Shown one piece after another: positions 1 to 64,000 of a DNA stretch of 64,000 nucleotides. The stretch is taken from the NCBI GenBank assembly GCA_001818695.1, contig MHJG01000009.1:309-64308 (forward strand). The letters are read 5' to 3'. The notes beneath the pieces were generated by a model that saw only the letters and a list, made by a program, of their open reading frames with translations, did not search any database and had not been told where the DNA came from. The stretch comes from Candidatus Harrisonbacteria bacterium RIFCSPHIGHO2_02_FULL_42_16. Its GTDB lineage: Bacteria > Patescibacteriota > Minisyncoccia > UBA6257 > 02-FULL-45-10c. The translations under genes and the position numbers were made by a program. The first letter of the stretch is position 1, and each line of letters begins with the position of its first letter.

Positions 1-357
1 TACCGCGCTGGCGGCCAACAGCAAGGACTTTCCGGCGCAAGAGAAGCGCATCCGTTCTGCCAAGGAGTAATTTCCGGCAAAATTACCATTAATACTGATA
101 TAAAATTTACGGGTCCGGCGACAGATGTAATCAGAGCGCAAATTCCTTCTGGTTCTGTTTCCGGATCTGTCTGCACCAGCTGTAAAAATAACGCCAGCCA
201 AAAAGAAGTCCGCGGCGAATGCTCTTGCAACGAAGGTTACTTTGGATTCATTGATTCTATCCAAAGCGGAAGCAGTAAATGCCTAACCCAAGACGAGTGC
301 AAAAACAAAGGATATGTAATCGGTGCCGACGGCAAAAAATGCATACCGAAACCATAA
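1..357 (+). CDS. 3' partial CDS: cysteine-rich secreted protein C-terminus (EGF-like Cys spacing)
   Basis: Frame 1 is open from base 1 to TAA at 355-357. Repeated C-x-x-C / C-x-C spacing is present (..CTSCKNN..CSCNEGYFG..KCLTQDECKNKGY..KCIPKP*). The track ORF 279..572 is in a different frame. Confidence 0.35.
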   Translation, partial: YRAGGQQQGLSGAREAHPFCQGVISGKITINTDIKFTGPATDVIRAQIPSGSVSGSVCTSCKNNASQKEVRGECSCNEGYFGFIDSIQSGSSKCLTQDECKNKGYVIGADGKKCIPKP

Positions 358-363
358 TAAATT

Positions 364-1452
364 ATGAACTGGAAAGCTTATATAAAAATATTTTTAATAA
401 TAGCCATTCTCGCAGTAATCGCATTGGCGGCCTATTGGTTTTTCTCCCAGCCGAATACTCTGCAAAGCATAAATTCAGCTTTATTCGGCCAGAAAGAAAC
501 GCCAACCGGCAACGGAAAATCTTCCGTGGAAACCGGCGGGTTGAACCAGCTGACCGCCGAACCGATTTTTGATTATTGGATTAACGATAAGGATAATTCC
601 GTTTATTATTTGAACGAAGCCGGAAGCGTTTATAAAATTTCCGGAACAGAAAACAAATTAATTAATTCCCAAACCCTCGGCGGACTTAATAAAATCCAAC
701 GTTCGCGCGACGGCAATAAAATTTCCGCGAAGTTCAATTATCCGAATTTTCCGATTTTCAGCATTTTTGACGCTTCCTCCGCCAGCTGGCAGCCGATTCC
801 CGGAAATATATTGTCGCTTGCCTGGTCGCCGGTCTCCGATGAAATTATGTATCTGGACCATAACTCACTCAATATTTTAAATTTGACCACCCAAAAACCC
901 AAAAAATTGCTTGATATGACGCAAAAGGACTTAGAACTTAACTGGCTTTCCGACACCAAAGCGCTGTTTTCCACTACTCCGACTATATATATGCCGACTT
1001 CTGTTTGGACGCTGGACACCAATACAAAAACTATTACGGCTGTTGTCCAAAATGAATACGGCCTGACAGTAAATTGGCTCAAAAACGGTTCTGTTGGTAT
1101 TAAACTTAATAATATCCAAAGAAATCCGGTTCTTAGCGCCATAGACAAAGACGGCAACGCGCTGGCGACTTTTACCTTTGTAACCCTGCCGTCAAAATGC
1201 GCCGGCGAACTGGAAAAAATTTATTGCGCCATTCCCAAAAATATCCCCGAGGGCGCAAAACTGCCGGATGATTACTATAAAAAGGCGGTTTATTTTGACG
1301 ATGCTATCTACGCCATTGATATCAAGGCGGACACCGCCGAGCTGCTCTTTGACGAAAAATCCATTGACGCGGAACACCTGGAATTATTTAATAATACGCT
1401 CTTATTCAAAAATCGTTTGGACGAAAAATTATACAGCTTAAAAATAAAATAG
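364..1452 (+). CDS. hypothetical membrane-anchored protein (N-terminal TM helix, possibly beta-propeller-like periplasmic part)
   Basis: 362-aa ORF with one N-terminal hydrophobic helix (IFLIIAILAVIALAAYWFF). No recognisable catalytic motif. Confidence 0.55.
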   Translation: MNWKAYIKIFLIIAILAVIALAAYWFFSQPNTLQSINSALFGQKETPTGNGKSSVETGGLNQLTAEPIFDYWINDKDNSVYYLNEAGSVYKISGTENKLINSQTLGGLNKIQRSRDGNKISAKFNYPNFPIFSIFDASSASWQPIPGNILSLAWSPVSDEIMYLDHNSLNILNLTTQKPKKLLDMTQKDLELNWLSDTKALFSTTPTIYMPTSVWTLDTNTKTITAVVQNEYGLTVNWLKNGSVGIKLNNIQRNPVLSAIDKDGNALATFTFVTLPSKCAGELEKIYCAIPKNIPEGAKLPDDYYKKAVYFDDAIYAIDIKADTAELLFDEKSIDAEHLELFNNTLLFKNRLDEKLYSLKIK

Positions 1453-1474
1453 AATAGAATAGGATTTTCTTGCG

Positions 1475-1900
1475 TTAAAGCGGTTTTATTACTATGCGGC
1501 GGGCGGGTCCTTCGCCGATGCTTTCGGTCTTTAAGTCCGGCCTAGTAGCAAGCTCAATATGAACCAAACGCCTTTCATAAGCGTTCATCGCCGGCAATTC
1601 TATTGCTTCTTTTTGAAGCAAGGCCTTCCGCGCAGTTGCCTTGGCCAACTCGGTAATCAATCTTTCTCTTTCCTTTTTGTAATTATTTACGTCAACGCTT
1701 ATTTTTTCCAACTGCAATTTTTTTGCCATAATATTCACGATATGGTCCAAATCAAAAACCAATTTCGGCAATGATTCTTTTTCCGCGCTTTCATCGTGGA
1801 TAAAAATCCTAACCCGACGGGAATCAGAATCCAAATCAACCGAAAAATCAAATCCGCCGGCAGTAAGCAGTTCTTCAATTTTTTGTTTCAATAATTCCAT
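1475..1900 (-). CDS. jag: Jag/KhpB-type RNA-binding protein (KH + R3H domain)
   Basis: C-terminal R3H signature (YERRLVHIELA...GEGPARRIVIKP). Sits in the conserved position downstream of yidC. Confidence 0.7.
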   Translation of the reverse strand: MELLKQKIEELLTAGGFDFSVDLDSDSRRVRIFIHDESAEKESLPKLVFDLDHIVNIMAKKLQLEKISVDVNNYKKERERLITELAKATARKALLQKEAIELPAMNAYERRLVHIELATRPDLKTESIGEGPARRIVIKPL

Positions 1901-2606
1901 GTTCTTGTTTCTCTTTCTCTAAATTAAGCGTCTTATTTATATAAATCTGCTGGACTATGGAAAAGACCCCGGTTACCAGCCAATAAAGCCCGATAGCGGT
2001 AGGTAAACTGCTTAAAATAACAACGGTTAATATCGGGCCGAAATACACCATTTGCCTGCCAATTCTTTCCGGAGGCGATAATTCCTGCCCTTTCTTAATT
2101 TCCGGAAGCGTCAGCCGGCCCTGCCAATATTGCGCAATCGCCGCTAAACCAACCATAAGGATACTTCGTTTTTCCAAATCAATCAAGCCCAAAAACATAG
2201 GATTCAAGTGGGCAGGACTAACAATAAAACTATATAAATGAACAAAAATATCGGGAGAGAGTCCCTGTAAAAATACCTGATATAAAGCGATTAAAACCGG
2301 CAATTGAATAATAATCATCAAAAAACCGGAAAAAGGGTTTACTTCGTGCTTTTTATATAAATCCATCATCGCCGCAGCTTGTTTTTCCTTATTATCCTTA
2401 TGAGCATGCTGGATTTTTTTAATTTCCGGCTGAAGACGCTGTAAAATAATCTGATTCTTGGCGCTTTTATAAAAAAGCGGGGCAAAAATAAGCCGGATAA
2501 AAACAGTAAGCAGAATAATCGCTATTCCCAAGTCCTGAAAAGCGACGGTGTTGTATAAAAATACCAGCGCATTAATCAACGGATTATATAAAATTGTTTG
2601 AAACAT
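1875..2606 (-). CDS. yidC: membrane protein insertase YidC (short form)
   Basis: 243-aa multi-TM protein with YidC/Oxa1-like core, placed in the rpmH-rnpA-yidC-jag operon. Confidence 0.85.
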   Translation of the reverse strand: MFQTILYNPLINALVFLYNTVAFQDLGIAIILLTVFIRLIFAPLFYKSAKNQIILQRLQPEIKKIQHAHKDNKEKQAAAMMDLYKKHEVNPFSGFLMIIIQLPVLIALYQVFLQGLSPDIFVHLYSFIVSPAHLNPMFLGLIDLEKRSILMVGLAAIAQYWQGRLTLPEIKKGQELSPPERIGRQMVYFGPILTVVILSSLPTAIGLYWLVTGVFSIVQQIYINKTLNLEKEKQEHGIIETKN

Positions 2607-2629
2607 ATTTTGCGAATTTATTATTTGCG

Positions 2630-2980
2630 TTATCCGTTAGGCAGTATCTTACTTATGTATTCTTTTAATTTTTCTCCAACCTCTTCTTTTTTTAATTCTT
2701 TTATTGCCGGCGAAATAATTATCAAATAATCTTTGCCGCCTATTTTTTTACTATACGGCCTAACCAGAGAAAAAACCAGTCGGCGCAATTTATTCCGCCG
2801 TACCGCCAGACGCGCGATTTTCTTGCTGACAATTACGCCAAAGCGGCTGTAAGGAAGGGAATTTCTAAAGATTTTTATTAGAAAATACGGCGTTTTTACC
2901 GCCGTACTTTTTTCCTTCAACATTTTTTGTATCGGTAAACGGTATTTTTTTGACAGCATAAACCGCGCAACGCCGAACAA
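2630..2980 (-). CDS. rnpA: ribonuclease P protein component
   Basis: Small basic protein (KKYRLP..., RRNKLRRLVF...) immediately downstream of rpmH. The true start may be the internal Met (MLSKKYRL). Confidence 0.75.
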   Translation of the reverse strand: MFGVARFMLSKKYRLPIQKMLKEKSTAVKTPYFLIKIFRNSLPYSRFGVIVSKKIARLAVRRNKLRRLVFSLVRPYSKKIGGKDYLIIISPAIKELKKEEVGEKLKEYISKILPNG

Positions 2981-2988
2981 ATTAAATT

Positions 2989-3123
2989 TTAAACCGTCAA
3001 CCGCCGCCTTCCTTTTCTGCGCCTTCTGGACAAAACTCTGCGGCCCCCAAAAGTGCGGGCTCTCTTTAAAAATCCATGGACGCGCGCCCGTTTTTTCTTT
3101 CTTGGCTGGTAAGTTTGAGACAT
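2989..3123 (-). CDS. rpmH: 50S ribosomal protein L34
   Basis: Hand translation of the minus strand gives [44 protein letters not shown] (44 aa), a classic L34. It is not in the ORF track because it is under 60 aa. Confidence 0.85.
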
Positions 3124-3469
3124 AAATAATTATTAATTATAAAATGGTTATATTCCTTATTTACAGTATACGCTTATTCCTTAAAATTTTGCAAATTATT
3201 GAGCATCTCGCTGAAATTACTCGTGATTTCCCAATGTTTTTATGTTTTTGGCAATAAAACATGAACAAAAAGTGGGGTGTCGTTGCATAATTGTAAAAAG
3301 CGCGCTTTTTTCTTTTAAAAAATGTTTTCAACAGAAAATTAACAGCTTGTTCCATTTTTGCCATTTGACTATTAGGACGCTATAAAAGTAAAATTAAAAT
3401 ACTTGCGTAAATTTTTATCGGCTGCTTAAATACTTAAATTTTCTAAACCAATAACATCGTTGAAAAAAT

Positions 3470-4834
3470 ATGGAACACAATAAACTTTGGCAAACCGCTC
3501 TCGGAGAAATAGAGCTTCAAATTTCCAGGCCCAATTTTGTGACTTGGCTTAAAAACAGCCAGCTTATTGACAAACAAGACGGGGTCGCGTTAGTCAGCTT
3601 GCCGAATAATTTTTCTAAAGAATGGGTAGAAAATAAATATCAAAAAATAATCCTTGCCGCCATAAGAAATCTGGACGAAACAACAAAAACAATTAAATTT
3701 ACAGTCCATGGAAATTCTTCAAACGCAGGCTCTCTGAAAAATAAAAATTTGCCCGCTTCCGAAAAATATAAAGAGCAATCGTCTTTTGACGAATTAATAA
3801 TCAATCCGGACACCAATCTGAATCCGCGTTATAAATTAAGTTCTTTTGTGGTGGGAAAATCCAACGAATTGGCTTTCGCTGTCGCTACGGCAATAGTGGA
3901 AAATGTGGGTAAAAAATATAATCCTCTTTATGTTTACGGCGGCGTAGGCCTTGGAAAAACTCATTTAATCCAAGCGATAGGAAATGAAGTGTTGAAAAAA
4001 TACGACAACAAAGTCCGGGTTAAATATGTAACTTCTGAAAAATTTACCAATGATGTTATTTACGGCCTCAAAAATAGAAGGATGGAAGATATGAAAGATA
4101 AGTATAGAAGCGTGGACGTGCTGATTATTGACGATATCCAATTTATAGGCGGAAAAGCGGCAACCGAAGAAGAATTTTTCCATACTTTTAACGCGCTTTA
4201 CGATAATAATAAACAAATTATAATCTCTTCCGACCGGCCCCCGAAATTTCTTCCGGACTTAGACGAACGCCTCAAATCAAGATTTGAAGGCGGCATGAAG
4301 GCGGACATTGTTTTGCCGGATTACGAACTCCGAACCGCGATATTAAAAACTAAGCTATCGGAAAAAAATGAAGATTTACCGGAAAATATAATTGAATTAA
4401 TCGCCAATAAAATACAAAGAAACCTTCGGGAATTAGAGGGGGTTTTAAACCGGGTTATTTTCTATAAAAAAACGAAGTCGGCCGTTTCTTTAAAAATCGT
4501 TGAAGATATCATAAGCGATACCGTTAAACAACCGACTAAAAATATTAATCCGAACCAGATTATTAAAGCAGTTGCCGATTATTTTGATGTTTCTTCTGAA
4601 GAGTTAGCTGGCCGTTGCCGAAAAAAGAATATCGTTGAACCAAGACAAATAGCAATCTATCTTTTAAGGGATGTTTTGAATTTATCTTATCCTTATATTG
4701 GTGAACGGCTTGGAAAAAGAGACCATACTACCGCCATTTACGCCTATAAAAAACTTTCCGAAGAAATAAACAGAAATACCGATTTAAACCAAAAAATTAT
4801 GGCTATTAAAGATTTAGTTTATAAAGAAATATAA
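3470..4834 (+). CDS. dnaA: chromosomal replication initiator DnaA
   Basis: Walker A GVGLGKTHL, AAA+ box DDIQFIGGK, and a C-terminal DnaA-box-binding domain. Confidence 0.95.
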   Translation: MEHNKLWQTALGEIELQISRPNFVTWLKNSQLIDKQDGVALVSLPNNFSKEWVENKYQKIILAAIRNLDETTKTIKFTVHGNSSNAGSLKNKNLPASEKYKEQSSFDELIINPDTNLNPRYKLSSFVVGKSNELAFAVATAIVENVGKKYNPLYVYGGVGLGKTHLIQAIGNEVLKKYDNKVRVKYVTSEKFTNDVIYGLKNRRMEDMKDKYRSVDVLIIDDIQFIGGKAATEEEFFHTFNALYDNNKQIIISSDRPPKFLPDLDERLKSRFEGGMKADIVLPDYELRTAILKTKLSEKNEDLPENIIELIANKIQRNLRELEGVLNRVIFYKKTKSAVSLKIVEDIISDTVKQPTKNINPNQIIKAVADYFDVSSEELAGRCRKKNIVEPRQIAIYLLRDVLNLSYPYIGERLGKRDHTTAIYAYKKLSEEINRNTDLNQKIMAIKDLVYKEI

Positions 4835-5074
4835 AACTGTTAAATAATGTATTAAATAACTGTTGAAAACCAATATAAAATAATGTCAGTGATATCCGCT
4901 ATAAAATTAACTTAAATCTAAGCTCAATTTAAAAAAACAGGTTATGCACAAAAAACTGTCCGAATTTCCCCTGAATATAAATTAATTTTTGAAGGATTTT
5001 CATATTAAAACCGGGTTTTCCACAGAAATAACCGTTTACTACTACAACTACTTTTTATATAAACTAATAAATTT

Positions 5075-6181
5075 ATGAAAGTAATAATTTTAAAAGATAA
5101 TTTTCGCGATGGCTTAAACGCTGTGGAAAAAACAACAGCCGAAAACGTAAACTTGCCGATTTTAAAAAATGTTTTAATAAAAACATTTAATAATAGAATT
5201 CAAATATCAGCCACCAATTTAGAGTTAGCCGTTACAAAATTTATTTCCGGAAAAATAATTGAAGACGGAAGCATTACTGTCCCGTTATCGGCGCTACTTT
5301 CAATAATAAATAATTTAAACGCGGAAAGGGTAAATTTGGAGGTAAAAAATAATATCTTAACTTTAAAAACTGACAACTACGAAGCGATTATTCAAGGATT
5401 GCCGGAAGAAGAATTTCCAATTATTCCTAAAATAGAAAATACGGAAAATTATTTACGGCTGGATAATGAAATTCTTAAGGAAGGCCTTTTAAAAGTTATT
5501 AATGCCGTTCAGATTTCGGAATTAAGGCCGGAGCTTAGCGGTATCCTTCTGGATTTTCAAATAACCAATTTTAAATTAGCCGGAACGGATAGTTTCCGAT
5601 TAGCAGAAAAAACAATCAATGAAAATAATTTTAAATGCAATTTTTCTAAAGGATTTAAAATAATTATTCCTTTAAAAACAATCCAGGAATTTCTAAGAAT
5701 ACCAATTAGCGGAGAGATTACAATTTTAACCGACTTAAACCAGATATTATTTAAAAATGACGATTTGGAAATTATTTCCAGATTGATAAGCGGGAATTAT
5801 CCGGATTACGAACAAGTAATTCCCAAAACTTTGGAAAGCGAAGTAATTTTTGAAAGAGAGCAATTGCTAAGCGCGGTAAAATTAGTCAGCACTTTTAGCG
5901 GAAAAATAAACGATATAAAAATTAACGCGAAAGAAGGAAAAAAGTCGCTTGAAATTTATTCGGCAAACCAGTATTTGGGAGAAAATAAATATTTAGTGCC
6001 GGTGAAAATGAAAGGCGAAATTTTTAATCTATCGTTTAATTGGCGTTATTTTGTGGATGGATTAAAAAACTTTAACAACAGTGAGATTTTTCTTGGGGTT
6101 AGTGAAGGCAATCATCGGAGCATAATTAAAGACCCGAAAGACGCTTCGTATTTTTATATTTTAATGCCAATAAACCCTTAG
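5075..6181 (+). CDS. dnaN: DNA polymerase III beta sliding clamp
   Basis: 368-aa protein with three-domain clamp architecture, directly after dnaA. Confidence 0.9.
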   Translation: MKVIILKDNFRDGLNAVEKTTAENVNLPILKNVLIKTFNNRIQISATNLELAVTKFISGKIIEDGSITVPLSALLSIINNLNAERVNLEVKNNILTLKTDNYEAIIQGLPEEEFPIIPKIENTENYLRLDNEILKEGLLKVINAVQISELRPELSGILLDFQITNFKLAGTDSFRLAEKTINENNFKCNFSKGFKIIIPLKTIQEFLRIPISGEITILTDLNQILFKNDDLEIISRLISGNYPDYEQVIPKTLESEVIFEREQLLSAVKLVSTFSGKINDIKINAKEGKKSLEIYSANQYLGENKYLVPVKMKGEIFNLSFNWRYFVDGLKNFNNSEIFLGVSEGNHRSIIKDPKDASYFYILMPINP

Positions 6182-6193
6182 GCAGGAATCGCA

Positions 6194-8692
6194 TTATCTA
6201 AATAAAATAATTTCTTTTCTGTATTCTTTATCGGATATATCTGTTATTTTTAAAACCAAAGAGTTTTGTAATTCCGTATTTTTTGGCGAAATATCAAATT
6301 GATAAGAAACAACTTTCCCAAAATTTCCCAGTCGCTGGTCAACTAACTCATTATTAAAATAAAGTTGAATAGCCGCCACTTCGGTATTATTGACAATTTG
6401 CGCCCGAACAAGGACTTTTCCGCTATTAATAAATTCGCCGCTTTTGGGAGACAATAAATTTATGGTTATTTGTTCAGGGCCGGAATCGCTGATTTTTGCG
6501 CCTATCGGCAGGGGTTGGTTATAGTTTATAGAGAAATTTTCTATGGTTTGTTTTCCCCATTTTAGTATCGGAATCTCCCAATTTTTAAATTGAGAATCAT
6601 TTTCCGGTTTTTTTGGTTCAGGTCCTTGAGGATTATTTTTATCCAAATAATAAAGTATGGTATGGAGTTGGAGATATTCTTTTCCGCCGAAGTTATAATT
6701 TACCGCGTATTTTCCGTTTAAAACCGGCTTTTCATTTATGATGGGGTCGGGTTTATTAAATGAAATAAATTTATATTCTTTTAAGGCCTCTCTCATAAAA
6801 GAGCTCCAGATGGGGATAGCGGCTAAAATACTGGAACCGCTCCTTTCCATTTGGGTATTATCATTATTTCCCGCCCATACTCCTGCCACAAGCTGAGAGG
6901 TGTAGCCAATAGTCCAAGCATCGCGGTAATCATTGGTAGTTCCGGTTTTAAGAGCTACCTGATGGCCTGGAAAAATAGTTAAAGGCAAGCTAGAAATAAA
7001 AAGACCGGAACGCGCTTCGGTATCCGAAAGAATATCGTTAATCAGCCGGGCGTATTGTGAATCTAATGCTTGAGCCGGAGAGTCCTTGTATTCTTCAATT
7101 AAATTTCCGTCAGAATCCGTTATTTTAAGAATCATCGTTTGCCGGTGTTTTGTTCCGTCTTGGGCAAATACCGAATAAGCGCCCACTAATTCTTTTAAGG
7201 TTATTTCTCCTCCGCCCAAAACCAGCGACAGCCCATAACGTCCCCGTTCAGTTAAAGAATTAATCCCGAAATTTTTCGCTAATGCCAGCACTTTATCAAT
7301 GCCGGCTAAATAAAGCGTTTTTACGGAAGGTATGTTGATTGACTGGGCAAGCGCCGTACGAAGGGTAACTGGTCCGCGGAATTTGTTGTCAAAATTTTGC
7401 GGATGGAAACACTCTTTTTTTTCGTTGGAAAAATCAACTTCCAGCGGACAGTTCGGATTATCGGCCGAAAATTCGGTCGGAAGGTCAAATAACACGGTGT
7501 CCGGAGTAAATCCTTTTTCAAAAGCGGCGGCGTAAGCGAATGGTTTCATTGCCGAACCCGGCTGGCGCAGGCCCTGGGTAGCGACATTAAAATTGCCCTC
7601 AAACAAGCAGTTTTTTCCAGGCAGGCAATTTTCCGGTTCCGGCTCGCCGAAGTAATTTTTTGACCCAACCATAGCCAATATCTGGCCGGTAACAGCGTCT
7701 TGAGCCACCAAGGCCGCATTATGCCCTTTATAAAGGTCGGTATTTCTTTTAGCGCCTTCGGATACGGCTTTTTCAGCGATTTGCTGTAATTTCCAGTCAA
7801 GGGTGGTGATAACGCGCAATCCGGCGCTTTCCGTGTATTGCTCTCCGTATTTATTGTTCAGGTATTCCTGCGTTTCTAATACAAAATGGGTAGCTTTAAT
7901 TCCGGTAACCTGTTGTTCGAATGTCAGCTCAACTTTTTTAGCCCTGCCTTTTTCTTCGTCATCTATGTAGCCAAGCTGATTCATTTTTTCTAAAACATTG
8001 TCTTTTCTTTTAAATAATTCATCTAAATGTCTTCCCCAGGGAGAATAGTAAGTTGGCGCTTTTGTTAAACTGGCTAAAAGCGCCGATTCTGCCAAAGAAA
8101 GATTTTTGGCGGGCTTGTTAAAAAATGTTTGAGAAGCCGCTTCAATACCGTAAGCATTTCCTCCATAAGGTATTTGGTTTAGATAAAGATTTAAAATTTC
8201 GTCTTTGGAATAGCGTTTTTCCAATTCAAAAGCGATTACCAGCTCTTTGATTTTTCTGATTATAGTTTTTTCCGGAGACAAAAAAGCGTTTTTAGCAAGC
8301 TGTTGGGTAATGGTTGACCCGCCCTGCACCACCTTTCCTTTTATTAAGTCGGTTATTAAAGCGCGCAAAATAGCCCGCCAGTCAAATGCGGGATTGTTAT
8401 AAAAATTATCGTCTTCAATGGCAATAGTCGCCCATTTCACGTAATCGGGTATTTCTTCAAAAGGAATTACCGTCCTTTTTTCTTCGCCGTGGATTTCATA
8501 AAGAAGGGTTTCTCCGGTTCGGTCGTAAATTTTCGTGGACTGGGCAATCTGGCGATTTTCAAATTGTTCCGGATCCGGCAAGTTTTTTAAAATAACCGCA
8601 AAAATTACCAGCCCGGAAGTAAGCAAAAAAACCGTTATTAACAATAACGTCAGGGACAAGGAAATTGGTTTATTGCCGCGCGTTTTCGCCAT
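6194..8692 (-). CDS. class A penicillin-binding protein (glycosyltransferase + transpeptidase)
   Basis: N-terminal TM, GT51 motifs (EDxxFYxHxG-like: IAIEDDNFYNNPAFD), a transpeptidase region with SxxK (SAMKPF), and a C-terminal extension. Confidence 0.85.
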   Translation of the reverse strand: MAKTRGNKPISLSLTLLLITVFLLTSGLVIFAVILKNLPDPEQFENRQIAQSTKIYDRTGETLLYEIHGEEKRTVIPFEEIPDYVKWATIAIEDDNFYNNPAFDWRAILRALITDLIKGKVVQGGSTITQQLAKNAFLSPEKTIIRKIKELVIAFELEKRYSKDEILNLYLNQIPYGGNAYGIEAASQTFFNKPAKNLSLAESALLASLTKAPTYYSPWGRHLDELFKRKDNVLEKMNQLGYIDDEEKGRAKKVELTFEQQVTGIKATHFVLETQEYLNNKYGEQYTESAGLRVITTLDWKLQQIAEKAVSEGAKRNTDLYKGHNAALVAQDAVTGQILAMVGSKNYFGEPEPENCLPGKNCLFEGNFNVATQGLRQPGSAMKPFAYAAAFEKGFTPDTVLFDLPTEFSADNPNCPLEVDFSNEKKECFHPQNFDNKFRGPVTLRTALAQSINIPSVKTLYLAGIDKVLALAKNFGINSLTERGRYGLSLVLGGGEITLKELVGAYSVFAQDGTKHRQTMILKITDSDGNLIEEYKDSPAQALDSQYARLINDILSDTEARSGLFISSLPLTIFPGHQVALKTGTTNDYRDAWTIGYTSQLVAGVWAGNNDNTQMERSGSSILAAIPIWSSFMREALKEYKFISFNKPDPIINEKPVLNGKYAVNYNFGGKEYLQLHTILYYLDKNNPQGPEPKKPENDSQFKNWEIPILKWGKQTIENFSINYNQPLPIGAKISDSGPEQITINLLSPKSGEFINSGKVLVRAQIVNNTEVAAIQLYFNNELVDQRLGNFGKVVSYQFDISPKNTELQNSLVLKITDISDKEYRKEIILFR

Positions 8693-8799
8693 ATTTAAGA
8701 ATTACTTTATTATACTTTATTTTTTTCTGGAACATAAACAGCGCGGCCTTTGGCCGCGCTGTTTAATAAAACTGTTTTATATTGAATAAATAATATAAT

Positions 8800-8934
8800 T
8801 TATTCGGTTTCTTCCAGGTCTAAATCAGTATTCGAACCATCTTCTGTTTCGGTAGAATCCGGGGATTCAGCATCTCCTTCATCCCAACCGTCTTCTTTTT
8901 TTAATACCGGAGAAAAATCAGTTTCTAATAACAT
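8800..8934 (-). CDS. possible small acidic protein (44 aa)
   Basis: Minus-strand ORF MLLETDFSPVLKKEDGWDEGDAESPDSTETEDGSNTDLDLEETE between PBP and ruvC. No homology is recognisable. Confidence 0.2.
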   Translation of the reverse strand: MLLETDFSPVLKKEDGWDEGDAESPDSTETEDGSNTDLDLEETE

Positions 8935-9005
8935 TGCATTATAAAAAATATATTGCGACCTTTATTTACAGGATGTCTTATAGCAATTATTAAGTGAAAT
9001 ATATA

Positions 9006-9494
9006 TTAACGGAATAATTTGTCAACCCCCGTATCCGGCCTTTTTATGGCGGCGGTTATCGCTGTTGCTAAGGCATCTGACGCATCGTCGTAGCCGGTGA
9101 TATTATTCAAATTAAGGATTTTTGCGACCATTTTGGAAACTGCTTTTTTGTCGGCAAAACCGTAACCGGTAACGGCCAACTTTATTTCGTTCGGACCCAG
9201 TTCTTTTATGGGAATGCCGCGTTTGGCGATTTCCAGCATCAGCGCTCCCCGGGTTTGGGCAACTGCGATGCCGGTTTTAATGTTTTTGGAAAAATAAATT
9301 TTTTCAATGCCCGCCAAGCCAGGTTTGTATTTATTTAATAGTTTAGAAACTTTTTTTGAAATTTCCAGAATTGATTTGGCGGGCTCCCCTTTTGTTTCCA
9401 GAACTCCGTAATCCAAAAGTTTAAAATTTTTTCCGGATAAAATAAGGCCGTAACCGACTCGCTTACTGCCCGGGTCAATTCCAAGTATTACCAT
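9006..9494 (-). CDS. ruvC: Holliday junction resolvase RuvC
   Basis: MVILGIDPGSKRVGYG... catalytic acidic residues of RuvC. Confidence 0.9.
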   Translation of the reverse strand: MVILGIDPGSKRVGYGLILSGKNFKLLDYGVLETKGEPAKSILEISKKVSKLLNKYKPGLAGIEKIYFSKNIKTGIAVAQTRGALMLEIAKRGIPIKELGPNEIKLAVTGYGFADKKAVSKMVAKILNLNNITGYDDASDALATAITAAIKRPDTGVDKLFR

Positions 9495-9504
9495 AACTAA
9501 TTAT

Positions 9505-10029
9505 TTAGCCAATATTAGCTGTAATATTTTGTACATCGTCGTGCTCTTCCAGCGCCGCGATTAAATCCGACAATTTTTTCTTATTTTTATCGGAAATTTG
9601 TTGCGGGAATTTTGGCTTCCACTCCCCGTCTTTTTTTTCGAAGGCCCAGAGAACGGTTCCGGGATTCGCTATCTTAGCGCCGTTTTCAGACAAAATATGT
9701 TTTATTTCTGAAATAGTGCGGTTGCGATTGTCGGTAATCGCTTCAATTATCAAGGCTGCGCCTTCCGGGCCGTAGGCCTCAACGGTTAGGTCTTCCAGAT
9801 TTTTTTCTTCCGATGCTTTGCTGATTGCTCTTTCAATATTTTCCTGCGGCACATTGTTTTCCTTGGCTTTTTCCATAGCGGAACGGAGCCGGGGATTGAA
9901 ATCCGGATTGGATTCGGTTTTCGCCGCCGCCGAAATTGCTTTAAGCAGTTTGGAAAAAAGTTGGCCGCGTTTTTTGTCAGCCACGCCTTTTTGGTTTTTG
10001 ATTTGAGACCATTTATTATGTCCAGACAT
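9505..10029 (-). CDS. yebC: YebC/PmpR family protein (shortened, 174 aa)
   Basis: HNKWSQIK.. N-terminus and ..HDDVQNITANIG C-terminus typical of YebC. The middle region is shorter than canonical (about 240 aa). Confidence 0.8.
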   Translation of the reverse strand: MSGHNKWSQIKNQKGVADKKRGQLFSKLLKAISAAAKTESNPDFNPRLRSAMEKAKENNVPQENIERAISKASEEKNLEDLTVEAYGPEGAALIIEAITDNRNRTISEIKHILSENGAKIANPGTVLWAFEKKDGEWKPKFPQQISDKNKKKLSDLIAALEEHDDVQNITANIG

Positions 10030-10057
10030 ACTATTATTATATATTATATAAAATAAA

Positions 10058-10092
10058 AAACCCCCGCCATTAACTAATTGGCGGGGGCGGGT
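10058..10092 (-). terminator. intrinsic terminator (GC hairpin CCCCCGCC..GGCGGGGG + U-run) after lipoprotein gene
   Basis: aaaaaacccccgccattaactaattggcgggggcgggtt. On the minus strand the hairpin is followed by a T-run. Confidence 0.5.
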
Positions 10093-10104
10093 TATTGGGA
10101 AAGG

Positions 10105-10629
10105 TTACCATCCCCAACCCCAACCGGTTTTGCCGCATTGTTCCGAAAGATATCCCTGTGTTTCAACGTAATGCAGTTCGCGTTTTCCGAAATGAATATC
10201 CACGGAGACATCACGGTCAGGCGGCACATCAACATAACAGGTATAAGTGCCGATGAATTTTCCGGCTTTTTTAATCTCCAAAGATAAGGTTTCCCGGCGA
10301 TACTGCCCGGTTCCGTTCCAGGGCAGTGGCAGAGAATAATGATTTCCAAAACTTAACATCACTGCTTTTTGGTTAAGTTTTTCTCTGCCGAGCCATAATG
10401 ATTTCGGGTCTCTTTTTCCCGCAGTGTATTCAGAAATTATTCCATTGCCTCTGTAGAGCGGTTTTGCGGTGGTGCGCGGCGCGTCATTGTGAATCGTGAG
10501 CCAAGAGCGATACAGCGAGAACCCCGTTGTTGCTATCTTGACTCGCGTTCCTTGCTGAAGCGTTCCGCAACCAGTCATTCCCATTCCCAACAAAGCGAAC
10601 ATCAGAAGCCCAGTTAATTTTCTTTTCAT
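10105..10629 (-). CDS. lipoprotein (signal peptide with lipobox MTGC), C-terminal GWGWGW tail
   Basis: MKRKLTGLLMFALLGMGMTGC lipobox. No known domain is recognised. Confidence 0.55.
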   Translation of the reverse strand: MKRKLTGLLMFALLGMGMTGCGTLQQGTRVKIATTGFSLYRSWLTIHNDAPRTTAKPLYRGNGIISEYTAGKRDPKSLWLGREKLNQKAVMLSFGNHYSLPLPWNGTGQYRRETLSLEIKKAGKFIGTYTCYVDVPPDRDVSVDIHFGKRELHYVETQGYLSEQCGKTGWGWGW

Positions 10630-10760
10630 TTTGTTCCTCCTATTAAGAACCACTATAATAGTATCATAATGCAGAAGATTTGTCAAATTACGCCGGAAAA
10701 CCGCTATTTATTAACATTTTTATTTGCTTTTTGAATTAGCTTGGGAGTAATATACGGATA

Positions 10761-12449
10761 ATGGTTCAGGAAAACGATAGCGCTAAGCTAAAGGTTATTT
10801 TAGAAAAATCTCGGAGAGAAGCAGAGGAGCGGGACGCGCAACGACGCGCCGTTAAGGCGGGTGTTTTGTATATTAATTTGGCGGCCCAGCCGGTTGAGAC
10901 CGACGCTTTGGAATTGATTCCGGAAAAAACAGCCAGAGATGTTCAAGCGGCCACCATAGAAAAAAAAGGAGACCGGGTGGTGTTGGCGGCGTTCAATACG
11001 GACGAGCCAAAAACAAAAAAACTTATTGAGGGGCTCGCTTTTAATGGCTTAAAACTTAAATTATTTATTTCTTCATTGTCCAGCTTGGAACGGGCTTGGG
11101 AATTTTATAAATATACCGTTAAAAAAACCGGACCAATTACCGGGCGGATTGATATTGACAAAGAACGGCTCGCGGGCTTGGTTAAAAGATTGGTTGAACT
11201 GCCGATTGTCAAAAAAGAGATAGATAATTTTGATTTCAAAAAGTTGCCTACCGCCCAGATATTGGAAATTGTGCTGGCCGGCGCGCTTAGCAGTAGGGCT
11301 TCCGATATTCACTTTGAGCCCTCCCGTCTGGCAGTCAAGCTCCGTTATCGGATTGATGGCGATTTGAATGATGTAATGGATAATTTAAAATTACCCATTT
11401 ATAACCATATTGTGTCTCGCGTAAAATTATTGTCTAATTTAAAACTTAATGTCCGGGATGAGGCGCAGGACGGGCGATTTACCATCGGACTGGGAAAAAA
11501 AGAAATAGAGCTTAGGGTGGCGGTAGCGCCTTCGGAATTCGGCGAAGTGATTGTGATGCGCGTATTGGACCCGGACGCCATCAATTTAAGTTTGGAGGAT
11601 TTGGGATTTCGAAAAGATGACTTGGAAATAATTTTGTCCGAACTTAAAAGGCCTAACGGCATGATTCTTAATACCGGTCCGACTGGTTCCGGCAAAACTA
11701 CCACCCTTTACGCGTTTTTAAAATATAAAAATTCTCCGGAAATAAAAATTATTACCATAGAAGACCCGATTGAATATCATTTGGACGGCATTGAACAAAC
11801 CCAGGTTGATTTGAAAGCGAATTATAATTTTGCCAATGGCCTTAAATCCATAATGCGTCAAGACCCGGACGCCATTCTTATTGGCGAAATTCGGGATAAA
11901 GAAACCGCCGCTATCGCTATTCAATCCGCGCTTACCGGACATTTGGTTTTTTCCACGGTGCACGCCAATCAGGCCGCCGGCGCCATTCCCCGGTTGATTG
12001 ATTTGGGAGTAAGGCCGACCAGCATCGGACCATCGCTTAATTTGATTATTGCCCAACGTTTGGTTAAAAAATTATGCCCGAAATGCAAAATCGGGAAGAA
12101 ATTAGAGCCAAAAGAAAAATCCGCTTTGGAAAAATTTTTGGCTCATTTGCCGAAAAGAGTTAACCGGGACGGATATAAAAATTTTTCCGTTTTTGAATCG
12201 GCGGGCAAGAAAAATTGCAAAGAATGCGCCGGCGTCGGCTATAAAGGAAGAGTCGGCATTTATGAATTATTGCAGGTTACCAAAGAAATTGAGAATTTAA
12301 TGAATAAAAAAGCCGGCGAAGCGGATATTTATGATTTTGCCGTTAACCAAGGAATGGTGACTATGCAGCAGGACGGAATTTTGAAAGTGATTTCCGGAAT
12401 CACTACAATGGAAGAGGTTGAAAAATTAACCGGCCCGATAAATATATAA
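10761..12449 (+). CDS. GspE/PilB family type IV pilus / type II secretion assembly ATPase
   Basis: Walker A NTGPTGSGKTTTLYA, GspE_N-like N-terminus, C-terminal tetracysteine (CPKC...CKEC). Confidence 0.85.
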   Translation: MVQENDSAKLKVILEKSRREAEERDAQRRAVKAGVLYINLAAQPVETDALELIPEKTARDVQAATIEKKGDRVVLAAFNTDEPKTKKLIEGLAFNGLKLKLFISSLSSLERAWEFYKYTVKKTGPITGRIDIDKERLAGLVKRLVELPIVKKEIDNFDFKKLPTAQILEIVLAGALSSRASDIHFEPSRLAVKLRYRIDGDLNDVMDNLKLPIYNHIVSRVKLLSNLKLNVRDEAQDGRFTIGLGKKEIELRVAVAPSEFGEVIVMRVLDPDAINLSLEDLGFRKDDLEIILSELKRPNGMILNTGPTGSGKTTTLYAFLKYKNSPEIKIITIEDPIEYHLDGIEQTQVDLKANYNFANGLKSIMRQDPDAILIGEIRDKETAAIAIQSALTGHLVFSTVHANQAAGAIPRLIDLGVRPTSIGPSLNLIIAQRLVKKLCPKCKIGKKLEPKEKSALEKFLAHLPKRVNRDGYKNFSVFESAGKKNCKECAGVGYKGRVGIYELLQVTKEIENLMNKKAGEADIYDFAVNQGMVTMQQDGILKVISGITTMEEVEKLTGPINI

Positions 12450-12597
12450 AAACCTTTGTTCTGTGGGCAAGTCCCGTTAAGGGAAAAGTGGAACTTTTTT
12501 AAATAAATTTAAAAAAGGTTAGAATTGTCTTAAGGATAGACCTCGCCTGAGCCAAGTCGTCCATTAAGAATAATTCCCGCCCACAGAACAAAGGTTT
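12449..12597. repeat. 19-bp perfect long-range inverted repeat (AAACCTTTGTTCTGTGGGC / GCCCACAGAACAAAGGTTT) enclosing about 110 nt with internal palindromes
   Basis: Read directly at 12449-12468 and 12579-12597. The interior contains CTTTTTTAAATAAATTTAAAAAAG near-palindrome. Confidence 0.6.
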
Positions 12598-12665
12598 CTA
12601 TAAAATAAAAACTTAAACTGCTATTTTGGTAGTATAGCATAAAAAAAGTAGTATGTCAACCCCCA

Positions 12666-13673
12666 ATGCAAGTTAAAAAAGTCATAAATAAAACAGATAA
12701 TTTCCATGTTGATTTGGCGCTTCGGCCAACGAAGTGGTCGGATTATATCGGGCAGGAAAAGATAAAAAAGAATTTGCGCGTAATTTTGGATGCCGCCAGA
12801 AAACGGGAAGAACCAAGCGACCACCTTTTGTTTTACGGGCAGGCGGGATTGGGAAAAACCACGCTCGCCCATCTGGTTGCCAAAGAAATGAATGCCAGCT
12901 TGAAAGTTACTTCCGGCCCGGCGCTGGAAAAAATGGGGGATTTGGCCGCCATTTTAAGCAACCTGGAAAAAGGCGAAGTGCTTTTTATTGATGAAGCCCA
13001 TCGTTTGAACCGACAAATTGAAGAAGTGCTTTATCCTGCGCTGGAGAGCCGAAAACTTCATTTGATAGTCGGCAAGGGTCCGGGGGCGCGGATGCTGGCT
13101 TTGGATTTGCCTCCTTTTACTCTGATTGCCGCCACTACCCGGGCGAATTTGCTTTCCGGGCCGCTTCGTTCCCGTTTTGGCGCTTCGTTTAAGCTGGATT
13201 ATTACGAAGTTGCGGATGTGGAAGAAATTATTCGGCGTTCAGCCCAGCTTTTGAAAATGAATGTTTCCGGTGGCGCTGTTTCGGTTATCGCCAGAGCGGC
13301 TCGTTTTACGCCCCGGGTTGCCAATCGTCTTTTAAGACGGGTTAGGGATTATTCGGAAGTCAATAATTTAAACGAAGTTAATGAAGCGGTGGCGCAGGAC
13401 ACGCTGGCAATGCTGGAAGTTGATAATTTGGGACTGGAACCGACTGATCGCCAGCTTTTGAAAATTATCATAGATAAATTCCACGGCGGACCGGTAGGCA
13501 TCCAGACCTTGGCTGCCGCCCTGAATGATGACCAGGGAATTATTGAAGATGTTTATGAACCGTATCTTATGGCTATCGGGCTTTTGAACCGCACTCCGGC
13601 CGGCCGGATGGCAACTTCGGCGGCTTATAAGCATCTGGGCTATAAAGTAAGCGAGGAAAATTCATTAGTTTAA
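12666..13673 (+). CDS. ruvB: Holliday junction branch migration helicase RuvB
   Basis: Walker A GQAGLGKTTLA, sensor motifs, and a winged-helix C-terminus. Confidence 0.95.
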   Translation: MQVKKVINKTDNFHVDLALRPTKWSDYIGQEKIKKNLRVILDAARKREEPSDHLLFYGQAGLGKTTLAHLVAKEMNASLKVTSGPALEKMGDLAAILSNLEKGEVLFIDEAHRLNRQIEEVLYPALESRKLHLIVGKGPGARMLALDLPPFTLIAATTRANLLSGPLRSRFGASFKLDYYEVADVEEIIRRSAQLLKMNVSGGAVSVIARAARFTPRVANRLLRRVRDYSEVNNLNEVNEAVAQDTLAMLEVDNLGLEPTDRQLLKIIIDKFHGGPVGIQTLAAALNDDQGIIEDVYEPYLMAIGLLNRTPAGRMATSAAYKHLGYKVSEENSLV

Positions 13674-13708
13674 TTTATAAAAATTAGAACATAATTAAAT
13701 CAAATTAA

Positions 13709-14329
13709 ATGTTAAAGTCATCAGAAAAACCGGAATTTAAACAGAAATCTGCTGAATTATCGGAAAATCCGATAGAAAGATTGCGTCAGATAGCCGGGAC
13801 ACGGGAGAAAACGGAAACGCAAGAACAGGCGCTTCCAATGACCATTGGCAGAATGGAAGAATTTCATAATTTTATATTAAAATTAAGTCAAGATAAATTT
13901 TTAGGAGGAGACCTCCCTAATTATTATTCGAAATTTAACGAACCCCCTCAACGAACAACAGAAAAGCTTTATGAATTGGCAGAAGTAGAAGATTTTTGTA
14001 GAGAATTTTTAAATGCCAAAGAAAGCTTAGATTCTAATACTAAAAGAAAACTTTGGGAAAAAATTTATAAAGAAAATTGGCAGCCATATTTACAAAATAC
14101 TTTTACTATTCTTAAAAATGATTTGCAGGAATTAGAACTTAAGAAGAAAATGCGCCGTTCGCCAGAACAAGAAATATCTACGGAAGAATTGAATTTCCTA
14201 AGGTCAAACAAAAGCGACAAGCATTTAATTAATGAATTAAGTTTTGGAATCAGCCAACTCAAAAAATTCAGTTTTCCGGAAGAAAAATTAAAAGAGCTGG
14301 AAAATCAATTTAAAAAAGTTAAAAAATAG
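13709..14329 (+). CDS. hypothetical protein (charged, coiled-coil-like)
   Basis: 206-aa K/E-rich ORF. No known motif. Confidence 0.45.
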   Translation: MLKSSEKPEFKQKSAELSENPIERLRQIAGTREKTETQEQALPMTIGRMEEFHNFILKLSQDKFLGGDLPNYYSKFNEPPQRTTEKLYELAEVEDFCREFLNAKESLDSNTKRKLWEKIYKENWQPYLQNTFTILKNDLQELELKKKMRRSPEQEISTEELNFLRSNKSDKHLINELSFGISQLKKFSFPEEKLKELENQFKKVKK

Positions 14330-14390
14330 AAACTTGCATTATCACCATTGCTATTGACACCAAGTTTATCTTAAAGTAAACTTACATTAT

Positions 14391-14609
14391 ATGAATAATA
14401 TAGTCGGGTTAAAAGAATTAAGGCAAAATGTTGAACGTTATGCTTTGGCAATTCAAAAAGGCCAATCTTTTGTGATTGTCCGAAAATCTAAGCCGATTTT
14501 CAAAATTACTCCTTTTAAAGCAGAGGAAGGAGAGTGGGAAGAAGTCATTGATTTTACAAAAATCAAAAAAGGCGGGGTGAAAATTGACGACCTTTTGAAA
14601 AGAATATAA
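14391..14609 (+). CDS. type II antitoxin, Phd/YefM-like
   Basis: VGLKELRQNVERYALAIQKGQSFVIVRKSKPIFKITP matches the Phd/YefM pattern. Its stop overlaps the start of the next gene (TAATG). Confidence 0.55.
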   Translation: MNNIVGLKELRQNVERYALAIQKGQSFVIVRKSKPIFKITPFKAEEGEWEEVIDFTKIKKGGVKIDDLLKRI

Positions 14610-14854
14610 TGGATAAAATTGAAAAGGCCTTGAACAAATTGAGTGAAAAAGAAAAGGAGGCGATAAAAGAAATTTTGACCCAGCTACAAACTGGGTCTTT
14701 TAAAAATTTGGATATTAAAAAATTGAAAGGCAGAAACGATATTTTTCGGGCCAGAAAAGGTAAAATCAGGATTATTTATGCTATTGATAAAAATAAGGAA
14801 ACCCGTATTTTAGCTATTGAGCGTTGTTCCGAGAAAACTTATAAAAATTTATGA
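14609..14854 (+). CDS. type II toxin, RelE/ParE family
   Basis: LKGRNDIFRARKGKIRIIYAIDKNKETRILAIERCSEKTYKN matches the RelE/ParE core (..yRlRvGdyRiiY..i..I.hRk..Y). Confidence 0.55.
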   Translation: MDKIEKALNKLSEKEKEAIKEILTQLQTGSFKNLDIKKLKGRNDIFRARKGKIRIIYAIDKNKETRILAIERCSEKTYKNL

Positions 14855-15354
14855 TTATCAAAGAATTTCTTCCCAATCCGGTTGGTAGCGATAAAGAAGG
14901 AGAATATATAAAGATTTTTAATGACGGCGTGCCGCAAAATCTAAATGGTTGGCAAATTAAAGATGCCGCCGGAAAAAGTTTTAATTTAAGCGGCGAGCTG
15001 GCCTCTGGCCAAGAATTGATTTTGCCGTATTTCCAAACAAGAATTTCTTTAAATAACAACGGCGAGAAACTATTTTTGTACGATGCAACCGGAAAATTGG
15101 CAAATGAATTAAGTTATATCGGGCAGGCAAGTGAGGGGCGGGTGATAACTAAACAACAAATAACCACAGTAAACGACAAAATAACCACCAACGGCCTGAC
15201 TATGGATAATAACCAATTATTTAATTACCAAATTGCCAATTACCCGATTTCCAGGCCCCTTTTTATAGATTTTTTAATTGCCATAATTTTGGCTGGATTG
15301 GGGTTGTATATAATTTTACAATTAGAAAAGAAATTAGACATTAAACTATTTTAA
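14851..15354 (+). CDS. lamin-tail-domain (LTD) protein with C-terminal TM anchor
   Basis: EFLPNPVGSDKEGEYIKIFNDG...NLNGWQIKDAAGKSFNL matches the LTD consensus. Ends in a hydrophobic helix. Confidence 0.6.
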   Translation: MIIKEFLPNPVGSDKEGEYIKIFNDGVPQNLNGWQIKDAAGKSFNLSGELASGQELILPYFQTRISLNNNGEKLFLYDATGKLANELSYIGQASEGRVITKQQITTVNDKITTNGLTMDNNQLFNYQIANYPISRPLFIDFLIAIILAGLGLYIILQLEKKLDIKLF

Positions 15355-15407
15355 TTTTTTAAACACTCCCCGCTTTAACGCGTTAAAGTGTCGGAGTTTA
15401 GGTAAAT

Positions 15408-15917
15408 ATGTTAAGTAAATCAAAAATTCAAACCCAAAAATTGGCGGTTCGTTTTGCCAAAAAAATTCTACACTTTACACTTCACACCCCACACCCTAAA
15501 GCAAGTATAATTGCTCTTCACGGCGACTTGGGCGCCGGCAAGACCACCTTTATTCAGGGATTTATGAAAGCGCTTGGAGTAAAACAGCATATCACCAGCC
15601 CCACATTTGTGATATTTAGAAAATATTCAATAAGGGTTAGGGGTAGGGCCAAAAGCCAAAAGAAAAAATTTTTATCCCCTACCCTATTGGCTAGACCCTA
15701 TGAAAATGCATATCATTTTGACCTTTATCGTATTCATAAACCAAAAGAAATTTTAAATTTAGGATTCAAGAAAATCATAAGCGACCCGCGGAATATCATT
15801 TTAATTGAGTGGCCGGAAAGAATTAAAAAACTCTTGCCGAAAAATACCATTTGGATTTATTTTGAGCACGGGAAAAATGACAAAGAAAGGATTGTAAAAA
15901 TAAATAACAATTTGTAA
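15408..15917 (+). CDS. tsaE: tRNA t6A37 biosynthesis ATPase TsaE (with in-frame repeat insertion)
   Basis: P-loop GDLGAGKTTF, ..SPTFVIF..YHFDLYR..ILIEWPE TsaE motifs. An extra 25 aa (SIRVRGRAKSQKKKFLSPTLLARP) is encoded by the G-rich repeat at 15633-15698. Confidence 0.75.
   Translation: MLSKSKIQTQKLAVRFAKKILHFTLHTPHPKASIIALHGDLGAGKTTFIQGFMKALGVKQHITSPTFVIFRKYSIRVRGRAKSQKKKFLSPTLLARPYENAYHFDLYRIHKPKEILNLGFKKIISDPRNIILIEWPERIKKLLPKNTIWIYFEHGKNDKERIVKINNNL
15633..15698. repeat. G-rich TAGGG-type repeat element with imperfect terminal inverted repeats, in-frame inside tsaE
   Basis: agggttaggggtagggcc...aaaagccaaaag...tcccctaccctattgg. Confidence 0.7.
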
Positions 15918-15947
15918 TTAAGATTAGATATTGGTATCATAATAAAT

Positions 15948-16163
15948 ATGAAGAAACAATTTACCGCTGTCTATAAAAAAACTGGCAAATGGTATTCGGC
16001 TTGGGTGGAAGAAGTTCCTGGCGTAAATACTCAGGGCAAAACCCTTAAAGAAGCGAGGGAGAATCTTATTGATGCATTAAAAATTACCATTGAAACAAAT
16101 CGGCTTTTAACTTCCCGCGCTAATAAGGGTTTAGTTCGCGAAGAAATTGCAGTTTCGGTTTAA
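15948..16163 (+). CDS. type II antitoxin HicB-like (UPF0150)
   Basis: YSAWVEEVPGVNTQGKTLKEARENLIDALKITIE is the HicB fold signature. Confidence 0.6.
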   Translation: MKKQFTAVYKKTGKWYSAWVEEVPGVNTQGKTLKEARENLIDALKITIETNRLLTSRANKGLVREEIAVSV

Positions 16164-16359
16164 TGATTTAATGAAGAGAGTAAATTTTTTAAAGCATCTT
16201 AAAAAGGAGAAATGTCTTCTTTTGCGGGAAGGCGCTAGGCACAGCGTCTTTTTTAATCCAAAAATCAGACAAACATCAACGGTTCCAAGACATAATGAAA
16301 TTAATAATTTTCTCGCCAGAAAAATTTGTCGCGATTTAGGAGTAAGAGAGGTAAAATAA
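16147..16359 (+). CDS. type II toxin HicA-like mRNA interferase
   Basis: LKHLKKEKCLLLREGARHSVFFNP..STVPRHNEI...ICRDLGV is a HicA/YcfA pattern with Gly-x-His. It overlaps hicB by 17 nt. Confidence 0.6.
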   Translation: MQFRFNDLMKRVNFLKHLKKEKCLLLREGARHSVFFNPKIRQTSTVPRHNEINNFLARKICRDLGVREVK

Positions 16360-16364
16360 TTTAT

Positions 16365-17255
16365 ATGAAGAAGTTATTGCTTATTGACGCCAATTCGCTT
16401 ATTCATCGGTGTTTTCACGCGCTTCCTCCGCTGACCACGCCTAAGGGTGAGCCGATTAACGCGGTGTACGGGTTGTCCAGCATTCTTTTGAAGATTTTGC
16501 GGGAGCACCAGCCGGATTATGTGGCGGCGGCTTTTGACCGGCCGGAACCGACTTTTCGAGACGAGATTTTTAAAGAATATAAAGCCCATCGTCCGCCGAC
16601 CGCCGATACTCTTGTGCCGCAGCTTAAAGAAGCCCACAAAACATTTGAAAAATTTGGAATCAAAGTGGTGGAAAAAGCCGGTTTTGAGGCGGATGATGTC
16701 GTGGGAACGTTGGCCGAGCGATTTAAGGATTCGGAAGCCCTTCGGCAAGCTCAGGGTGATGACTTTGAGCTCAAAGTCATCATATTCTCCGGCGACAAAG
16801 ATAATTTACAGCTTATAGACGACGACAGAGTAGTGGTGGAACTTTTGAAAACTGGCGTCAGTAAAACCGTTACTTATAACAAGGCATTTTTTCTCCAGAC
16901 CTACGGATTTTCTCCGGAGCAATTAGTGGATTATAAGGCGCTGGTGGGCGACGCTTCGGATAATATTCCGGGCGTGATGGGAATCGGCCCGAAGGGCGCG
17001 ACCGATTTAATTAAGGAATACGGCTCGGTAGAAAAAATTTATGAAGAAGTCGGCTTGATTTCCAAAAAGGTTTTGCAGGAAAAATTGGAAAAAAATCGCG
17101 ACAGCGCTTTTTTATCAAAAAAATTGGCAACGATAAAACGCGATGTGCCGTTGGAAATAAATTTGAATGACTTAAAACAAGGCAGAATGAGCAAGGAAGA
17201 ACTCAAAAAATACTTTGAAGAGTTGGGATTTAAGAGTTTGACAGAAAGATTGTAA
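16365..17255 (+). CDS. 5'-3' exonuclease (Pol I N-terminal FEN domain as a stand-alone ORF)
   Basis: LLIDANSLIHRCFHA..., FEADDVVGTLA, IFSGDKDNLQL, and a helix-hairpin-helix region. Start taken at MKKLLL (SD upstream). Confidence 0.85.
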   Translation: MKKLLLIDANSLIHRCFHALPPLTTPKGEPINAVYGLSSILLKILREHQPDYVAAAFDRPEPTFRDEIFKEYKAHRPPTADTLVPQLKEAHKTFEKFGIKVVEKAGFEADDVVGTLAERFKDSEALRQAQGDDFELKVIIFSGDKDNLQLIDDDRVVVELLKTGVSKTVTYNKAFFLQTYGFSPEQLVDYKALVGDASDNIPGVMGIGPKGATDLIKEYGSVEKIYEEVGLISKKVLQEKLEKNRDSAFLSKKLATIKRDVPLEINLNDLKQGRMSKEELKKYFEELGFKSLTERL

Positions 17256-17306
17256 CGGTTTATATTTTGTTAAGTTGCACTTTGACCTGAAAACACGGAG
17301 GAAAAG

Positions 17307-17588
17307 ATGAAAAAAGCGGCGCTGGCAGTAGTTTTTGGATTGATGGTTTTAGTGTCGGTTCCGTCTGGTTTTTGCTTAAATAATAACAACCTGGAATCGC
17401 TTGAAAATCTTGAAAATGATGTCCTTCAACTTAAAAAAGAAATTGATAATCTTATTAAAGAAGTTAATAATCTTAACCTTAAAGTTAATAATCAGTTAAT
17501 AATCAGGAAAAAACTACTATTTTTCCCGTATGGGTCAATTATGACATTTCTGTGGAATCATTGGTTGTCCAGGGGAAATATGATTTGA
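17307..17588 (+). CDS. possible small secreted coiled-coil protein
   Basis: Signal-peptide-like N-terminus, then LESLENLENDVLQLKKEIDNLIKEVNNLNLKVNN heptads. The C-terminus runs into low-complexity sequence. Confidence 0.3.
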   Translation: MKKAALAVVFGLMVLVSVPSGFCLNNNNLESLENLENDVLQLKKEIDNLIKEVNNLNLKVNNQLIIRKKLLFFPYGSIMTFLWNHWLSRGNMI

Positions 17589-17983
17589 AGAGTAACGTCA
17601 TTACCGGTGAAAATTTTCCGACCACCAGAAAAGGCGAAGCCAACCTCATCTTGGAATTTGTGCAAGTTAGTAGCGAGGCGGTCACTTATGAAGAGGTGAT
17701 TGCCGGGCTTAAAAAGCGCGGTTTCCGGCCCGCCGAACTTCGCGAATTGCTCTCTTTTGGGGTTCAATACCCAAAGAAGTAGAGAAGAGATTACATTGTG
17801 GCGCTTGGTTCAGTTTGGCAGGACTGGCGTGGCGACCGGATCGTCGCATGTATCTACGGCGGTGCTGGCGGGCGTGGCCTGCTCTCGTGCTACCTCGATG
17901 GCAGGTGGAGCGGGAACTATTTGTTCTTGGTTACTCGCGAGTCCCAGTAAATTGGACTTTTGGAATATCGGACTTTTTTAAAA

Positions 17984-18020
17984 TTTTTTAAAACGGCTTG
18001 CTTCGGCAGCCGTTTTTTGT
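17984..18020 (+). terminator. intrinsic terminator (cggctgcttcggcagccg + T-run)
   Basis: aaaacggcttgcttcggcagccgttttttgtttttt. Confidence 0.5.
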
Positions 18021-18024
18021 TTTT

Positions 18025-18074
18025 TATAAATTATCTACTATCTATGCGATCGCATAGATAGTAGATAATTTATA
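18025..18074. repeat. 50-bp perfect palindrome (left copy) TATAAATTATCTACTATCTATGCGATCGCATAGATAGTAGATAATTTATA
   Basis: Read directly. The core 38 bp is identical to the right copy except at one central base. Confidence 0.9.
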
Positions 18075-18094
18075 GGAGACCAATTTTTCAATAC

Positions 18095-18676
18095 TTATTG
18101 CAATTGTTTTATAGTTCCGGTTTTGCTTATGGCAAAAATTTCTATATAAGGAAGAATATTCCAGCGCTGAAGATCGTTAAAAAATTCTTCCGGCAAAATT
18201 GTTTTTCCAATCCAAACGCTTTTTTGGAGCATTCTAAATTTCAGATTTTTTAATGCCTCTCTTAACCAATTACGCCCCATCTTTTTAGTTTCTGGTATAT
18301 CAAAGGCGACTATTTTAATTTCATTTGATCGTTCTATTTTATAATTTGGTTTGGAATTATATTTTTTCTTTATCATTTCACTTTTACCCCTTTCTGTAAT
18401 TTTCCAAAAAGTGGCGCCGGTTTTATTTTTTTCCTTTATAATTAAGCCAGCAGTTTTTAATTTGCATAGCAATTTACTGATTCGCTGTCTTTCTTCTAAG
18501 TTTTTAATAGTTTTTTGTAAAATTTGTTTCCTTTCCGGAATAAGAGATTTCATGCCCTTCATCCTTCGATATGTTTCGGTGTAACCAAAATAAGATATGG
18601 TATTTAAAATATCTTTGGTAATCATATCCCCAGCTTGAATTAACTTTAGAATCGTTAATGTTATATCGCCTTTCAT
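18095..18676 (-). CDS. hypothetical DNA-binding protein: N-terminal winged-helix, C-terminal Cas2/VapD-like motif (tentative, PaaX-like architecture)
   Basis: 193 aa. The C-terminal KIVAFDIPETKKMGRNWLREALKNLKFRMLQKSVWIGK resembles the Cas2 core (YDI...RR..L...G.R.Q.SVF). The gene is flanked by the two palindromes. Confidence 0.45.
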   Translation of the reverse strand: MKGDITLTILKLIQAGDMITKDILNTISYFGYTETYRRMKGMKSLIPERKQILQKTIKNLEERQRISKLLCKLKTAGLIIKEKNKTGATFWKITERGKSEMIKKKYNSKPNYKIERSNEIKIVAFDIPETKKMGRNWLREALKNLKFRMLQKSVWIGKTILPEEFFNDLQRWNILPYIEIFAISKTGTIKQLQ

Positions 18677-18724
18677 AGATTGATGTTAAAATTAATTTAA
18701 AATCATATTATCATAGAGTTATTA

Positions 18725-18766
18725 AATTATCTACTATCTATGCGACCGCATAGATAGTAGATAATT
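18725..18766. repeat. 42-bp near-perfect palindrome (right copy) ..TTATCTACTATCTATGCGACCGCATAGATAGTAGATAA..
   Basis: Read directly. One central mismatch relative to the left copy (GCGATCGC vs GCGACCGC). Confidence 0.9.
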
Positions 18767-18793
18767 ACTATTCTAATAAATTTTTATTAACGT

Positions 18794-20317
18794 ATGTTTG
18801 CAGATTTTAATCTTAAAGAAAAATTTAAAGAACTGAAAAAACAAGACAAGAAAATTCCAAAAGACCCCTCGGCCGCGCTCGGGGCAAGTTATTTTGATTT
18901 GGGCGTGGCATTTTGGATGCTTAATCCCGACGAAAAAGAATATACAGCGGAATTTTTAAGCAAGAAATATCTTAATAAAGAATACAACCCTTCGGTTGGC
19001 TCAGGGTTAAAGCAACTTTATGAAGTTGCTTTAAAAAAGTTAAAAGAATATAAATTGGAAGGGCTTTTTTATGATGTGGAAATGCCGCTGATTGAGGTAT
19101 TGGCGGAGATGGAATCGTTGGGCGTGAAGTTGAATGTGGGTGGCTTGAATAGCTTGGAAAAGAAATTAGAAAAAAATTTAAGCGAGCTGGCGAAGAAAAT
19201 TTATAAAGAAGCCGGCGCGCCGTTTAATATCAATTCGCCGAAACAGTTGGGAGAAATGCTTTTTCAAAAACTTGGCATTGACGCCGCTGGCGTTAAAAAA
19301 ACCAAAGGCGGCGCGATTTCTACCGACGTAGATACGCTTTTGACTATCAAGGACCGCCATCCGGTTGTTAAATATCTTTTGGAATATCGCGAATTATTCA
19401 AATTGCAAACAACTTATGTTCGGCCATTGCAGGCGCTCGCAGACAAAAAAGGCAGAGTGCGTACAACCTATATCCAAACCGGGACTTCTACCGGCCGGTT
19501 AAGTTCGCAGAACCCTAATTTACAAAATATACCGATTGGAAATAATTTAGCAACGGAATTGCGGAAATGTTTTGTGGCGGAAAAAGGATATTCGTTTATT
19601 TCTTTTGATTATTCGCAAATTGAATTGAGGGTATTAGCTTCGCTTTCCGGCGACCCCAAAATGATGGAAGCGTTTAATAATGATTTGGATATTCATAAAA
19701 TGACGGCGGCAAATGTTTTTAATAAACCGTTAAGAGAAGTTACGCCGGAAATGCGGCGGCTGGCGAAGACATTAAATTTCGGAGTGGTGTATGGAATGGG
19801 CGCGAACGCGTTTGCTAAAACCAGCGGTTTAAGCGTAACCGAAGCCCGTAAATTTATAGATGAGTATTTCAACGATTTTAAAAAAATAAAAGTATGGCAG
19901 GAAGAAATTAAAGCGCAGGCGCGGACTTTTGGTTATGTTACTAATCTAAATGGCCGCCGCCGATGGCTTTTGCAGGCGACCTCAATGTTCCGCGGAGAAG
20001 CCGCGGAAGCCGAACGGGCGGCAATCAATATGCCAGTGCAGGGATTGGCGGCGGATATTATTAAAATCGCGATGGTAAAAATATCAAAAGAAATTAAAAA
20101 ACAGAAATTAGAAAACAGCATAAAAATGCTTTTGACGATTCACGACGAATTGCTGTTTGAAATTAAGGACGAGGCGCTGGAAGAAGCCGTAAAAATTATT
20201 TCCGGAATAATGGAATCCGCTTATGAATTAGAAGTGTCGGTAAAAGTAACGGTTAAGGTTGGCAAGAACTGGGGAGAATTAAGCGCTTTTTTGAAAAGTG
20301 ATATTTTGATGATATAA
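18794..20317 (+). CDS. polA: DNA polymerase I, polymerase domain (with vestigial 3'-5' exo remnant) as a separate ORF
   Basis: Motif A DYSQIELR, motif B RRLAKTLNFGVVYG, motif C HDELLFE, O-helix. The N-terminal roughly 110 aa match only the end of the 3'-5' exo-like domain. Confidence 0.85.
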   Translation: MFADFNLKEKFKELKKQDKKIPKDPSAALGASYFDLGVAFWMLNPDEKEYTAEFLSKKYLNKEYNPSVGSGLKQLYEVALKKLKEYKLEGLFYDVEMPLIEVLAEMESLGVKLNVGGLNSLEKKLEKNLSELAKKIYKEAGAPFNINSPKQLGEMLFQKLGIDAAGVKKTKGGAISTDVDTLLTIKDRHPVVKYLLEYRELFKLQTTYVRPLQALADKKGRVRTTYIQTGTSTGRLSSQNPNLQNIPIGNNLATELRKCFVAEKGYSFISFDYSQIELRVLASLSGDPKMMEAFNNDLDIHKMTAANVFNKPLREVTPEMRRLAKTLNFGVVYGMGANAFAKTSGLSVTEARKFIDEYFNDFKKIKVWQEEIKAQARTFGYVTNLNGRRRWLLQATSMFRGEAAEAERAAINMPVQGLAADIIKIAMVKISKEIKKQKLENSIKMLLTIHDELLFEIKDEALEEAVKIISGIMESAYELEVSVKVTVKVGKNWGELSAFLKSDILMI

Positions 20318-20327
20318 TAAATAGAAA

Positions 20328-21650
20328 ATGCGGAAGTTTTTCAAAAATTTTAGGCAATATCTGAAATCGCCGGAGGTGAAAATGATGTGGCTGTTTTTGT
20401 TTTTGGTGTTGTTGATCGTGGCGATTGATATTTTTTTTCTTGAGCCGCTTTGGGCTGGCGTCAGCGCAACCATTTTAGTTTCCGCAGGCATTGTTATTTT
20501 GTTTGTTAATTTCCGTTCGGCAAAAACCACCGTTCAATTGCGGCTGGAAAAATCGCGGCTGGATAATGTAATCGCCGGCATAGATGATGGAATTATTATT
20601 TATGATGAAAATTTTCAGGTTTTGCTTTTTAATCCGGCCGCCGAAAAGATTTTTAATGTTAAAAAAGAAGCGTTGACAAGCGGCAAGCTTTCTCCGGAAA
20701 GCGTTCAAAATCCGAATTTATCCGTTTTAGCCAAAGTAATTTTTCAGTCGCTGGCGCCTTTGGTTGTGCTTCAATCGCCGGAGGGGGTCTATCCGCAGGT
20801 GGCGGATATTTCTTTTGAAGAACCGCGGCTTCAATTAAGAGTGTTAACCGACAGGATATTGGATGAAAACGGGCAAGTAACGGCATTTATAAAAATTGTC
20901 CGCGATCAGACACGGGAAGTGGAACTTTTGCAATCCAAAAGCGATTTTATCACCGTTGCCGCCCATCAGCTTAGAACGCCGCTTTCGGCGGTTAATTGGT
21001 CATTGGAATCGCTACAAAAAGAAAATCTTAATGGCGGCCAGAAGGAACTGGCGGAAACCGGATTAAGCGCCGCGAGAAATCTTTCCAAAATCGTGGAGGA
21101 TTTGCTTAATGTTTCTAAAATTGAAGGCGGCAAGTTCGGTTATAATTTTCAGCAGCTGGATATAGTGAAATTTTTGCAGTCGGCAGTTGAGCAGGCCTCT
21201 GTTGTCGCTAAGGATTATAAGGCGAGCGTTTATTTGGAGCCGCCGAAAGAACCGTCCATTATTTTGGAAGCCGATTTGGAACGGTTGGGTTTGCTGATGT
21301 CTAATCTTTTGGAAAATGCCATAAAATACAATGTGGAAAACGGCAAGGTGACGGTTAGCGTTGAGCGTAGGACAGACGCCCCCTTTATTCAAGTTAATGT
21401 CGCTGATACCGGAGTGGGCATTCCTCAGGAAGCGATGAATAAGATTTTCACTAAATTTTTCCGGGCGGAGAATGTGGCGGAAAAAGAAACAGAAGGGTCC
21501 GGTCTCGGCTTATATATCGCAAAAAATGTCGTCAATCGGCACGGTGGCCAGATTTGGGCGGAATCGGTTGAAGGACGGGGCGCGATTTTTCACTTTACTT
21601 TGCCAACCGACCCGCGATTGATACCGCAACGCGAGATAGCCAATAGTTAA
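20328..21650 (+). CDS. sensor histidine kinase (2 TM, PAS-like, HisKA + HATPase)
   Basis: H-box AAHQLRTPLSAV, N-box NLLENAIKYN, G-boxes DTGVGI / GSGLGLYIAK. No adjacent response regulator. Confidence 0.85.
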   Translation: MRKFFKNFRQYLKSPEVKMMWLFLFLVLLIVAIDIFFLEPLWAGVSATILVSAGIVILFVNFRSAKTTVQLRLEKSRLDNVIAGIDDGIIIYDENFQVLLFNPAAEKIFNVKKEALTSGKLSPESVQNPNLSVLAKVIFQSLAPLVVLQSPEGVYPQVADISFEEPRLQLRVLTDRILDENGQVTAFIKIVRDQTREVELLQSKSDFITVAAHQLRTPLSAVNWSLESLQKENLNGGQKELAETGLSAARNLSKIVEDLLNVSKIEGGKFGYNFQQLDIVKFLQSAVEQASVVAKDYKASVYLEPPKEPSIILEADLERLGLLMSNLLENAIKYNVENGKVTVSVERRTDAPFIQVNVADTGVGIPQEAMNKIFTKFFRAENVAEKETEGSGLGLYIAKNVVNRHGGQIWAESVEGRGAIFHFTLPTDPRLIPQREIANS

Positions 21651-21713
21651 GGTATAAGTTTTAAGTTTTGTCCCGTTTAACTTATAACTTAAACTTTTAT
21701 AACTTATAAAACT

Positions 21714-22640
21714 GTGCCCGAACTTCCAGAAGTACAAACAATTGTTAATGATTTAAATAAGAAAATTATCGGGTGCCGGATAACCGGCGTTTGGTTTGAT
21801 TGGCCGAAAATGCTGAAAGACCCGTTAGACCAGCAGCGAAATAAGGTGGCGCATAAGCAGGTGGCGGTTTTTGAAAAAACAATTAAAGGAAAGAAAATTT
21901 TAAGCGTCCAGCGCCGGGCAAAAAACCTTTTATTTTCGTTATCAAATAATTTGATGATGCTCATTCACCTTAAAATGACCGGACATCTTCTTATAGGAAA
22001 GTGGAATGTAGAGAAGCGACAAGGTAAAGAAAAAGCAATTCCGATTGAGCCGAAAGAAGCAGTTAATGACCCATATAATCAGTACATTCATCTGATTTTT
22101 TATTTGGATAACGGGAAAATGCTGGCGTTTTCGGATTTGCGGAAGTTTGGAAAAGTTATTTTGGGAACTAAAGAGCAGATTGAAAATTTGCCGGAATTGC
22201 GTAAGCTGGGGCCAGAACCATTAGATAAGAGTTTTAAGTTTGAGACGTTTGTAAGTTTAATGAGGGCAGAAAAACGGAAGGTTAAACAAGTTTTGATGGA
22301 CCAGGAAGTGATTGCCGGAATCGGCAATATCTATTCCGATGATATTTTATGGAAAGCAAGAATTCATCCTTTTAAGCCGGCGAATAAATTGAGTGGCAAA
22401 GAAATAAGAGACCTGTATAAGGCGACGAAACAAATTTTAGTTAAAGCGTTAAAGCTTCGGGGCACTTCCACCAGTGATTATCGTGATACGGCTGGCAAAG
22501 AAGGCGGCTATACCGATTATCGTTTAGTTTATCAGCGGGAAGGTGAACCCTGCCAAAGATGCAAAACTAAAATTAAAAGAGTAAAAATAGGAGGGAGGTC
22601 GGCGCATTTCTGTTCTAGATGCCAGAAATTAGGTAGATAG
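21714..22640 (+). CDS. mutM: formamidopyrimidine-DNA glycosylase
   Basis: N-terminal PELPEV (catalytic Pro2/Glu3), H2TH, C-terminal zinc finger CQRC...CSRC. Confidence 0.9.
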   Translation: MPELPEVQTIVNDLNKKIIGCRITGVWFDWPKMLKDPLDQQRNKVAHKQVAVFEKTIKGKKILSVQRRAKNLLFSLSNNLMMLIHLKMTGHLLIGKWNVEKRQGKEKAIPIEPKEAVNDPYNQYIHLIFYLDNGKMLAFSDLRKFGKVILGTKEQIENLPELRKLGPEPLDKSFKFETFVSLMRAEKRKVKQVLMDQEVIAGIGNIYSDDILWKARIHPFKPANKLSGKEIRDLYKATKQILVKALKLRGTSTSDYRDTAGKEGGYTDYRLVYQREGEPCQRCKTKIKRVKIGGRSAHFCSRCQKLGR

Positions 22641-22734
22641 AATTGAGAGGTTTAGACGGGTACGGGTACTTTACAAAAAAAATTTGTTGGTATAATATGA
22701 TATTAGTTATTTAATTTGATAGTAGGAGATAGCA

Positions 22735-23130
22735 ATGACTATTTTATTGAGCTATTTTTTCTTCTTTCTGGCTATGGTTTTATTATTATTGATTGTTGCC
22801 GGGTTGTTTGAAAAACGAGAAAAAAGGAAAAGAGCTCAATGCGAAAACGAAGGAGAGTTTATTGAATCTTCGGCTATGAGCCACCAAGATGAACTTGAGT
22901 CGGCGTTTGGAAGTTTGGTGTCAGAAATTATGTGGGATACTTTGCGGGATAGACGGAAATCGCGTGGTACAAAAAAAGAAGTCGGGACAAAATTTGGTGT
23001 AGAAGCCGCGTTTTTAGAAGCGGTTAAAGAAATTAATCTTGCGGAATCGCGGCGGGCTTGTTGTGATGAAACAACGCTTCTCAAGAGAATTCAAGATTTG
23101 GGGAAGAAATATAAAAACCAAACGCCCTAA
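22735..23130 (+). CDS. hypothetical membrane-anchored protein
   Basis: N-terminal TM (FFFFLAMVLLLLIVAGLF). Extended -10 (TGGTATAAT) and SD upstream. An intrinsic terminator follows. Confidence 0.45.
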   Translation: MTILLSYFFFFLAMVLLLLIVAGLFEKREKRKRAQCENEGEFIESSAMSHQDELESAFGSLVSEIMWDTLRDRRKSRGTKKEVGTKFGVEAAFLEAVKEINLAESRRACCDETTLLKRIQDLGKKYKNQTP

Positions 23131-23150
23131 CCAGGCGTTTTTTGTTTTCA
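23116..23150 (+). terminator. intrinsic terminator (aacgccctaaccaggcgtt + T-run)
   Basis: aaaaaccaaacgccctaaccaggcgttttttgtttt. Confidence 0.5.
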
Positions 23151-23197
23151 CAACTTATCCGTTGTAAGTTATAAGTTGTTTGTTATAAGTTAGAGGT

Positions 23198-24004
23198 ATG
23201 CTGATATTTTTGTATGGTCATGATTCTTATCGGCGGCAGGAAAAATTAAAAGAATATCTGGATAGATACAAGGTGAAGTATTCCAGTTTTTCTTGCGAAC
23301 GCTTTTATATTGAAGAAGACGGGCAATTTAACGCTTTGAAAGAATTTGCGAAATCGCAATCCCTTTTTGACAGCTCCCGGCTGGGAATAATTGTTGGTGA
23401 TTTGCCGGAAGAAAATAAATCCGAACGGAAGGAGCTCCGCCAATTATTAAAAGATAATTTGGAATCCAAGGACTTAACTTTATTGCTTATTTGGGATAAA
23501 AAACCGGCGGCCGATTTCAGTTTCTTATTAAAGAAGCCGGTTGTCGCGGAACAGTTTGAAAATTTAACCGGCGGCGAATTTTCGGATTTTTTGCAAAGCG
23601 AAGCAAGAAAACGGGGCATAAATTTAGACAAAGAAAGCCAAAGTTTATTGGCGCAAGTTTATAATGGCGATAGCTGGGGATTGGCCACCGAATTGGATAA
23701 ATTGTCGCTTTTTGACGAAAGAGATATTACTTTATCTATATTAAAGAAACACTTGCAGGCGGCATTTTCCGTAAATGTTTTTAACGAAATCCGTGGATTG
23801 AATTATTCGCGGGATTTCGGAGAGCGGCTTGGCATTTTAGAAAAGCTGTTCAGTTCCGGCGCCGATTCCGGAAAGTTATTCAATCTGGCGGCGGCATTTA
23901 TGAATTCGCCGGAAAGCAAAATTAAAGCCGCGGATTATGATGTGGCGGTAAAGTCCGGAAAATTGGAATACGAAGAGGCGTTAATTAGCTTAGTAATTGA
24001 GTAA
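23198..24004 (+). CDS. holA: DNA polymerase III delta subunit (probable)
   Basis: N-terminal IFLYGHDSYRRQEKLKEYL resembles the HolA start. Sits next to rpsT in the conserved holA/rpsT convergent arrangement. Confidence 0.55.
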   Translation: MLIFLYGHDSYRRQEKLKEYLDRYKVKYSSFSCERFYIEEDGQFNALKEFAKSQSLFDSSRLGIIVGDLPEENKSERKELRQLLKDNLESKDLTLLLIWDKKPAADFSFLLKKPVVAEQFENLTGGEFSDFLQSEARKRGINLDKESQSLLAQVYNGDSWGLATELDKLSLFDERDITLSILKKHLQAAFSVNVFNEIRGLNYSRDFGERLGILEKLFSSGADSGKLFNLAAAFMNSPESKIKAADYDVAVKSGKLEYEEALISLVIE

Positions 24005-24029
24005 CCGGGTAATTAAGTAATTAGAATTA

Positions 24030-24278
24030 CTAATTTATTAATTTTGTCAGCCGAGATTTAAGCCGCGCCGCTTTGTTCGGCTTTATGACTCCGGCTTTGG
24101 CGGTTTTGTCCAGCGCTTTATAGACATTGGATAGTTCGTTTTTAGCAGCCGCTTTATTGCTTGCCGCCATTTTTTTATAGTTTTTCAGAATTTTATGAAG
24201 CGTGTTTTTGCGCTGGAGATTTCGCGCTCTATGCCGCAGATTTTGCCTATATGCTTTTTTTGCTGATTTGGTAATCAT
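24030..24278 (-). CDS. rpsT: 30S ribosomal protein S20
   Basis: SAKKAYRQNLRHRARNLQRK... is a typical S20 sequence. Confidence 0.85.
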   Translation of the reverse strand: MITKSAKKAYRQNLRHRARNLQRKNTLHKILKNYKKMAASNKAAAKNELSNVYKALDKTAKAGVIKPNKAARLKSRLTKLIN

Positions 24279-24295
24279 AGTATGCGAATAATTAT

Positions 24296-24328
24296 TTAGG
24301 GTATAGGGTTTAGGGTATAGGTTATAGG
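24296..24328. repeat. G-rich TAGGG-type repeat block (intergenic copy)
   Basis: ttagggtatagggtttagggtataggttatagg. Confidence 0.7.
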
Positions 24329-24342
24329 AAAAAGAGTCAATG

Positions 24343-24371
24343 TTGACAAATAATTTTTAGTATGATATAAT
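24343..24371 (+). promoter_or_regulatory. consensus sigma70-type promoter (TTGACA - 17 nt - TATAAT)
   Basis: ttgacaaataatttttagtatgatataat: -35 at 24343-48, -10 at 24366-71. Followed by a G7 Shine-Dalgarno (aaggggggtga) and ATG at 24413. Confidence 0.5.
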
Positions 24372-24412
24372 TATACTGTTGTTTAAAAATTAAAAAAAAG
24401 GGGGGGTGATAT

Positions 24413-24625
24413 ATGGCGGATAATCAGAAGGGGAAGAAAAAAAAGGATGGTGGGAAGAAGGCCGGCCGGAACAAACGCTCCGTGGAGCGTTATTACAATT
24501 TCGGCGGATACGGCGGCGGTCCGGTGGCGCGCAAGCTTCGGCGGATTATCCGGTCGTCCGGTTTCGCCGAAGCGATGCGCTGGGCCGAGGAGCGCGGCGA
24601 AGTGGGAACGCTCCGCCATTTATAA
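24413..24625 (+). CDS. small basic Lys/Arg/Gly-rich protein encoded in a GC-rich (GC3-rich) patch; function unknown
   Basis: MADNQKGKKKKDGGKKAGRNKRSVERYYNFGGYGGGPVARKLRR... Codon third positions are mostly G/C, unlike the rest of the window. Consensus promoter, strong SD and terminator. Confidence 0.4.
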   Translation: MADNQKGKKKKDGGKKAGRNKRSVERYYNFGGYGGGPVARKLRRIIRSSGFAEAMRWAEERGEVGTLRHL

Positions 24626-24716
24626 GCAGAAAGGAAATTCGGTTCGCTGGATCGAACGCGCGGAGAAGCGCGCGTATGAGAAGTAGAACAAGGTTGCGTC
24701 CGCCTAAGACGTAATA

Positions 24717-24773
24717 AAAGCCCTTCCGACATTACCGTTACGGTAATCGTTCGGAGGGGCTTTTTGTTTTTTT
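24717..24773 (+). terminator. strong intrinsic terminator (GCCCTTCCGAC...GTTCGGAGGGGC + T9)
   Basis: aaaagcccttccgacattaccgttacggtaatcgttcggaggggctttttgttttttt. Confidence 0.6.
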
Positions 24774-24806
24774 AAATTAGTTTAGAAATCATATATAATA
24801 AGATTA

Positions 24807-25385
24807 ATGATTTATTCCGTAAAAGGATTGCTACGTCTTAAGAAACCTTCTTTTTTTGTGGTGGAGGTTGGCGGGCTGGCGTTTAAAATAAACAGTTCGG
24901 CTAATGCGCTGAAAAGTTTGCCGCGAGAAGGAGAAATAGTCAATGTTTTTACTTATCTTCATGTGCGCGAAGATGCTTTGGAGCTATACGGATTTTTAGA
25001 CGAAGCCGAACTTAATTTATTTTTATTGCTAATCGGAATTTCCGGAATCGGACCCAAATCCGCGCTTAGCATTTTGGGAATTGATAAAATAGAAAAATTA
25101 AAATCGGCGATTATTGAAGGCCGGCCGGAACTTTTGACTAAGGCGTCCGGAATAGGAAAAAAGACCGCTGACCGGATTATTTTGGAGCTTCGGACAAAAC
25201 TTAAACAGGAAGGAGCGGGCAGGATAGTCGGGCTGATGGAATCGGACCAGGACATTATTGAGGCGCTTTGCAATCTTGGCTATGCCAGAAACCAAGCCAG
25301 AGAAGCGCTTTCCAAAATTGATTCTCAAATTACCGCCGTAGATGAAAGAATTAAATTGACGTTAAAATTGTTGAAAAAAAATTAG
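24807..25385 (+). CDS. ruvA: Holliday junction DNA helicase RuvA
   Basis: OB-fold N-terminus IYSVKG..., two HhH motifs (GIGPKSA, GIGKKTA), domain III. Confidence 0.9.
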   Translation: MIYSVKGLLRLKKPSFFVVEVGGLAFKINSSANALKSLPREGEIVNVFTYLHVREDALELYGFLDEAELNLFLLLIGISGIGPKSALSILGIDKIEKLKSAIIEGRPELLTKASGIGKKTADRIILELRTKLKQEGAGRIVGLMESDQDIIEALCNLGYARNQAREALSKIDSQITAVDERIKLTLKLLKKN

Positions 25386-25395
25386 CAATTAATAT

Positions 25396-26616
25396 ATGAA
25401 ATTATTGCGTTCCTTATATCATTATTTATTGGCTTGGCTGGGTAGTGTCTGGTATGGCCATCCTTCCCGGCAGATTTTTGTTTTGGGCGTTACCGGCACT
25501 AAGGGCAAATCCACCGTTATTGAACTTATTAATTCTATTTTAACGGCCGCCGGAAAAAAAACCGCCGTTGTTTCTTCAGTGCGTTTTAAAAATGACACTT
25601 TAAGTAATCCTAATTTAACCGGAATGACTATGCCGGGAAGGTTTTTTATTCAAAAATTTTTGAAAGAAGCAGTAGAAAACAGTTGCGATTACGCTGTTAT
25701 TGAAGTTACTTCTCAAGGAATCCTTCAATATCGCCATAAATTTATTGATTTTGACGCGGCGCTTATTACTAATTTGGAAGCGGAGCATATTGAAGCGCAC
25801 GGTTCTTATGAAAATTACCGCAACAGCAAATTAAAATTTTTTGATTATGTCGCCAATAATTCCAAAAAAACACCGAGATATTTTTTTGTTAACGTTGACG
25901 CGCGGGATAATCAGTATTTTTTAAAGGCAGGGGAAGGGCGCGGACGCCTGATGCCTTACAGCCGGAAAGATGTCGCGAAAATAAAAATTAAGACCAAATT
26001 GCTGGGACAGTTTAATTATGAAAATATCGCCGCCGCCGTTGCTTTTGCCCGTTCGCAGGGTATTGATTGGGAGACCATTAAAAATGCCGTGGAGACATTT
26101 GACGGCGTTCCGGGCCGTTTGGAATTCGTCCAAAAAATTCCGTTTTCGGTGATTATTGATTACGCGCATACGCCGGATTCGCTGGAAAAAGTTTATCAGA
26201 CGGTTAAAAAAGCCGCCGCCAGAAGAAAAAACGCCGGCAGATTGATTTGTGTTTTTGGGGCGGCCGGTGGCGGCCGGGATGTTTGGAAACGGCCGGTAAT
26301 GGGGGGCATTGCCGCCAAATATTGCGATAGCATTATTTTGACCAACGAAGACCCGTTTGACGAAAATCCGGAGGAAATTTTGAATCAGATAGAAGCAGGG
26401 GTTTCTTTGATGGATAAGAAACCGATTGTGCAGAAAATAATTGACAGAAGAAAAGCGATAAGGCGCGCGATTCAAATGGCGAAAAACGGCGATACGGTGA
26501 TTATTACCGGCAAGGGGTCTGAGCCGTATATGCGAGTGGCTAACGGAAAGAAAATTTTTTGGAACGAGCGGGATATTGCGCTTAAAATTTTAAATAACGA
26601 AAAAATAGAAATATGA
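25396..26616 (+). CDS. Mur ligase family protein (MurE/MurT-like; N-terminal domain reduced)
   Basis: P-loop GVTGTKGKSTV, Mur ligase middle-domain motifs (ITNLEAEHIEAHGSYENY, NxxNA). Confidence 0.65.
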   Translation: MKLLRSLYHYLLAWLGSVWYGHPSRQIFVLGVTGTKGKSTVIELINSILTAAGKKTAVVSSVRFKNDTLSNPNLTGMTMPGRFFIQKFLKEAVENSCDYAVIEVTSQGILQYRHKFIDFDAALITNLEAEHIEAHGSYENYRNSKLKFFDYVANNSKKTPRYFFVNVDARDNQYFLKAGEGRGRLMPYSRKDVAKIKIKTKLLGQFNYENIAAAVAFARSQGIDWETIKNAVETFDGVPGRLEFVQKIPFSVIIDYAHTPDSLEKVYQTVKKAAARRKNAGRLICVFGAAGGGRDVWKRPVMGGIAAKYCDSIILTNEDPFDENPEEILNQIEAGVSLMDKKPIVQKIIDRRKAIRRAIQMAKNGDTVIITGKGSEPYMRVANGKKIFWNERDIALKILNNEKIEI

Positions 26617-27974
26617 AATTAACTTTTTACGGCGGCGTTAAGGAGGTGGCGGGAGCGAATTACCTTTTAGAGGCAAGTGACCCCTCGACAAGCTCGGGGC
26701 AAGCAAGAATTTTAATTGACTGCGGACTTCGCCAGGGTGGCGGTTTTTCCGAGAAGCGCAACTGGGAGCCGTTTAAATATAATCCAAAGGATATTTCGGC
26801 GGTTTTTGTCACTCATCCGCATATTGACCATATCGGACTTTTGCCGAAATTGGTAAAAGACGGGTTTGTCGGAAAAATTTATTCCACGCCGCCAACCAGG
26901 AACTTTGCCAATTTGCTTCTTCTTGATTCAGAGCATATTTTGATGCAGGAGGCGGAACGGCATAAGAAATCCCCGCTTTACGGAGTGCGGGAAGTGGAGG
27001 AAACGATGGCGCGCTGGGAGGGTCTACTTTATCACCAAGAAATTAAGCTCGGGCCGTTTAAAATTATTTTTTATAATGCCGGGCACGTTCTCGGGTCGTC
27101 CATTATATCTATTGAAGCTGATGGCAAGAAGGTGGTTTTTTCCGGCGATTTGGGAAACAGTCCGGCGCCGATTATCGGCAATAAGGAATTTTTGGACGAG
27201 GCGGATTATTGCGTTATAGAATCAGCTTACGGCAATCGCCTGCACGAAACTCTTCAAGACGGATTTATTGAGGATTTAATTGAAGAAGCCGTAAAATCAG
27301 GCGGCGCGCTGATAATTCCGGCTTTTGCGATGGAGCGCACCCAAAAATTGCTTTTTGACATCAACGAATTGGTGGAAAACGGCCGCGTGCCGAAGATTCC
27401 GATTTTTTTGGACAGCCCGCTGGCGATTAAAATTACCGAGGTTTATAAAAAATACGAAAATTATTTTGACGAAAACACCAAAAATTTGTTGAAAGGCGAC
27501 AATTTCCTTTTTGATTTTCCGGGACTTAAAAAAACTTTGACTGCCGAAGAATCCAAGGCGATTAATGCCGCGCCGCCGCCGAAAGTGATTATCGCTGGTT
27601 CGGGAATGATGCAAGGGGGCCGGATTTTGCATCACGCCAAACGGTATCTGCCGGACCCGAAAAGCGCGATTTTATTTATCGGTTATCAGGCGAAAAATTC
27701 TTTGGGCCGGCAGATTTTGGAAGGCGCCAAAGAAGTTAAAATTCATGGCGAAAAAATAGCGGTTCGCTGTAAGGTGGTAAATGTGGAGGGTTATTCCGCT
27801 CATGCCGACCAAAAACAATTATTAGAATGGCTAAGTCCGATGAGGTTGGGCCTAAAAAGGGTTTTTGCAGTGCAGGGCGAAGAAGAAGCGTCGGGCGTTT
27901 TAGTCCAAAAAATAGTCAACAATTTGGCGGTGCGGGCGGAGATTCCTCCGGAAAATCAAGCTATTGACATTTAA
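26613..27974 (+). CDS. metallo-beta-lactamase / beta-CASP ribonuclease (RNase J-like)
   Basis: HxHxDH = THPHIDH, beta-CASP motifs. Carries the GC-rich DPSTSSGQA patch at 26680-26704. Confidence 0.75.
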   Translation: MKLTFYGGVKEVAGANYLLEASDPSTSSGQARILIDCGLRQGGGFSEKRNWEPFKYNPKDISAVFVTHPHIDHIGLLPKLVKDGFVGKIYSTPPTRNFANLLLLDSEHILMQEAERHKKSPLYGVREVEETMARWEGLLYHQEIKLGPFKIIFYNAGHVLGSSIISIEADGKKVVFSGDLGNSPAPIIGNKEFLDEADYCVIESAYGNRLHETLQDGFIEDLIEEAVKSGGALIIPAFAMERTQKLLFDINELVENGRVPKIPIFLDSPLAIKITEVYKKYENYFDENTKNLLKGDNFLFDFPGLKKTLTAEESKAINAAPPPKVIIAGSGMMQGGRILHHAKRYLPDPKSAILFIGYQAKNSLGRQILEGAKEVKIHGEKIAVRCKVVNVEGYSAHADQKQLLEWLSPMRLGLKRVFAVQGEEEASGVLVQKIVNNLAVRAEIPPENQAIDI

Positions 27975-28183
27975 GATGTTGATAAAGTAAATTGAAACAA
28001 GAAGATTGATTTAAGAAAAGGAGATAAAAATGAGTAGGCGGGAAAATCCGATTCAAGCGGCTATTGAAAAAATTAAAGAAGCGGCTAAAACACTCACGAG
28101 TAGTGTTTTTTTGTTGGTTTGCCGAGCGAGAAATCAGTCATTACTTGATAATTTATTTAATTATTTGTGATATACTTATATTT

Positions 28184-28786
28184 ATGGCAACTAAACTTAC
28201 TCGCCGACAGCATTTAAAATATAAAATCTGCATTTCCGGAGCCGCGGACACCGGCCACTGCGCGATTGATGCGTCGGAAAAAGCCGAAGAAATGGGCCGG
28301 GAAATCGCCCGTCGGGGAATGGTATTGGTAACCGGCGCCACTGTCGGCATACCTTATTGGGCCGCTAAGGGAGCCAAAGAAGAGGGCGGAATTGTCATCG
28401 GGCTTTCGCCGGCCGCTTCGGAAGCCGCTCATGTTAAGTCCTATAAACTTCCCACGGATTATCATGATTTAATTATTTATACCGGTTTTGAGTATTCCGG
28501 CCGGAATTTGCTTTTGACCCGTTCCGCGGACGCAGTAATCAATATCTGCGGCCGGATGGGAACGCTTAACGAATTTACTATTGCTTTTGAAGACGAGAAG
28601 CCGATTGGCGTTTTGGAGGGCACCGGAGGAACCGCGGATGAACTTCGGGGAATTGTCGGGAAGATGCACCGCGGTCCCGGAAAAGTGGTATACTCAAAAG
28701 ACATAAAAGAATTGCTGGATAAAGTAGTGGCGGAAATAGACAAAGAAAAAAATAATAAAGGCGTCAGCAGATATACAAGGGGATAA
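28184..28786 (+). CDS. LOG / TIGR00725 family Rossmann-fold protein
   Basis: GGxGTxxE-like CGRMGTLNEF and a glycine-rich nucleotide-binding loop. Start taken at MATKLT (28184). Confidence 0.65.
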   Translation: MATKLTRRQHLKYKICISGAADTGHCAIDASEKAEEMGREIARRGMVLVTGATVGIPYWAAKGAKEEGGIVIGLSPAASEAAHVKSYKLPTDYHDLIIYTGFEYSGRNLLLTRSADAVINICGRMGTLNEFTIAFEDEKPIGVLEGTGGTADELRGIVGKMHRGPGKVVYSKDIKELLDKVVAEIDKEKNNKGVSRYTRG

Positions 28787-28808
28787 TAAGGTCGATATTA
28801 AATCTATA

Positions 28809-29114
28809 ATGAAGCGTATGTTAAAAAAATTATTAAAAGCGTTGGGTTTTTCTAAAAAAGTTTCAAGGCAGGACAAGCCGATTGGCGAAGTTACGCATTA
28901 TTATGGCAATTTAAAAGTTGCCATAGTCAGATTCAGTCAGGAAGTGCCGGCTGGCAAGAATGTTACTTTTCAGGGCGTTACTTCTGATTTTTCTCAAGAC
29001 CTTTCTTCAATGGAATTTGACCATAAGCCGGTTGTTTCCGCTCCGGCAGGAAAAGAAGTCGGCATTAAGGTTAAGGAGAAAGTCAGGGAAGGAGACAAAG
29101 TTTATTTGAATTAA
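28809..29114 (+). CDS. hypothetical small beta-barrel protein (EF-Tu domain-2-like pattern)
   Basis: GEVTHYYGNLKVAIVRF...AGKNVTFQG...GDKVY. Weak similarity only. Confidence 0.35.
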   Translation: MKRMLKKLLKALGFSKKVSRQDKPIGEVTHYYGNLKVAIVRFSQEVPAGKNVTFQGVTSDFSQDLSSMEFDHKPVVSAPAGKEVGIKVKEKVREGDKVYLN

Positions 29115-29116
29115 CC

Positions 29117-29575
29117 GTGGAGTATTTTGACCAGCATACTTTATCAATTTTTGGACGGCTGCTATTGGCGGCGGTTTTGGGCATTATTATCGGCATAGAA
29201 CGGGAATTAGCCCATAAATCCGCAGGAATGAGAACGCATTCTTTTGTCGCTTTGGGTTCGGCTTTGTTTTCCATTATTTCTATGTCGTTCAGCAGTCCCA
29301 CCGTTGACCCGACTAGAATCGCGGCTCAAATTGTAACCGGTATAGGTTTTTTAGGCGCGGGCATTATTATTTTTCATGATTCTCGGGTTCAGGGCCTGAC
29401 TACCGCCGCCGGCATCTGGGTGGCGGCGGCAATCGGAATGGCGATTGGATTTGGATTTTTAAAAATAGCGTTATTTACGGCCGCCCTAACCGTTTTTATT
29501 TTTGTCGTTGTCTGGCCGATAGAACAGCGTTTCGTAAAAAAATTCGCCAAAAATGAACGGAAAGATTTGGATTAG
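29117..29575 (+). CDS. MgtC/SapB family membrane protein
   Basis: IFGRLLLAAVLGIIIGIERE is the MgtC signature. Confidence 0.8.
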   Translation: MEYFDQHTLSIFGRLLLAAVLGIIIGIERELAHKSAGMRTHSFVALGSALFSIISMSFSSPTVDPTRIAAQIVTGIGFLGAGIIIFHDSRVQGLTTAAGIWVAAAIGMAIGFGFLKIALFTAALTVFIFVVVWPIEQRFVKKFAKNERKDLD

Positions 29576-29595
29576 GGAGGAACCAATTTTAATTT

Positions 29596-30723
29596 ATGTA
29601 TAAGAATATTATTCTGCCGGCCAGTATCTTGGCGGGAACAATTATCGGGGCAGGGATTTTTTCTCTGCCGTTTGTTTTTAATGCCGCCGGAATGCCCGCC
29701 GGCCTGTTCTATTTGTTATTTTTTTCCGTAATTTATATTTTTATCTATATTTTTTACGCCGATGTTATGTTAAGGACTTCGGGCGAGCACCGGTTTGTCG
29801 GCTATGCGAGGATATATTTTGGCAACTGGGGATTTTGGGCGGCGCTTTTATTCGGATTAGCCCAATTATTTTTTGTTTTGACGATCTATTTGATTCTGGC
29901 GCCCAGTTTTTCCGGATTATTTTTTCCGGACGATTATTTATCCCAGCTTCTGATTTTTTGGTTTCTTGGGTCAGCCGCGATTTTGTTTGACACCAAAAGA
30001 GTCGCTTCGCTGGAATTCATAATTGTGGCCGGAATTATCACAATTATTTTTTTGATTTTCGGTTTGGGCGCAAAAAGCGTTTTTTTCGTTAACTGGAGCA
30101 TTATTGGAGATTTTTCTTCTCGGAGCTTAGTTTTATTCGGGCCGGTTTTGTTCGCCTTATCTGGAAGTTTAGCGGTTCCGGAAGTGGTAAGTTATTTTAG
30201 GGAGTCAGGAATATCAATTTCTTTTTTAAAAAAGTCATTAATTCTCGGCAGTTTTTTGCCGGCGTTCATTTATGCCGCTTTTGTAGTTGGGATTTTGGGA
30301 TTATCGCCGAAAGTGTCTGAAGACGCGGTTTCCGGATTGGTTGGTTATGCGCCCTCATATATCTTGGTGTTCTTGGGGATTTTGGGATTTTTATCCCTAA
30401 TCAGTTCTTATATCGTGGCGGGACTTAATGCGAGAAGGGTTTTGCAATATGATTTGAATTTATCCGGCCGGTTGAGCAGATTTTTGGTAATTTTAATTCC
30501 TCTTGCCCTTTATTTTTTAGGATTTCAGAATTTTCTTGGATTGGTTACTTTTGTGGGGGCGGTATTTTTGCCGTTGGAAAGCATTTTTATAATATTTATG
30601 TGGTTGAGAGCCGATAAAGGGGCGGAAGCGCCGCCGATTTTAGTGGGCAATTTTGTTAGAACATCTATTCCGTTTCTGATTTTAGTTTTTTTAACAGGAT
30701 TGATTTATGTAATAATAAAATAA
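29596..30723 (+). CDS. amino-acid permease-like polytopic membrane protein (HAAAP-like)
   Basis: About 11 TM helices, N-terminal GAGIFSLP motif. Confidence 0.55.
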   Translation: MYKNIILPASILAGTIIGAGIFSLPFVFNAAGMPAGLFYLLFFSVIYIFIYIFYADVMLRTSGEHRFVGYARIYFGNWGFWAALLFGLAQLFFVLTIYLILAPSFSGLFFPDDYLSQLLIFWFLGSAAILFDTKRVASLEFIIVAGIITIIFLIFGLGAKSVFFVNWSIIGDFSSRSLVLFGPVLFALSGSLAVPEVVSYFRESGISISFLKKSLILGSFLPAFIYAAFVVGILGLSPKVSEDAVSGLVGYAPSYILVFLGILGFLSLISSYIVAGLNARRVLQYDLNLSGRLSRFLVILIPLALYFLGFQNFLGLVTFVGAVFLPLESIFIIFMWLRADKGAEAPPILVGNFVRTSIPFLILVFLTGLIYVIIK

Positions 30724-30729
30724 TAATTT

Positions 30730-30801
30730 GTCCTCATAGTACAATGGATAGTACATAGCCCTCCGAAGGCTGAGATTGTGGTTCAATTCCACATGAGGAC
30801 A
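30730..30801 (+). tRNA. tRNA-Arg (anticodon CCG)
   Basis: Folded by hand. Acceptor GTCCTCA/TGAGGAC, D-arm GTAC-AATGGATA-GTAC, anticodon stem TAGCC/GGCTG with loop CTCCGAA, T-arm TGTGG-TTCAATT-CCACA. 72 nt, CCA not encoded. Confidence 0.8.
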
Positions 30802-30805
30802 CAAA

Positions 30806-31243
30806 ATGTTTAAATTTTTAACCAAATTATTTTTTATCAGTTTTTTGCTTAATTTTGTTTGGGAAATAACTCAAATGCCGCTTTATGGCGAGATGGGAAT
30901 GGGTCTGCGGGATAATTATTTGGAGTTTTTAAAAATTCATTGGGAAGTGTCATTAAAAGACGCATTGATGGTAGTAGTAGCGTATTTGCTGATAGGATAT
31001 TTAGTTAAAAATTGGGAATGGGCTAAAACTTTTAATCACGGCTGGGTTTTGCTTTGGATTTCCTTGCCTTTATGGCAAGGAATCATTGAGTATTATTCGG
31101 TTTATATCTACTTCCGTTGGGAGTATGCGGAATCAATGCCGTTAATTTTCGCCATTGGCATATCGCCAATTTTACAAATGCTCATTTTGCCAAGTTTGGC
31201 TATTTTATTGTTTCGTCAAACCTTCTCTAATTCGATCGAATAG
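30806..31243 (+). CDS. hypothetical membrane protein (4 TM, Trp-rich)
   Basis: 145-aa hydrophobic ORF immediately after the tRNA. Confidence 0.45.
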   Translation: MFKFLTKLFFISFLLNFVWEITQMPLYGEMGMGLRDNYLEFLKIHWEVSLKDALMVVVAYLLIGYLVKNWEWAKTFNHGWVLLWISLPLWQGIIEYYSVYIYFRWEYAESMPLIFAIGISPILQMLILPSLAILLFRQTFSNSIE

Positions 31244-31279
31244 TTGAATAGTTAAAGTTAATTTGTTAAAATAAAATTT

Positions 31280-31540
31280 ATGAAAGATTTAGAGAAATTA
31301 TTAAAGGCGTTAGCTAATCGGCGCCGGCTGGCAATTTTAAAATATTTAAAAGATAACCGTGAAGCATCAGTGGGCGATATTGCGGCAGCGATTCACCTTT
31401 CATTTCAAGCAACTTCTAAGCATTTAAGCAGATTGTCGGCGGTGGATATTGTTGACAAAGAACAGCGAAGTTTGCAGATGTTTTATTTTTTAAATAAAGA
31501 GCAAAAAGCGGCTGTCCAACGTATACTTTTTCTTCTTTAA
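31280..31540 (+). CDS. ArsR/SmtB family transcriptional regulator
   Basis: LKALANRRRLAILKYLKDNREASVGDIAAAIHLSFQATSKHLSRL is an ArsR-type wHTH. Confidence 0.7.
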   Translation: MKDLEKLLKALANRRRLAILKYLKDNREASVGDIAAAIHLSFQATSKHLSRLSAVDIVDKEQRSLQMFYFLNKEQKAAVQRILFLL

Positions 31541-31612
31541 CTATTTTCTAATTATATCTAATAGTTGAATAGATAATATAGTTTATAGTTTACAGATATT
31601 TAAAATAGTTTA

Positions 31613-32548
31613 ATGGTGAAAATTAAAAAAAACATTTCTCTTAAAAATCTTTCCACTTTTAAAATCGGCGGACGGGTCAGGTTTTTTTGCGAAGTTAGAA
31701 ATGATAAAGAATTATTGGAATCGTTACGAATGGCAAAAAAGCTTAGGATTCCTTATAAGATTATTGCCGGCGGAAGCAATGTGGTATTTCCGGATAAAAT
31801 TTTAAATTGTTTGTTGATAAAAATAAAGAGCAATAGATTAAAAATAATAAAAAATAAAATTATTATTGATGCCGGCGTATCGCTCTTGCGCGTTATAGCG
31901 GCAGCCAATAGGCGCGGTTTGCGCGGATTAGAGACCTTAGCCGGTATTCCGGGAACTATCGGCGGCGCGATTGTCGGCAATGCCGGCGCTTACGGACATT
32001 CCATTTCGGAAGTAGTGGAACGGGTAGAAATGTTAAATGAGACAGGCGACAAGCGATGGGTTACAAATCGTAATTGTAAGTTTGAGTATCGAGAAAGTGT
32101 TTTTAAGAAAAAACCTTATATTATTTTGCGGGCGGTTTTTAATTTTCAAAAAGGCCTGCCTGCCGACGGGCGAGGCAATCCGGAAAAATTGCAGAAAATA
32201 TCGCGGAATATTATTAAAATCCGCCTTAAAAAATATAAGCCGGGACTTCGTTGTCCGGGGAGTTTTTTTAAGAATGTTTTAATATCCGGCATCTCTAAAA
32301 AATCTTTGGCGTTGATTGATAAAAACAAGATAATAGACGGAAAAATTCCCGCCGGCTATTTATTGGAGGAAGTCAGCGCCAAGGGAATGAAATTGGGCGG
32401 CACAAAAATCGCTGATTTTCACGGGAATTTGTTCGTTAATACCGGCGGCGCTAAGGCGGCCGAGGTAGAAAGATTGGCAAAAATTTTAAAAAGCAAAGTC
32501 CAAAAAAAATTCCATATTAATTTGGAAGAAGAAATCCACTATTTTTGA
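31613..32548 (+). CDS. murB: UDP-N-acetylenolpyruvoylglucosamine reductase
   Basis: FAD-binding N-terminus (LSTFKIGG..., IIAGGSNVV) and MurB C-terminal domain. Confidence 0.85.
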   Translation: MVKIKKNISLKNLSTFKIGGRVRFFCEVRNDKELLESLRMAKKLRIPYKIIAGGSNVVFPDKILNCLLIKIKSNRLKIIKNKIIIDAGVSLLRVIAAANRRGLRGLETLAGIPGTIGGAIVGNAGAYGHSISEVVERVEMLNETGDKRWVTNRNCKFEYRESVFKKKPYIILRAVFNFQKGLPADGRGNPEKLQKISRNIIKIRLKKYKPGLRCPGSFFKNVLISGISKKSLALIDKNKIIDGKIPAGYLLEEVSAKGMKLGGTKIADFHGNLFVNTGGAKAAEVERLAKILKSKVQKKFHINLEEEIHYF

Positions 32549-32620
32549 ATCAAATTGACAATTTTAATTTTTTAGATTACTATTTGTATAGATTTTGTAC
32601 CTTGTAAGGGAGAATAATCG

Positions 32621-34054
32621 ATGGAGCTTTTAGACGGGATTTTAATTTTTCTGCTGGCGCTGGCCGGCGCCGTTGTTTTATTTGTTTTGAGCGCGTTGGC
32701 TTGGATTGTCCGCAATTTTTTGAGATGGTCTTTCGTATTTTTATTTTTTTATGCCGTTATCATATGCTATAAAGCGCCATTTCAGAGCATTTATGTTCCA
32801 GAACCTGCGGCAGTTCCTGATAGATTATTCCGTTACGAGCAGGATAATTTTGGAGCTCAAATAAAAGCTGGTTTCGCGAAGCGGGATATTACTCCGCCGA
32901 GATTTTCTTGGCTGGCTGGTTATTACCCGCCGCACCCGGGAATTTTTATCCGGGAATGGCTTTGGGTAAAGAGTTTGGCGCTGAAAGACAGCGGTGGAAA
33001 CCGAATTGTAATTGTCTCCTGCGATTTAATCGGGCTTTTGCCGGATGAAATAGAAAAAATAAAAAATTTGGTGAAAAAAGCCGCGCCGGATTCCATATTT
33101 ATAAGCGCTACTCATACTCATTCCGGTCCGGACACCATAGGGCTTTGGGGAATACCGCCGTTTACCGGAAAAAATGAGAAATATATGGAATTTTTGCGCC
33201 GGCAAATAGCGGAAGTAATTGATGAATCAGTTTCTGATTTAAGCCAAGGGACAATCCGTTTTGGAGAAGGAGAATTTTCCGGATATGTTGGTGGACGCGA
33301 AGGAAATCCCCCGGACCCGGCTGTTTCGGTTATGCAGGTTTTGCTTTCGTCCGGCATTCCGGTAACTCTGGTTAATTTTGCCAGTCATGCGGATGTAATG
33401 AAAAGTTTTCGCATTTCCGCTGACTTTCCTTATTATCTTTATGAACGGTTGGGAAAATTGACGGGCGGAGAAGTTATTTTTATTCCGGGCGCCATTGGCG
33501 GAGTTCAGCCGAAAAGAAACGGAAATAAAAATAACCAAGACCGGTTTTTGGAAAGAGGATTGGGAGAAGATTTAGCTGACAGAGTATATAAAATTATGGA
33601 AAAGCCGATTGTTTCCGAAAACGCCAGTATTGCCGTAAAACAGGTTAAGATAATGGCTTCGCTTGAAAATAAAAAATTTTCTCAGGCGGCACGAATTGGA
33701 ATAGTATCTGATTTAGAAATTCCTATAAAAATTTCAGGGAAAATTAGCAATGATTTGTTTTATGCCGTTGAAGTGAAAGCAGTGGAAGCTCGGCTGGCAC
33801 AAATTAAAATAGGACCGGCGGAAATTATAACTATTCCCGGAGAATTGTTTCCGAGCATCTGGTGGGCGATAAAGCCGAAAATGCGCGGCAAACCGAAATT
33901 TATTTTTGGATTGACCAACGGCGAGCTTGGTTATATTCTTTCTCCAAAAGATTTTGATTCCGGGAAACATCCATATCATCAAGGAATGTCAATAGGAAAA
34001 GAATCGGGAGATTCCGTTGAAAAAGCTTTAGAGATACTATTAGACGGAAAATAA
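32621..34054 (+). CDS. membrane-anchored hydrolase, neutral/alkaline ceramidase-like (tentative)
   Basis: N-terminal TMs then GFAKRDITPP...SATHTHSGPD. Assignment is weak. Confidence 0.4.
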   Translation: MELLDGILIFLLALAGAVVLFVLSALAWIVRNFLRWSFVFLFFYAVIICYKAPFQSIYVPEPAAVPDRLFRYEQDNFGAQIKAGFAKRDITPPRFSWLAGYYPPHPGIFIREWLWVKSLALKDSGGNRIVIVSCDLIGLLPDEIEKIKNLVKKAAPDSIFISATHTHSGPDTIGLWGIPPFTGKNEKYMEFLRRQIAEVIDESVSDLSQGTIRFGEGEFSGYVGGREGNPPDPAVSVMQVLLSSGIPVTLVNFASHADVMKSFRISADFPYYLYERLGKLTGGEVIFIPGAIGGVQPKRNGNKNNQDRFLERGLGEDLADRVYKIMEKPIVSENASIAVKQVKIMASLENKKFSQAARIGIVSDLEIPIKISGKISNDLFYAVEVKAVEARLAQIKIGPAEIITIPGELFPSIWWAIKPKMRGKPKFIFGLTNGELGYILSPKDFDSGKHPYHQGMSIGKESGDSVEKALEILLDGK

Positions 34055-34112
34055 TCCCGCTTGGCGGGATTTTTTATTGCGTAAAATTAAGACGGGTATT
34101 ATAGTAAGATTA

Positions 34113-35378
34113 ATGAAATTTTTCGCTGACCTGCATATTCATTCTAAATACTCCCGCGCGGTTTCCAAGAGCATGGTTCTTGAAGAATTAGACCGCTGGG
34201 CGGATGATAAGGGAATTTTGGTAATGGGTACCGGTGATTTTACTCATCCGGCTTGGTTTAAGGAATTAAAACAGAAATTGGAACTGGCCGAGCCGGGGCT
34301 TTTTAAGCTAAAAAAGAAATTTAAATTGAAAACAATAAAAGGCACTTTTGCGGAAACCCGTTTTATGCTGACGGTGGAAATTTCCTGCATTTATACCCGC
34401 GGCGGCAGGGGGCGACGCGTGCATCATATTGTTTTTGCGCCGGATATTGAGACAGCAGAAAAAATCAACACCCAGCTTTCTTGGATTGGCAATTTGGCTT
34501 CGGACGGCCGTCCGATAATCGGTCTTGATTCCGAAGAGCTGGCTAAAATTGTTTTTAATGCTAATCCGCGTGCGGTTATTGTTCCGGCGCACGTCTGGAC
34601 GCCGTGGTTTTCGGTATTCGGCTCAATGTCCGGATTTGATTCGTTGGAAGAATGTTTCGGGGAATACGCCAAGAATATCTTTGCTATTGAAACCGGGCTT
34701 TCTTCTGACCCGCAGATGAATTGGCGGGTGAAAAGTTTGGATAAAATCGCTTTAATTTCCAATTCGGATTCTCATAGCTTGCAGCGCATCGGACGGGAGG
34801 CGAATGTTTTTGACACGGAATTATCTTATTCAGGAATTATGGACGCAATAAAATCACGCAATCCTAAAAAATTTTTAAATACCATAGAATTTTTTCCGGA
34901 AGAAGGAAAGTATCATTATGACGGGCATCGGGCTTGCGGCGTGGTGATGCCACCGAAAGAAAGCAAAAAGTTGAAAGATATATGTCCAAAGTGTGAAAAA
35001 AAGATGACACTTGGGGTAGTTTATCGAGTGGATCAACTTGCTGATTCTAAGAGGCCGGAAGGATATCAAGACCCAAAAAGAGTTCCCTATAAAAATTTAG
35101 TAACTTTGGATTCTATAATTGGAGAAGCGTTGGATGTCGGAAAGGCGGCGAAATCGGTGATGAAAGAATATGAAAAATTAATTAAGAATTTTAAGTCCGA
35201 ATTTAATATTTTGCTTAATGCTTCGGTTAAGGAAATTGCGCTTGCGTCCAAGCCGGAAATTGCCGAAGGGGTGGCAAGGGTGCGAGGCGGAAAATTAACC
35301 ATTAAGCCCGGCTATGACGGCGAGTTTGGCGTAATTAAGATATTTTCTGACGAAGACAGGAAAAAAATAGGCAGCTAA
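34113..35378 (+). CDS. PHP-domain nuclease, endonuclease Q (EndoQ)/TIGR00375-like
   Basis: ADLHIHSKYSRAVSK, GTGDFTHP, RRVHHIVFAP, PAHVWTPW, SNSDSHS...IGREANVF, and a zinc ribbon CPKCEKK, all colinear with the archaeal EndoQ motifs as I recall them. Confidence 0.55.
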   Translation: MKFFADLHIHSKYSRAVSKSMVLEELDRWADDKGILVMGTGDFTHPAWFKELKQKLELAEPGLFKLKKKFKLKTIKGTFAETRFMLTVEISCIYTRGGRGRRVHHIVFAPDIETAEKINTQLSWIGNLASDGRPIIGLDSEELAKIVFNANPRAVIVPAHVWTPWFSVFGSMSGFDSLEECFGEYAKNIFAIETGLSSDPQMNWRVKSLDKIALISNSDSHSLQRIGREANVFDTELSYSGIMDAIKSRNPKKFLNTIEFFPEEGKYHYDGHRACGVVMPPKESKKLKDICPKCEKKMTLGVVYRVDQLADSKRPEGYQDPKRVPYKNLVTLDSIIGEALDVGKAAKSVMKEYEKLIKNFKSEFNILLNASVKEIALASKPEIAEGVARVRGGKLTIKPGYDGEFGVIKIFSDEDRKKIGS

Positions 35379-35388
35379 AACGTGTTTT

Positions 35389-38300
35389 TTAGATTTTTTT
35401 GACCCCAATCCAAATTGGCTCTTCGTTAAGTTTTGAATTTAATTCCGCGTCAAATTTTCCGGTTTTTTTAAATTCAATTGATTTTGCGCCCACTTCTTTT
35501 TTAAGAAAATTCGCATTTTTTTCCAGCGTGGTCTTATACGCCTGGGTATCAATCATTAGCGCGATGGTGTCTTTGGGAATATAATTCGCGTCATGCCTGA
35601 GGCCCTGCACCATTCGTGCCAATTCTCTTAACAGTCCCTCTTCCTGAAGTTCGGGCGTAATTTTAAAATCCAGATTAACTTCATTTTTAATAACCATATT
35701 CCAATTAACTTTTTTTACGTTCACTTCATTTTTTATAACTTCTATCAATTCCGTGTCTCTTGCGTCAATTTTTGAACTTTTAATTTCCAGTGTTTGAAGC
35801 GGCTGGCGGACTTTAACGCCTTTTTCAGCGCGGAGCGCTAAGGCCAGGCCGGAAATTCGCCTAACTTCCTCCATTTTTTCCAAAAGCGAATAATCCATTT
35901 CTTTTTCATCGGCTTTGGGCCAGGCATCTAAATGTACCGAGTTTTTAATTTGCTGATTTTTATTTTTTGTTAAAGAAAGATAAAGAGCTTCAGCAAAGAA
36001 CGGCGTGAACGGAGCGATTAATTTGCTCAAAACAAAAAGCGAATAATAAAGGGTTTCGGAAGCCGATTTAAAGTCATTTTTATTTTTCGGTTTCTGCAAT
36101 CGGCTTCGGGAGCGCCGGATATACCACCTAGAAAGGTCGTCTACGAAGATTTCAATTGACTTGGCAGAGCCGCTAATGTCGTATTTTTCTAAATTTTCGG
36201 TTGCGTCCGCGGCGGTTTTATTAAGTTTTGATATAATCCAGCGGTCTAAAATATTTGTGCTTGGAGTCGGAAGCCGGGAGTTAGAAGTTTTTTCCGCGTA
36301 GGTATTCCAGAATACGAATGAATTATAAATAATCATTATAAATTTTCGCAAGGTTTTTCCCAAATCTAATTCGTCAAACACTTTCGGTTCTCCCGGAATC
36401 GTTTGGGTATAAAAATACCAGCGCAGGGTGTCTGCTCCGTATTTGTCCATCATTTCCCGCGGATTTATTGCATTACCTCTGGATTTAGACATTTTTTTTC
36501 CGAATTTGTCCAAAATATGGCCTTGAGTAACCACATTTAAATAGGGCGTGTTTTTTTTCAAAAGAGTGGCAATCGCCAGCAGGGAGTAGAACCAGCCGCG
36601 AGTTTGGTCGATTCCTTCGCTGATATAATCTGCCGGAAAAGCGAGCTGCTTATCAATTAAATCTTTATTTTCAAATGGGTAATGCCATTGGGCGTAGGGC
36701 ATGGCGCCGGAATCAAACCAGATATCGGCAACCTCTTTGACCCTTATCATTTTTCCGTCGCATTTAGCGCATTTTAAATGAATTTTATCCATATAGGGCC
36801 TATGTAAATCTAATTCTCCAACAGGATTATACGGCCAGTTATGCAATTCGGTTTTTTTAGCTATGCCATTAACTTTTATATAATTTAGCTTTAAAATTTC
36901 TTCATTGGATAATCCCCGCATCGCTCCTTCCAAAACCCAAAGCGGGTCGCCATGACTGACAATCAAAATATTTTTTCCATTATAACGGGAATTGATGTCT
37001 ATAATCGCTTCCAGCATTCTTTTTTTCACTTCATTTAAATTTTCTCCGCCCGGACAAATTTTAGTAAAGCGTTCCAGGTCGTTTTTGTGAAACTTATGGT
37101 GTTCTTCAACCGGGCGCCAATTAAAAATTCCGCAGTTTATTTCCGAAAGCCGTTTATCTATTATTACTCTGGATTTTGTGATTTTGGCGGCTATTTTTGC
37201 GGTTTCTTTGGTGCGGTTATACGGGGAAGCAAAAATAAAATCCAGTTTTTTATTGCCAAGCTCCTTTTTTAAATTTATAGCCGCCGATTCCGCGTTTTTT
37301 TTGCCTTTTATGGTAAGCCGGGAAATGTTTTTTCCGTGTTCCGGTCCGGAGGCGATAAGGTTGTTTAAATTATGTTCCGCTTCTCCATGCCGAAGTAGCC
37401 AAAAATTATTTTGGGAATATCTTAATTTGTCCAAATCCTCCAAACTTCCGATTACTTCCGTATGTCCACACTGTTCTTTTGTTCGCATGGGCGCGTTCGC
37501 ATTTCGCGAGGCCTTAGCCGAGCGAGCGCCATTCGCGTGCTGCCAGATTGGCAACGGCGTGCCCCAATAGCGATTTCTGGAAATTGACCAGTCCTTTACT
37601 TCCTTAAGCCATTCGCCGAACCGCCCCTGTTTTATATGTTCCGGAACCCAGTTAATTTTTTTGCCGTTGGCAATGATTTCATCGCGAAGCTTGCTCATTT
37701 CTATAAACCAGGAAAATTTCGCCATATAAAGAAGAGGGGTGTCGCATCGCCAGCAGAACGGATATTCGTGTTCATAACTGCCCGCTTTTAAAAGCGCTTT
37801 GGTTTTTTCTAAATGGCTGACAATATCCCGGTCGGCTGTTTTGGCCGGTTTGCCGGCTCCGGGCAAACCCTTTGCAACCATACCCCTGTCATCTACTGTA
37901 ATTGGGATATCATTAATTTTTAACTTTTCGCTTTTAACGCTTAATACTTCCTGCATAAGTTTCATATCGTTTTCGCCGAAAGCCGGAGCGATATGTACCA
38001 AGCCGGTGCCTTCTTCAGTAGAAACGAAGTCGGCGCCGCATACTTTAAAAAATTTGCTGTTTTTTTGCCAAGCCCCTTTTACGTTAAATAGCTGTTTATA
38101 TTTTAAGCCGATTAGTTTTTTTCCGGACATTTTTTCAATCACTTCATATTTAACATTATCTATTGTCGGCGGAGCGTTATATGACCACAAATATTCATTG
38201 CCTATCTTATATTTGGTATAGGTAAGCTTCGGATTAACCGCAATAGCGACATTTGCCGGCAAAGTCCACGGCGTGGTGGTCCAAATCAAAAGGTATTCAT

Positions 38301-38991
38301 TACCTTTTGATTTGCCCGCCGAAGCTTTAGTGAGGGAGGGTTTTAATTCAAATTTTACATATACTGACGGGTCTTTCACCTTATGATACGCGCCAGGCAT
38401 TCCAAGTTCGTGGCTGGAAAGAGGCGTTTGGCAGCGGGTGCAGTAGGGAACAATTTTAAATGATTGGGTTAGCAGGCCGCGCTTGGCGATTTCTTTGAAA
38501 ATCCACCACAAACTTTCTATATAATCTGGCTTATAAGTAATATAAGGATTTTTTAAGTCCAGCCAAAAGCCGATTCGGTCCGTAAATTTTTCCCATTCGT
38601 CCTGATATTTCCAAACCGACGCCTTGGCTTTTTCATTGAATTCCGCGATGCCGAATTTTTCAATTTCTTGTTTATTTTTCAAACCCAGCTCTTTTTCCAC
38701 CTCAATTTCTACCGGCAATCCTTGCGTGTCCCAGCCGGCTTTCCGGCGGACAAAAAATCCGCGCATGGTTTTATACCGGCAAATAATATCTTTAAAGGCG
38801 CGGCCTTCCGCGTGGCCCATGTGCGGCTGGCCGTTGGCTGTCGGTGGCCCTTCAAAAAACCTGAATACTTTCCGCGTTAATCCGCGCATATCCGCAGTTT
38901 GAGTTTTCTCAAAAATCTTATTTTCCTTCCAGAATTTAAGGACTTTTTCCTCTATCTCCGGCAATTTAAATTCTTTAAGCTTTTGTAACAT
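35389..38991 (-). CDS. ileS: isoleucyl-tRNA synthetase (type 2) with an in-frame histidine-phosphatase (PGAM-like) domain insertion
   Basis: HMGH (PHMGHAEGRA), CP1 editing domain, KMSKS (KMSKSRGN), anticodon-binding C-terminus. 1200 aa. Insert of about 237 aa lies between RYWGTPLPIWQHANG and ELDLHRPYMD. Confidence 0.9.
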   Translation of the reverse strand: MLQKLKEFKLPEIEEKVLKFWKENKIFEKTQTADMRGLTRKVFRFFEGPPTANGQPHMGHAEGRAFKDIICRYKTMRGFFVRRKAGWDTQGLPVEIEVEKELGLKNKQEIEKFGIAEFNEKAKASVWKYQDEWEKFTDRIGFWLDLKNPYITYKPDYIESLWWIFKEIAKRGLLTQSFKIVPYCTRCQTPLSSHELGMPGAYHKVKDPSVYVKFELKPSLTKASAGKSKGNEYLLIWTTTPWTLPANVAIAVNPKLTYTKYKIGNEYLWSYNAPPTIDNVKYEVIEKMSGKKLIGLKYKQLFNVKGAWQKNSKFFKVCGADFVSTEEGTGLVHIAPAFGENDMKLMQEVLSVKSEKLKINDIPITVDDRGMVAKGLPGAGKPAKTADRDIVSHLEKTKALLKAGSYEHEYPFCWRCDTPLLYMAKFSWFIEMSKLRDEIIANGKKINWVPEHIKQGRFGEWLKEVKDWSISRNRYWGTPLPIWQHANGARSAKASRNANAPMRTKEQCGHTEVIGSLEDLDKLRYSQNNFWLLRHGEAEHNLNNLIASGPEHGKNISRLTIKGKKNAESAAINLKKELGNKKLDFIFASPYNRTKETAKIAAKITKSRVIIDKRLSEINCGIFNWRPVEEHHKFHKNDLERFTKICPGGENLNEVKKRMLEAIIDINSRYNGKNILIVSHGDPLWVLEGAMRGLSNEEILKLNYIKVNGIAKKTELHNWPYNPVGELDLHRPYMDKIHLKCAKCDGKMIRVKEVADIWFDSGAMPYAQWHYPFENKDLIDKQLAFPADYISEGIDQTRGWFYSLLAIATLLKKNTPYLNVVTQGHILDKFGKKMSKSRGNAINPREMMDKYGADTLRWYFYTQTIPGEPKVFDELDLGKTLRKFIMIIYNSFVFWNTYAEKTSNSRLPTPSTNILDRWIISKLNKTAADATENLEKYDISGSAKSIEIFVDDLSRWYIRRSRSRLQKPKNKNDFKSASETLYYSLFVLSKLIAPFTPFFAEALYLSLTKNKNQQIKNSVHLDAWPKADEKEMDYSLLEKMEEVRRISGLALALRAEKGVKVRQPLQTLEIKSSKIDARDTELIEVIKNEVNVKKVNWNMVIKNEVNLDFKITPELQEEGLLRELARMVQGLRHDANYIPKDTIALMIDTQAYKTTLEKNANFLKKEVGAKSIEFKKTGKFDAELNSKLNEEPIWIGVKKI

Positions 38992-39144
38992 ATCTTTATA
39001 TAATAGGGAAAAATTAGCTTATTTTCAAATAAAAAACCGCTTCGCGAGAAGCGGCGTTACTTTGGAATTCTTTTATGCGCTTTTTTAAGACGCGCAATGA
39101 CTTTGTATAATCTTTTAAGCAGTTTAATTTCATCCTTTATAGAT

Positions 39145-39276
39145 TTAAAGATTACGAAATACTCTTTGGCTTTTCTCGCTTAAAGTATGATGAACTGCAA
39201 CATTTATTTGGGCCGCATCCACTTTATTGGGATGAGGAAAATTTATGATACTCCGACGTATTATTTCTTTTTTCAT
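39145..39276 (-). CDS. small hypothetical protein (43 aa) with G-rich SD and own terminator
   Basis: MKKEIIRRSIINFPHPNKVDAAQINVAVHHTLSEKSQRVFRNL. SD GAGGGG four nt upstream. Terminator at 39033-39067. Confidence 0.3.
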   Translation of the reverse strand: MKKEIIRRSIINFPHPNKVDAAQINVAVHHTLSEKSQRVFRNL

Positions 39277-39376
39277 TTGCCCCTCACTTTTGAGTTCTAA
39301 ATACAATAGTATATTGTTATGCCTATTTGTCAACAAAAAACCGCCTATTTAGAAAGCGGTTAAATTTGGAAGTGGT

Positions 39377-39682
39377 CTAATCAACTGTAAATAATCCCAT
39401 ATCTTCTTGTGATACTTTTCCGATGACAAGGCCTAAAGAGTTATCCCTCTCCAAATATTTATCAAGAGCTTCGTAGGATTTGCTGTAGGCAATTAAATAT
39501 TGGTATTTTTCTTCTTTCAAAAGAACTTCATACCAGCCAGTATGTTTAAAGTTTTTAAGTTTTTTGTATACTTGTTTGGATTTTCTTTGTCTTGATTGCG
39601 CGGATTCTTTTGGGTTCCACCGAAGCACAAAAACATCGGCTTCTCCGGTCGCATATCTTACTCTAACTCTTTTTTCTTTCAT
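39377..39682 (-). CDS. small basic hypothetical protein (about 101 aa)
   Basis: MKEKRVRVRYATGEADVFVLRWNPK... SD AGAGGGGGT. Own terminator at 39336-39362. Confidence 0.4.
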   Translation of the reverse strand: MKEKRVRVRYATGEADVFVLRWNPKESAQSRQRKSKQVYKKLKNFKHTGWYEVLLKEEKYQYLIAYSKSYEALDKYLERDNSLGLVIGKVSQEDMGLFTVD

Positions 39683-39791
39683 TTTTACCCCCTCTTTCGA
39701 AATTAATAGCAAAGACCTAATTTAATAATAAGGCAGATATTATTTTTGTCAAATAAAAACCGCTCTCATGGAAGCGGCGTTAAATATTACT

Positions 39792-40040
39792 TCAAACAAA
39801 TTCTTTTCGGATTGTTTTGGCTATTCTAATGAACGTAGCTTTATTCACCCACTGACCGTTATATTTTTTATGAAATCGCCACCAAGATTTATTTTTTCTA
39901 AGCGTTAAAAATCTAATCTCTCCTATATTATAATTTTCATCCTGAGTCCAAACTTCTATTCTGCCAGCAACATAACCAAAATAATTTTTATTCAATACTG
40001 CCTCTTCCACAAAAACGAGTAGATACTTACCTTTTTTCAA
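39792..40040 (-). CDS. small basic hypothetical protein (82 aa, TTG start)
   Basis: (M)KKGKYLLVFVEEAVLNKNYFGYVAGRIEVW... SD GGGAGGGG. Own terminator at 39750-39784. Confidence 0.4.
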   Translation of the reverse strand: MKKGKYLLVFVEEAVLNKNYFGYVAGRIEVWTQDENYNIGEIRFLTLRKNKSWWRFHKKYNGQWVNKATFIRIAKTIRKEFV

Positions 40041-40105
40041 TTTTAACCCCTCCCTACTAAGACGCTACATTCATTTAATCACGAAATTTAAATTTTTCAA
40101 AATTA

Positions 40106-41716
40106 CTACATTTTCTTCGGCTTGCTGATGCCGAGGATGCTAAATAGATTTTCCAGCGCGATTTTTGTCGCGGAAACGAGCGCGAGGCGCGCTTGAGCTG
40201 TCTCTGGCTCGGCATCAATAACCCGTTCTTTTTCATAAAAGTTATGGAATGAACGCGCCAGCCGGGCGGCGTATTCTGTTAACCGATGCACTTGGTAATC
40301 TTTCACGGTTTGCGCCAAAACATCCGGAAATTTCATCAATTCCAGCATAAGCTTAATTTCAGTGATAGAATTTAGCATTTTTAAATTATTATTTGTCGCT
40401 TGTCGCTTGTCGCTTGTCGCTTTTCGTAAGATGTGTAAACATCTTACGAAAGCGTACTGAACATAATAAACCGGATTTTTCTGCGAACGTTCTTTTGCCA
40501 AATCCATATCAAAATCCATATGCGTGTCCAAAGAGTGCATTAAAAAGAAAAATCTGGCGGCATCCAAACCGACTTCTTTTAGCAAATCATCCAGCGTTAC
40601 AAATTCACCGGCGCGCTTGGACATCTTCACTTCTTTTCCTTTGCTTATCAGCCGCACTAATTGGGTAATTAAAATTTTAAGCCGTTTCGGTTTTACGCCC
40701 AGCGCTCTAATGCCGCTTTCCATTCGCGCTTTATAGCCGTGGTGGTCTGCTCCCCAGATATCAATCGCCAAATCAAATTTTCTTTTTAAAAATTTATCGT
40801 AATGATAAGCCAAATCCGCTAAAAAATAAGTCGGATTGCCGTCGGATTTTATCAAAACAGCATCTTTTAGCCACATAGCCCCATCTTTTTCATAAACCAC
40901 CTTTTTTCCCTTGAGAAATTTTAATGTTTTTTTGAGCTCTCCTTTTTTATGTAAATTTTTATCTTCCGAAAACCAAATATCGTGCTTGATGCCCGCATTT
41001 TTAAGAGATTTTTTTATTTCTTTAAATAAAATTTTAGCCGCTTCTTTTCCGATTTTTTCGCCATCGTAATTTTTTACTTTTAACTTTAAACTTTTAACTA
41101 AGTCCTTGACGTATTCTCCTTTATAATACTCATCTTTCCAGGGAATTTTTCCTTCAGCCGCCAAAATGCTTTCTCCCAAGAGCTTGATTTGATTGCCGGC
41201 ATCGTTAATATAGTATTCTCGCGTTACTTTATGGCCGGAATTTTCTAATACATTCGCCAGAACATCGCCATAAAATCCGGCGCGGCCGTTGGCCATAGTC
41301 AGCGGACCGGTTGGGTTGGCGGAAACGAATTCAAGGTTTATTGTTCGATGTTTGGTGTTTGGTGTTTGGTGTTTTAAACTGCCATATTTATTTTTTTGTT
41401 TTAGTATTGCTTTCAGTTCATTCTGCAGAATTTCCGGTTTCAGCCAAAAATTTACGAAACCCGGCGACACCGCTTCGATTTTAGCAAAAATCGATTTTGA
41501 GCTTGTTGGGGGGCTACTTAATTTTGATGCTATTTCTTTTGCGATTTCAAACGGCGTCTTTCCCGCCATCCCCGAAGAAGCTTTGTTTGTCGGGGTAAAC
41601 TTAAAAGCCATATTTGTAGAATAGTGTCCAAAATTTTCCTTTTCGGAAGCAAAAACTTCAATACCTATTTTTTCTTTAATTGCTTTTTGAAGCTGGTTTT
41701 TGATTTGCTCAATCAT
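40106..41716 (-). CDS. argS: arginyl-tRNA synthetase
   Basis: ArgRS N-terminal add-on domain, catalytic core SANPTGPL(TMAN)GR in place of HIGH, KMSKR, DALR anticodon-binding domain. Confidence 0.9.
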   Translation of the reverse strand: MIEQIKNQLQKAIKEKIGIEVFASEKENFGHYSTNMAFKFTPTNKASSGMAGKTPFEIAKEIASKLSSPPTSSKSIFAKIEAVSPGFVNFWLKPEILQNELKAILKQKNKYGSLKHQTPNTKHRTINLEFVSANPTGPLTMANGRAGFYGDVLANVLENSGHKVTREYYINDAGNQIKLLGESILAAEGKIPWKDEYYKGEYVKDLVKSLKLKVKNYDGEKIGKEAAKILFKEIKKSLKNAGIKHDIWFSEDKNLHKKGELKKTLKFLKGKKVVYEKDGAMWLKDAVLIKSDGNPTYFLADLAYHYDKFLKRKFDLAIDIWGADHHGYKARMESGIRALGVKPKRLKILITQLVRLISKGKEVKMSKRAGEFVTLDDLLKEVGLDAARFFFLMHSLDTHMDFDMDLAKERSQKNPVYYVQYAFVRCLHILRKATSDKRQATNNNLKMLNSITEIKLMLELMKFPDVLAQTVKDYQVHRLTEYAARLARSFHNFYEKERVIDAEPETAQARLALVSATKIALENLFSILGISKPKKM

Positions 41717-41797
41717 GATTAAATTGTATCACTGCTTGACATTAAAATTAAACTTCAATAAACTACTAAATAGTTCAACAAATATTAGGAGTAGTGT

Positions 41798-41926
41798 GTG
41801 CCAAAAACATTGCCTAAACTGAATCGTGTAAAAAGAAAAAAGAGGGGATCAACTAAACGTAAGTTAAAAGATAAAGAAACTTTCTCAATCCTGCGTCAAA
41901 TGCTTACACATTCGGGTCTGCCCTGA
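41798..41926 (+). CDS. possible small basic protein (42 aa, GTG start)
   Basis: VPKTLPKLNRVKRKKRGSTKRKLKDKETFSILRQMLTHSGLP. AGGAG six nt upstream. Stop sits inside terminator hairpin TCTGCC..GGCAGA + T6. Confidence 0.3.
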   Translation: MPKTLPKLNRVKRKKRGSTKRKLKDKETFSILRQMLTHSGLP

Positions 41927-41968
41927 CCGGCAGATTTTTTATTCTCTCAAATAGCTTACAATAAAGGT

Positions 41969-42409
41969 ATGAAATATTTATCGGAAAATCGGCGAGTGCG
42001 GTTTGATTACGAGATTTTGGAGACATTTGAAGCGGGAATGGTTTTGACCGGACAGGAAGTGAAATCCATAAAATCCGGACGCGCGAACTTAACCGGCGCT
42101 TATGTGGTCGTAAAGCCGGATAACGCTGTACTTTTAAATTGCCAGATTTCTCCATATCAGCCGAAAAATATGTCAGTTGATTATAAGCCAGACAGAACCC
42201 GCCAACTGCTTTTAAACAAAAAAGAACTTGATTATTTATTCGGAAAAACCAAAGAAGGTTTGACGATTGTGCCGTTGTCGCTGTATAATAAAGGTCGTCG
42301 AATTAAACTATCTATTGGCCTCGCGCGGCACAAGAAAAAACAGGATAAAAGGGGTAGTATAAAGAAAAGGGAATTTGAAAGAGAACGGGGAAGAACTTTA
42401 AAATCTTAA
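41969..42409 (+). CDS. smpB: SsrA-binding protein
   Basis: Typical SmpB sequence with a basic C-terminal tail. Confidence 0.9.
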   Translation: MKYLSENRRVRFDYEILETFEAGMVLTGQEVKSIKSGRANLTGAYVVVKPDNAVLLNCQISPYQPKNMSVDYKPDRTRQLLLNKKELDYLFGKTKEGLTIVPLSLYNKGRRIKLSIGLARHKKKQDKRGSIKKREFERERGRTLKS

Positions 42410-42412
42410 AAC

Positions 42413-42753
42413 GGGAGTGAAAAGCTTCGACAAATTATTTTCTATCAAATTAGCAAGCGGAGTGGCAACCTCATTAAAAGTTGCAAAACAATAAGTGCAA
42501 ACTTATTCAACAAACAGCCAGCTTTAGCTTACGCTTAACTGGCCATCGCTCAACTAAAGCTTGATAAGTTATTAAGCGGTGTCAAACATCAAGCTCTGCC
42601 TTGATACGCTGATATTCAAGGCGAAACTAATCAGCACAAAGTTTAAAGTGTTTTGTTAGATTATAGCTTTAAATTTTTCAAAATAATCTGACTAAGCTTG
42701 TAGAAAATTTGATAGTAATAATTTGGACGCGGATGCAATTTCCGCCACTTCCA
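42413..42753 (+). ncRNA. ssrA: tmRNA (transfer-messenger RNA)
   Basis: Starts 4 nt after the smpB stop. 5' GGGAGUG pairs with 3' CACUUCC (G3:U wobble as in tRNA-Ala), then discriminator A. T-arm GCGGA-UGCAAUU-UCCGC. Tag ORF GCA AAC UUA UUC AAC AAA CAG CCA GCU UUA GCU UAC GCU UAA (ANLFNKQPALAYA*) has the same ..AAUARGUNGCAAAC.. context as E. coli. Confidence 0.65.
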
Positions 42754-42825
42754 CTCCTTCGCTAAAACTACGGAGTGCGAGCACTACTTCAATAAAAAGT
42801 GCGAGCATTATTAGCTTTACCAAAA

Positions 42826-42856
42826 AATCTCGGCATTACCGAGATTTTTTGTTTTG
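42826..42856 (+). terminator. intrinsic terminator after tmRNA (atctcggcattaccgagat + T-run)
   Basis: aaaaaatctcggcattaccgagattttttgtttt. Confidence 0.6.
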
Positions 42857-42897
42857 CGAAGGAGTGTCCTCCGAAGCCTTGGCGTAGGAGGACAACT

Positions 42898-43153
42898 ATG
42901 TTAATAATTCTGTATGTCCTACGTCTATATTTTATAAAGCCAAAAAGATAAAAGTTATTACACTGGTGTTACAGAAAATTTGTCAGAAAGATTAAAAGCC
43001 CATAACTGGCAGACAGTAAAAATAACTAAATCAAAAACTCCTTATGAAATAGTTTGGTTTTGCGCTTTTGTAGATAAAAATAAAGCAATGGATTTTGAAA
43101 AATATTTAAAATCTGGATCAGGCATAGCCTTTCGTAATAAACATTTACTTTAA
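42898..43153 (+). pseudogene. GIY-YIG (UPF0213/YhbQ-like) nuclease-family gene interrupted by a frameshift in an A5 run
   Basis: Frame A: MLIILYVLRLYFIKPKR* (42898-42951). The -1 frame continues KDKSYYTGVTENLSERLKAHNWQ...SGSGIAFRNKHLL* to 43153. GIY..YIG..N.E.RL..H is the family signature. Confidence 0.5.
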
Positions 43154-43315
43154 TAAAACTTTATTTATCGCTTATTTTGGGTTTTCCAGAATTTACAAAA
43201 GATATCTAAATAAAGAGGAATGATTGACAAGAGTTTAATTTATAACACTTAAATCTTGACTTATAAAATTATCTAAGCTAATCTGTAAAAAGGATCATTT
43301 ACAAAATAACATTGA

Positions 43316-43771
43316 ATGAAACAGAAAAAAGAATATTGGATTTCTTGTTTAGTAAATAAAAATCCTGCGCCAGTTGTGTTTTCAAGCGAAAGAATGGTTG
43401 TGATAGATTATTTAGATAGAAATCAACCGCAGTGGATTATCATTCAGTTAAGAAATGTAATCGAAGCAGGAAACTTTAGTAAGTTTTCCGACGAACTCAA
43501 TTTACTTATTCCGGCTTATATTTTAGTAACGCCAACGCAAAAAGATAAAAAAAATGTTTTTGTTTTTTTACATGATATTGATTGCCGCTCTGTCTGCTTA
43601 CCTATAAAACTTTTAATTCATGAAACAAGAGAAAATTTGCAACGATTACTAAATGTTTTAGATTCCGTTGAATCGTTTACTAAAAAATGGTCTAAAAATA
43701 ATATTCAAATAGTTAATTCTGATTTAGTATTTGATTTACAAAAAGGTAAATTGAAAAGAAAAAGAGCTTAA
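43316..43771 (+). CDS. hypothetical protein (ORFan, AT-rich islet)
   Basis: 151-aa ORF in a very AT-rich stretch downstream of ssrA. No recognisable domain. Confidence 0.4.
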   Translation: MKQKKEYWISCLVNKNPAPVVFSSERMVVIDYLDRNQPQWIIIQLRNVIEAGNFSKFSDELNLLIPAYILVTPTQKDKKNVFVFLHDIDCRSVCLPIKLLIHETRENLQRLLNVLDSVESFTKKWSKNNIQIVNSDLVFDLQKGKLKRKRA

Positions 43772-43998
43772 AACTCTTTTTTATTTTATTTATCGCATAT
43801 ATAATACAAAAACATTAAACAAAATCCGACCCCGTGTATCCCAAGACAAGGAATTCATAAATCTCCCGAACGCTTCGACTTGGTTCGACTTAGCTCACCA
43901 CGAGTAGCTCAGCGCAAGCAAAAGTTTTCCACCCACCCCGATTCATTCCATAAAAATATCTAAAAGAAAAAATAAACAGGTCTTATCGTCGCTGCTTA

Positions 43999-44024
43999 GC
44001 TTGGTTCTAATATTAGAACCAAGC
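43999..44024. repeat. 26-bp perfect palindrome GCTTGGTTCTAATATTAGAACCAAGC (candidate operator) upstream of 44178 ORF
   Basis: Read directly. Confidence 0.8.
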
Positions 44025-44177
44025 AATAAATGATCGATGAGAAATTAACCCTCTCTATATACAAAATAAATTTTAATCTTATTTATCACAATTCGCGTAG
44101 AGATTTGACTTTATTTTTGATATGGAAGTAATATAGCAGGTAGTTTATTTCTAGTAGAAAAGGAGGAAAAGAGCGCT

Positions 44178-44459
44178 ATGAAATTTCCTGAATTTGCCGA
44201 TGCGATGGAAAAAGTTGGTTTTCGGAACGATGAGCCGCTTGCGCCGAAATTTAAGCTGAATAAAAGTGATCTGCAGGACCTCGCATTCAAAGATAGCCAT
44301 ACTAAAGTGGTCGGTTTTTATCGTGTCATAAGTATTTGGTCCGAAGGCGGAGAAGTTGCGTTATGGGCCCAAGAAGACAAGAGCGGCACCAAACTTTTTC
44401 CTTTCCAAAAAGAAGAGGTTGAATTTTTGGTCAAAAGAAACAAATTTAAGAAAAACTAA
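44178..44459 (+). CDS. hypothetical protein (93 aa) with strong SD
   Basis: aaaaggaggaaaagagcgct ATG. No recognisable domain. Confidence 0.45.
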   Translation: MKFPEFADAMEKVGFRNDEPLAPKFKLNKSDLQDLAFKDSHTKVVGFYRVISIWSEGGEVALWAQEDKSGTKLFPFQKEEVEFLVKRNKFKKN

Positions 44460-44591
44460 GGCATTATATTAATTTTTGCTCCTGACTTCGGTTGGGGGCT
44501 TTTTCTTTTTATCCCGAACAAAATCTAACTCTGTGTATTCTAAAAGAAAGAGGGCTATACAAACAAAAACAATTTTGCTATAATTTCTTAA

Positions 44592-45089
44592 TTGATTAGA
44601 ATAAACGAAAAAATAATCGCGACAGAATTATTGGTAATTGATGAGGCCGGCGAGAAGGTTGGCGTATTGCCGTTGGCGGAAGCGTTGGCGCTGGCTAAAG
44701 AGAAGGGCCTGGATTTGATTGAGGTGGCGCCGATGGCGAATCCTCCGGTGGCGAAGATAATGAATTTTGACAAGTATCGCTATCAGGAAATCAAGAAACA
44801 AAAAAAACAGCGCGCCCAGCAGAAAGTTCAGGAATTGAAACAAGTAAGAATCAGCGGCCGTTCCGCCCAGCACGACCTTGAGGTTAAAGCCAAAAGAGTA
44901 GATGAATTTTTAAACGAAGGCAACTTGGTAGAAATTCAATTGACGCTTAAGGGCAGGGAAAAGGCCCACAAGGACTGGGCGAAACAAAAATTGCTGGACT
45001 TCATTAAAATGATTAATCCTGAACATAAAGTGATTTTAGAGCCGAGATACGGCGGCAGGGGTTTTAGCATGCAGGTGATTAAAAAATAA
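44592..45089 (+). CDS. infC: translation initiation factor IF-3
   Basis: INEKIIATELLVIDEAGEKVGV... is IF3 N- and C-domain sequence. Non-ATG (TTG) start, as usual for infC. Confidence 0.85.
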   Translation: MIRINEKIIATELLVIDEAGEKVGVLPLAEALALAKEKGLDLIEVAPMANPPVAKIMNFDKYRYQEIKKQKKQRAQQKVQELKQVRISGRSAQHDLEVKAKRVDEFLNEGNLVEIQLTLKGREKAHKDWAKQKLLDFIKMINPEHKVILEPRYGGRGFSMQVIKK

Positions 45090-45204
45090 TGACCGATTCA
45101 AACTTACAAACTTTTATCCAAATCTACAAACGGTATGTGAATGGCTTAATAAATGGCCATATCTTTGTAGATTCGGATGTTGTTTGTAGGTTTGGATCGC
45201 TACT

Positions 45205-45378
45205 ATGAGAAAAAGTTTTAAAAAAAGATTAAAAATAACGAGAACCGGAAAATTGGTGCGGAGGAAGATGGGTCAAGGCCATAATCGCGCCAAAAAAAGC
45301 GGAAAGCAGATACGCAATAAAAGAAAAGAATTGTCTTTAGGGACATCGTTTGTTAGAATTTTTAAAAAATACACCTAA
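45205..45378 (+). CDS. rpmI: 50S ribosomal protein L35
   Basis: Hand-translated MRKSFKKRLKITRTGKLVRRKMGQGHNRAKKSGKQIRNKRKELSLGTSFVRIFKKYT (57 aa). Missing from the track because it is under 60 aa. Confidence 0.8.
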   Translation: MRKSFKKRLKITRTGKLVRRKMGQGHNRAKKSGKQIRNKRKELSLGTSFVRIFKKYT

Positions 45379-45381
45379 TTT

Positions 45382-45726
45382 ATGAGCAGAGTAAAACGGG
45401 GCGTAATTGCCAATAAAAAAAGAAAAAAGATATTAAAATATACCAAGGGGTTTCGATGGGGCAGAAAGTCCAAAGAACGCGCCGCCAAGGAGGCCCTGCT
45501 TCATGCTTGGAGTCATGCGTTTCGCGGCCGTAAAGAAAAAAAGCGGAATTACCGCCAGCTTTGGAATGTTCAGATAAACGCCGGCGCGCGCGCCAATGGA
45601 ATGAAATACAGCGAATTGGTTAATAAGCTGAAAAAGGCGAAAGTTAAGCTGGACAGAAAAATACTTGCGGAGCTTGCCCGAACCGAACCGAAAGTGTTTG
45701 CGAAAGTATTAGAGGCAGTAAAGTAA
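45382..45726 (+). CDS. rplT: 50S ribosomal protein L20
   Basis: MSRVKRGV...KRKKILK..KGFRWGRK is a typical L20. Followed by terminator AACCGC..GCGGTT. Confidence 0.9.
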   Translation: MSRVKRGVIANKKRKKILKYTKGFRWGRKSKERAAKEALLHAWSHAFRGRKEKKRNYRQLWNVQINAGARANGMKYSELVNKLKKAKVKLDRKILAELARTEPKVFAKVLEAVK

Positions 45727-45751
45727 AAACCGCTCTAAAAATAGGGCGGTT

Positions 45752-46939
45752 TTATGTCAAAAGAGCTTTAGTAAGAAATTCTTTCGCGTCTTCTAAGTTC
45801 TTTTTTCCAAAAATATCAAAATCTTTTTCCATGGTTTCTTTATTAAAACCCAAAAGGCCAAGATTGGGCATCGGATATTTTGGCGTGATAAGAATTACTT
45901 TTTTATGTTGTTTTTCAATGCCTTCCGGGCGTTTAATATCTTTTAGATATTTTGGGAGATGGGAAATTTTTGATGACTTATTAAACGGGTCATCCGAACG
46001 GGGGTCGGGATTATCAATTTTAGAAATAACCGAGTCCGGATTATTGCAGAAAATTTTATATCCATTGGCATGGGCATAATTTAATTCTTCAACCAGGCGG
46101 GAATTAATAGTGGTATGGAAATTTGATATTAGCCGTTGCAGTATAGTTTGCTTGGAAACTATTTCTTCGGTAAGCGTACGGGCTAATTGACCGCCGAAAA
46201 ATACGATAATTGTTTGGTATCCTTCGGCAATAAATTCGCTTAAAATCAGCTCTTGTCCATCCGTGTGCACTTCTCCGAAAATGATTTTGTGTTCAACGGC
46301 TGGTACCAAACACATGGTTCCGACCATAACATCTCTTAATATGTTTGGGCTTACCCATGGGTCGCGGGTAGACCAGATTGTTGGTCCGCAACGGGTTTCG
46401 TTTCTGGTGATAATTTGAAGTTCTGGTAAATTTGGATTAACTAATTTGGTAAAATCAATTTGCAAATCTTCATCAATAAGCCGTTCTAACGGTTCGTGAG
46501 AAAGTAAATATGGTTTTTGATAGGCCTTTAACAAGCCCTTAACTCTTTGCATTTGTTCCAGCAGATTTGCATATTCTTTAAAATTCGTTAATTTTTTAAT
46601 GCCCTTAAAAGTTAATCCATCCAGATTGAATTTAGATATGTATTCAATAGACATTTCTACCGAGTTAATTAATTCGTATAACTCCTTAAAGACATTAGGC
46701 CCGCCGGCAATAACTTTTCTTAAGATTTTATTTATTTCTATTAAATTGAAGTTGGTTTCTATGAGTTTTGCGCCTAACAGCGCGCCAGAAGATACGGTTT
46801 GAATAACATCAACCGAAACTCCAAGTTCCGCAATTGCAGCGGTTAACCAGAAAATTTCCAAAATACTGTATCCGCCGCCGCTAATCCCAACTAAGGTTTT
46901 ACCGGTTTGTTTAATAAAGCATTTGTCCGGGGATTCCAT
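45752..46939 (-). CDS. patatin-like phospholipase family protein with about 100-aa C-terminal extension
   Basis: GxSxG nucleophile elbow (VGISGGGYS) near the N-terminus and a downstream DG(Q) motif (EVHTDGQ) consistent with the Ser-Asp dyad. Confidence 0.6.
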   Translation of the reverse strand: MESPDKCFIKQTGKTLVGISGGGYSILEIFWLTAAIAELGVSVDVIQTVSSGALLGAKLIETNFNLIEINKILRKVIAGGPNVFKELYELINSVEMSIEYISKFNLDGLTFKGIKKLTNFKEYANLLEQMQRVKGLLKAYQKPYLLSHEPLERLIDEDLQIDFTKLVNPNLPELQIITRNETRCGPTIWSTRDPWVSPNILRDVMVGTMCLVPAVEHKIIFGEVHTDGQELILSEFIAEGYQTIIVFFGGQLARTLTEEIVSKQTILQRLISNFHTTINSRLVEELNYAHANGYKIFCNNPDSVISKIDNPDPRSDDPFNKSSKISHLPKYLKDIKRPEGIEKQHKKVILITPKYPMPNLGLLGFNKETMEKDFDIFGKKNLEDAKEFLTKALLT

Positions 46940-47045
46940 TGCTCCTCCTAAATTTTCAACGAACTTTATATTACCTATAAAATAGCTCTTTTAAAATAAA
47001 AAATCAACTCCGCAAAACGGGGTTGATTTTTAACATATTATTTCC

Positions 47046-47552
47046 TTACTCAAACTTAACTTTTAATTTTTTTGTTTTTTGGCGGTTGAGCTTCGGTAAT
47101 TTTATGGTTAGGACCCCGTTTTTAATCACGGCGGTGGAATTATCGGCGTCCACTTCCTGCGGAAGGATGATGGAGCGGGAAAATTTACCCCAATAGCATT
47201 CCTGATAAAAATAATCTTCTTCCGAAACCCGTTTTTCTTTAACTCGTTTGCCGCGGATAGTTACGGATTCGTTGGTGATGTCCACATCCAAGTCCTCCGG
47301 ATTAACTCCGGCAATAGTGGACTCCACCACTATTTCATTGGGCGTTTGGTAAACATCAATAGTCAGCTGGCCTTCGCCTTCGTCTAAGAGTTCTGATAAA
47401 TCTTCCGAGCTTGAAATAGCCCTTGAAGATTTTTTTTCTTTAACTGGCAAAGACACCGAAGCAAGGTTTGCTTCCGGCTCCAAAGACGTCACTTTATTTT
47501 CTTCTCCCACCTGGGAAAGTTCTTCAAAAAATTTTTCGGTTTCTTTATCCAT
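47046..47552 (-). CDS. Hsp20/alpha-crystallin small heat-shock protein
   Basis: ACD core ...VTIRGKR...GKFSRSIILP...AVIKNGVLTIKLPK. Own terminator downstream. Confidence 0.85.
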   Translation of the reverse strand: MDKETEKFFEELSQVGEENKVTSLEPEANLASVSLPVKEKKSSRAISSSEDLSELLDEGEGQLTIDVYQTPNEIVVESTIAGVNPEDLDVDITNESVTIRGKRVKEKRVSEEDYFYQECYWGKFSRSIILPQEVDADNSTAVIKNGVLTIKLPKLNRQKTKKLKVKFE

Positions 47553-47639
47553 GCGTTTCTCACTCGAATGATTATCTAATAATAACGAATTGAGATCTAA
47601 TAAATTAATAGTTCGGTAGATATTAAATTATATTCGTAT

Positions 47640-48302
47640 TTATTCGAGCGACGTTCGTTTTTTTAGTTTTTCAAAATCGTAGAGGATAAATATGGCTAAA
47701 ATTGTCAGGAAGATAGTCGGAATAACCGATGGTTCATATCTGATTATAAGGGAATTGAAGAAAGCATGCAAGGCCGTAGCCAGTGCAAAACCTGTTAATA
47801 ATAGCCATTTTTTATTCAATGACATGGCTTTTGCCCAGTAATATCCCAATAAGCCGGAGCTTAGGGTATGAAGGAGGGTTGCTCCTATGAATCTTAAGGT
47901 GGTGGTCTCAAATGCCAGCGAACCGGTTTTAACAGCGGCGGCGACATTTTCCACGGCGGCAAAGCCCAAAGCGGCGACTATCATATAAATCATTGCGTCC
48001 ACCGGCTCGTCAAAGTCCTTTGGGTGTTTGCCGATTACCAGCCGCGCCGCCCCGAATTTAAAAAATTCTTCAATGCCCGCCAAAACTATAAAAGAAATAA
48101 AGCTGTATTTTATTATGCCGTTAAAATTAGCCCAGTCGTTAAATAAAATCTGAACCTGGAGAACGATAAAGGTGCTTAGGGCTCCGGCTAAGAAGACCTC
48201 AAAAAGAAGTTTTTTCGGCTCTGGATGCGGGTCTTCTTCCAAATAAAAAATCAGCCAAGCAAATGACGGCAGAAGGCCAAGTATGAGAGGGAGAGTTACC
48301 AT
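47640..48302 (-). CDS. PrsW-family intramembrane metalloprotease (M82-like)
   Basis: EExxK (IEEFFK), FxxxE (FAAVE) and HxxxN (HAFFN) motifs within TM helices. Confidence 0.55.
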   Translation of the reverse strand: MVTLPLILGLLPSFAWLIFYLEEDPHPEPKKLLFEVFLAGALSTFIVLQVQILFNDWANFNGIIKYSFISFIVLAGIEEFFKFGAARLVIGKHPKDFDEPVDAMIYMIVAALGFAAVENVAAAVKTGSLAFETTTLRFIGATLLHTLSSGLLGYYWAKAMSLNKKWLLLTGFALATALHAFFNSLIIRYEPSVIPTIFLTILAIFILYDFEKLKKRTSLE

Positions 48303-50437
48303 TTTTCTATCATTAAAAATTCTTTATTTTTATTCGGCAGGTTTTGATAAATTTCTTCCGTAAGATGCGGCATAAACGGATGGAGCATTTTTATGACTTC
48401 TAAAAGCGCGTTATTCAAAACTATTTTTACTTCTTCGTCATTTCGCCCCTTGCTTGATTCAATATATTTATCCGCGAATTCATGCCAGACAAAATCATAT
48501 AAAGAATGAAGCGCTTGTCCGAATTCATAAGTGTCAACTTGTTTAGAAACCTGTTTTTTAGTTGTATTAAGTTTTTTAATAAATTCTTTATCTTCATCAA
48601 ACGCTGATTTGCTCGGATTGCCGCGCTGATTTTCGCCGATATTTTTTCCGCGTGTATCCGCATTTGAGTCCGTGTTAATCTGCGAAGGTTTATTCATTAG
48701 AATAAATCTGGCAACATTCCATACCTTATTCGCGAATTTTTTTCCCGCTATAACCGCATTTTCATCCCAGTGGATATCTTGATTGCCCATGGCCTGCCAG
48801 ATTAAGCCGAAACGGGTGGCATCCGCTCCGTATTTTTCAATTAAAATCATCGGGTCAATGCCGGTGCCGAGCGACTTGGACATCCGTTTGCCGTCTTTGG
48901 TGAGAATGGTGCCGTGGATAATTACATCGGAGAACGGTTTTTGTCCCGTGAATTCTAAGCCGGAAAAAATCATTCTGGCTACCCATAAATTTATAATATC
49001 TCGGGCGGTGGAAATGACTTGGGTTGGATAAAATTCTTTTAAATCTTTGGTTTTGTCCGGCCAGCCAAGCGTGGCAAACGGCCAAAGCGCGGATGAAAAC
49101 CAGGTATCCAAAACATCTGTTTCTCCTTCAAGCGGAATTTTGTGTCCCCACCATATTTGGCGGGAAACATTCCAGTCGCGGATATTTTCCAGCCAGCTAA
49201 AATATATTTTTTCCCAATTTTTCGGATGGAATTTCACTTCGCCGCTTTTTACCGCTTTAATCGCCAGCTTCGCCAATTCGTTCATTTTTAAAAACCACTG
49301 CAAGCTCGGCTGGGGTTCAATCACGCCGTTACAGCGATAACAAACCGCGACATTGTGATTATAGTCCTCTTCCTTTTCAATTAGATTTTGGTTTTTTAAT
49401 TCTACCATTACTTTTTCGCGGCACTCTAAAACTTTCAGTCCGGCGCAAAGCTGGCCGGCTTCCGGCGCCATTTTCCCTAGCGGGCCGATTACTTTATATA
49501 CGGGCAGTTTATGTTTTTCTCCTATGCGCGCGTCCAATAAATCATGAGCCGGCGTTAATTTTACCGCGCCGGTTCCGAATTCCATGTCAATTTCTTCATC
49601 GGCGATAATCGGAATTTCGCGATTTTGAATCGGCAGTAAGACCTTTTTACCGATTAAATTTTTATACCGCTTATCTTTTGGATTAACCGCTATCGCGGAA
49701 TCGCCGAGCATCGTTTCCGGCCGAGTGGTGGCAACGATAATAAATCCTTTTTCGTTTAATAGCGGATATTTGATATGCCATAATTTACTTCTCTCCTCCT
49801 TATATTCAAGTTCCAAATCTGACAAGCTGGTTTGGCACCGGACGCACCAGTTGATTACCCGTTCGGCTTTGTAAAGCCATCCTTTTTTATAGTAACGCAG
49901 AAACGCCTCATTGACCGCTTTCTGGTATTGCTCATCCATCGTGAAACGGACGCGCGACCAATCCATAGAACAGCCGAGTTTTTTGAATTGATTTAAAATA
50001 ATGCCGCCGTATTTTTCTTTCCATTCCCAGACCTTTTCTAAAAATTTTTCCCGCCCCAAATCATGGCGAGATACATTTTGTTTTTTCAGTTCTTTTTCCA
50101 CGACATTCTGGGTGGCAATGCCGGCGTGGTCAGTGCCCGGAAGCCAGAGGGTCTTATAGCCCTCCATCCGTTTTTTCCGGATTAAAATATCCTGAATGGC
50201 CGCGTTAAGCGCGTGTCCCATATGGAGCGAGCCAGTCACATTCGGAGGCGGCACGACAATAGTATAGCTTGACACTTGTTGCTTGATGCTTGATGCCGCC
50301 GGAAGATTGTCCGGATTAAAATAGCCGGATTTTTCCCAAAGCTGATAAATTTTATCTTCTACTTCTTTCGGATTGTAGGTCTTGCTTAATTCTTTTGGCA
50401 TTGATATAATCTTAAAAGATTTTTTATTCTTTAACAA
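48296..50437 (-). CDS. valS: valyl-tRNA synthetase (short form lacking C-terminal coiled coil)
   Basis: HMGH (SLHMGHALN), KMSKS, ValRS-type N-terminus YNPKEVEDKIYQLWEKSGYF, CP1 editing domain. Confidence 0.85.
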   Translation of the reverse strand: MLKNKKSFKIISMPKELSKTYNPKEVEDKIYQLWEKSGYFNPDNLPAASSIKQQVSSYTIVVPPPNVTGSLHMGHALNAAIQDILIRKKRMEGYKTLWLPGTDHAGIATQNVVEKELKKQNVSRHDLGREKFLEKVWEWKEKYGGIILNQFKKLGCSMDWSRVRFTMDEQYQKAVNEAFLRYYKKGWLYKAERVINWCVRCQTSLSDLELEYKEERSKLWHIKYPLLNEKGFIIVATTRPETMLGDSAIAVNPKDKRYKNLIGKKVLLPIQNREIPIIADEEIDMEFGTGAVKLTPAHDLLDARIGEKHKLPVYKVIGPLGKMAPEAGQLCAGLKVLECREKVMVELKNQNLIEKEEDYNHNVAVCYRCNGVIEPQPSLQWFLKMNELAKLAIKAVKSGEVKFHPKNWEKIYFSWLENIRDWNVSRQIWWGHKIPLEGETDVLDTWFSSALWPFATLGWPDKTKDLKEFYPTQVISTARDIINLWVARMIFSGLEFTGQKPFSDVIIHGTILTKDGKRMSKSLGTGIDPMILIEKYGADATRFGLIWQAMGNQDIHWDENAVIAGKKFANKVWNVARFILMNKPSQINTDSNADTRGKNIGENQRGNPSKSAFDEDKEFIKKLNTTKKQVSKQVDTYEFGQALHSLYDFVWHEFADKYIESSKGRNDEEVKIVLNNALLEVIKMLHPFMPHLTEEIYQNLPNKNKEFLMIEKW

Positions 50438-50727
50438 CGGAGGGATTATGGAATTAAAATCTCAAACTAGATTTTTGCAGGTTCGCATTGAAGACGACCA
50501 AGGCGAGAGGGTGGTTATTTCTGCAAGGTAAAAGGATGCAACGCCGATGTACGGCGATGTTTCTAAAAGCCAGCTTCAAGCCAATTTATTGCCGGTGAAG
50601 ATTTTGAAAGAAACAGAAACCGATGCGCTGATTAGCTGGCCGGTTCAATGCTGCCGGATGGATGATAATTGCTGCGGCTGTGAATTTTGGGTAGATAAAA
50701 AATTCCTCATCTGAAGAGGAATTTTTA

Positions 50728-50952
50728 TTAATTTTTAAAGCGGTTATTGGGCCGCTTTTTCCTTTTGAATAATATTTTACGGGAAGCCGCCAATGCTTGT
50801 CTTTTGGTAAAAGTTACGTGTCCGCATTTTGAACACAACATTGCCCACACCCTATCAATCAATTTTAATATATTAACGTTCGTGATTAAGTTTGTGGCAA
50901 CCCAGTTTGATTTAAATAATCCGCCACAGCCGCATCTAAGCTTTTTTCTCAT
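50728..50952 (-). CDS. small zinc-ribbon protein with basic tail (hypothetical)
   Basis: CGCGG...CSKCGH Cys4 arrangement. Bidirectional terminator ttcctcatctgaagaggaa at its 3' end. Confidence 0.35.
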   Translation of the reverse strand: MRKKLRCGCGGLFKSNWVATNLITNVNILKLIDRVWAMLCSKCGHVTFTKRQALAASRKILFKRKKRPNNRFKN

Positions 50953-50998
50953 TCTACCCCCTCTTTTATGTTCTGATTATAGAATCATACTTTCTTTT

Positions 50999-52252
50999 TT
51001 ATAATGTCAAATTGCCGTTAGCTACTAATTGAAGACCTTTTTTCTTTTTTTGTAGTAAATTTATATACGCCGCGGCGGCAATCATGGCGGCGTTGTCGGT
51101 ATTATATTCATAGTCGGGGACTACAAAATTTAGTTTTAAGTCAAAAGTTGTAAGTTTTAAGGTTTCGCGCAAAGCGCGATTGGCGGAAACTCCGCCGCAT
51201 AATAATACGGATTTTGCTTTGAATTCTTTAGCGGCGCGGAGAGTTTTTTGCGTTAATACATCAATTACCGCTTTTTGGAAACTGGCGGCTACATTAGCAA
51301 GAAAATTATTTTTTTCCGAAACCTCCACAGCCGGCTTGGCGCGGCCCCCGCTATGCTGGGCAAGGCGGCGAGGACTAGCGAGTGAGTCGCTGGATGAACG
51401 AAGCGGGTTGAGGGAAGAATAATTTTCTTGCGAATGATCGCGGAGATAATAGAGAACCGAAGTTTTTAATCCCGAGAAACTGAAATTATACACATCTTTT
51501 ACATTTTTAGGATTTAGTAATGGGCGGGGGAATTTAATCGCGTCGGGATTGCCCCTGGCGGCGAGTTTCTGTATTTCCGGGCCGCCGGGATAAGGAAGTT
51601 TCAGCATTCGCGCCACTTTATCAAAGGCCTCTCCGGCAGCGTCATCCAATGTCTCGCCGAGCTTGGTCCATTTTGTGATGCTTTTCATATTTAATAAAAT
51701 AGTGTGCCCTCCGCTTACAATCAAGGCGACGGCGGGGAATTTTATTTTAGGGTTTAGGGTAGAGGGTTTAGGGTAGAGGGTTTTTGTATTTTTTTTAGAA
51801 ATTAGAAATTTGGAATTAGAAATTTCAGCTGTTTTTTTTGGTAAAAAACAGCTGTATAGATGCCCTTCCATATGGTTTACTCCGATAAGCGGCTTATTTA
51901 GTTTTTTGGAAAGTTCTTCGGTAAAATTGATTCCGGTCCAAAGCGCCGGTTCCAATCCGGGCCCGACAGTGGCAGCGATATAATCGGGGTTTAGGCCATT
52001 CGGCTCTGAGAGCCTCAGGCTCGTAGAGGTAGAGGGTTTAGGGTTTAGGGTTTTAAAAATTTTAGGCAAATTTTTCAGATGTTCTCTTTTCGCCAAATTT
52101 GGCACCACGCCGCCGAATGGGCGATGAACCGCTATTTGGGAAGAAACGATATTTTTTAGAACTTGAAATTTCGGGGATTTTAAACCGCCGCCGCATTTTA
52201 CCAAAGCGATGGATGTTTCATCGCAAGATGTTTCTATAGCAAGAATTTTCAT
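50999..52252 (-). CDS. tsaD: tRNA N6-adenosine threonylcarbamoyltransferase TsaD (Kae1/Gcp family) with two in-frame repeat insertions
   Basis: IETSCDETS, HMEGHL, ALIVSGGHT, DDAAGEAFDK and other conserved motifs. 417 aa instead of about 340. Extra loops NPKPSTSTSLRLSEPNGLNP and PKKTAEISNSKFLISKKNTKTLYPKPSTLNPKIK are encoded by the G-rich repeats. Confidence 0.85.
   Translation of the reverse strand: MKILAIETSCDETSIALVKCGGGLKSPKFQVLKNIVSSQIAVHRPFGGVVPNLAKREHLKNLPKIFKTLNPKPSTSTSLRLSEPNGLNPDYIAATVGPGLEPALWTGINFTEELSKKLNKPLIGVNHMEGHLYSCFLPKKTAEISNSKFLISKKNTKTLYPKPSTLNPKIKFPAVALIVSGGHTILLNMKSITKWTKLGETLDDAAGEAFDKVARMLKLPYPGGPEIQKLAARGNPDAIKFPRPLLNPKNVKDVYNFSFSGLKTSVLYYLRDHSQENYSSLNPLRSSSDSLASPRRLAQHSGGRAKPAVEVSEKNNFLANVAASFQKAVIDVLTQKTLRAAKEFKAKSVLLCGGVSANRALRETLKLTTFDLKLNFVVPDYEYNTDNAAMIAAAAYINLLQKKKKGLQLVANGNLTL
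51748..51784. repeat. TTTAGGG/TAGAGGG G-rich repeat block inside tsaD (copy 1)
   Basis: ttagggtttagggtagagggtttagggtagagggttttt. Confidence 0.8.
52025..52053. repeat. TTTAGGG/TAGAGGG G-rich repeat block inside tsaD (copy 2)
   Basis: agaggtagagggtttagggtttagggtttt. Confidence 0.8.
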
Positions 52253-52256
52253 TTAG

Positions 52257-52328
52257 TAGTCCCGACGGGAATCGAACCCGTATTCCCACCGTGAAAGGGT
52301 GATGTCCTAGCCGTTAGACGACGAGACC
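52257..52328 (-). tRNA. tRNA-Glu (anticodon UUC)
   Basis: Minus strand GGTCTCG-TC-GTCT-AACGGCTA-GGAC-A-TCACC-CTTTCAC-GGTGG-GAATA-CGGGT-TCGATTC-CCCGT-CGGGACT-A. Anticodon loop CUUUCAC. 72 nt. The 3' end is 5 nt from the tsaD start. Confidence 0.75.
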
Positions 52329-52410
52329 GTGTTTTTTTACATCCTGGTCTCCATAATAAGGGAGTTTTATCAGATTTTCAATCCCACTATTTTAATCCTA
52401 TGATATAATG

Positions 52411-52680
52411 GGAGAGCCGGATTCAAACTAACATCAATTTAGTGAGCCAATTCCCGTCCAGATTCAAGGCACGAGGAAGCGCAGTGTGCCAGTAGGCACA
52501 TAAGCGACGAGCAACGAAGAAGATGGATTGGAATTGGCTCACCCGAAGGGAAGAGAGAATTTGGCCAATTTCTTTGTCACTCCTCGTCGGGGTGCTTACT
52601 AGCACGACCCCCTCGTCGTTCCTAGAACTTGGCTTAAATTATCTCTTTTAAATTTGACGGTAGTTTGAATTCGGCTCTCC
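52411..52680. ncRNA. candidate structured non-coding RNA (unknown class) with nested inverted repeats; strand undetermined
   Basis: Outer IR GGAGAGCCGGATTCAAACTA / TAGTTTGAATTCGGCTCTCC (1 mismatch), inner IR GTGAGCCAATTCC / GGAATTGGCTCAC, hairpin GGGGTGCT-tact-AGCACGACCCC, CUUCGG tetraloop on the minus strand. GC well above background. Ends 6 nt before the eno start. Confidence 0.3.
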
Positions 52681-52685
52681 TAAAT

Positions 52686-53936
52686 ATGAAAGCCGTGATA
52701 AAAAATATTTTTGCCGAAGAAATTTTGGACTCGCGTGGCAATCCTACTTTGAGGGTGGGGGTGGCAACCGGCGCCGGAACGGGCATTTTTTCCGTTCCTT
52801 CCGGAGCGAGTACCGGCAAATACGAAGCGCTGGAAAAGCGGGACAACGACCCAGAGCGATTCCGCGGATTGGGAGTTAAAAAGGCGCTTGCCGCGATTGA
52901 AAAGGAAATCGCGCCTTGTTTGAAAGGATTTTCGGTTTTAGAACAAAAAAAAATTGACCGGGCAATGATAAAATTGGACGGCACCCCAAATAAGCGGCGC
53001 TTGGGCGGAAATGCTCTTATTGGCGTCAGTATCGCGGTTGCCAAAGCTGGAGCTTTAGCGAGCAAAAAACCGTTGTATAAATATCTGCATGATTCTTTTT
53101 TCCCGAAAGAAAAAATGGTCGCGCCGAAATTGTATATGAATTTAATCAATGGCGGCAAGCACGCGAAGAATAATCTGGCTTTTCAGGAATACTTGGTTGT
53201 TCCGCAAACCAATTTCGTAAAGGATGCGTTGAAATTCGGTTGCCGGGTTTTGGCGGAATTAAAGAAAATCGTTGTCAAGAAATATGGTAAGGCATCTTTT
53301 GAGATTGGAGACGAAGGTGGATTGGCTCCGGCAATTAGCGATGTTGAAGAGCCGTTGCGTTTATTGGCGGAGGCGGCGCGCAAGGTCGGCGGATTAAAAT
53401 GGAAATTGGCGCTGGATGTGGCCGCCACCAGTTTTTATAAAAATAAAAAATACACCATTGCCGGAAAAAAATTACCTGCGGAAAAATTACTGGAATTTTA
53501 TAAAAAAATAATAAATAAATATCCTTTACTTTCAATTGAAGACCCTTTTCAGGAGGAGGATTTTAAAAATTTTTCCAGATTTAAAAAAGAAACGGAGAAA
53601 AATGGAGTTTTTATTGTTGGCGACGACCTCACCGTTACCAATCCCAACCGTTTGCGGAAGGCAATCTTTGAGCAAAGCATCGGCGGGGGGATTATTAAGC
53701 CGAATCAGATTGGCACCCTGACCGAAACAATTGAAGCGATAAATTTAGCTAAAAAAAATAGAATTAAAATAATAGTCAGCCATCGGAGCGGCGAAACCAA
53801 TGACGATTTTATCGGGGATTTGGCGTATGCCTGCGGAGCGTTTGGGATTAAAGCCGGCGCGCCCCAGCCAAAGGAACGGCTCGCAAAATATAACCGCTTA
53901 TTGGAGATACAACGAATAACGAATGTGTACGAATAA
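52686..53936 (+). CDS. eno: enolase
   Basis: MKAVIKNIFAEEILDSRGNPT..., SGASTGKYEA, and catalytic motifs. Start taken at the internal Met at 52686. Confidence 0.9.
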   Translation: MKAVIKNIFAEEILDSRGNPTLRVGVATGAGTGIFSVPSGASTGKYEALEKRDNDPERFRGLGVKKALAAIEKEIAPCLKGFSVLEQKKIDRAMIKLDGTPNKRRLGGNALIGVSIAVAKAGALASKKPLYKYLHDSFFPKEKMVAPKLYMNLINGGKHAKNNLAFQEYLVVPQTNFVKDALKFGCRVLAELKKIVVKKYGKASFEIGDEGGLAPAISDVEEPLRLLAEAARKVGGLKWKLALDVAATSFYKNKKYTIAGKKLPAEKLLEFYKKIINKYPLLSIEDPFQEEDFKNFSRFKKETEKNGVFIVGDDLTVTNPNRLRKAIFEQSIGGGIIKPNQIGTLTETIEAINLAKKNRIKIIVSHRSGETNDDFIGDLAYACGAFGIKAGAPQPKERLAKYNRLLEIQRITNVYE

Positions 53937-54082
53937 ACGAATATACTAATATATTAATAATAAAATGCTTAAAACTATTGTTAAGAAACAAGATTTGTTG
54001 TATCCGGAACTCAGTTATAAAATTATAGTTGATTCGTTTATTCGTAAATTAGTAATAATTCGTTATTCGATGATTTTATAAT

Positions 54083-54877
54083 ATGGCGTCAGTTGCGCAA
54101 ATAATCGCGACCATCGGGCCCGCGAGTAAAAATAAAAAAGCGATTAAAGAGATGATAAAACATCAAATGGATGCGGCGCGGCTTAATTTTTCCCACGGCA
54201 CTTATAAAGAACACGCTTATTACATAAAAACTATCCGGGCGGCCGCCAAAGAATTGAAAAGAAAGATTCTGATTATTCAGGATTTATCCGGGCCGCGGAC
54301 ACAGAGAGGCAAAGAACATTTTTTCAATAAAAAATCAAAGTCCTTGATAACCGCCAAAGATAAAAAGGATTTGCGGTTCGGATTGGAAAACGGCATTGAT
54401 TATGTCGCGATGTCTTATGTCGGCGGCGCGGAAGACATAAAATCCTTGCGGGCGCTGATGAGGTCATTTAAAAAAAATAAGCCGGTTATCGCTAAAATTG
54501 AACGGCGGGAAGCGGTAAAAAATATAGATGCCATTATTAAATCCGCGGACGCGATTATGGTGGCGCGCGGCGATTTAGGCAATGCTTTTCCGTTAGAAAA
54601 ACTGCCGTTTCTTCAGAAAATGATTATTCGGAAATGCAAAAAAGCGGAAAAGCCGGTGATTACCGCGACCCAAATGCTGCTCTCTATGGCGGAAAATCCG
54701 GAACCGACCCGCGCGGAAGTGGAGGATGTGGCGCAGGCAATTTTGGACGGTTCGGATGCAGTGATGCTTTCGGAAGAAACTGCTATCGGAAAATATCCGG
54801 CGGAAGCCGTGCGAGTGATGGAAAGGATTGTTTTGGAATCGGAAAAACACGAGCGATTTAAAATTCATAAATTATAA
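54083..54877 (+). CDS. minimal pyruvate kinase-like protein (TIM-barrel A domain only; no B-domain lid, no C-terminal domain)
   Basis: [33 protein letters not shown] motifs. Only 264 aa. Confidence 0.65.
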
Positions 54878-54880
54878 CTT

Positions 54881-56467
54881 ATGGCAAAACCAGTAGTGCT
54901 TACAATTTTAGACGGTTTCGGAATTTCTTTTGAAAAAAAAGGCAATGCCCTTGCTTTGGCAAAGACGCCGAATTTTGACGAAATCAGCGAAAATTATCCG
55001 GGCGCGCTTCTTCAGGCGTCCGGCATTGAAGTCGGGCTGGATTGGGGAGAGATGGGCAACTCGGAGGTTGGACACGCTAATATCGGTTCCGGAACAGTGG
55101 TTTATCAAAATTTGGCGCGAATCAATTCGGCGATTAAAGACAAAAGTTTTTTTGATTTTCCGGTTTGGAAAAAAGCCGTTGCCCATGCGGAGAAAAATAA
55201 TTCCGCCATCCATTTAATCGGCCTTTTATCCAACGGCGGCGTTCATTCCCATATTACCCATTTGTTTGCGATTTTGCGGGCGATTAAGAATTTGGAATTC
55301 AGCGGCAGGGTTTTTATCCATATTTTTACGGACGGCCGGGACACGGCGCCGAAATCAGCGGAAAAATTCATCGGTTTATTGGAGGAAGAAATGGGAAGAT
55401 TAAAAATCGGAAAAATCGCCAGCATTGCCGGTCGTTACTACGCGATGGACAGGGATGAAAATTGGGAGCGAACCGGAAAGGCCTATCAAATTTTGATTGG
55501 CGGCGGAGGAGAAAAAGCCGCAAGCGCGCCAGCGGCGGCAGAAAATTTCTATAAAAATGGTTTGAGCGACGAGATGTTTGAGCCGACGACAATAATAGAA
55601 AAAGAAAATCAGCCGGTGGGCGCGGTACAGGACAACGACGCGGCGATTTTCTTTAATTTCCGGCCGGACCGCGCCCGCCAGCTGACGCAAGCGTTCATTG
55701 CTCCGGAATTTGGCGGATTTAAGAGAAAAAAACTGGATAATTTGCTGTTTGTAACTTTGACCCGATATGCCGATGATTATTCAGCGGAAATTGTTTTTGA
55801 ACCGCAGTATATCGCGGAACCGCTGGCTAAAGTTATTGCCGATGCCGGAAAAACCCAGCTGCATATCGCCGAGACGGAAAAATACGCCCACATCACTTAT
55901 TTTCTGAACGGCGCTACGGAAAAGGAATTTTCCGGCGAGGTTCGGATTTTAATTCCGTCCAAAAAAGTAAAAAGTTTTGACGAACAGCCGGAAATGAGCG
56001 CGTCGGAAATAACCGAAAAAATTATAGCGGCGATAAAAAAACAAGAATATGATTTTATCGCGGTTAATTTTGCCAATGCCGATATGGTGGGGCATACCGG
56101 CAATCTGGAGGCAAGCGTGAAAGCGGTAGAATTCTTGGATGAATGCGTCGGCAGGATAAAAAACGCGGTTTTGGAAGCGGGCGGGGTTTTGGCGATTACC
56201 GCTGACCACGGCAATGCGGAAGAAATGCTTAATTTGGCAACCGGGGAGATTGACAAGGAACACTCTACCAATCCGGTGCCGTTTTGGATTGTGGGCGCGG
56301 ACAATAAAATTACCGAAGGCCAAAAAAATTCTTTTCAGACAACGCCGCAGGGGATTTTGGCGGATGTGGCGCCGACTATTTTGGAAATTATGGAGTTGCC
56401 CAAGCCGAAAGAAATGACCGGCAATAGTTTGCTGAAAGGAATGAGCCGGTGTCCCCTGCCAAAATAA
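54881..56467 (+). CDS. gpmI: 2,3-bisphosphoglycerate-independent phosphoglycerate mutase
   Basis: VLTILDGFG..., NSEVGHAN, ITADHGN and metal-binding residues of iPGM. Confidence 0.9.
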   Translation: MAKPVVLTILDGFGISFEKKGNALALAKTPNFDEISENYPGALLQASGIEVGLDWGEMGNSEVGHANIGSGTVVYQNLARINSAIKDKSFFDFPVWKKAVAHAEKNNSAIHLIGLLSNGGVHSHITHLFAILRAIKNLEFSGRVFIHIFTDGRDTAPKSAEKFIGLLEEEMGRLKIGKIASIAGRYYAMDRDENWERTGKAYQILIGGGGEKAASAPAAAENFYKNGLSDEMFEPTTIIEKENQPVGAVQDNDAAIFFNFRPDRARQLTQAFIAPEFGGFKRKKLDNLLFVTLTRYADDYSAEIVFEPQYIAEPLAKVIADAGKTQLHIAETEKYAHITYFLNGATEKEFSGEVRILIPSKKVKSFDEQPEMSASEITEKIIAAIKKQEYDFIAVNFANADMVGHTGNLEASVKAVEFLDECVGRIKNAVLEAGGVLAITADHGNAEEMLNLATGEIDKEHSTNPVPFWIVGADNKITEGQKNSFQTTPQGILADVAPTILEIMELPKPKEMTGNSLLKGMSRCPLPK

Positions 56468-56492
56468 TATAATTTCTGCTAAACTGACAGTA

Positions 56493-58154
56493 ATGCAAAC
56501 AAAAAAACCATCTTTTTTATTCTATGGCGTTTTGTTGGCGATTTTAGCATTGGCAGGCATTGGAAAAATTGATTTAATTGGCCGTAAATCGCCTTACTCT
56601 TTGCTTACCGCTCAAGTCGTGGACCTTGACACTTCTGGCGCGGAAGATATTAATATTGGCGCCCCTCCTTCTTCATCGACTGATTTAACCGCGAGAAAAT
56701 GGGAAATCGGAACCGCTAAAATTATTAAATGGGAATGGCAAGACCTTGAAGAAGGCAAACGGTTTGATGTTGTGCTGGAGCCGGTTACGGCCGAAGAAGC
56801 GGAGGTAATTGTTGTAATAGAGGAAAAGAAAAAAGATGATTTTCCGATAATTGAAGACAAACTGCCAATAATAATAGATGATACTAAAAACGATTTTCCG
56901 ATAATTGAAGACAAACTGCCAATAATAATAAATGACCTTAATGACAAGGCAGAAGAACTTATTAAGGAAATCTGCAAGGAAGAAAAGTCATTTTTAAATG
57001 TTATTAGCGGCGGTTTGCTTGGAATATCTAAATGCGTAATTAAAGACACTCCGGAAACAATTGAAAAAGAAAAGCAATTGGAAAAGATTCTTGAGGAACG
57101 GCAAGATAAGCTGATTGATTTGATTAAAACCGACCCGGAAAAAATATCGGAAATAACTAATTTAGAAAAAGAGCGCGAAAAACTGCCGGATAATCTTAAA
57201 GATTTAATTGAAAAAGAAGTAAAAATTAATGGAGTATTGGAAATCGTTGGAGAAAAGTTTTCCATAATCAGGACCGACACGCCTGCGGGGAAGAAAAGAA
57301 TATGGATTTATTTTACCATTTCTCCCAAACTTGCTCCCGGAAGTAAAATTGAGGTTGTCGGAAAAGAGATAGGCGGCAATATTATTGTTTCTGCTTATAA
57401 AATTATTACCGGTCCCGAGCCGGAGACGCCGCAGATAATCGGCCTTGCTCCGTTCGGCGAGGTATTAGCCGGAACGGAAACATTGATTCGCTGGGAAAAT
57501 ATCGGCGAAGTTACGGATATAGTAAATATCTATCTTGTGAAAGTCGGTAGGGATTACAAGAACTCAATAAAGACCCTTTTATATTTTGAAATATACAATA
57601 GCGGAGAGGCGCTTTTGGATAAGGCAGTTTGGAACAAAATCGACAAAATAGAATCCGGAGAAAATTATTATCTCGCCGTGGAATGCGCGCCGTCCGTTGC
57701 TTGCGAGGGCTCTTTCTATTTTTTTACCATTAAGCCGGCGTTGCAGACAATTCTTTCTACCAAAGCAATTTTTACCAAGACAAAAGAAGAGCACAGATTT
57801 ATAGCTGTGAATTTACCCGCTAACAAGGGCTTTGATTTGGAAGAAATTAAGGCCGCGCAGAAGAATCCAGAATTGGAGAAAAATTTAAAAGGATTTGATA
57901 TAGGATTTGGGCCCAGCGCGGTATTGTTTGGATTCGGTGAATATGAATCAGATGGCTCAGTATTATTTGGAGGTCATTGCGGACCGGAAGTTCTTGGTTT
58001 TCAGAGTTACGCGCCTAAATTATGCCCGTGGTCAAAGTGTATTAGTACGGATTACAGTACCGATGAAATTACTAATAATTTAAGTATGGATTACGCAATG
58101 CCCATTTGGGAAGAAATTCGCAAAACTTACGCTTGCGAAGATAAAAATAATTAG
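56493..58154 (+). CDS. large hypothetical secreted/membrane-anchored protein with internal 45-nt tandem repeats
   Basis: N-terminal TM. DDFPIIEDKLPIII(D/N)D repeated (DNA 56835-56935). No known domain. Confidence 0.5.
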   Translation: MQTKKPSFLFYGVLLAILALAGIGKIDLIGRKSPYSLLTAQVVDLDTSGAEDINIGAPPSSSTDLTARKWEIGTAKIIKWEWQDLEEGKRFDVVLEPVTAEEAEVIVVIEEKKKDDFPIIEDKLPIIIDDTKNDFPIIEDKLPIIINDLNDKAEELIKEICKEEKSFLNVISGGLLGISKCVIKDTPETIEKEKQLEKILEERQDKLIDLIKTDPEKISEITNLEKEREKLPDNLKDLIEKEVKINGVLEIVGEKFSIIRTDTPAGKKRIWIYFTISPKLAPGSKIEVVGKEIGGNIIVSAYKIITGPEPETPQIIGLAPFGEVLAGTETLIRWENIGEVTDIVNIYLVKVGRDYKNSIKTLLYFEIYNSGEALLDKAVWNKIDKIESGENYYLAVECAPSVACEGSFYFFTIKPALQTILSTKAIFTKTKEEHRFIAVNLPANKGFDLEEIKAAQKNPELEKNLKGFDIGFGPSAVLFGFGEYESDGSVLFGGHCGPEVLGFQSYAPKLCPWSKCISTDYSTDEITNNLSMDYAMPIWEEIRKTYACEDKNN

Positions 58155-58159
58155 AAATT

Positions 58160-58531
58160 ATGATTAAGTCACTTGCTAAAAAACCAATTGTTTTTATGGG
58201 CGCGCTATCGGCGGTTTTGTTCGCGTCGGCGGTTATTTGGGCTGTTTTTGCCGCGCAATTAGTTGCCGGTCAAACTGAAACGCCGGCGGATTTTAAAATC
58301 GGCGAATTTCCTCAAAAAAAGGACTCAGGCAAGGCAAGAGAAAAAATTACGCTTCCCAATAACGCGCCCTTTGGATTTTATCGCGTTAAAGTAATTAGCT
58401 ATGGCGCAACCGGAACGCCGATTGCTTCTATCGTCGGTCAGGAAATATTTTCCGTTACGCCGTCTGATGATAAACTCCCCGAGGATAAACGTTACTCCGA
58501 GGATAAACGTTACCGCGAGCCACTTAATTAA
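58160..58531 (+). CDS. hypothetical small membrane-anchored protein
   Basis: N-terminal TM. C-terminal duplicated PEDKRYSEDKRYRE. Confidence 0.4.
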   Translation: MIKSLAKKPIVFMGALSAVLFASAVIWAVFAAQLVAGQTETPADFKIGEFPQKKDSGKAREKITLPNNAPFGFYRVKVISYGATGTPIASIVGQEIFSVTPSDDKLPEDKRYSEDKRYREPLN

Positions 58532-58538
58532 AGAAAGA

Positions 58539-61235
58539 TTATTGATTTAGCGACCGCATTTTAATATCAAAGGCGGCGAGTTGGGATTTAGAGATTTCCA
58601 AGCCAGCGGAACGGTATTCCTGATAGCCGGATTTGAAGCAGGTTAGGTAGTATTTGCCCGGCGCCACCAGGAAATTGAATCTACCTTGTTCGTCGGTAGC
58701 TTTGGTGGCGAGCAGCATATTTTTTTCTTGAGCAAAAATTCTTACCACTGCCAGCGATAACGGCGCTTGGGTAGTTTGGTCCAGAACTTTTCCGAACGGT
58801 TTGATGAGGTGGAAAGCGAAATAAATTTTCAGCGCATCCAGGATAATATAAACGGCAAATATGGCGTAATTCAGCCAGGTCGGGACGATAATCGCGGCGG
58901 TTAAGCTGATAATCGTTCCGAACGCCAGCAGGTAAGGATTGATTAAGTCAATAAATCTTTTGAGTGCGTCCAGAATTTTTATCCGCCAGATGTATTTCAG
59001 GTCAAATTCTTTTTGAATCGGCGTAAGGAAAAATTCCAGGTTTAAAATCTGGTCCGGTGAAGCGATATTTACGGTTTCGCTTTGTAATGGCTGGTAGCCG
59101 TCTTTGATTATTTTGAGATAGTAATTTCCCGGCGTTATCGTCGCTTCAAACCGGCCTTCGCCGTCGGTTACCCGCGTATCTTTGAGTTTTTGATATTCAG
59201 CGTCATAGATATAAACTACTGCCGAGAGTATTGGCTTATTGCTTAGTTTATCAAAAACTATGCCCCAGGGTTTTCTTTTTCGGAATCGCAAAAATCCGAA
59301 TAAATAAAATCGCGACAGATTTATAAATTGTGTTATTTGGGACAGTAAAGAAGCGGCGGTAGCGCTACCAGTGGAAGCGGCTACGACAAGCGAGCTGGCG
59401 CCGACCGCGGAAACAGCGACCGAGGCCGGAATCGCTACCTCTTTTACGGTATTAACCACCACCGGATTGGAGCGCAGTTCTCGGGTGACTCTTACTGCTT
59501 CTTTGGTAATTTCTTTATTAACTTTTTTTATTGCTTCAGGAACATCAGTGAGTTTAGTAATTGTTCCGGTCGCGATTATATTTTGGATTATTCCACCTCC
59601 TCCACCTCCGCCCCCGCCTCCTCCACCGCCGATTGTCTGAATAATAGTAATGATAGTTGTTATAACATCTGTATCCGCTTCATTATTATCCGAAACGCTT
59701 AAACATCCCGGGTCGTTCGGATAGTCAATTTTTCCGTCTCCGTCATTATCTTTGCCGTCAGAACATTGAAATACGGGCGGTGGAATAATTAAACAATCCG
59801 CCGAACAGTTTAGCGAAGTTTCTCCTTTATCTACTTCGCAGATATTATTGCCGCAAATAGTTTGTTGGCTGGCTACGCATTTATTGTTTTTGCATAGAAA
59901 ATCGGACGGACAATCGGAATCTTTAGTACAGGACGGCGCCGCTGCGCAATCCGTTGTGCAATTTAAATTGGTTTCGTCAGCTTCACAGACAAGATTGCCG
60001 CAAACAGATTTAGTGATATCTTGCGGGCATTCTGATGTGTTTTCATCTAATTCGCAAATAATCAACGCTCCAAGAAAAGGTTTTTTTGGTGGCGGGATCG
60101 GGTCGGTTTCGTCATTATCTGAAGCGCCGCCCGAGCATCCCGGGTCAGCCTTATCAATCAGGCCGTCGCCGTCATTATCTTCGCCATCGGAGCATTGGAA
60201 ATTAATAATGGCAACACAATCCCCGCATAGCCGAGTTTCCCCAGATTCGCAGATATTATTGTTATTACAAGATAGAGGAATTATTATATCGGTCTCATCA
60301 TTGTCAGTAGCAGAAGAACATCCCGGGTCATTTGGATAATCAATTTTTCCGTCGCCGTCATTGTCTTTGTTATCGGAGCATTGATAAGTAGGTGGAGGAG
60401 GGCAATCTGTGGTGCAACCACCTCCTTTGTTATGCGCCAGTATTCCTTCCGCGAAATAATTTTCTGTGTTTGAAACATGGAAATTGTACACTGCTATATT
60501 TTTTTCTATCCGTTGAAAATTTATGATTTCATCTGGGACAAGTTCGTCGTTGTTTAGGAAGAAAATAACATTACCATTTTGGAGTTCTTTAACCCGTCTA
60601 TAACCGGTTGACGTATAAAGCGGATGTTCCGCAGTTACGAAGATTTTCCTGCCGCTTGCCGTAGAAATATCGTAATAATGGTCGGATAGCCGCTTAAACG
60701 TTCTCAAGACCGTTACTTCTCTGGATTTGTTTGCGCTTAAATCATAGCCGATTACGCTATCGCCAATAAGCACATCTTCTACATTTTTAGTTCCGGTAGG
60801 GATAAGTATTTTTGTTCCTGCCAAAAAACTACCGTCCCCGCCCCCTTCAACCGTACAAACATTAGAACTTACATTTACGGTAATGTTTATAGTGCCGGCG
60901 CCGGACATAGAGCCGGTATCAATGGTCGCCGAAGATTCGGAAAGGGAGCAAGAGCGGCCGGTGTAGCCGGTGGTATTGGGGTCAAAAGTTAAATCCCGCC
61001 GGTCTGCAGACCTAACTTTCAGGTATTGGCCGGCGGCCATAGTAACCGTAAAACTGTTGCCGCTAAAAGTAATTTGATTTAGGGTGCCGGCGCTTCCTTG
61101 CACATCTAAAAGAACGCCATTCACGCTAAGCTGAATTTCGCCGGAATTTAACAGTAAATCCGCTAAAGCATTTTGAAAATAAAAAAGAGCGAAAATTAGA
61201 ACAATTATCCCCAAAAATCGTTTTTTAAGTTTCAT
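58539..61235 (-). CDS. large surface protein: signal peptide, Hint/bacterial-intein-like (BIL) domain, TSP3-like Ca-binding Cys repeats, poly-Gly linker, TM segments, two CarboxypepD_reg-like domains
   Basis: Hint blocks SFLAGTKILIPTG...TAEHPLYT...YNFHVSNTENYFAEGILAHN (ends HN, no +1 nucleophile). DNDGDGKIDYPNDPGC repeats x3. G13 run. VTDGEGRF..PGNYYLKIIKDGYQ x2. Confidence 0.65.
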   Translation of the reverse strand: MKLKKRFLGIIVLIFALFYFQNALADLLLNSGEIQLSVNGVLLDVQGSAGTLNQITFSGNSFTVTMAAGQYLKVRSADRRDLTFDPNTTGYTGRSCSLSESSATIDTGSMSGAGTINITVNVSSNVCTVEGGGDGSFLAGTKILIPTGTKNVEDVLIGDSVIGYDLSANKSREVTVLRTFKRLSDHYYDISTASGRKIFVTAEHPLYTSTGYRRVKELQNGNVIFFLNNDELVPDEIINFQRIEKNIAVYNFHVSNTENYFAEGILAHNKGGGCTTDCPPPPTYQCSDNKDNDGDGKIDYPNDPGCSSATDNDETDIIIPLSCNNNNICESGETRLCGDCVAIINFQCSDGEDNDGDGLIDKADPGCSGGASDNDETDPIPPPKKPFLGALIICELDENTSECPQDITKSVCGNLVCEADETNLNCTTDCAAAPSCTKDSDCPSDFLCKNNKCVASQQTICGNNICEVDKGETSLNCSADCLIIPPPVFQCSDGKDNDGDGKIDYPNDPGCLSVSDNNEADTDVITTIITIIQTIGGGGGGGGGGGGGIIQNIIATGTITKLTDVPEAIKKVNKEITKEAVRVTRELRSNPVVVNTVKEVAIPASVAVSAVGASSLVVAASTGSATAASLLSQITQFINLSRFYLFGFLRFRKRKPWGIVFDKLSNKPILSAVVYIYDAEYQKLKDTRVTDGEGRFEATITPGNYYLKIIKDGYQPLQSETVNIASPDQILNLEFFLTPIQKEFDLKYIWRIKILDALKRFIDLINPYLLAFGTIISLTAAIIVPTWLNYAIFAVYIILDALKIYFAFHLIKPFGKVLDQTTQAPLSLAVVRIFAQEKNMLLATKATDEQGRFNFLVAPGKYYLTCFKSGYQEYRSAGLEISKSQLAAFDIKMRSLNQ
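59594..59632. repeat. 13 consecutive glycine codons (CCN/GGN homopolymeric-like tract) inside the BIL-domain protein gene
   Basis: ccacctcctccacctccgcccccgcctcctccaccgcc on the plus strand = G13 on the minus strand. Confidence 0.8.
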
Positions 61236-61304
61236 AGAAAATGATATAATTAACAATGGATTATTATGCCTGTCAAATTGTGATATTGAAATTATAACAT
61301 TACG

Positions 61305-63611
61305 ATGCCTCATCAGAAAATAAATTTGTTAAAACCGCGTTCGCTGAAAAACAGCCCCTTTCCATATTGGGCCAGAATTTTAGCGTTTATTTCATCGGCA
61401 ACGCTCGCGACTTTATTTATCGTTTCGGTTATCGCCGCCAATACCACTATCGGCAATAATATTGAAACCAGCGGCACTTTGACAGTGGGGGGCGCTACTT
61501 CAACTATTGCCACTGCTTTGGGGGTAGCCACCACTTCCCCGTGGGGCATTTTTTCAGTGGAAATGGGCACAGTGAATCCCTCTTTTGTCGTATCTAATAA
61601 CGGCAGTTCTACTCCTTCTTTTTGGATTGGCGGCGTTAATCAAAACGGTTATATCGGCATTGGCACCACTTCCCCCAATCAAGCGCTGACAGTTGTTGGG
61701 AATATTTACAATACCGGAATTATTGGAATAGGAACAACAACCACCGACAGGGCTTTGTCAGTCCATGGCAATGCTTTATTTTCCGGCACTGTTATGGTGG
61801 CTAATTTAATCGCTACCGGGACGTTGACTTTAAGCGGCACTGGCACGACAACTTATTCAGGGGCATTGGGAGTGGCGAGCAGTACTCCTTGGGGCACCTT
61901 ATCTGTAGAAATGGAAGTCAACAACCCTTCTTTTATAGTTTCTAATGCCGGCAGTTCCAGTCCTTCTTTATGGGTTGGCGGAGTCAATCAAAATGGTTAT
62001 ATTGGTATCGGCACTTCTACGCCTAATGAAGTGTTGACCGTAGCCGGAAACATTGCTAATTTAGCCGCCACTTCAACAATGAAGTTAAGAGGTAGCGCAA
62101 CTCTTGGCAATACCCCAACCTCAATTAAAGTTGCGGGTCGTTATGCTTACGTGATAGATCGTGGCACCAGTGATTTAAGAATTTTTGACGTGTCCAGCAC
62201 TACCCCGGCTTTTGCCGGTTCAATAGGTTTAGACCTTACCCCTCAAGATATATATATTTCCGGCCGATACGCTTATGTAGTAGATGGTGCCAGCGATGGC
62301 CTTAAAATTATTGATATTTCTAATCCAGCCGCTTTATCAATAATGAGTTCTACCAGTTTAGCAACAATTGGGGACGGGAGCAGTAATCCGTTGGGGATTT
62401 ATATTTCTGGCCGATATGCGTATGTGGTAGATAGTGGCGATGGTTATCTTAAAATTATTGATGTTTCTGATCCGGTTAGGCCATCAATCGTATCTATGTT
62501 GACGGCGGGTTCTGGACCGACGAGCGTATTTGTGTCCGGCCGTTACGCTTATGTGGCTGGTCAACAAAATAGTAGTAGTATAATTATAGATATATCCGAC
62601 CCATTTAATCCAAAAAATATGGGAAGCATCACTAGAACATCTCAGGGCATCAATCTTGACATTAAAATTTCGGGAAACTATGCCTATGTAAATGATAATC
62701 CGAATTTACGAATTATAGATGTTTCTGACCCAGCTAATTCGCAATCAATAGCAACTATATCTTTGGGCGTCAGCCCCACCTTATCTAATTTACAGGTATC
62801 CGGACGCTATGTTTATGTATTTAATTCTGGAGATGGTAAAAAAGAACTTATTGCCATTGACGTTTCTATACCGGATTCACCGGTGATTGTTTCCAGATTA
62901 AATATCGCCGTAGGGGGAACTTCTCCGTATTTATATGTTTCTGGTCGATATGCTTATGTAGCAAATGGCACCAATTTTTCAGTAATAGATATTTCCGGCA
63001 TAGAAACTACTTCTGCCATTATTCATTCTTTAGAGGCCGGCAATCTTCAGGTTAGGAGCGATGTTTTAGTTGGTAATCAGCTTACAGTAACCGGCGGATT
63101 AACTGTTGGGCAGGGCGGAATCTTATCCACTGGGCCATTGGCAGTCAGCGCCACCACTTCCAAAAGTGTTATTTTAGGCGGTTTGATAATCGGCACTTCT
63201 ACTCCGGCTACCACCTCGCCAAACTCGCTTGCTTTTTATCAGTCCGTTTTTTTGGTGGAAGCTACTTCTTCTGCGTCTATTCCATTTACTATCCGAGGCG
63301 CCGGCACCCAGTTAGGAAATTATTTGCAAATTCAAAGTTCTACCAATACCAGTCAGTTGGTGCTTAGCAGTTCTGGAAGGTTGGGTATCGGCACTTCTAC
63401 TCCGGCAACGGAATTAGCAATTTCTTCTTCTGCCACTACCACTATTTATCTTGATTCCTCCGTTACTACCAAAGGCAGTTGTATCCAATTAAAGTCAGCT
63501 ACCAGTTCGGCGGTTTATCATCTGTACATTGGCGCCAATGATGTGGCATCCACTACCTCTGACGGCCGGTCCGGCTTAATTCCGATATTTGAATTTGGCG
63601 CTTGCAAATAA
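61305..63611 (+). CDS. LVIVD-repeat beta-propeller surface protein with N-terminal TM and GIGTTSP (tail-fibre-like) repeats
   Basis: About 7 repeats of SGRYAYVVD..DGLKIIDISNP.. (LVIVD consensus). Upstream IGIGTT(S/T)PNxALTVxGNI repeats. Confidence 0.7.
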   Translation: MPHQKINLLKPRSLKNSPFPYWARILAFISSATLATLFIVSVIAANTTIGNNIETSGTLTVGGATSTIATALGVATTSPWGIFSVEMGTVNPSFVVSNNGSSTPSFWIGGVNQNGYIGIGTTSPNQALTVVGNIYNTGIIGIGTTTTDRALSVHGNALFSGTVMVANLIATGTLTLSGTGTTTYSGALGVASSTPWGTLSVEMEVNNPSFIVSNAGSSSPSLWVGGVNQNGYIGIGTSTPNEVLTVAGNIANLAATSTMKLRGSATLGNTPTSIKVAGRYAYVIDRGTSDLRIFDVSSTTPAFAGSIGLDLTPQDIYISGRYAYVVDGASDGLKIIDISNPAALSIMSSTSLATIGDGSSNPLGIYISGRYAYVVDSGDGYLKIIDVSDPVRPSIVSMLTAGSGPTSVFVSGRYAYVAGQQNSSSIIIDISDPFNPKNMGSITRTSQGINLDIKISGNYAYVNDNPNLRIIDVSDPANSQSIATISLGVSPTLSNLQVSGRYVYVFNSGDGKKELIAIDVSIPDSPVIVSRLNIAVGGTSPYLYVSGRYAYVANGTNFSVIDISGIETTSAIIHSLEAGNLQVRSDVLVGNQLTVTGGLTVGQGGILSTGPLAVSATTSKSVILGGLIIGTSTPATTSPNSLAFYQSVFLVEATSSASIPFTIRGAGTQLGNYLQIQSSTNTSQLVLSSSGRLGIGTSTPATELAISSSATTTIYLDSSVTTKGSCIQLKSATSSAVYHLYIGANDVASTTSDGRSGLIPIFEFGACK

Positions 63612-63640
63612 AAAATCCGGCGATATTTTATCGCCGGAAA

Positions 63641-64000
63641 TTACTCTGTTTTCCTTCTATTTTTTTTACAGTCCTCGTCGGTATTTTCTAAGGAATTTCT
63701 TTGAGCCACTCCATTATTATTGAAATATTCATCAGTGATAGTGGTATATAGCTTTAGATCGCCGGTTTCTATCATTTTGCAGTGGTCAAAGGTGTTGATA
63801 TTCCCGAATTCTTTTATTAAATTGACGCACTCGGTCATATTATAAAAATTTTGGCAATGCTTATCCGCAGAGACGCCTTTTTCTTTGTTCAAATACCCGT
63901 GTTCTTTTTTATAAACATCATCATAATTCGCATGAAGCAGTTCGTGGATGCCCGTATTGTAAACCTGCGCTTCAAAGGTATTTTGGTCCCAGTTGTATTT
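63641..64000 (-). CDS. 5' partial CDS: HExxH zinc metallopeptidase (continues beyond window)
   Basis: Minus-strand frame open to the window edge: ...NTGIHELLHANYDDVYKKEHGYLNKEKGV... contains HELLH. Confidence 0.45.
   Translation of the reverse strand, partial: KYNWDQNTFEAQVYNTGIHELLHANYDDVYKKEHGYLNKEKGVSADKHCQNFYNMTECVNLIKEFGNINTFDHCKMIETGDLKLYTTITDEYFNNNGVAQRNSLENTDEDCKKNRRKTE

Follow-up and report, generated by a model that had tools for sequence, protein, structure and literature searches.

A conserved RNA-folding element in front of eno in Candidatus Harrisonbacteria, possibly a member of a MITE-like dispersed family

We describe a 272-nt element in the genome of Candidatus Harrisonbacteria bacterium RIFCSPHIGHO2_02_FULL_42_16 that belongs to a previously undescribed family, absent from Rfam, and that has a genuinely conserved single-strand fold. 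It occupies positions 52410..52681 of a 64-kb stretch of DNA, referred to as the window, and was delimited by its inverted repeats, its fold and the comparative structure. Our preferred reading, which we hold with a probability of about 0.5, is that the family consists of new MITE-like, RNA-folding dispersed elements of ~275 nt in Patescibacteria-type genomes, and that the window copy is co-transcribed as a self-contained leader of eno. The family evidence comprises four full-length copies that are independent of one another, plus a mini copy and a partial one. The strand was provisionally called plus because this strand folds slightly better and the adjoining promoter-like box points the same way.

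The element is bounded by an outer inverted repeat with 30-nt arms (52411-52440 / 52651-52680) that are 87% complementary. A preliminary description of this DNA had given this repeat as 20 bp; it is present, but longer, and accounts for 32 pairs in the comparative structure. Likewise, the inner repeat GTGAGCCAATTCC / GGAATTGGCTCAC, described as 13 bp, extends to 24 nt in full (52442-52465 / 52519-52542). Two smaller features were recovered as described, the hairpin GGGGTGCT..AGCAC..CCCC at 52589-52609 and the CCCGAAGGG hairpin at 52543-52551, which on the minus strand reads as a cUUCGg tetraloop. Among inverted repeats with arms up to 500 nt apart, the element is the third-longest of the window, and no further copies of the outer arm were found in the 64 kb (chance expectation 0.02 matches). 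The GC content had been described as far above background. The rise is in fact modest, with 0.476 in the element versus 0.402 in the rest of the window and 0.42-0.49 in local 200-nt windows, and the argument from GC content is weak.

Relatives were identified by an unusual route. Gene callers had called ORFs similar to a spurious 60-aa minus-strand ORF of the element (52423-52605), which served as a probe against protein databases. The search led to full-length homologous elements on the loci L100 (a 6.8-kb contig), L101 and L102. A fifth homologue is known as an ORF only (P0126), and the protein matches P0123-P0125 are marginal (E = 4-10). L128 stems from the same organism as L102 but from another sample; the elements of L102 and L128 differ from each other at two positions only, both in the mini-hairpin P3. 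Identity among the four independent copies is 69-85%, and their alignment contains only two or three single-base indels. The flank GC content of the hosts ranges from 0.38 to 0.56, and that of the element follows its host.

The consensus structure was derived with RNAalifold from the alignment of the four independent copies. On the plus strand, a long helix, P1, closes a junction with the three arms P2, P3 and P4. The 5' strand of P1 (52410..52441) pairs with 52649-52681 in 32 pairs, and its 3' strand (52649..52681) ends 4 nt short of the eno ATG. The outer ~19 nt of P1 (GGAGAGCCGGATTCAAAC) form a conserved terminus that resembles a terminal inverted repeat, and the inner part of P1 covaries. 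P2 (52442..52542) is composed of a stem (52442-52465 / 52519-52542), an internal multiloop with the conserved unpaired stretches CCAGAUUCAAGGC.CGA and GAGCAACGAAGAAG, and a distal hairpin (52484-52501). P3 (52543..52549) is a mini-hairpin of 2-3 bp that reads cUUCGg on the minus strand. Its plus-strand loop is GAA(G) in the window copy, GAAA in L100 and UCCG in L102; the loop is UUCG on the minus strand in two copies, and its identity is thus split between the strands. In P4 (52550..52648), a stem (52550-52580 / 52618-52648) leads to a distal hairpin (52589-52609), and the internal loops of the arm contain the repeated CCUCGUCG. The long unpaired stretches are invariant among the copies.

Both strands fold far better than expected by chance. 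The plus-strand RNA reaches -122.2 kcal/mol compared to -74.3 +/- 4.9 for shuffles (z = -9.8), and the minus-strand RNA -115.1 kcal/mol (z = -8.7). The preliminary description had named covariation in relatives as a check, and the homologues in other organisms show it strongly. Compensatory double changes occur in 25 of the 100 predicted pairs. The corresponding figure for 500 shuffles is 10.7 +/- 2.2, with none of them reaching 25, and slid controls gave 2-4. These counts, which support the fold as a generic test of a structured RNA demands, rest on four sequences only, with the shuffles and slid controls as null. Standard pairs are formed by 94.8% of the cells (87.9% in shuffles, 34-44% in slid controls). 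All major helices contribute: in P1 (helix 1), 9/32 pairs changed on both sides with 96.9% of cells paired, while compensatory changes affect 5 pairs of P2 (helices 2-4) and 11 pairs of P4 (helices 6-7). A pseudoknot or alternative pairing between CGACGAG and CUCGUCG was rejected; it shows no covariation, and GGAGGAG in L101 faces an unchanged CUCGUCG. With respect to polarity, G.U pairs outnumber A.C pairs by 23 to 8 overall (5:2, 7:3, 6:1 and 5:2 in the four copies), and in 4/4 copies the plus strand folds at a lower free energy than the minus strand. Both observations favour the eno-sense strand as the functional one, a strand bias that we regard as suggestive because many of the counted cells were inherited together.

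The element could not be assigned to any known RNA class. In the window, no family of Rfam 15 matched it at gathering thresholds. Apart from the tRNA-Glu gene, a search of 52200-52800 at E <= 10 returned only scattered matches of chance level that fell far short of the gathering score, and the L100 and L101 elements had no match at E <= 1. These searches support the earlier view of a structured element of no known class, distinct from RNase P, 6S and SRP RNAs. By eye, the sequence also seemed to hold a motif like CR-V of RNase P (AGAACUUGGCUUA) and a GGAAGC motif like that of SRP RNA; neither is conserved in the homologues, and both were dropped. A tRNA with an intron, an idea prompted by PMC13011429, was also discarded, since neither ARAGORN nor the Rfam tRNA model detected a cloverleaf; the sole tRNA that they report at the locus is the neighbouring tRNA-Glu. 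A second long-stem element of the window (12445-12602) is unrelated, because its local alignment score of 20-21 is near the shuffle mean (17.6 +/- 2.1).

The gene order at the locus is leuS(-), tsaD(-), tRNA-Glu(-), the element and eno-pyk-gpmI(+). The enolase gene eno (52686..53936, plus strand), the first gene of the eno-pyk-gpmI cluster, lacks a Shine-Dalgarno sequence. The best match to its product is the enolase of a Candidatus Harrisonbacteria MAG, at 100% identity; after that, identities drop to 58-63%. On the other side, outside the element, lies tRNA-Glu(UUC) (52256-52328, minus strand) with a promoter-like TTGAAA-17-TATTAT (52381..52353). An extended -10-like box, TGATATAAT (52401..52409, plus strand), was read from the sequence and abuts the element; a promoter scan of the plus strand returned TTTTCA-18-TATGAT, which overlaps this box. 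The order is TGATATAAT, 1 nt, the element, TAAAT and the ATG of eno. From the end of P1 to the ATG (52686) there are 4-5 nt, and not 6 nt as originally described. We presume that TGATATAAT is the eno promoter, which would then be parted from its ATG by the element. The window scan revealed no terminator-like site between the element and eno.

Most genes of the window have no Shine-Dalgarno sequence, and many have a TATAAT-like box 4-9 nt before the ATG. Therefore, short-leader or leaderless mRNAs are the norm here. In the nearest eno relatives (58-63% amino acid identity), which lack the element, the distance between a -10-like box and the ATG is 5-19 nt. The arrangement is TGATATACT, 19 nt and ATG in L001/L098, TGATAAAAT, 7 nt and ATG in L099, and TATAAA, 5 nt and ATG in L097, each without an insert. 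Searches by blastn, nhmmer and covariance model found no element at 80 Patescibacteria eno loci (GTDB species representatives), nor did the same searches at the three closest enolase loci.

Where the homologues do occur, their contexts are unrelated, and none of the three homologous loci with available DNA adjoins eno. The L100 copy is located ~70 nt past the recG stop, on the recG strand, and faces a convergent Mg-chelatase/ComM-like gene. As in the window, an extended -10 box lies upstream in the plus sense. The L102/L128 copy is found between a terminator/promoter pair and a second copy. In L128, a perfect TTGACA-17-TATAAT promoter, preceded by TG, is placed just past the terminator and reads the opposite strand through both copies. 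Since the boxes of the window and L100 and the promoter of L128 read opposite strands, the orientation of the element to promoters is not fixed. L128 itself starts inside the 3' end of the second, diverged copy, which lies ~270 nt upstream of the full copy in the same orientation. A profile search of L100 revealed a mini copy of 62 nt (4446..4385), in which the 3' arm is reduced to its last 17 nt and directly follows 36 nt of the 5' arm. This mini copy still forms a hairpin (z = -4.2); it begins at the TAG stop of an ftsH-like gene, ~150 nt before tRNA-Ile. The full and mini copies of L100 are located within 2.7 kb of each other, and the two copies of L128 within 1 kb.

A search for further copies, proposed in the preliminary description as a test for a MITE, was run on the 64-kb window and 87 other loci (~0.6 Mb). 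With a 223-position core covariance model it yielded one copy in the window and no more in either set, at low power. The exact 18-nt terminus matched only the same locus in a metagenome collection (L095, 100% identity). Fifteen other matches to the 18-mer were rejected as single-arm matches in unrelated, mostly coding-looking sequence with none of the remaining element. Blastn against plasmid and phage collections gave no match, and pattern scans of viral contigs yielded either no match, chance matches within an integrase gene, or tRNA genes. None of the copies is followed by a terminator. Among the window ORFs of at least 150 aa there is no transposase, integrase, reverse transcriptase or RNase III (rnc), and no protein gene of a mobile kind (IscB/TnpB, reverse transcriptase, recombinase) is found beside any copy. 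The flanks of the five complete copies, including the mini copy, are ATG|..|TAA, GCA|..|TAT, GTG|..|TAA, AGA|..|AAT and ATA|..|TGG; of the second L128 copy only the 3' flank is available. They contain no target-site duplication, neither one in common nor one for each copy. TA follows the 3' end in 3/6 copies and precedes the 5' end in 1/5, a weak excess.

MITEs are defined as being shorter than 500 bp without coding capacity, with terminal inverted repeats of ~4-30 bp and flanking direct repeats (PMC10969869, section 2.1). The element has 272 nt with stops in six frames, and its 30-nt arms are conserved between copies in their outer ~19 nt. Flanking direct repeats are absent; in MITEs, such repeats decay with age (PMC10969869). 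Prokaryotic MITEs with stable transcript folds, partial copies and intergenic AT-rich sites have been described (PMC10969869), and the length, inverted termini, intergenic AT-rich sites, folds and partial copies of our family are by analogy consistent with these features. Moreover, the placement right after the -10 box and 4-5 nt before the ATG looks like an insertion. The MITE-like reading is favoured by the absence of the element from the eno relatives, the variable, unrelated contexts, and the extra and termini-only copies. Several observations speak against it. There is no common target-site duplication and no partner IS or transposase in the window, and the copy number is low, with one copy in 64 kb. 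The conserved loops and covarying internal arms exceed the needs of a transposase substrate and fit a functional RNA, and the ratio of G.U to A.C pairs together with the better fold of the same strand in four copies hints at one functional strand. Finally, the two L128 copies that the perfect consensus promoter reads into could form an ncRNA transcription unit of their own. Of the three options in the preliminary description (lineage-specific ncRNA, riboregulator of eno, MITE), the MITE fits best. Nevertheless, the family is not the simple MITE of near-identical copies envisaged there, because its few copies have diverged and keep a complex fold by compensatory changes.

According to the MITE-like reading, the elements would behave as miniature, non-autonomous insertions that are selected to fold single-stranded, with two long branched arms held together by a 32-bp closing helix, the outer part of which is made up of the conserved ~19-nt termini. 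At the locus studied here, such an element would have inserted between the -10 box and the start codon of a short-leader or leaderless eno gene. An insertion at this position would lead to its co-transcription as a 275-nt leader. Because the element is almost wholly self-paired, the A/U-rich start region of eno would stay free and the insertion would be tolerated. The 32-bp duplex of P1 is, judged by its pairing, a plausible candidate for an RNase III site. It corresponds to the type of duplex known from Correia inverted repeats, and cleavage may shorten the leader.

Two other explanations proceed from the position and content of the element. That the element encodes a small protein, or is a locus of the type I toxin-antitoxin kind with hok-type 5'-3' long-range pairing, is highly improbable. 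The element does contain the 60-aa minus-strand ORF, with its protein-database "homologues", and a 42-aa plus-strand ORF with a hydrophobic stretch. But the substitutions favour no codon position (60-aa ORF, 23/26/28; 42-aa ORF, 18/16/23), stops occur in all six frames of every copy, the lengths of the ORFs vary by copy (50, 60, 82, 86 and 102 aa) and so do their starts, and the ATG of the 42-aa ORF is lost in L100. The even substitutions and the stops in every frame indicate that the element is not coding. This also applies to the two minus-strand ORFs initially listed as weak or overlapping eno (52423-52605 and 52634-53158), both of which exist. A cis-acting riboregulator of the eno-pyk-gpmI operon, be it a riboswitch, a thermosensor or a protein-binding leader, was another initial suggestion. 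The highly structured element indeed shares its strand with eno, with a promoter-like box before it, the ATG after it and no terminator between these two, and alternative pairings are possible, such as CGACGAG with either CUCGUCG copy. This alternative pairing, however, does not covary (L101), and there is no expression platform, that is, neither a terminator nor a sequestered Shine-Dalgarno sequence, which is rare here anyway. Furthermore, no homologue lies upstream of eno or of any common gene, and the eno genes of the relatives lack such a leader. Since the homologues occur in unrelated contexts and the closest eno relatives are devoid of the element, an eno riboswitch is not supported, and we consider regulation of this kind very unlikely.

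The main rival explanation takes the copies as a family of ncRNAs that act in trans, either stand-alone or processed, and of which some genomes have paralogues; the vicinity to eno would then be incidental. We regard this as possible, but give it clearly less credence than the MITE-like reading. The functional RNA would be the ~210-nt three-arm core with its conserved loops, and the 32-bp P1 would be a processing stem, like those flanking rRNAs, that frees the RNA from any carrier transcript. A dedicated terminator would then be unneeded. A lineage-specific ncRNA, as the preliminary description had it, gains weight from the strong covariation in all helices, the invariant unpaired stretches, and the near absence of indels over hosts with a flank GC content of 0.38-0.56. 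The same holds true for the excess of G.U pairs over A.C pairs and the strand that folds better in four copies, for the L128 promoter, which follows a terminator and leads into two tandem copies with no protein gene between, for the extended -10 boxes beside the window and L100 copies, and for the lack of target-site duplications. On the other hand, the L128 promoter reads the strand opposite to the better-folding one and to that of the window promoter, and no copy is followed by a terminator. The family is absent from the 80 eno-centred loci and the remaining window, a test of low power. The mini copy, which consists of pairing termini only, is more readily understood if a mobile element lost its interior than if an RNA gene is decaying, and the position 1 nt past the -10 box and 4-5 nt before the ATG resembles that of an insertion.

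The termini of some copies suggest one further explanation. In the L100/L101-type copies, the terminal 18 nt (GGAGAGCAGGATTCGAAC) are identical, when reverse-complemented, to the 3' ends of genuine tRNAs, for example of a phage tRNA-Tyr (L132, 14648-14729), and GGAGAGCAGGATTCGAAC has 14 matches on viral contigs, several of them in tRNA clusters. The likeness covers the T-loop, T-stem and acceptor strand over ~19 nt only; the 5' flanks of L100 and L101 continue with TGGTGTG, the reverse complement of which resembles a CCA end. There is no cloverleaf, and the "T-loop" is part of a helix and has drifted to UUUGAAU in the window copy, where it is still paired. We therefore take the likeness as a hint at origin or mimicry rather than at a tRNA gene. 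With tRNA acceptor/T-arm-like ends held in a 32-bp helix, the element could be cut precisely out of any transcript by RNase III or RNase P/Z. A cut after the tRNA-like end (UCUCCUA-A|AUAUG) would restore a nearly leaderless eno mRNA, and the three-arm core would be freed as a stable RNA with a function of its own. The consensus promoter on the two tandem copies of L128 is consistent with such a course. It seems doubtful to us that the element represents a new class of RNA module, intron-like and self-insulating, or else an abundant ncRNA acting in trans, in either case specific to ultra-small bacteria.

The genomes of Patescibacteria (CPR) are tiny and streamlined, and very little of their DNA is non-coding. 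Among the papers searched, none dealt with MITE-like or comparable elements in this group. If the family is indeed MITE-like, it would be the first structured MITE-like family for Patescibacteria and a marker of gene flow, and it would provide a handle on how ultra-small cells tolerate insertions in leaderless promoters. Otherwise, it would represent an unrecognised functional RNA in several unrelated hosts. In both cases, the alignment and covariance model can be used for searching complete genomes and metatranscriptomes. A practical trick also emerges from the way the relatives were found: spurious ORFs called in non-coding elements allow RNA homologues to be found via protein databases.

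Among known systems, the Correia elements of Neisseria (CREE/NEMIS) share several features with the family described here. Both are short, non-coding and bounded by inverted repeats of ~26-30 nt, both are intergenic, and both include partial and variant copies. Correia elements are often located just upstream of genes and co-transcribed, as the window copy would be. RNase III cuts Correia transcripts at the duplex of their inverted repeats (PMC10969869), and the 32-bp P1 offers a duplex of the same type, as far as its sequence tells. But Correia elements are smaller (100-200 bp) and occur in over 100 near-identical copies; they also duplicate TA and carry promoters or IHF sites. In contrast, our family has a length of ~275 nt, few copies at 69-85% identity, no consistent duplication and a branched interior that is conserved and covaries, and it is not known to have a transposase partner. 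The ERIC/IRU, RPE (Rickettsia), REP/REPIN, Nezha (cyanobacterial) and Chunjie (Geobacter) repeats share with the element an imperfectly palindromic sequence that folds as RNA or ssDNA. They, too, are dispersed over small or compact genomes, where transcription units tolerate them. Derivatives that are partial or carry deletions also exist; for Chunjie, 57 partial copies have been reported (PMC10969869). All these repeats are usually shorter, simple hairpins of high copy number, which the element is not. Furthermore, REPINs need RAYT transposases and a GTAG motif, neither of which was seen here, and RPEs insert in-frame into genes, also not observed for our family.

A different kind of likeness exists to large structured RNAs. 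HEARO/IscB omega-RNA, ROOL and GOLLD have long, ornate, covarying folds and a patchy distribution in variable contexts, as does the element, which differs from them in having neither an Rfam match nor an associated protein gene. In the intervening sequences (IVS) that RNase III excises from bacterial rRNA, and in rRNA processing stems, the paired ends of an insertion let the RNA be cut out while the flanks are left undisturbed. The ends of the element also pair into a long helix, at which cleavage would be hypothetical here. IVS reside in rRNA helices, whereas the element is found in mRNA leaders, 3' regions and non-coding spacers.

Elements homologous to the eno element, the folded non-coding repeat between tRNA-Glu and eno, are also found on other contigs. 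On the plus strand of L128, a promoter that fits the consensus perfectly (TTGACA-17-TATAAT, preceded by TG; 344-372) comes shortly after a terminator-like hairpin (263-283) and adjoins an element copy at 393-670. It is aimed at two tandem copies of the element with no protein gene between, and the strand that it reads is the opposite of the better-folding element strand. L102 and L128, which represent one organism from two samples, differ at only two positions in 821 nt. Both differences are located on the two sides of a single base pair of the mini-hairpin P3 (alignment A5, columns 467 and 472), where the change of CCCUCCGGGG to CCAUCCGAGG turns C:G into A.A. A mini copy consisting of the termini only was found on the minus strand of contig L100 (4385-4446), starting at the TAG stop codon of an ftsH-like gene. 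Its 5' arm is of the L100 type, while the 3' arm looks like the terminus of L102-type copies (GGTCTCC). Given these arms of differing type, the mini copy may have arisen by recombination or deletion between two element copies.

Using the spurious 60-aa ORF on the minus strand of the eno element as a protein-database probe, we obtained three hypothetical proteins of ∼122 aa (P0123-P0125) that have the 10-residue stretch ILSSLRVSQF in common with it; this stretch corresponds to the best-conserved 30 nt within the element. Since the E-values were 4-10, this likeness, seen as a match between proteins only, may be due to chance. One of the three contigs encoding these proteins also codes for an IFT46-like, eukaryote-type gene.

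The window contains a second long-stem element (12445-12602), flanked by ruvB and the gene for a T2SSE-type ATPase. Its 24-nt arms (96% complementarity) enclose 110 nt with three hairpins, and the RNA fold reached z-scores of -9.7 (plus strand) and -10.4 (minus strand). No Rfam family matches this element; its sequence similarity to the eno element is not significant, and we consider the two unrelated. The GC-rich (0.56) spacer stretch 24414-24720 also folds strongly, ranking among the most structured 280-nt windows of the scan, and holds a terminator-like hairpin downstream of a small ORF rich in arginine/lysine. Telomere-like short repeats of the TTTAGGG/TTAGGG type occur within tsaD (52034-52055), where they code for a PKPSTLNPK-like repeat insert, and, at 24297-24330, in a spacer preceding an ORF on the minus strand. 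In the eno-pyk spacer (53899-54083), CGAATAA/TTATTCG repeats make up an imperfect inverted repeat of 52 nt with 73% complementarity.

The genes for a 5'-3' exonuclease (16326-17255) and DNA_pol_A (18794-20317) represent a split PolA. Between them lies a gene encoding a PaaX-like regulator (18095-18676, minus strand), bracketed by two copies, identical in sequence, of a palindrome with a perfect 20-nt arm (18030-18072 and 18725-18766; AATTATCTACTATCTATGCG / CGCATAGATAGTAGATAATT), a possible operator pair. The isoleucyl-tRNA synthetase (35389-38991, minus strand; 1200 aa) contains an inserted histidine-phosphatase domain (His_Phos_1, residues 530-703). The majority of genes in the window lack a Shine-Dalgarno sequence and show a TATAAT-like box 4-9 nt 5' of the ATG (e.g., 6194-8692, 9505-10029, 20328-21650, and 24807-25385), which suggests that leaderless or very short-leader mRNAs are widespread in this Harrisonbacteria genome.

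Judged by their sequence, the termini of the element are tRNA-end-like. The 18-nt terminus GGAGAGCAGGATTCGAAC, which also occurs on viral contigs (e.g., L132, 14648-14729; L135, 6092-6119; L134, 1393-1461), is the reverse complement of genuine tRNA gene 3' ends, such as that of a phage tRNA-Tyr.

Follow-up and report, generated by a model that had tools for sequence, protein, structure and literature searches.

A bacterial-intein-like domain between a variable tip and an acidic stalk in a predicted surface protein of a Candidatus Harrisonbacteria bacterium

The ways in which CPR/Patescibacteria sense their hosts or attach to them are little known, and most of their large surface proteins lack annotation. 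The window analyzed here (the whole stretch of DNA, 64,000 nucleotides, from a tiny groundwater bacterium of the Candidatus Harrisonbacteria, CPR/Patescibacteria) carries five adjacent cell-envelope genes at positions 56493-64000, one of them encoding a protein with an intein-like (Hint) domain. This raises the question of whether the five genes serve one function, and of what such a domain would do at the cell surface. As a whole, the locus is best explained as a set of five envelope genes with a divergently transcribed pair at its core, in which autoprocessing by a bacterial-intein-like (BIL) domain would separate the tip of a surface protein from its stalk; we assign this reading a probability of about 0.6.

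The locus had been described in an earlier note as four consecutive genes, but there are five, the small transmembrane (TM) protein p2 having been overlooked (Table 1). Their strands alternate (+ + - + -), and the five genes therefore do not form one operon; glycolysis genes (enolase, PK, iPGM) flank them on one side and recG on the other. The products had also been described as secreted or membrane-anchored, which is fair, because all five carry N-terminal export or anchor signals (a signal, anchor or lipobox-like sequence in 5/5). Five adjacent products with such signals would suit an alternative in which the genes make up one co-functional host-attachment locus of adhesin, propeller, protease and repeat protein, and CPR bacteria are regarded as epibionts in passages of two reports (PMC11665869, PMC10633639); the alternating strands already speak against it.

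Table 1. Coordinates of the features discussed in the text (positions in the window; aa, residues of the respective protein).
Feature	Position	Strand	Remarks
p1, 553-aa ORFan envelope protein	56493..58154	+	TM/signal anchor aa 5-31
p1 polymorphism hot spot	57588..57656	+	aa 366-388
p2, 123-aa TM protein	58160..58531	+	5 bp downstream of p1
Hint-domain surface protein	58539..61313	-	924-codon ORF
C-terminal membrane module	58551..59438	-	Pfam, hydropathy
CarboxypepD_reg 2	58551-58796	-	Pfam
TM hairpin	58803-58943	-	hydropathy
CarboxypepD_reg 1	59019-59267	-	Pfam
TM1 region	59283-59438	-	RFRKRKPWG next
Gly13 tract	59592..59630	-	aa 562-574, mixed GGN codons, imperfect 9-bp periodicity
Cys-rich acidic stalk	59673..60386	-	NF033662, DNA repeats D4, D5, D7
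Acidic Cys-flanked repeats	60288-60386, 60102-60200, 59673-59771	-	aa 310-342, 372-404, 515-547
HINT (bacterial-intein-like) domain	60429..60830	-	aa 162-295; Pfam, NCBIfam, 2LWY, AF2/Foldseek
Tip (N-terminal) domain	60831..61160	-	aa 52-161, beta-rich, two Cys, GGGDG at end
Tip-domain variation hot spot	60960-61118	-	three alleles at codon 111
LVIVD protein	61305..63611	+	768 aa, N-terminal TM anchor; divergent from Hint gene
Duplicated ~116-aa module with GIGTTSP motifs	61575-61706, 61923-62054	+	in LVIVD protein
7-blade LVIVD beta-propeller (predicted)	about 62120-62975	+	PF08309
Palindromic terminator-like hairpin	63616..63638	.	10-bp stem (6 GC pairs), where the LVIVD and HExxH genes converge
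Putative lipoprotein with HExxH	63641..64000	-	last 119 codons of 235 aa

The assignment of a Hint/BIL domain, made earlier from the sequence alone, is borne out by both sequence and fold. Scores were above the curated cut-offs in Pfam (PT-HINT, PF07591, 40.8 bits, cut-off 27.7; Intein_splicing 38.4, cut-off 35.8) and in NCBIfam, where both intein_Nterm and intein_Cterm were passed (the latter, TIGR01443, with 22 bits against 15.6). The top PDB sequence match was the BIL domain of C. thermocellum (2LWY, E 6.6e-11), on which the AF2 model of the domain (pLDDT 93-98 throughout) could be superimposed with a TM of 0.89, an rmsd of 1.4 A and 27% identity in the structural alignment. Moreover, a Foldseek search with this model gave 68 PDB matches at E<=1e-3; of these, all 50 listed have the HINT fold (inteins, BIL, Hedgehog), and BIL2 of Tetrahymena and the autoprocessing domain of Hedgehog are among the fold matches.

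The domain starts with Ser162 at position 1 (SFLAGTKI), has TAEH (Thr227-x-x-His230) as block B and ends with ILAHN (291-295), in which His294-Asn295 is followed by Lys296, so that the claim of a missing +1 nucleophile was correct. Residue frequencies were taken from the 150 best of 8518 relatives, whose near-full-length Hint instances number 303-304 at each position. In this sample, block B has Thr in 290/304 and His in 296/304 instances, the C-terminal end has the penultimate His in 293 and the terminal Asn in 298, and Lys stands at +1 in 253/304 (83%), while Cys occupies position 1 in 285 instances and Ser in 12, the query thus having the minority nucleophile of the family (12/297, 4%). The domain is thus a BIL domain that keeps every residue needed for autoprocessing. 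Ser is chemically less reactive than Cys as a position-1 nucleophile, and its unusual presence here would agree with a domain that is catalytically dead or irrelevant, acting as a rigid spacer in what would be ordinary, fast-evolving CPR surface-protein DNA. Against this, Ser is recognized as a position-1 nucleophile of inteins (PMC7664689). A canonical (class 1) intein was also considered and rejected, given that Lys rather than Cys, Ser or Thr stands at +1 and that the insert, missing from the ortholog, lies in a variable surface protein and not at a conserved site of a housekeeping protein.

Gene callers start the Hint-protein gene at a TTG (61256), giving 905 aa, but the likely start is the ATG at 61235 (Met27; 898 aa), which precedes the signal peptide MKLKKRFLGIIVLIFALFYFQNALA; read from this ATG, the coding sequence stays clear of the LVIVD gene. 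The product would be a membrane-anchored surface protein of the single-pass type, ordered from outside to inside as signal peptide, tip of ~110 aa, HINT domain, disulfide-rich acidic stalk, Gly13 hinge and TM segment, after which two CarboxypepD_reg beta-sandwiches would follow with a TM hairpin between them. The TM helices and paired sandwiches of the earlier description were both recovered, the former as hydrophobic segments at aa 626-648 and 790-837, the latter as two CarboxypepD_reg domains (PF13620, 74.4 bits, cut-off 32.3, E 9e-21). Membrane topology was derived from hydropathy and charge: the basic residues read from the sequence (RFRKRK after TM1, a K/R-rich stretch before TM2) suggest, by the positive-inside rule, that both sandwiches are probably cytoplasmic, and the signal peptide and the 26 Cys of the stalk point to an extracytoplasmic N-terminal part. 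The AF2 model of the tip is of low confidence (pLDDT 37-71).

The stalk combines Ca-type loops (DNDGDGxID...DPGC) with CGNxxCE...C..DC and knottin-like Cys modules in between. It had been taken for a run of TSP3 Ca-binding repeats; the three acidic repeats are there, but they do not belong to TSP_3 (PF02412), which Pfam found neither in the isolated Cys-rich region (E<=10) nor in the whole protein (E<=0.1), and fall instead under NCBIfam NF033662, the acidic double-disulfide repeat (three stretches, 53.3 bits, cut-off 41). A weak match (E 0.014; CxDxxDNDGDGLxDxxDPxC) was also obtained to the teneurin-4 C-rich domain 7PLP, the crystal structure of which holds three Ca sites, sites I and II matching the thrombospondin T3 motif (PMC9058538). 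Together, the motif, NF033662 and the weak teneurin-4 match suggest that the stalk may bind Ca. The Gly13 tract behind it exists as described, though at 59592-59630 and not at 59594-59632. The length variation by slippage that had been raised as a possibility for it did not appear, as the tract has the same length in 6/6 independent contigs covering it; it is identical in ERZ27254752 (read as L001 and L005), L006, L007, L008, L011 and L012.

This layout also bears on whether the protein could be a polymorphic toxin of the PT-HINT type, in which Hint frees the C-terminal part as a toxin that enters a target cell. PF07591 is indeed the best-scoring Hint-type Pfam model (see above), yet what lies downstream of Hint is the Cys-rich stalk, TM helices and CarboxypepD_reg, with no toxin domain; the C-terminus is a membrane anchor and so cannot be the delivered toxin part. 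In addition, a small immunity-like gene is absent, the neighbor being p2, a convergent gene for a TM protein. We regard a toxin as highly improbable.

Comparison with relatives places the Hint domain at a defined point of the protein. A single syntenic ortholog was found, P0263, from another metagenome, which shares the C-terminal module (54% identity) and is the only sharer of the otherwise orphan tip domain (42% identity), but has neither the Hint domain nor the acidic repeats. Where the query reads ...CTVEGGGDG, Hint, KGGGC, P0263 continues after ...CSVAGGG into a Gly/Ala and then a Pro/Glu linker. Hint sits in a Gly-rich linker joining tip and stalk, and the ortholog is Hint-less at the same point. 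The C-terminal module is conserved at 27-30% identity in further patescibacterial proteins (P0001, P0003, P0012, P0014, P0112), which have in common with P0263 and the query the order TM, RKRK-WG, CarboxypepD_reg, TM hairpin, CarboxypepD_reg, and most of the six also bear acidic-repeat arrays like those of the query. Their N-terminal and central regions all differ (cohesin/Big_5-like, PE-rich linker and others), and Hint was found neither among the precomputed Pfam domains of those five nor, by inspection, in P0263.

After export, Ser162 would undergo an N-to-O acyl shift at the Gly161-Ser162 bond and Asn295 would cyclize. With Lys instead of Cys, Ser or Thr at +1, cleavage would be the main outcome, and the ~11-kDa tip would be released from the anchored stalk or retained non-covalently, a minor ligated product (tip-GGGDG-KGGG-stalk) being possible. 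The most likely course is therefore that Hint cuts the tip from the stalk after export, re-ligation being less likely, even though the same data are equally compatible with a domain that splices cleanly or is purely structural. In the case of splicing, Hint would excise itself and ligate tip to stalk, as a functionally silent or selfish element, and the mature protein would have the layout of the Hint-less ortholog. Its position within a Gly-rich linker, which in the ortholog is continuous and Gly-rich at that point, would suit such an element, as would the resemblance of the hypothetical GGGDG-KGGG junction to a natural linker and the presence of all splicing-relevant residues except +1. Moreover, the title of Aranko et al. 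(2013), cited in PMC7664689, speaks of trans-splicing by a BIL domain 'without nucleophilic side chains'. Nevertheless, the +1 Lys is that of 83% of the family (same 150 of 8518 relatives), BIL domains lack the +1 nucleophile of inteins and their products are predominantly N- and C-cleaved, one mutation making them efficient splicers (PMC7664689), there is no homing endonuclease, and many relatives carry 3-5 tandem Hint copies ending in HNKGG, unlike the arrangement of a selfish intein. Overall, we consider splicing unlikely.

A further route would turn Hint into a conjugation device instead of a shedding one. Hedgehog attaches cholesterol, and Tetrahymena BUBL attaches its own ubiquitin-like domain covalently. 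By analogy, an external nucleophile, such as an amine or hydroxyl group of the host surface or of the cell's own wall, could attack the Ser162 ester at Gly161, so that the hypervariable tip would become covalently attached; alternatively, the epsilon-amine of Lys+1, a residue conserved across the family, could capture the ester to give a branched, isopeptide-linked product. We hold this to be a long shot, but if true, CPR epibionts would have a chemistry for binding covalently to their hosts that is not known to have been described for them.

Variation within the population bears on the cleavage reading as well. The population is near-clonal except for two hot spots, a 47-bp patch of p1 and the region coding for the tip domain. 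In the tip, the variants are D111A (L006), D111Y together with a 21-aa deletion (P0147) and a 32-bp frameshift deletion (60965-60996, L007), and contigs end in this region at 60960 and 60998. In p1, an alternative allele has 11 substitutions in 47 bp (57610-57656), with the changes A373V, L374S, L375W, N381D, D384G and S388P; E366Q and A378T distinguish a third allele, and contigs of three assemblies end at the hot spot. The variable p1 sites are mostly non-A, with A-runs invariant and 10/11 changes being transitions. The patch was also considered as the target of a diversity-generating retroelement, which was rejected, as neither a second copy of the region nor an RT motif (YxDD, long ORF) was found in the 64-kb window and the changes do not follow the pattern, confined to template adenines, that such an element would produce. 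The location of the hot spots, in the tip and in a loop-sized patch of p1, indicates sites that are surface-exposed, prone to selection or dispensable. The proposal that a BIL domain sits here in a variable surface protein fits both the Hint-less ortholog and the clustering of population variants in the adjoining tip.

Furthermore, p1 and p2 contain stop codons in one population variant (L017); these and the frameshift in L007 mean that the genes may be dispensable, or that the variants may be assembly errors. The frameshifted gene would agree with a dead Hint domain. On the other hand, the Hint gene is intact in at least 5 independent contigs, and every catalytic position is kept although the ortholog shows the domain to be dispensable for the architecture, so that a dead or purely structural Hint seems improbable to us.

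The other half of the divergent pair, the LVIVD protein, was correctly recognized before: PF08309 matched seven stretches (E 1.3e-43, 146.5 bits, cut-off 20.2), and at the DNA level the repeats form 7 copies spaced 126-147 nt apart, from which a 7-blade propeller geometry is predicted. Motifs of the form G(I/V)(G/A)T(S/T)(S/T)(P/T) occur at aa 73, 118, 141, 234 and 694, including one additional GIGTSTP motif in the C-terminal region. The 'tail-fibre-like IGIGTTSP repeats' reported earlier are thus present as motifs, while their likeness to tail fibres comes down to one weak PHROG match (E 6e-4). No relative with a solved structure was detectable by sequence, and the gene is invariant in the population.

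Of the remaining genes, p1 encodes two 18-aa DFPIIEDKLPIII units (a 54-bp tandem repeat, 56815-56935; one copy in variants P0133 and P0296), a stretch rich in Lys and Glu, and a C-terminal part that is beta-rich; searches of Pfam, NCBIfam, PHROG and PDB gave no match, and the only homolog was p1 itself. The C-terminus of p2 carries an EDKRY repeat (18-bp repeat, 58469-58519), and searches of Pfam, NCBIfam and PHROG gave no family match. The minus-strand gene running off the window end does encode the HExxH motif noted earlier (GIHELLH; H135-E-L-L-H139); its N-terminus, MKRRLLLLTGILFALSANGC, lies beyond the window (full length from L001), and UniRef names the product 'Lipoprotein'. Its sole homolog, the fragmentary P0145, keeps HExLH (HEALH) and TFDHCKMIETGDL. 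Pfam, NCBIfam, PHROG and PDB sequence searches gave no match, to a peptidase family or otherwise, and the AF2 model (pLDDT 40.6) is unusable; 'protease' is thus a putative label taken from the HExxH motif.

Returning to the five genes as one host-attachment locus, the pairing of Hint and LVIVD genes does recur: P0263 has beside it, in divergent orientation, the N-terminus of an LVIVD-type protein (40% identity, E 3e-21), although this was seen once, on the 3.1-kb contig L015, and over 168 aa of the neighbor outside the LVIVD part. Nevertheless, p1 and p2 are ORFans missing from that locus, where the convergent iPGM directly abuts the ortholog, and they bear stop codons in one variant; for the HExxH gene, one fragmentary homolog was found, and around P0001 and P0003, distant homologs of the Hint protein, the genes are unrelated. 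As a conserved unit, the locus therefore did not hold up, since only the divergent LVIVD-type pairing recurs. The pair may be considered its core, with p1, p2 and the HExxH lipoprotein as lineage-specific ORFan envelope proteins not demonstrably part of one machine. In a CPR bacterium, these proteins could plausibly help to attach to a host, but a single five-gene attachment locus seems quite unlikely.

Autoprocessing between tip and stalk, as the preferred explanation, makes the locus a concrete and testable case, with an intact HINT domain between a population-variable tip and a stalk predicted to bind Ca, and a Hint-less ortholog for comparison. If processing does occur, shedding or covalent transfer of the tip would be a candidate step in the interaction of epibiont and host. 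The two micro-hotspots, in an otherwise clonal population, point to the residues for which exposure and selection are most likely.

Among known systems, 2LWY shares with the domain described here the fold, an N-terminal nucleophile, TxxH in block B, the C-terminal HN, the lack of a +1 nucleophile and of an endonuclease, and a place within a secreted protein, in a part that is not conserved. It differs in that Ser, not Cys, is at position 1 here, within a large subfamily having a conserved Lys+1 followed by Gly (HNKGG), and in that the host is a CPR protein, anchored in the membrane, that combines an acidic disulfide stalk with a TM/CarboxypepD_reg module. PT-HINT (PF07591) is matched by an HMM score above the gathering threshold, but Hint lies here near the mature N-terminus, upstream of a membrane anchor, with no C-terminal toxin and no immunity gene. 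The Hedgehog autoprocessing domain (1AT0) and Tetrahymena BUBL BIL2 (6Y75, 6TMM) have the same HINT fold (Foldseek E ~1e-7 to 3e-10), and in both, as in the query, Hint is directly C-terminal to a small domain ending in Gly. In Hedgehog, this small domain leaves as an activated (thio)ester and is passed on to a nucleophile (PMC7664689), and transfer of the tip to an external nucleophile in the same manner would be speculation; in contrast to these systems, there is here neither a sterol-recognition region nor a ubiquitin-like N-extein, and the C-terminal HN is that of inteins. The stalk has in common with thrombospondin type 3 and the teneurin C-rich domain (7PLP) the Cys-bracketed acidic loop of the DxDxDGxxDxxD type, with two Cys per unit against six in the teneurin domain. 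The LVIVD protein resembles other LVIVD repeat proteins (PF08309) in its seven repeats and in a partial match to TIGR04312 (choice-of-anchor B), and is set apart by the duplicated modules with GIGTTSP motifs that flank its propeller. The occurrence of BIL domains in variable surface proteins of bacteria has been on record since 2003, and nothing at this locus falls outside that framework.

The region singled out by the earlier note carries five genes rather than the four counted there, which lie on the strands in the order + + - + - and all encode products (5/5) with an N-terminal hydrophobic signal or anchor. Glycolysis genes (enolase, a short pyruvate kinase and iPGM) flank it on one side and recG on the other. 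The window belongs to a Candidatus Harrisonbacteria genome (CPR/Patescibacteria); its proteins are identical to OGY64147-OGY64152 of MAG RIFCSPHIGHO2_02_FULL_42_16, and approximately 20 contigs near-identical to the window were found, spread over several metagenome assemblies. The sole convincing terminator-like hairpin of the region lies between the LVIVD and HExxH genes. The numbers of promoter-like and terminator-like sites were similar to those in shuffled controls. An Rfam scan of the window gave no match inside the five-gene region, and no paralogs of the five genes were found elsewhere in the window. The same scan detected a tmRNA gene (42413-42756, 136 bits) and two tRNA genes (30730-30801 and 52257-52328), all unrelated to the region. 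Regarding the pyruvate kinase gene (54083-54877, PF00224 match), its 264 aa look far below the usual length for the enzyme, and the gene may encode a truncated enzyme or a minimal CPR version.

Positions of the five genes, the parts of the Hint protein and the variable sites (window positions, or residues where marked aa)
Feature	Position	Strand	Size	Remarks
p1	56493-58154	+	553 aa	
p2	58160-58531	+	123 aa	
Hint protein	58539-61313	-	924-codon ORF	
LVIVD protein	61305-63611	+	768 aa	
HExxH (HELLH) lipoprotein	63641 to past window end	-	235 aa	
Tip domain	aa 52-161		~110 aa	N-terminal in Hint protein; beta-rich, GGGDG at end
HINT domain	aa 162-295		134 aa	
Cys-rich stalk	59673-60386		250 aa	after HINT domain; three acidic repeats
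Gly13 tract	aa 562-574; 59592-59630	-		
Hydrophobic region, then RFRKRKPWG				C-terminal to Gly13 tract
CarboxypepD_reg 1, TM hairpin, CarboxypepD_reg 2				C-terminal end of Hint protein, in that order
Terminator-like hairpin	63616-63638			
p1 tandem repeat	56815-56935		54-bp unit	
p1 variable patch	57610-57656 (aa 373-388)		47 bp	
Tip-domain hot spot	60960-61118			

We then focused on the Hint protein. Gene callers place its start at a TTG codon (905 aa). However, an ATG at 61235 directly precedes a textbook-like signal peptide sequence, and TTGACA and TATAAT hexamers, not spaced as in a paired promoter, lie just upstream of it; together, these features make an 898 aa protein the likely product. 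Matches above curated cut-offs were obtained for PT-HINT, Intein_splicing and CarboxypepD_reg in Pfam, and for intein_Nterm, intein_Cterm and NF033662 in NCBIfam. A polymorphic-toxin reading of the PT-HINT match was discarded, as neither a toxin nor an immunity partner is present. The charge pattern, with RFRKRK after the first TM helix and a K/R-rich stretch before the second, suggests that both CarboxypepD_reg beta-sandwiches would be on the cytoplasmic side. The tip domain, N-terminal to the HINT domain, was predicted with pLDDT values of 37-71, too poor for a fold search.

The earlier note had proposed a bacterial intein-like (BIL) HINT domain, and this assignment is well founded. Sequence comparison places it nearest, among solved structures, to the bacterial intein-like domain of C. 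thermocellum, 2LWY (E 6.6e-11). An AF2 model built from 25 sequences, with pLDDT of 93-98 throughout the domain, superposes on 2LWY with a TM score of 0.89 (1.4 A); mini-inteins, the Hedgehog autoprocessing domain and the BIL2 domain of Tetrahymena superpose on it as well. When 1.84 billion representatives were searched in full with HMMER, 8518 relatives were obtained, and residues were counted in 304 near-full-length Hint instances from the best 150 of them. In this set, position 1 is Cys in 285 instances and Ser in 12, block B has Thr in 290 and His in 296, the penultimate residue is His in 293, the terminal one is Asn in 298, and the +1 residue is Lys in 253, usually followed by Gly. As the query carries Ser162, Thr227/His230 and His294-Asn295 followed by Lys296-Gly-Gly-Gly, it appears from its sequence to belong, with its catalytic residues complete, to an ‘HNKGG’ Hint subfamily, and its Ser nucleophile is the less common one. 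Hints with Ser at position 1 (12/297) tend to have Cys-rich flanks, with a median of 4 versus 1 Cys per 80 flanking residues, a weak difference in a small sample (Mann-Whitney p = 0.026), which hints that this residue may be suited to disulfide-rich extracellular contexts. The strongest full-length matches to the domain belong to a large family outside the window (P0114, P0146, P0148), in which a signal peptide and a single TM helix accompany 3-5 Hint domains in tandem, each ending in HNKGG(G)C, and the C-terminus carries a Tim44-like domain. A metagenome scan with the tip and Hint region matched only the intein of a phage terminase: in contig L016 (3501-6083), a phage-type terminase large subunit unrelated to the window is interrupted by a canonical intein (CFVAGTKV...), and an ORF overlapping in a different frame (5234-5857) contains what, on visual inspection, resembles an HNH endonuclease motif.

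BIL domains lack a +1 nucleophile and yield mainly N- and C-cleavage products (PMC7664689). In the best-supported reading, the HINT domain would autoprocess the exported protein at Gly161/Ser162 and/or Asn295/Lys296, so that a Ca-stiffened stalk would shed the variable tip or hold it only loosely. That the tip domain is covalently transferred to another nucleophile seems very improbable. The main rival is splicing, which would restore a mature protein resembling P0263, the syntenic Hint-less ortholog encoded on contig L015; a single mutation turns a BIL domain into an efficient splicer (PMC7664689), while the query has Lys at +1, and we regard this outcome as unlikely.

P0263 (718 aa) is 42% identical to the query in the tip domain and 54% in the C-terminal module, and no Hint domain is visible in its sequence. 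Past ...CSVAGGG comes a linker of Gly/Ala and Pro/Glu, in place of the GGGDG-Hint-KGGGC and acidic stalk of the query. Hence a conserved scaffold has had its variable centre replaced, in a lineage-specific manner, by the Hint domain and acidic stalk. Whole-protein homologs of the query were retrieved mainly through the acidic repeat, which occurs widely (Myxococcota, Bradymonadia, Woesearchaeota, CPR). The C-terminal module is common to six proteins (P0001, P0003, P0012, P0014, P0112 and P0263), at least one of them (P0001) annotated as Patescibacteria; their N-terminal parts differ in all six, and no Hint domain figures in the precomputed Pfam annotation of the first five.

On the 3.1 kb of L015, the upstream divergent gene is an ortholog of the LVIVD protein N-terminus (40% identity, E 3e-21) and iPGM is the convergent gene downstream of P0263. 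This gene order indicates that the divergent pairing with an LVIVD-type gene is conserved in the single instance available for comparison, and that p1 and p2 were either inserted in the query lineage or lost in that of P0263. Genome contigs were scanned with a C-terminal-module alignment and with a degenerate pattern designed for NPYLLAxGTII, in both cases without a match, and an alignment of 7 sequences was of no use because of their divergence; synteny was thus checked in L015 only. P0001 and P0003, both distant homologs, have unrelated neighbouring genes. Homology searches with p1 and the HExxH lipoprotein showed both to be essentially ORFans. The HExxH motif of the latter, along with a TFDHCKMIETGDL block, is retained by its only homolog. 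A peptidase is supported by no family or PDB match and by no usable structure prediction; the model obtained, with a pLDDT of 40.6, was too poor for a fold search. The seven-bladed beta-propeller of the LVIVD protein was confirmed (E 1.3e-43), with seven repeats also at the DNA level. Its GIGT(S/T)(S/T)P motifs are likewise real, with five matches, one of them close to the C-terminus and the others within a 348-nt module that is duplicated, but the proposed tail-fibre likeness rests on a weak PHROG match. Altogether, the multi-gene attachment locus of the earlier note is not supported as a unit; the results support a conserved pair, the Hint protein and an LVIVD-type gene, plus lineage-specific ORFans. 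On contig L005, approximately 5 kb past the window end (13318-14307) and downstream of recG and an ABC transporter, lies the gene for a further large secreted protein of 946 aa that matches Laminin_G_3 and, weakly, Toxin_R_bind_N; genes for large surface proteins thus recur along this genome, and the flagged region is not the only place that has them.

As the Hint protein was lacking from the protein collection, both by exact look-up with three alternative starts and in its own homology search, population variants were drawn from contigs located via neighbouring genes. Contigs drawn from six or more assemblies match the window almost perfectly and share one SNP in enolase and one in recG. These variants come from assembled contigs, which carry no allele frequencies, and some could be artefacts. 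Apart from these SNPs, the differences cluster mainly in the p1 patch and the tip-domain region, while the LVIVD protein and the Gly13 tract are invariant; slippage at the latter had been proposed, but its length is constant in six independent contigs, each of a different assembly (ERZ27254752, represented by both L001 and L005, and L006, L007, L008, L011 and L012).

The p1 patch exists as two haplotypes that differ by 11 substitutions, 10 of them transitions, causing six amino-acid changes; the 11-substitution allele is carried by L006 and by P0128, the p1 protein of the sibling MAG A3I89, and approximately 8.6 kb of the same contig around the patch contain only one other differing site. The p1 fragment P0296 has E366Q and A378T, extending the variation to aa 366-388. 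Contigs also end within the patch: L003 and L004 (two assemblies) stop there, as does P0296, and L007 begins there. A diversity-generating retroelement (DGR) was rejected as the cause, since neither a template repeat nor an RT occurs in the window and the substitutions show no specificity for adenine; gene conversion or a balanced polymorphism could account for the patch. Elsewhere in p1, the tandem repeat (18-aa DFPIIEDKLPIII unit) has two copies in the window and one in the independent P0133 and P0296. Contig L017, otherwise 100% identical, has GAA-to-TAA stops in p1 (E225*, 57165) and p2 (E95*, 58442) and three missense changes in the p2 TM helix; as both nonsense changes are G-to-T, sequencing damage is possible.

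In the tip-domain hot spot, codon 111 (60981-60983) encodes Asp in the window, Ala in L006 and Tyr in the fragment P0147, which also has a 21-aa in-frame deletion in this region. A 32-bp deletion in L007 (60965-60996), between GCCGGT direct repeats, frameshifts the Hint gene, and two further contigs stop inside the tip-domain coding region, at 60960 and 60998. In the sibling MAG, the locus tag that falls between those of p2 and the LVIVD gene lacks a protein accession, and this gap in the accession numbering would fit a disrupted Hint gene copy. The natural Hint-less ortholog and these two variation hot spots are the most useful leads.

Regarding the stalk, the earlier note had described TSP3 repeats, an identity that fails, as Pfam TSP_3 gives no match. 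Nevertheless, the acidic repeat carries a DxDxDGxxD..D pattern, and the solved structure that it matches best is the C-rich domain of teneurin-4 (PDB 7PLP, E 0.014), a crystal structure with three bound Ca2+ ions, two of them at thrombospondin-T3-like sites (PMC9058538). Based on the pattern and this match, it is reasonable to propose that the repeat works like a T3 Ca-binding repeat. In teneurin, the C-rich Ca-binding domain is followed by a transthyretin-like (TTR) domain; in the Hint protein, the acidic repeats are followed by TM helices and then by domains matching CarboxypepD_reg and, more weakly, prealbumin-/transthyretin-like families (SpaA, NOMO). It is possible that the pairing of such a repeat with a transthyretin-like domain, in teneurin and in the Hint protein, reflects shared ancestry.
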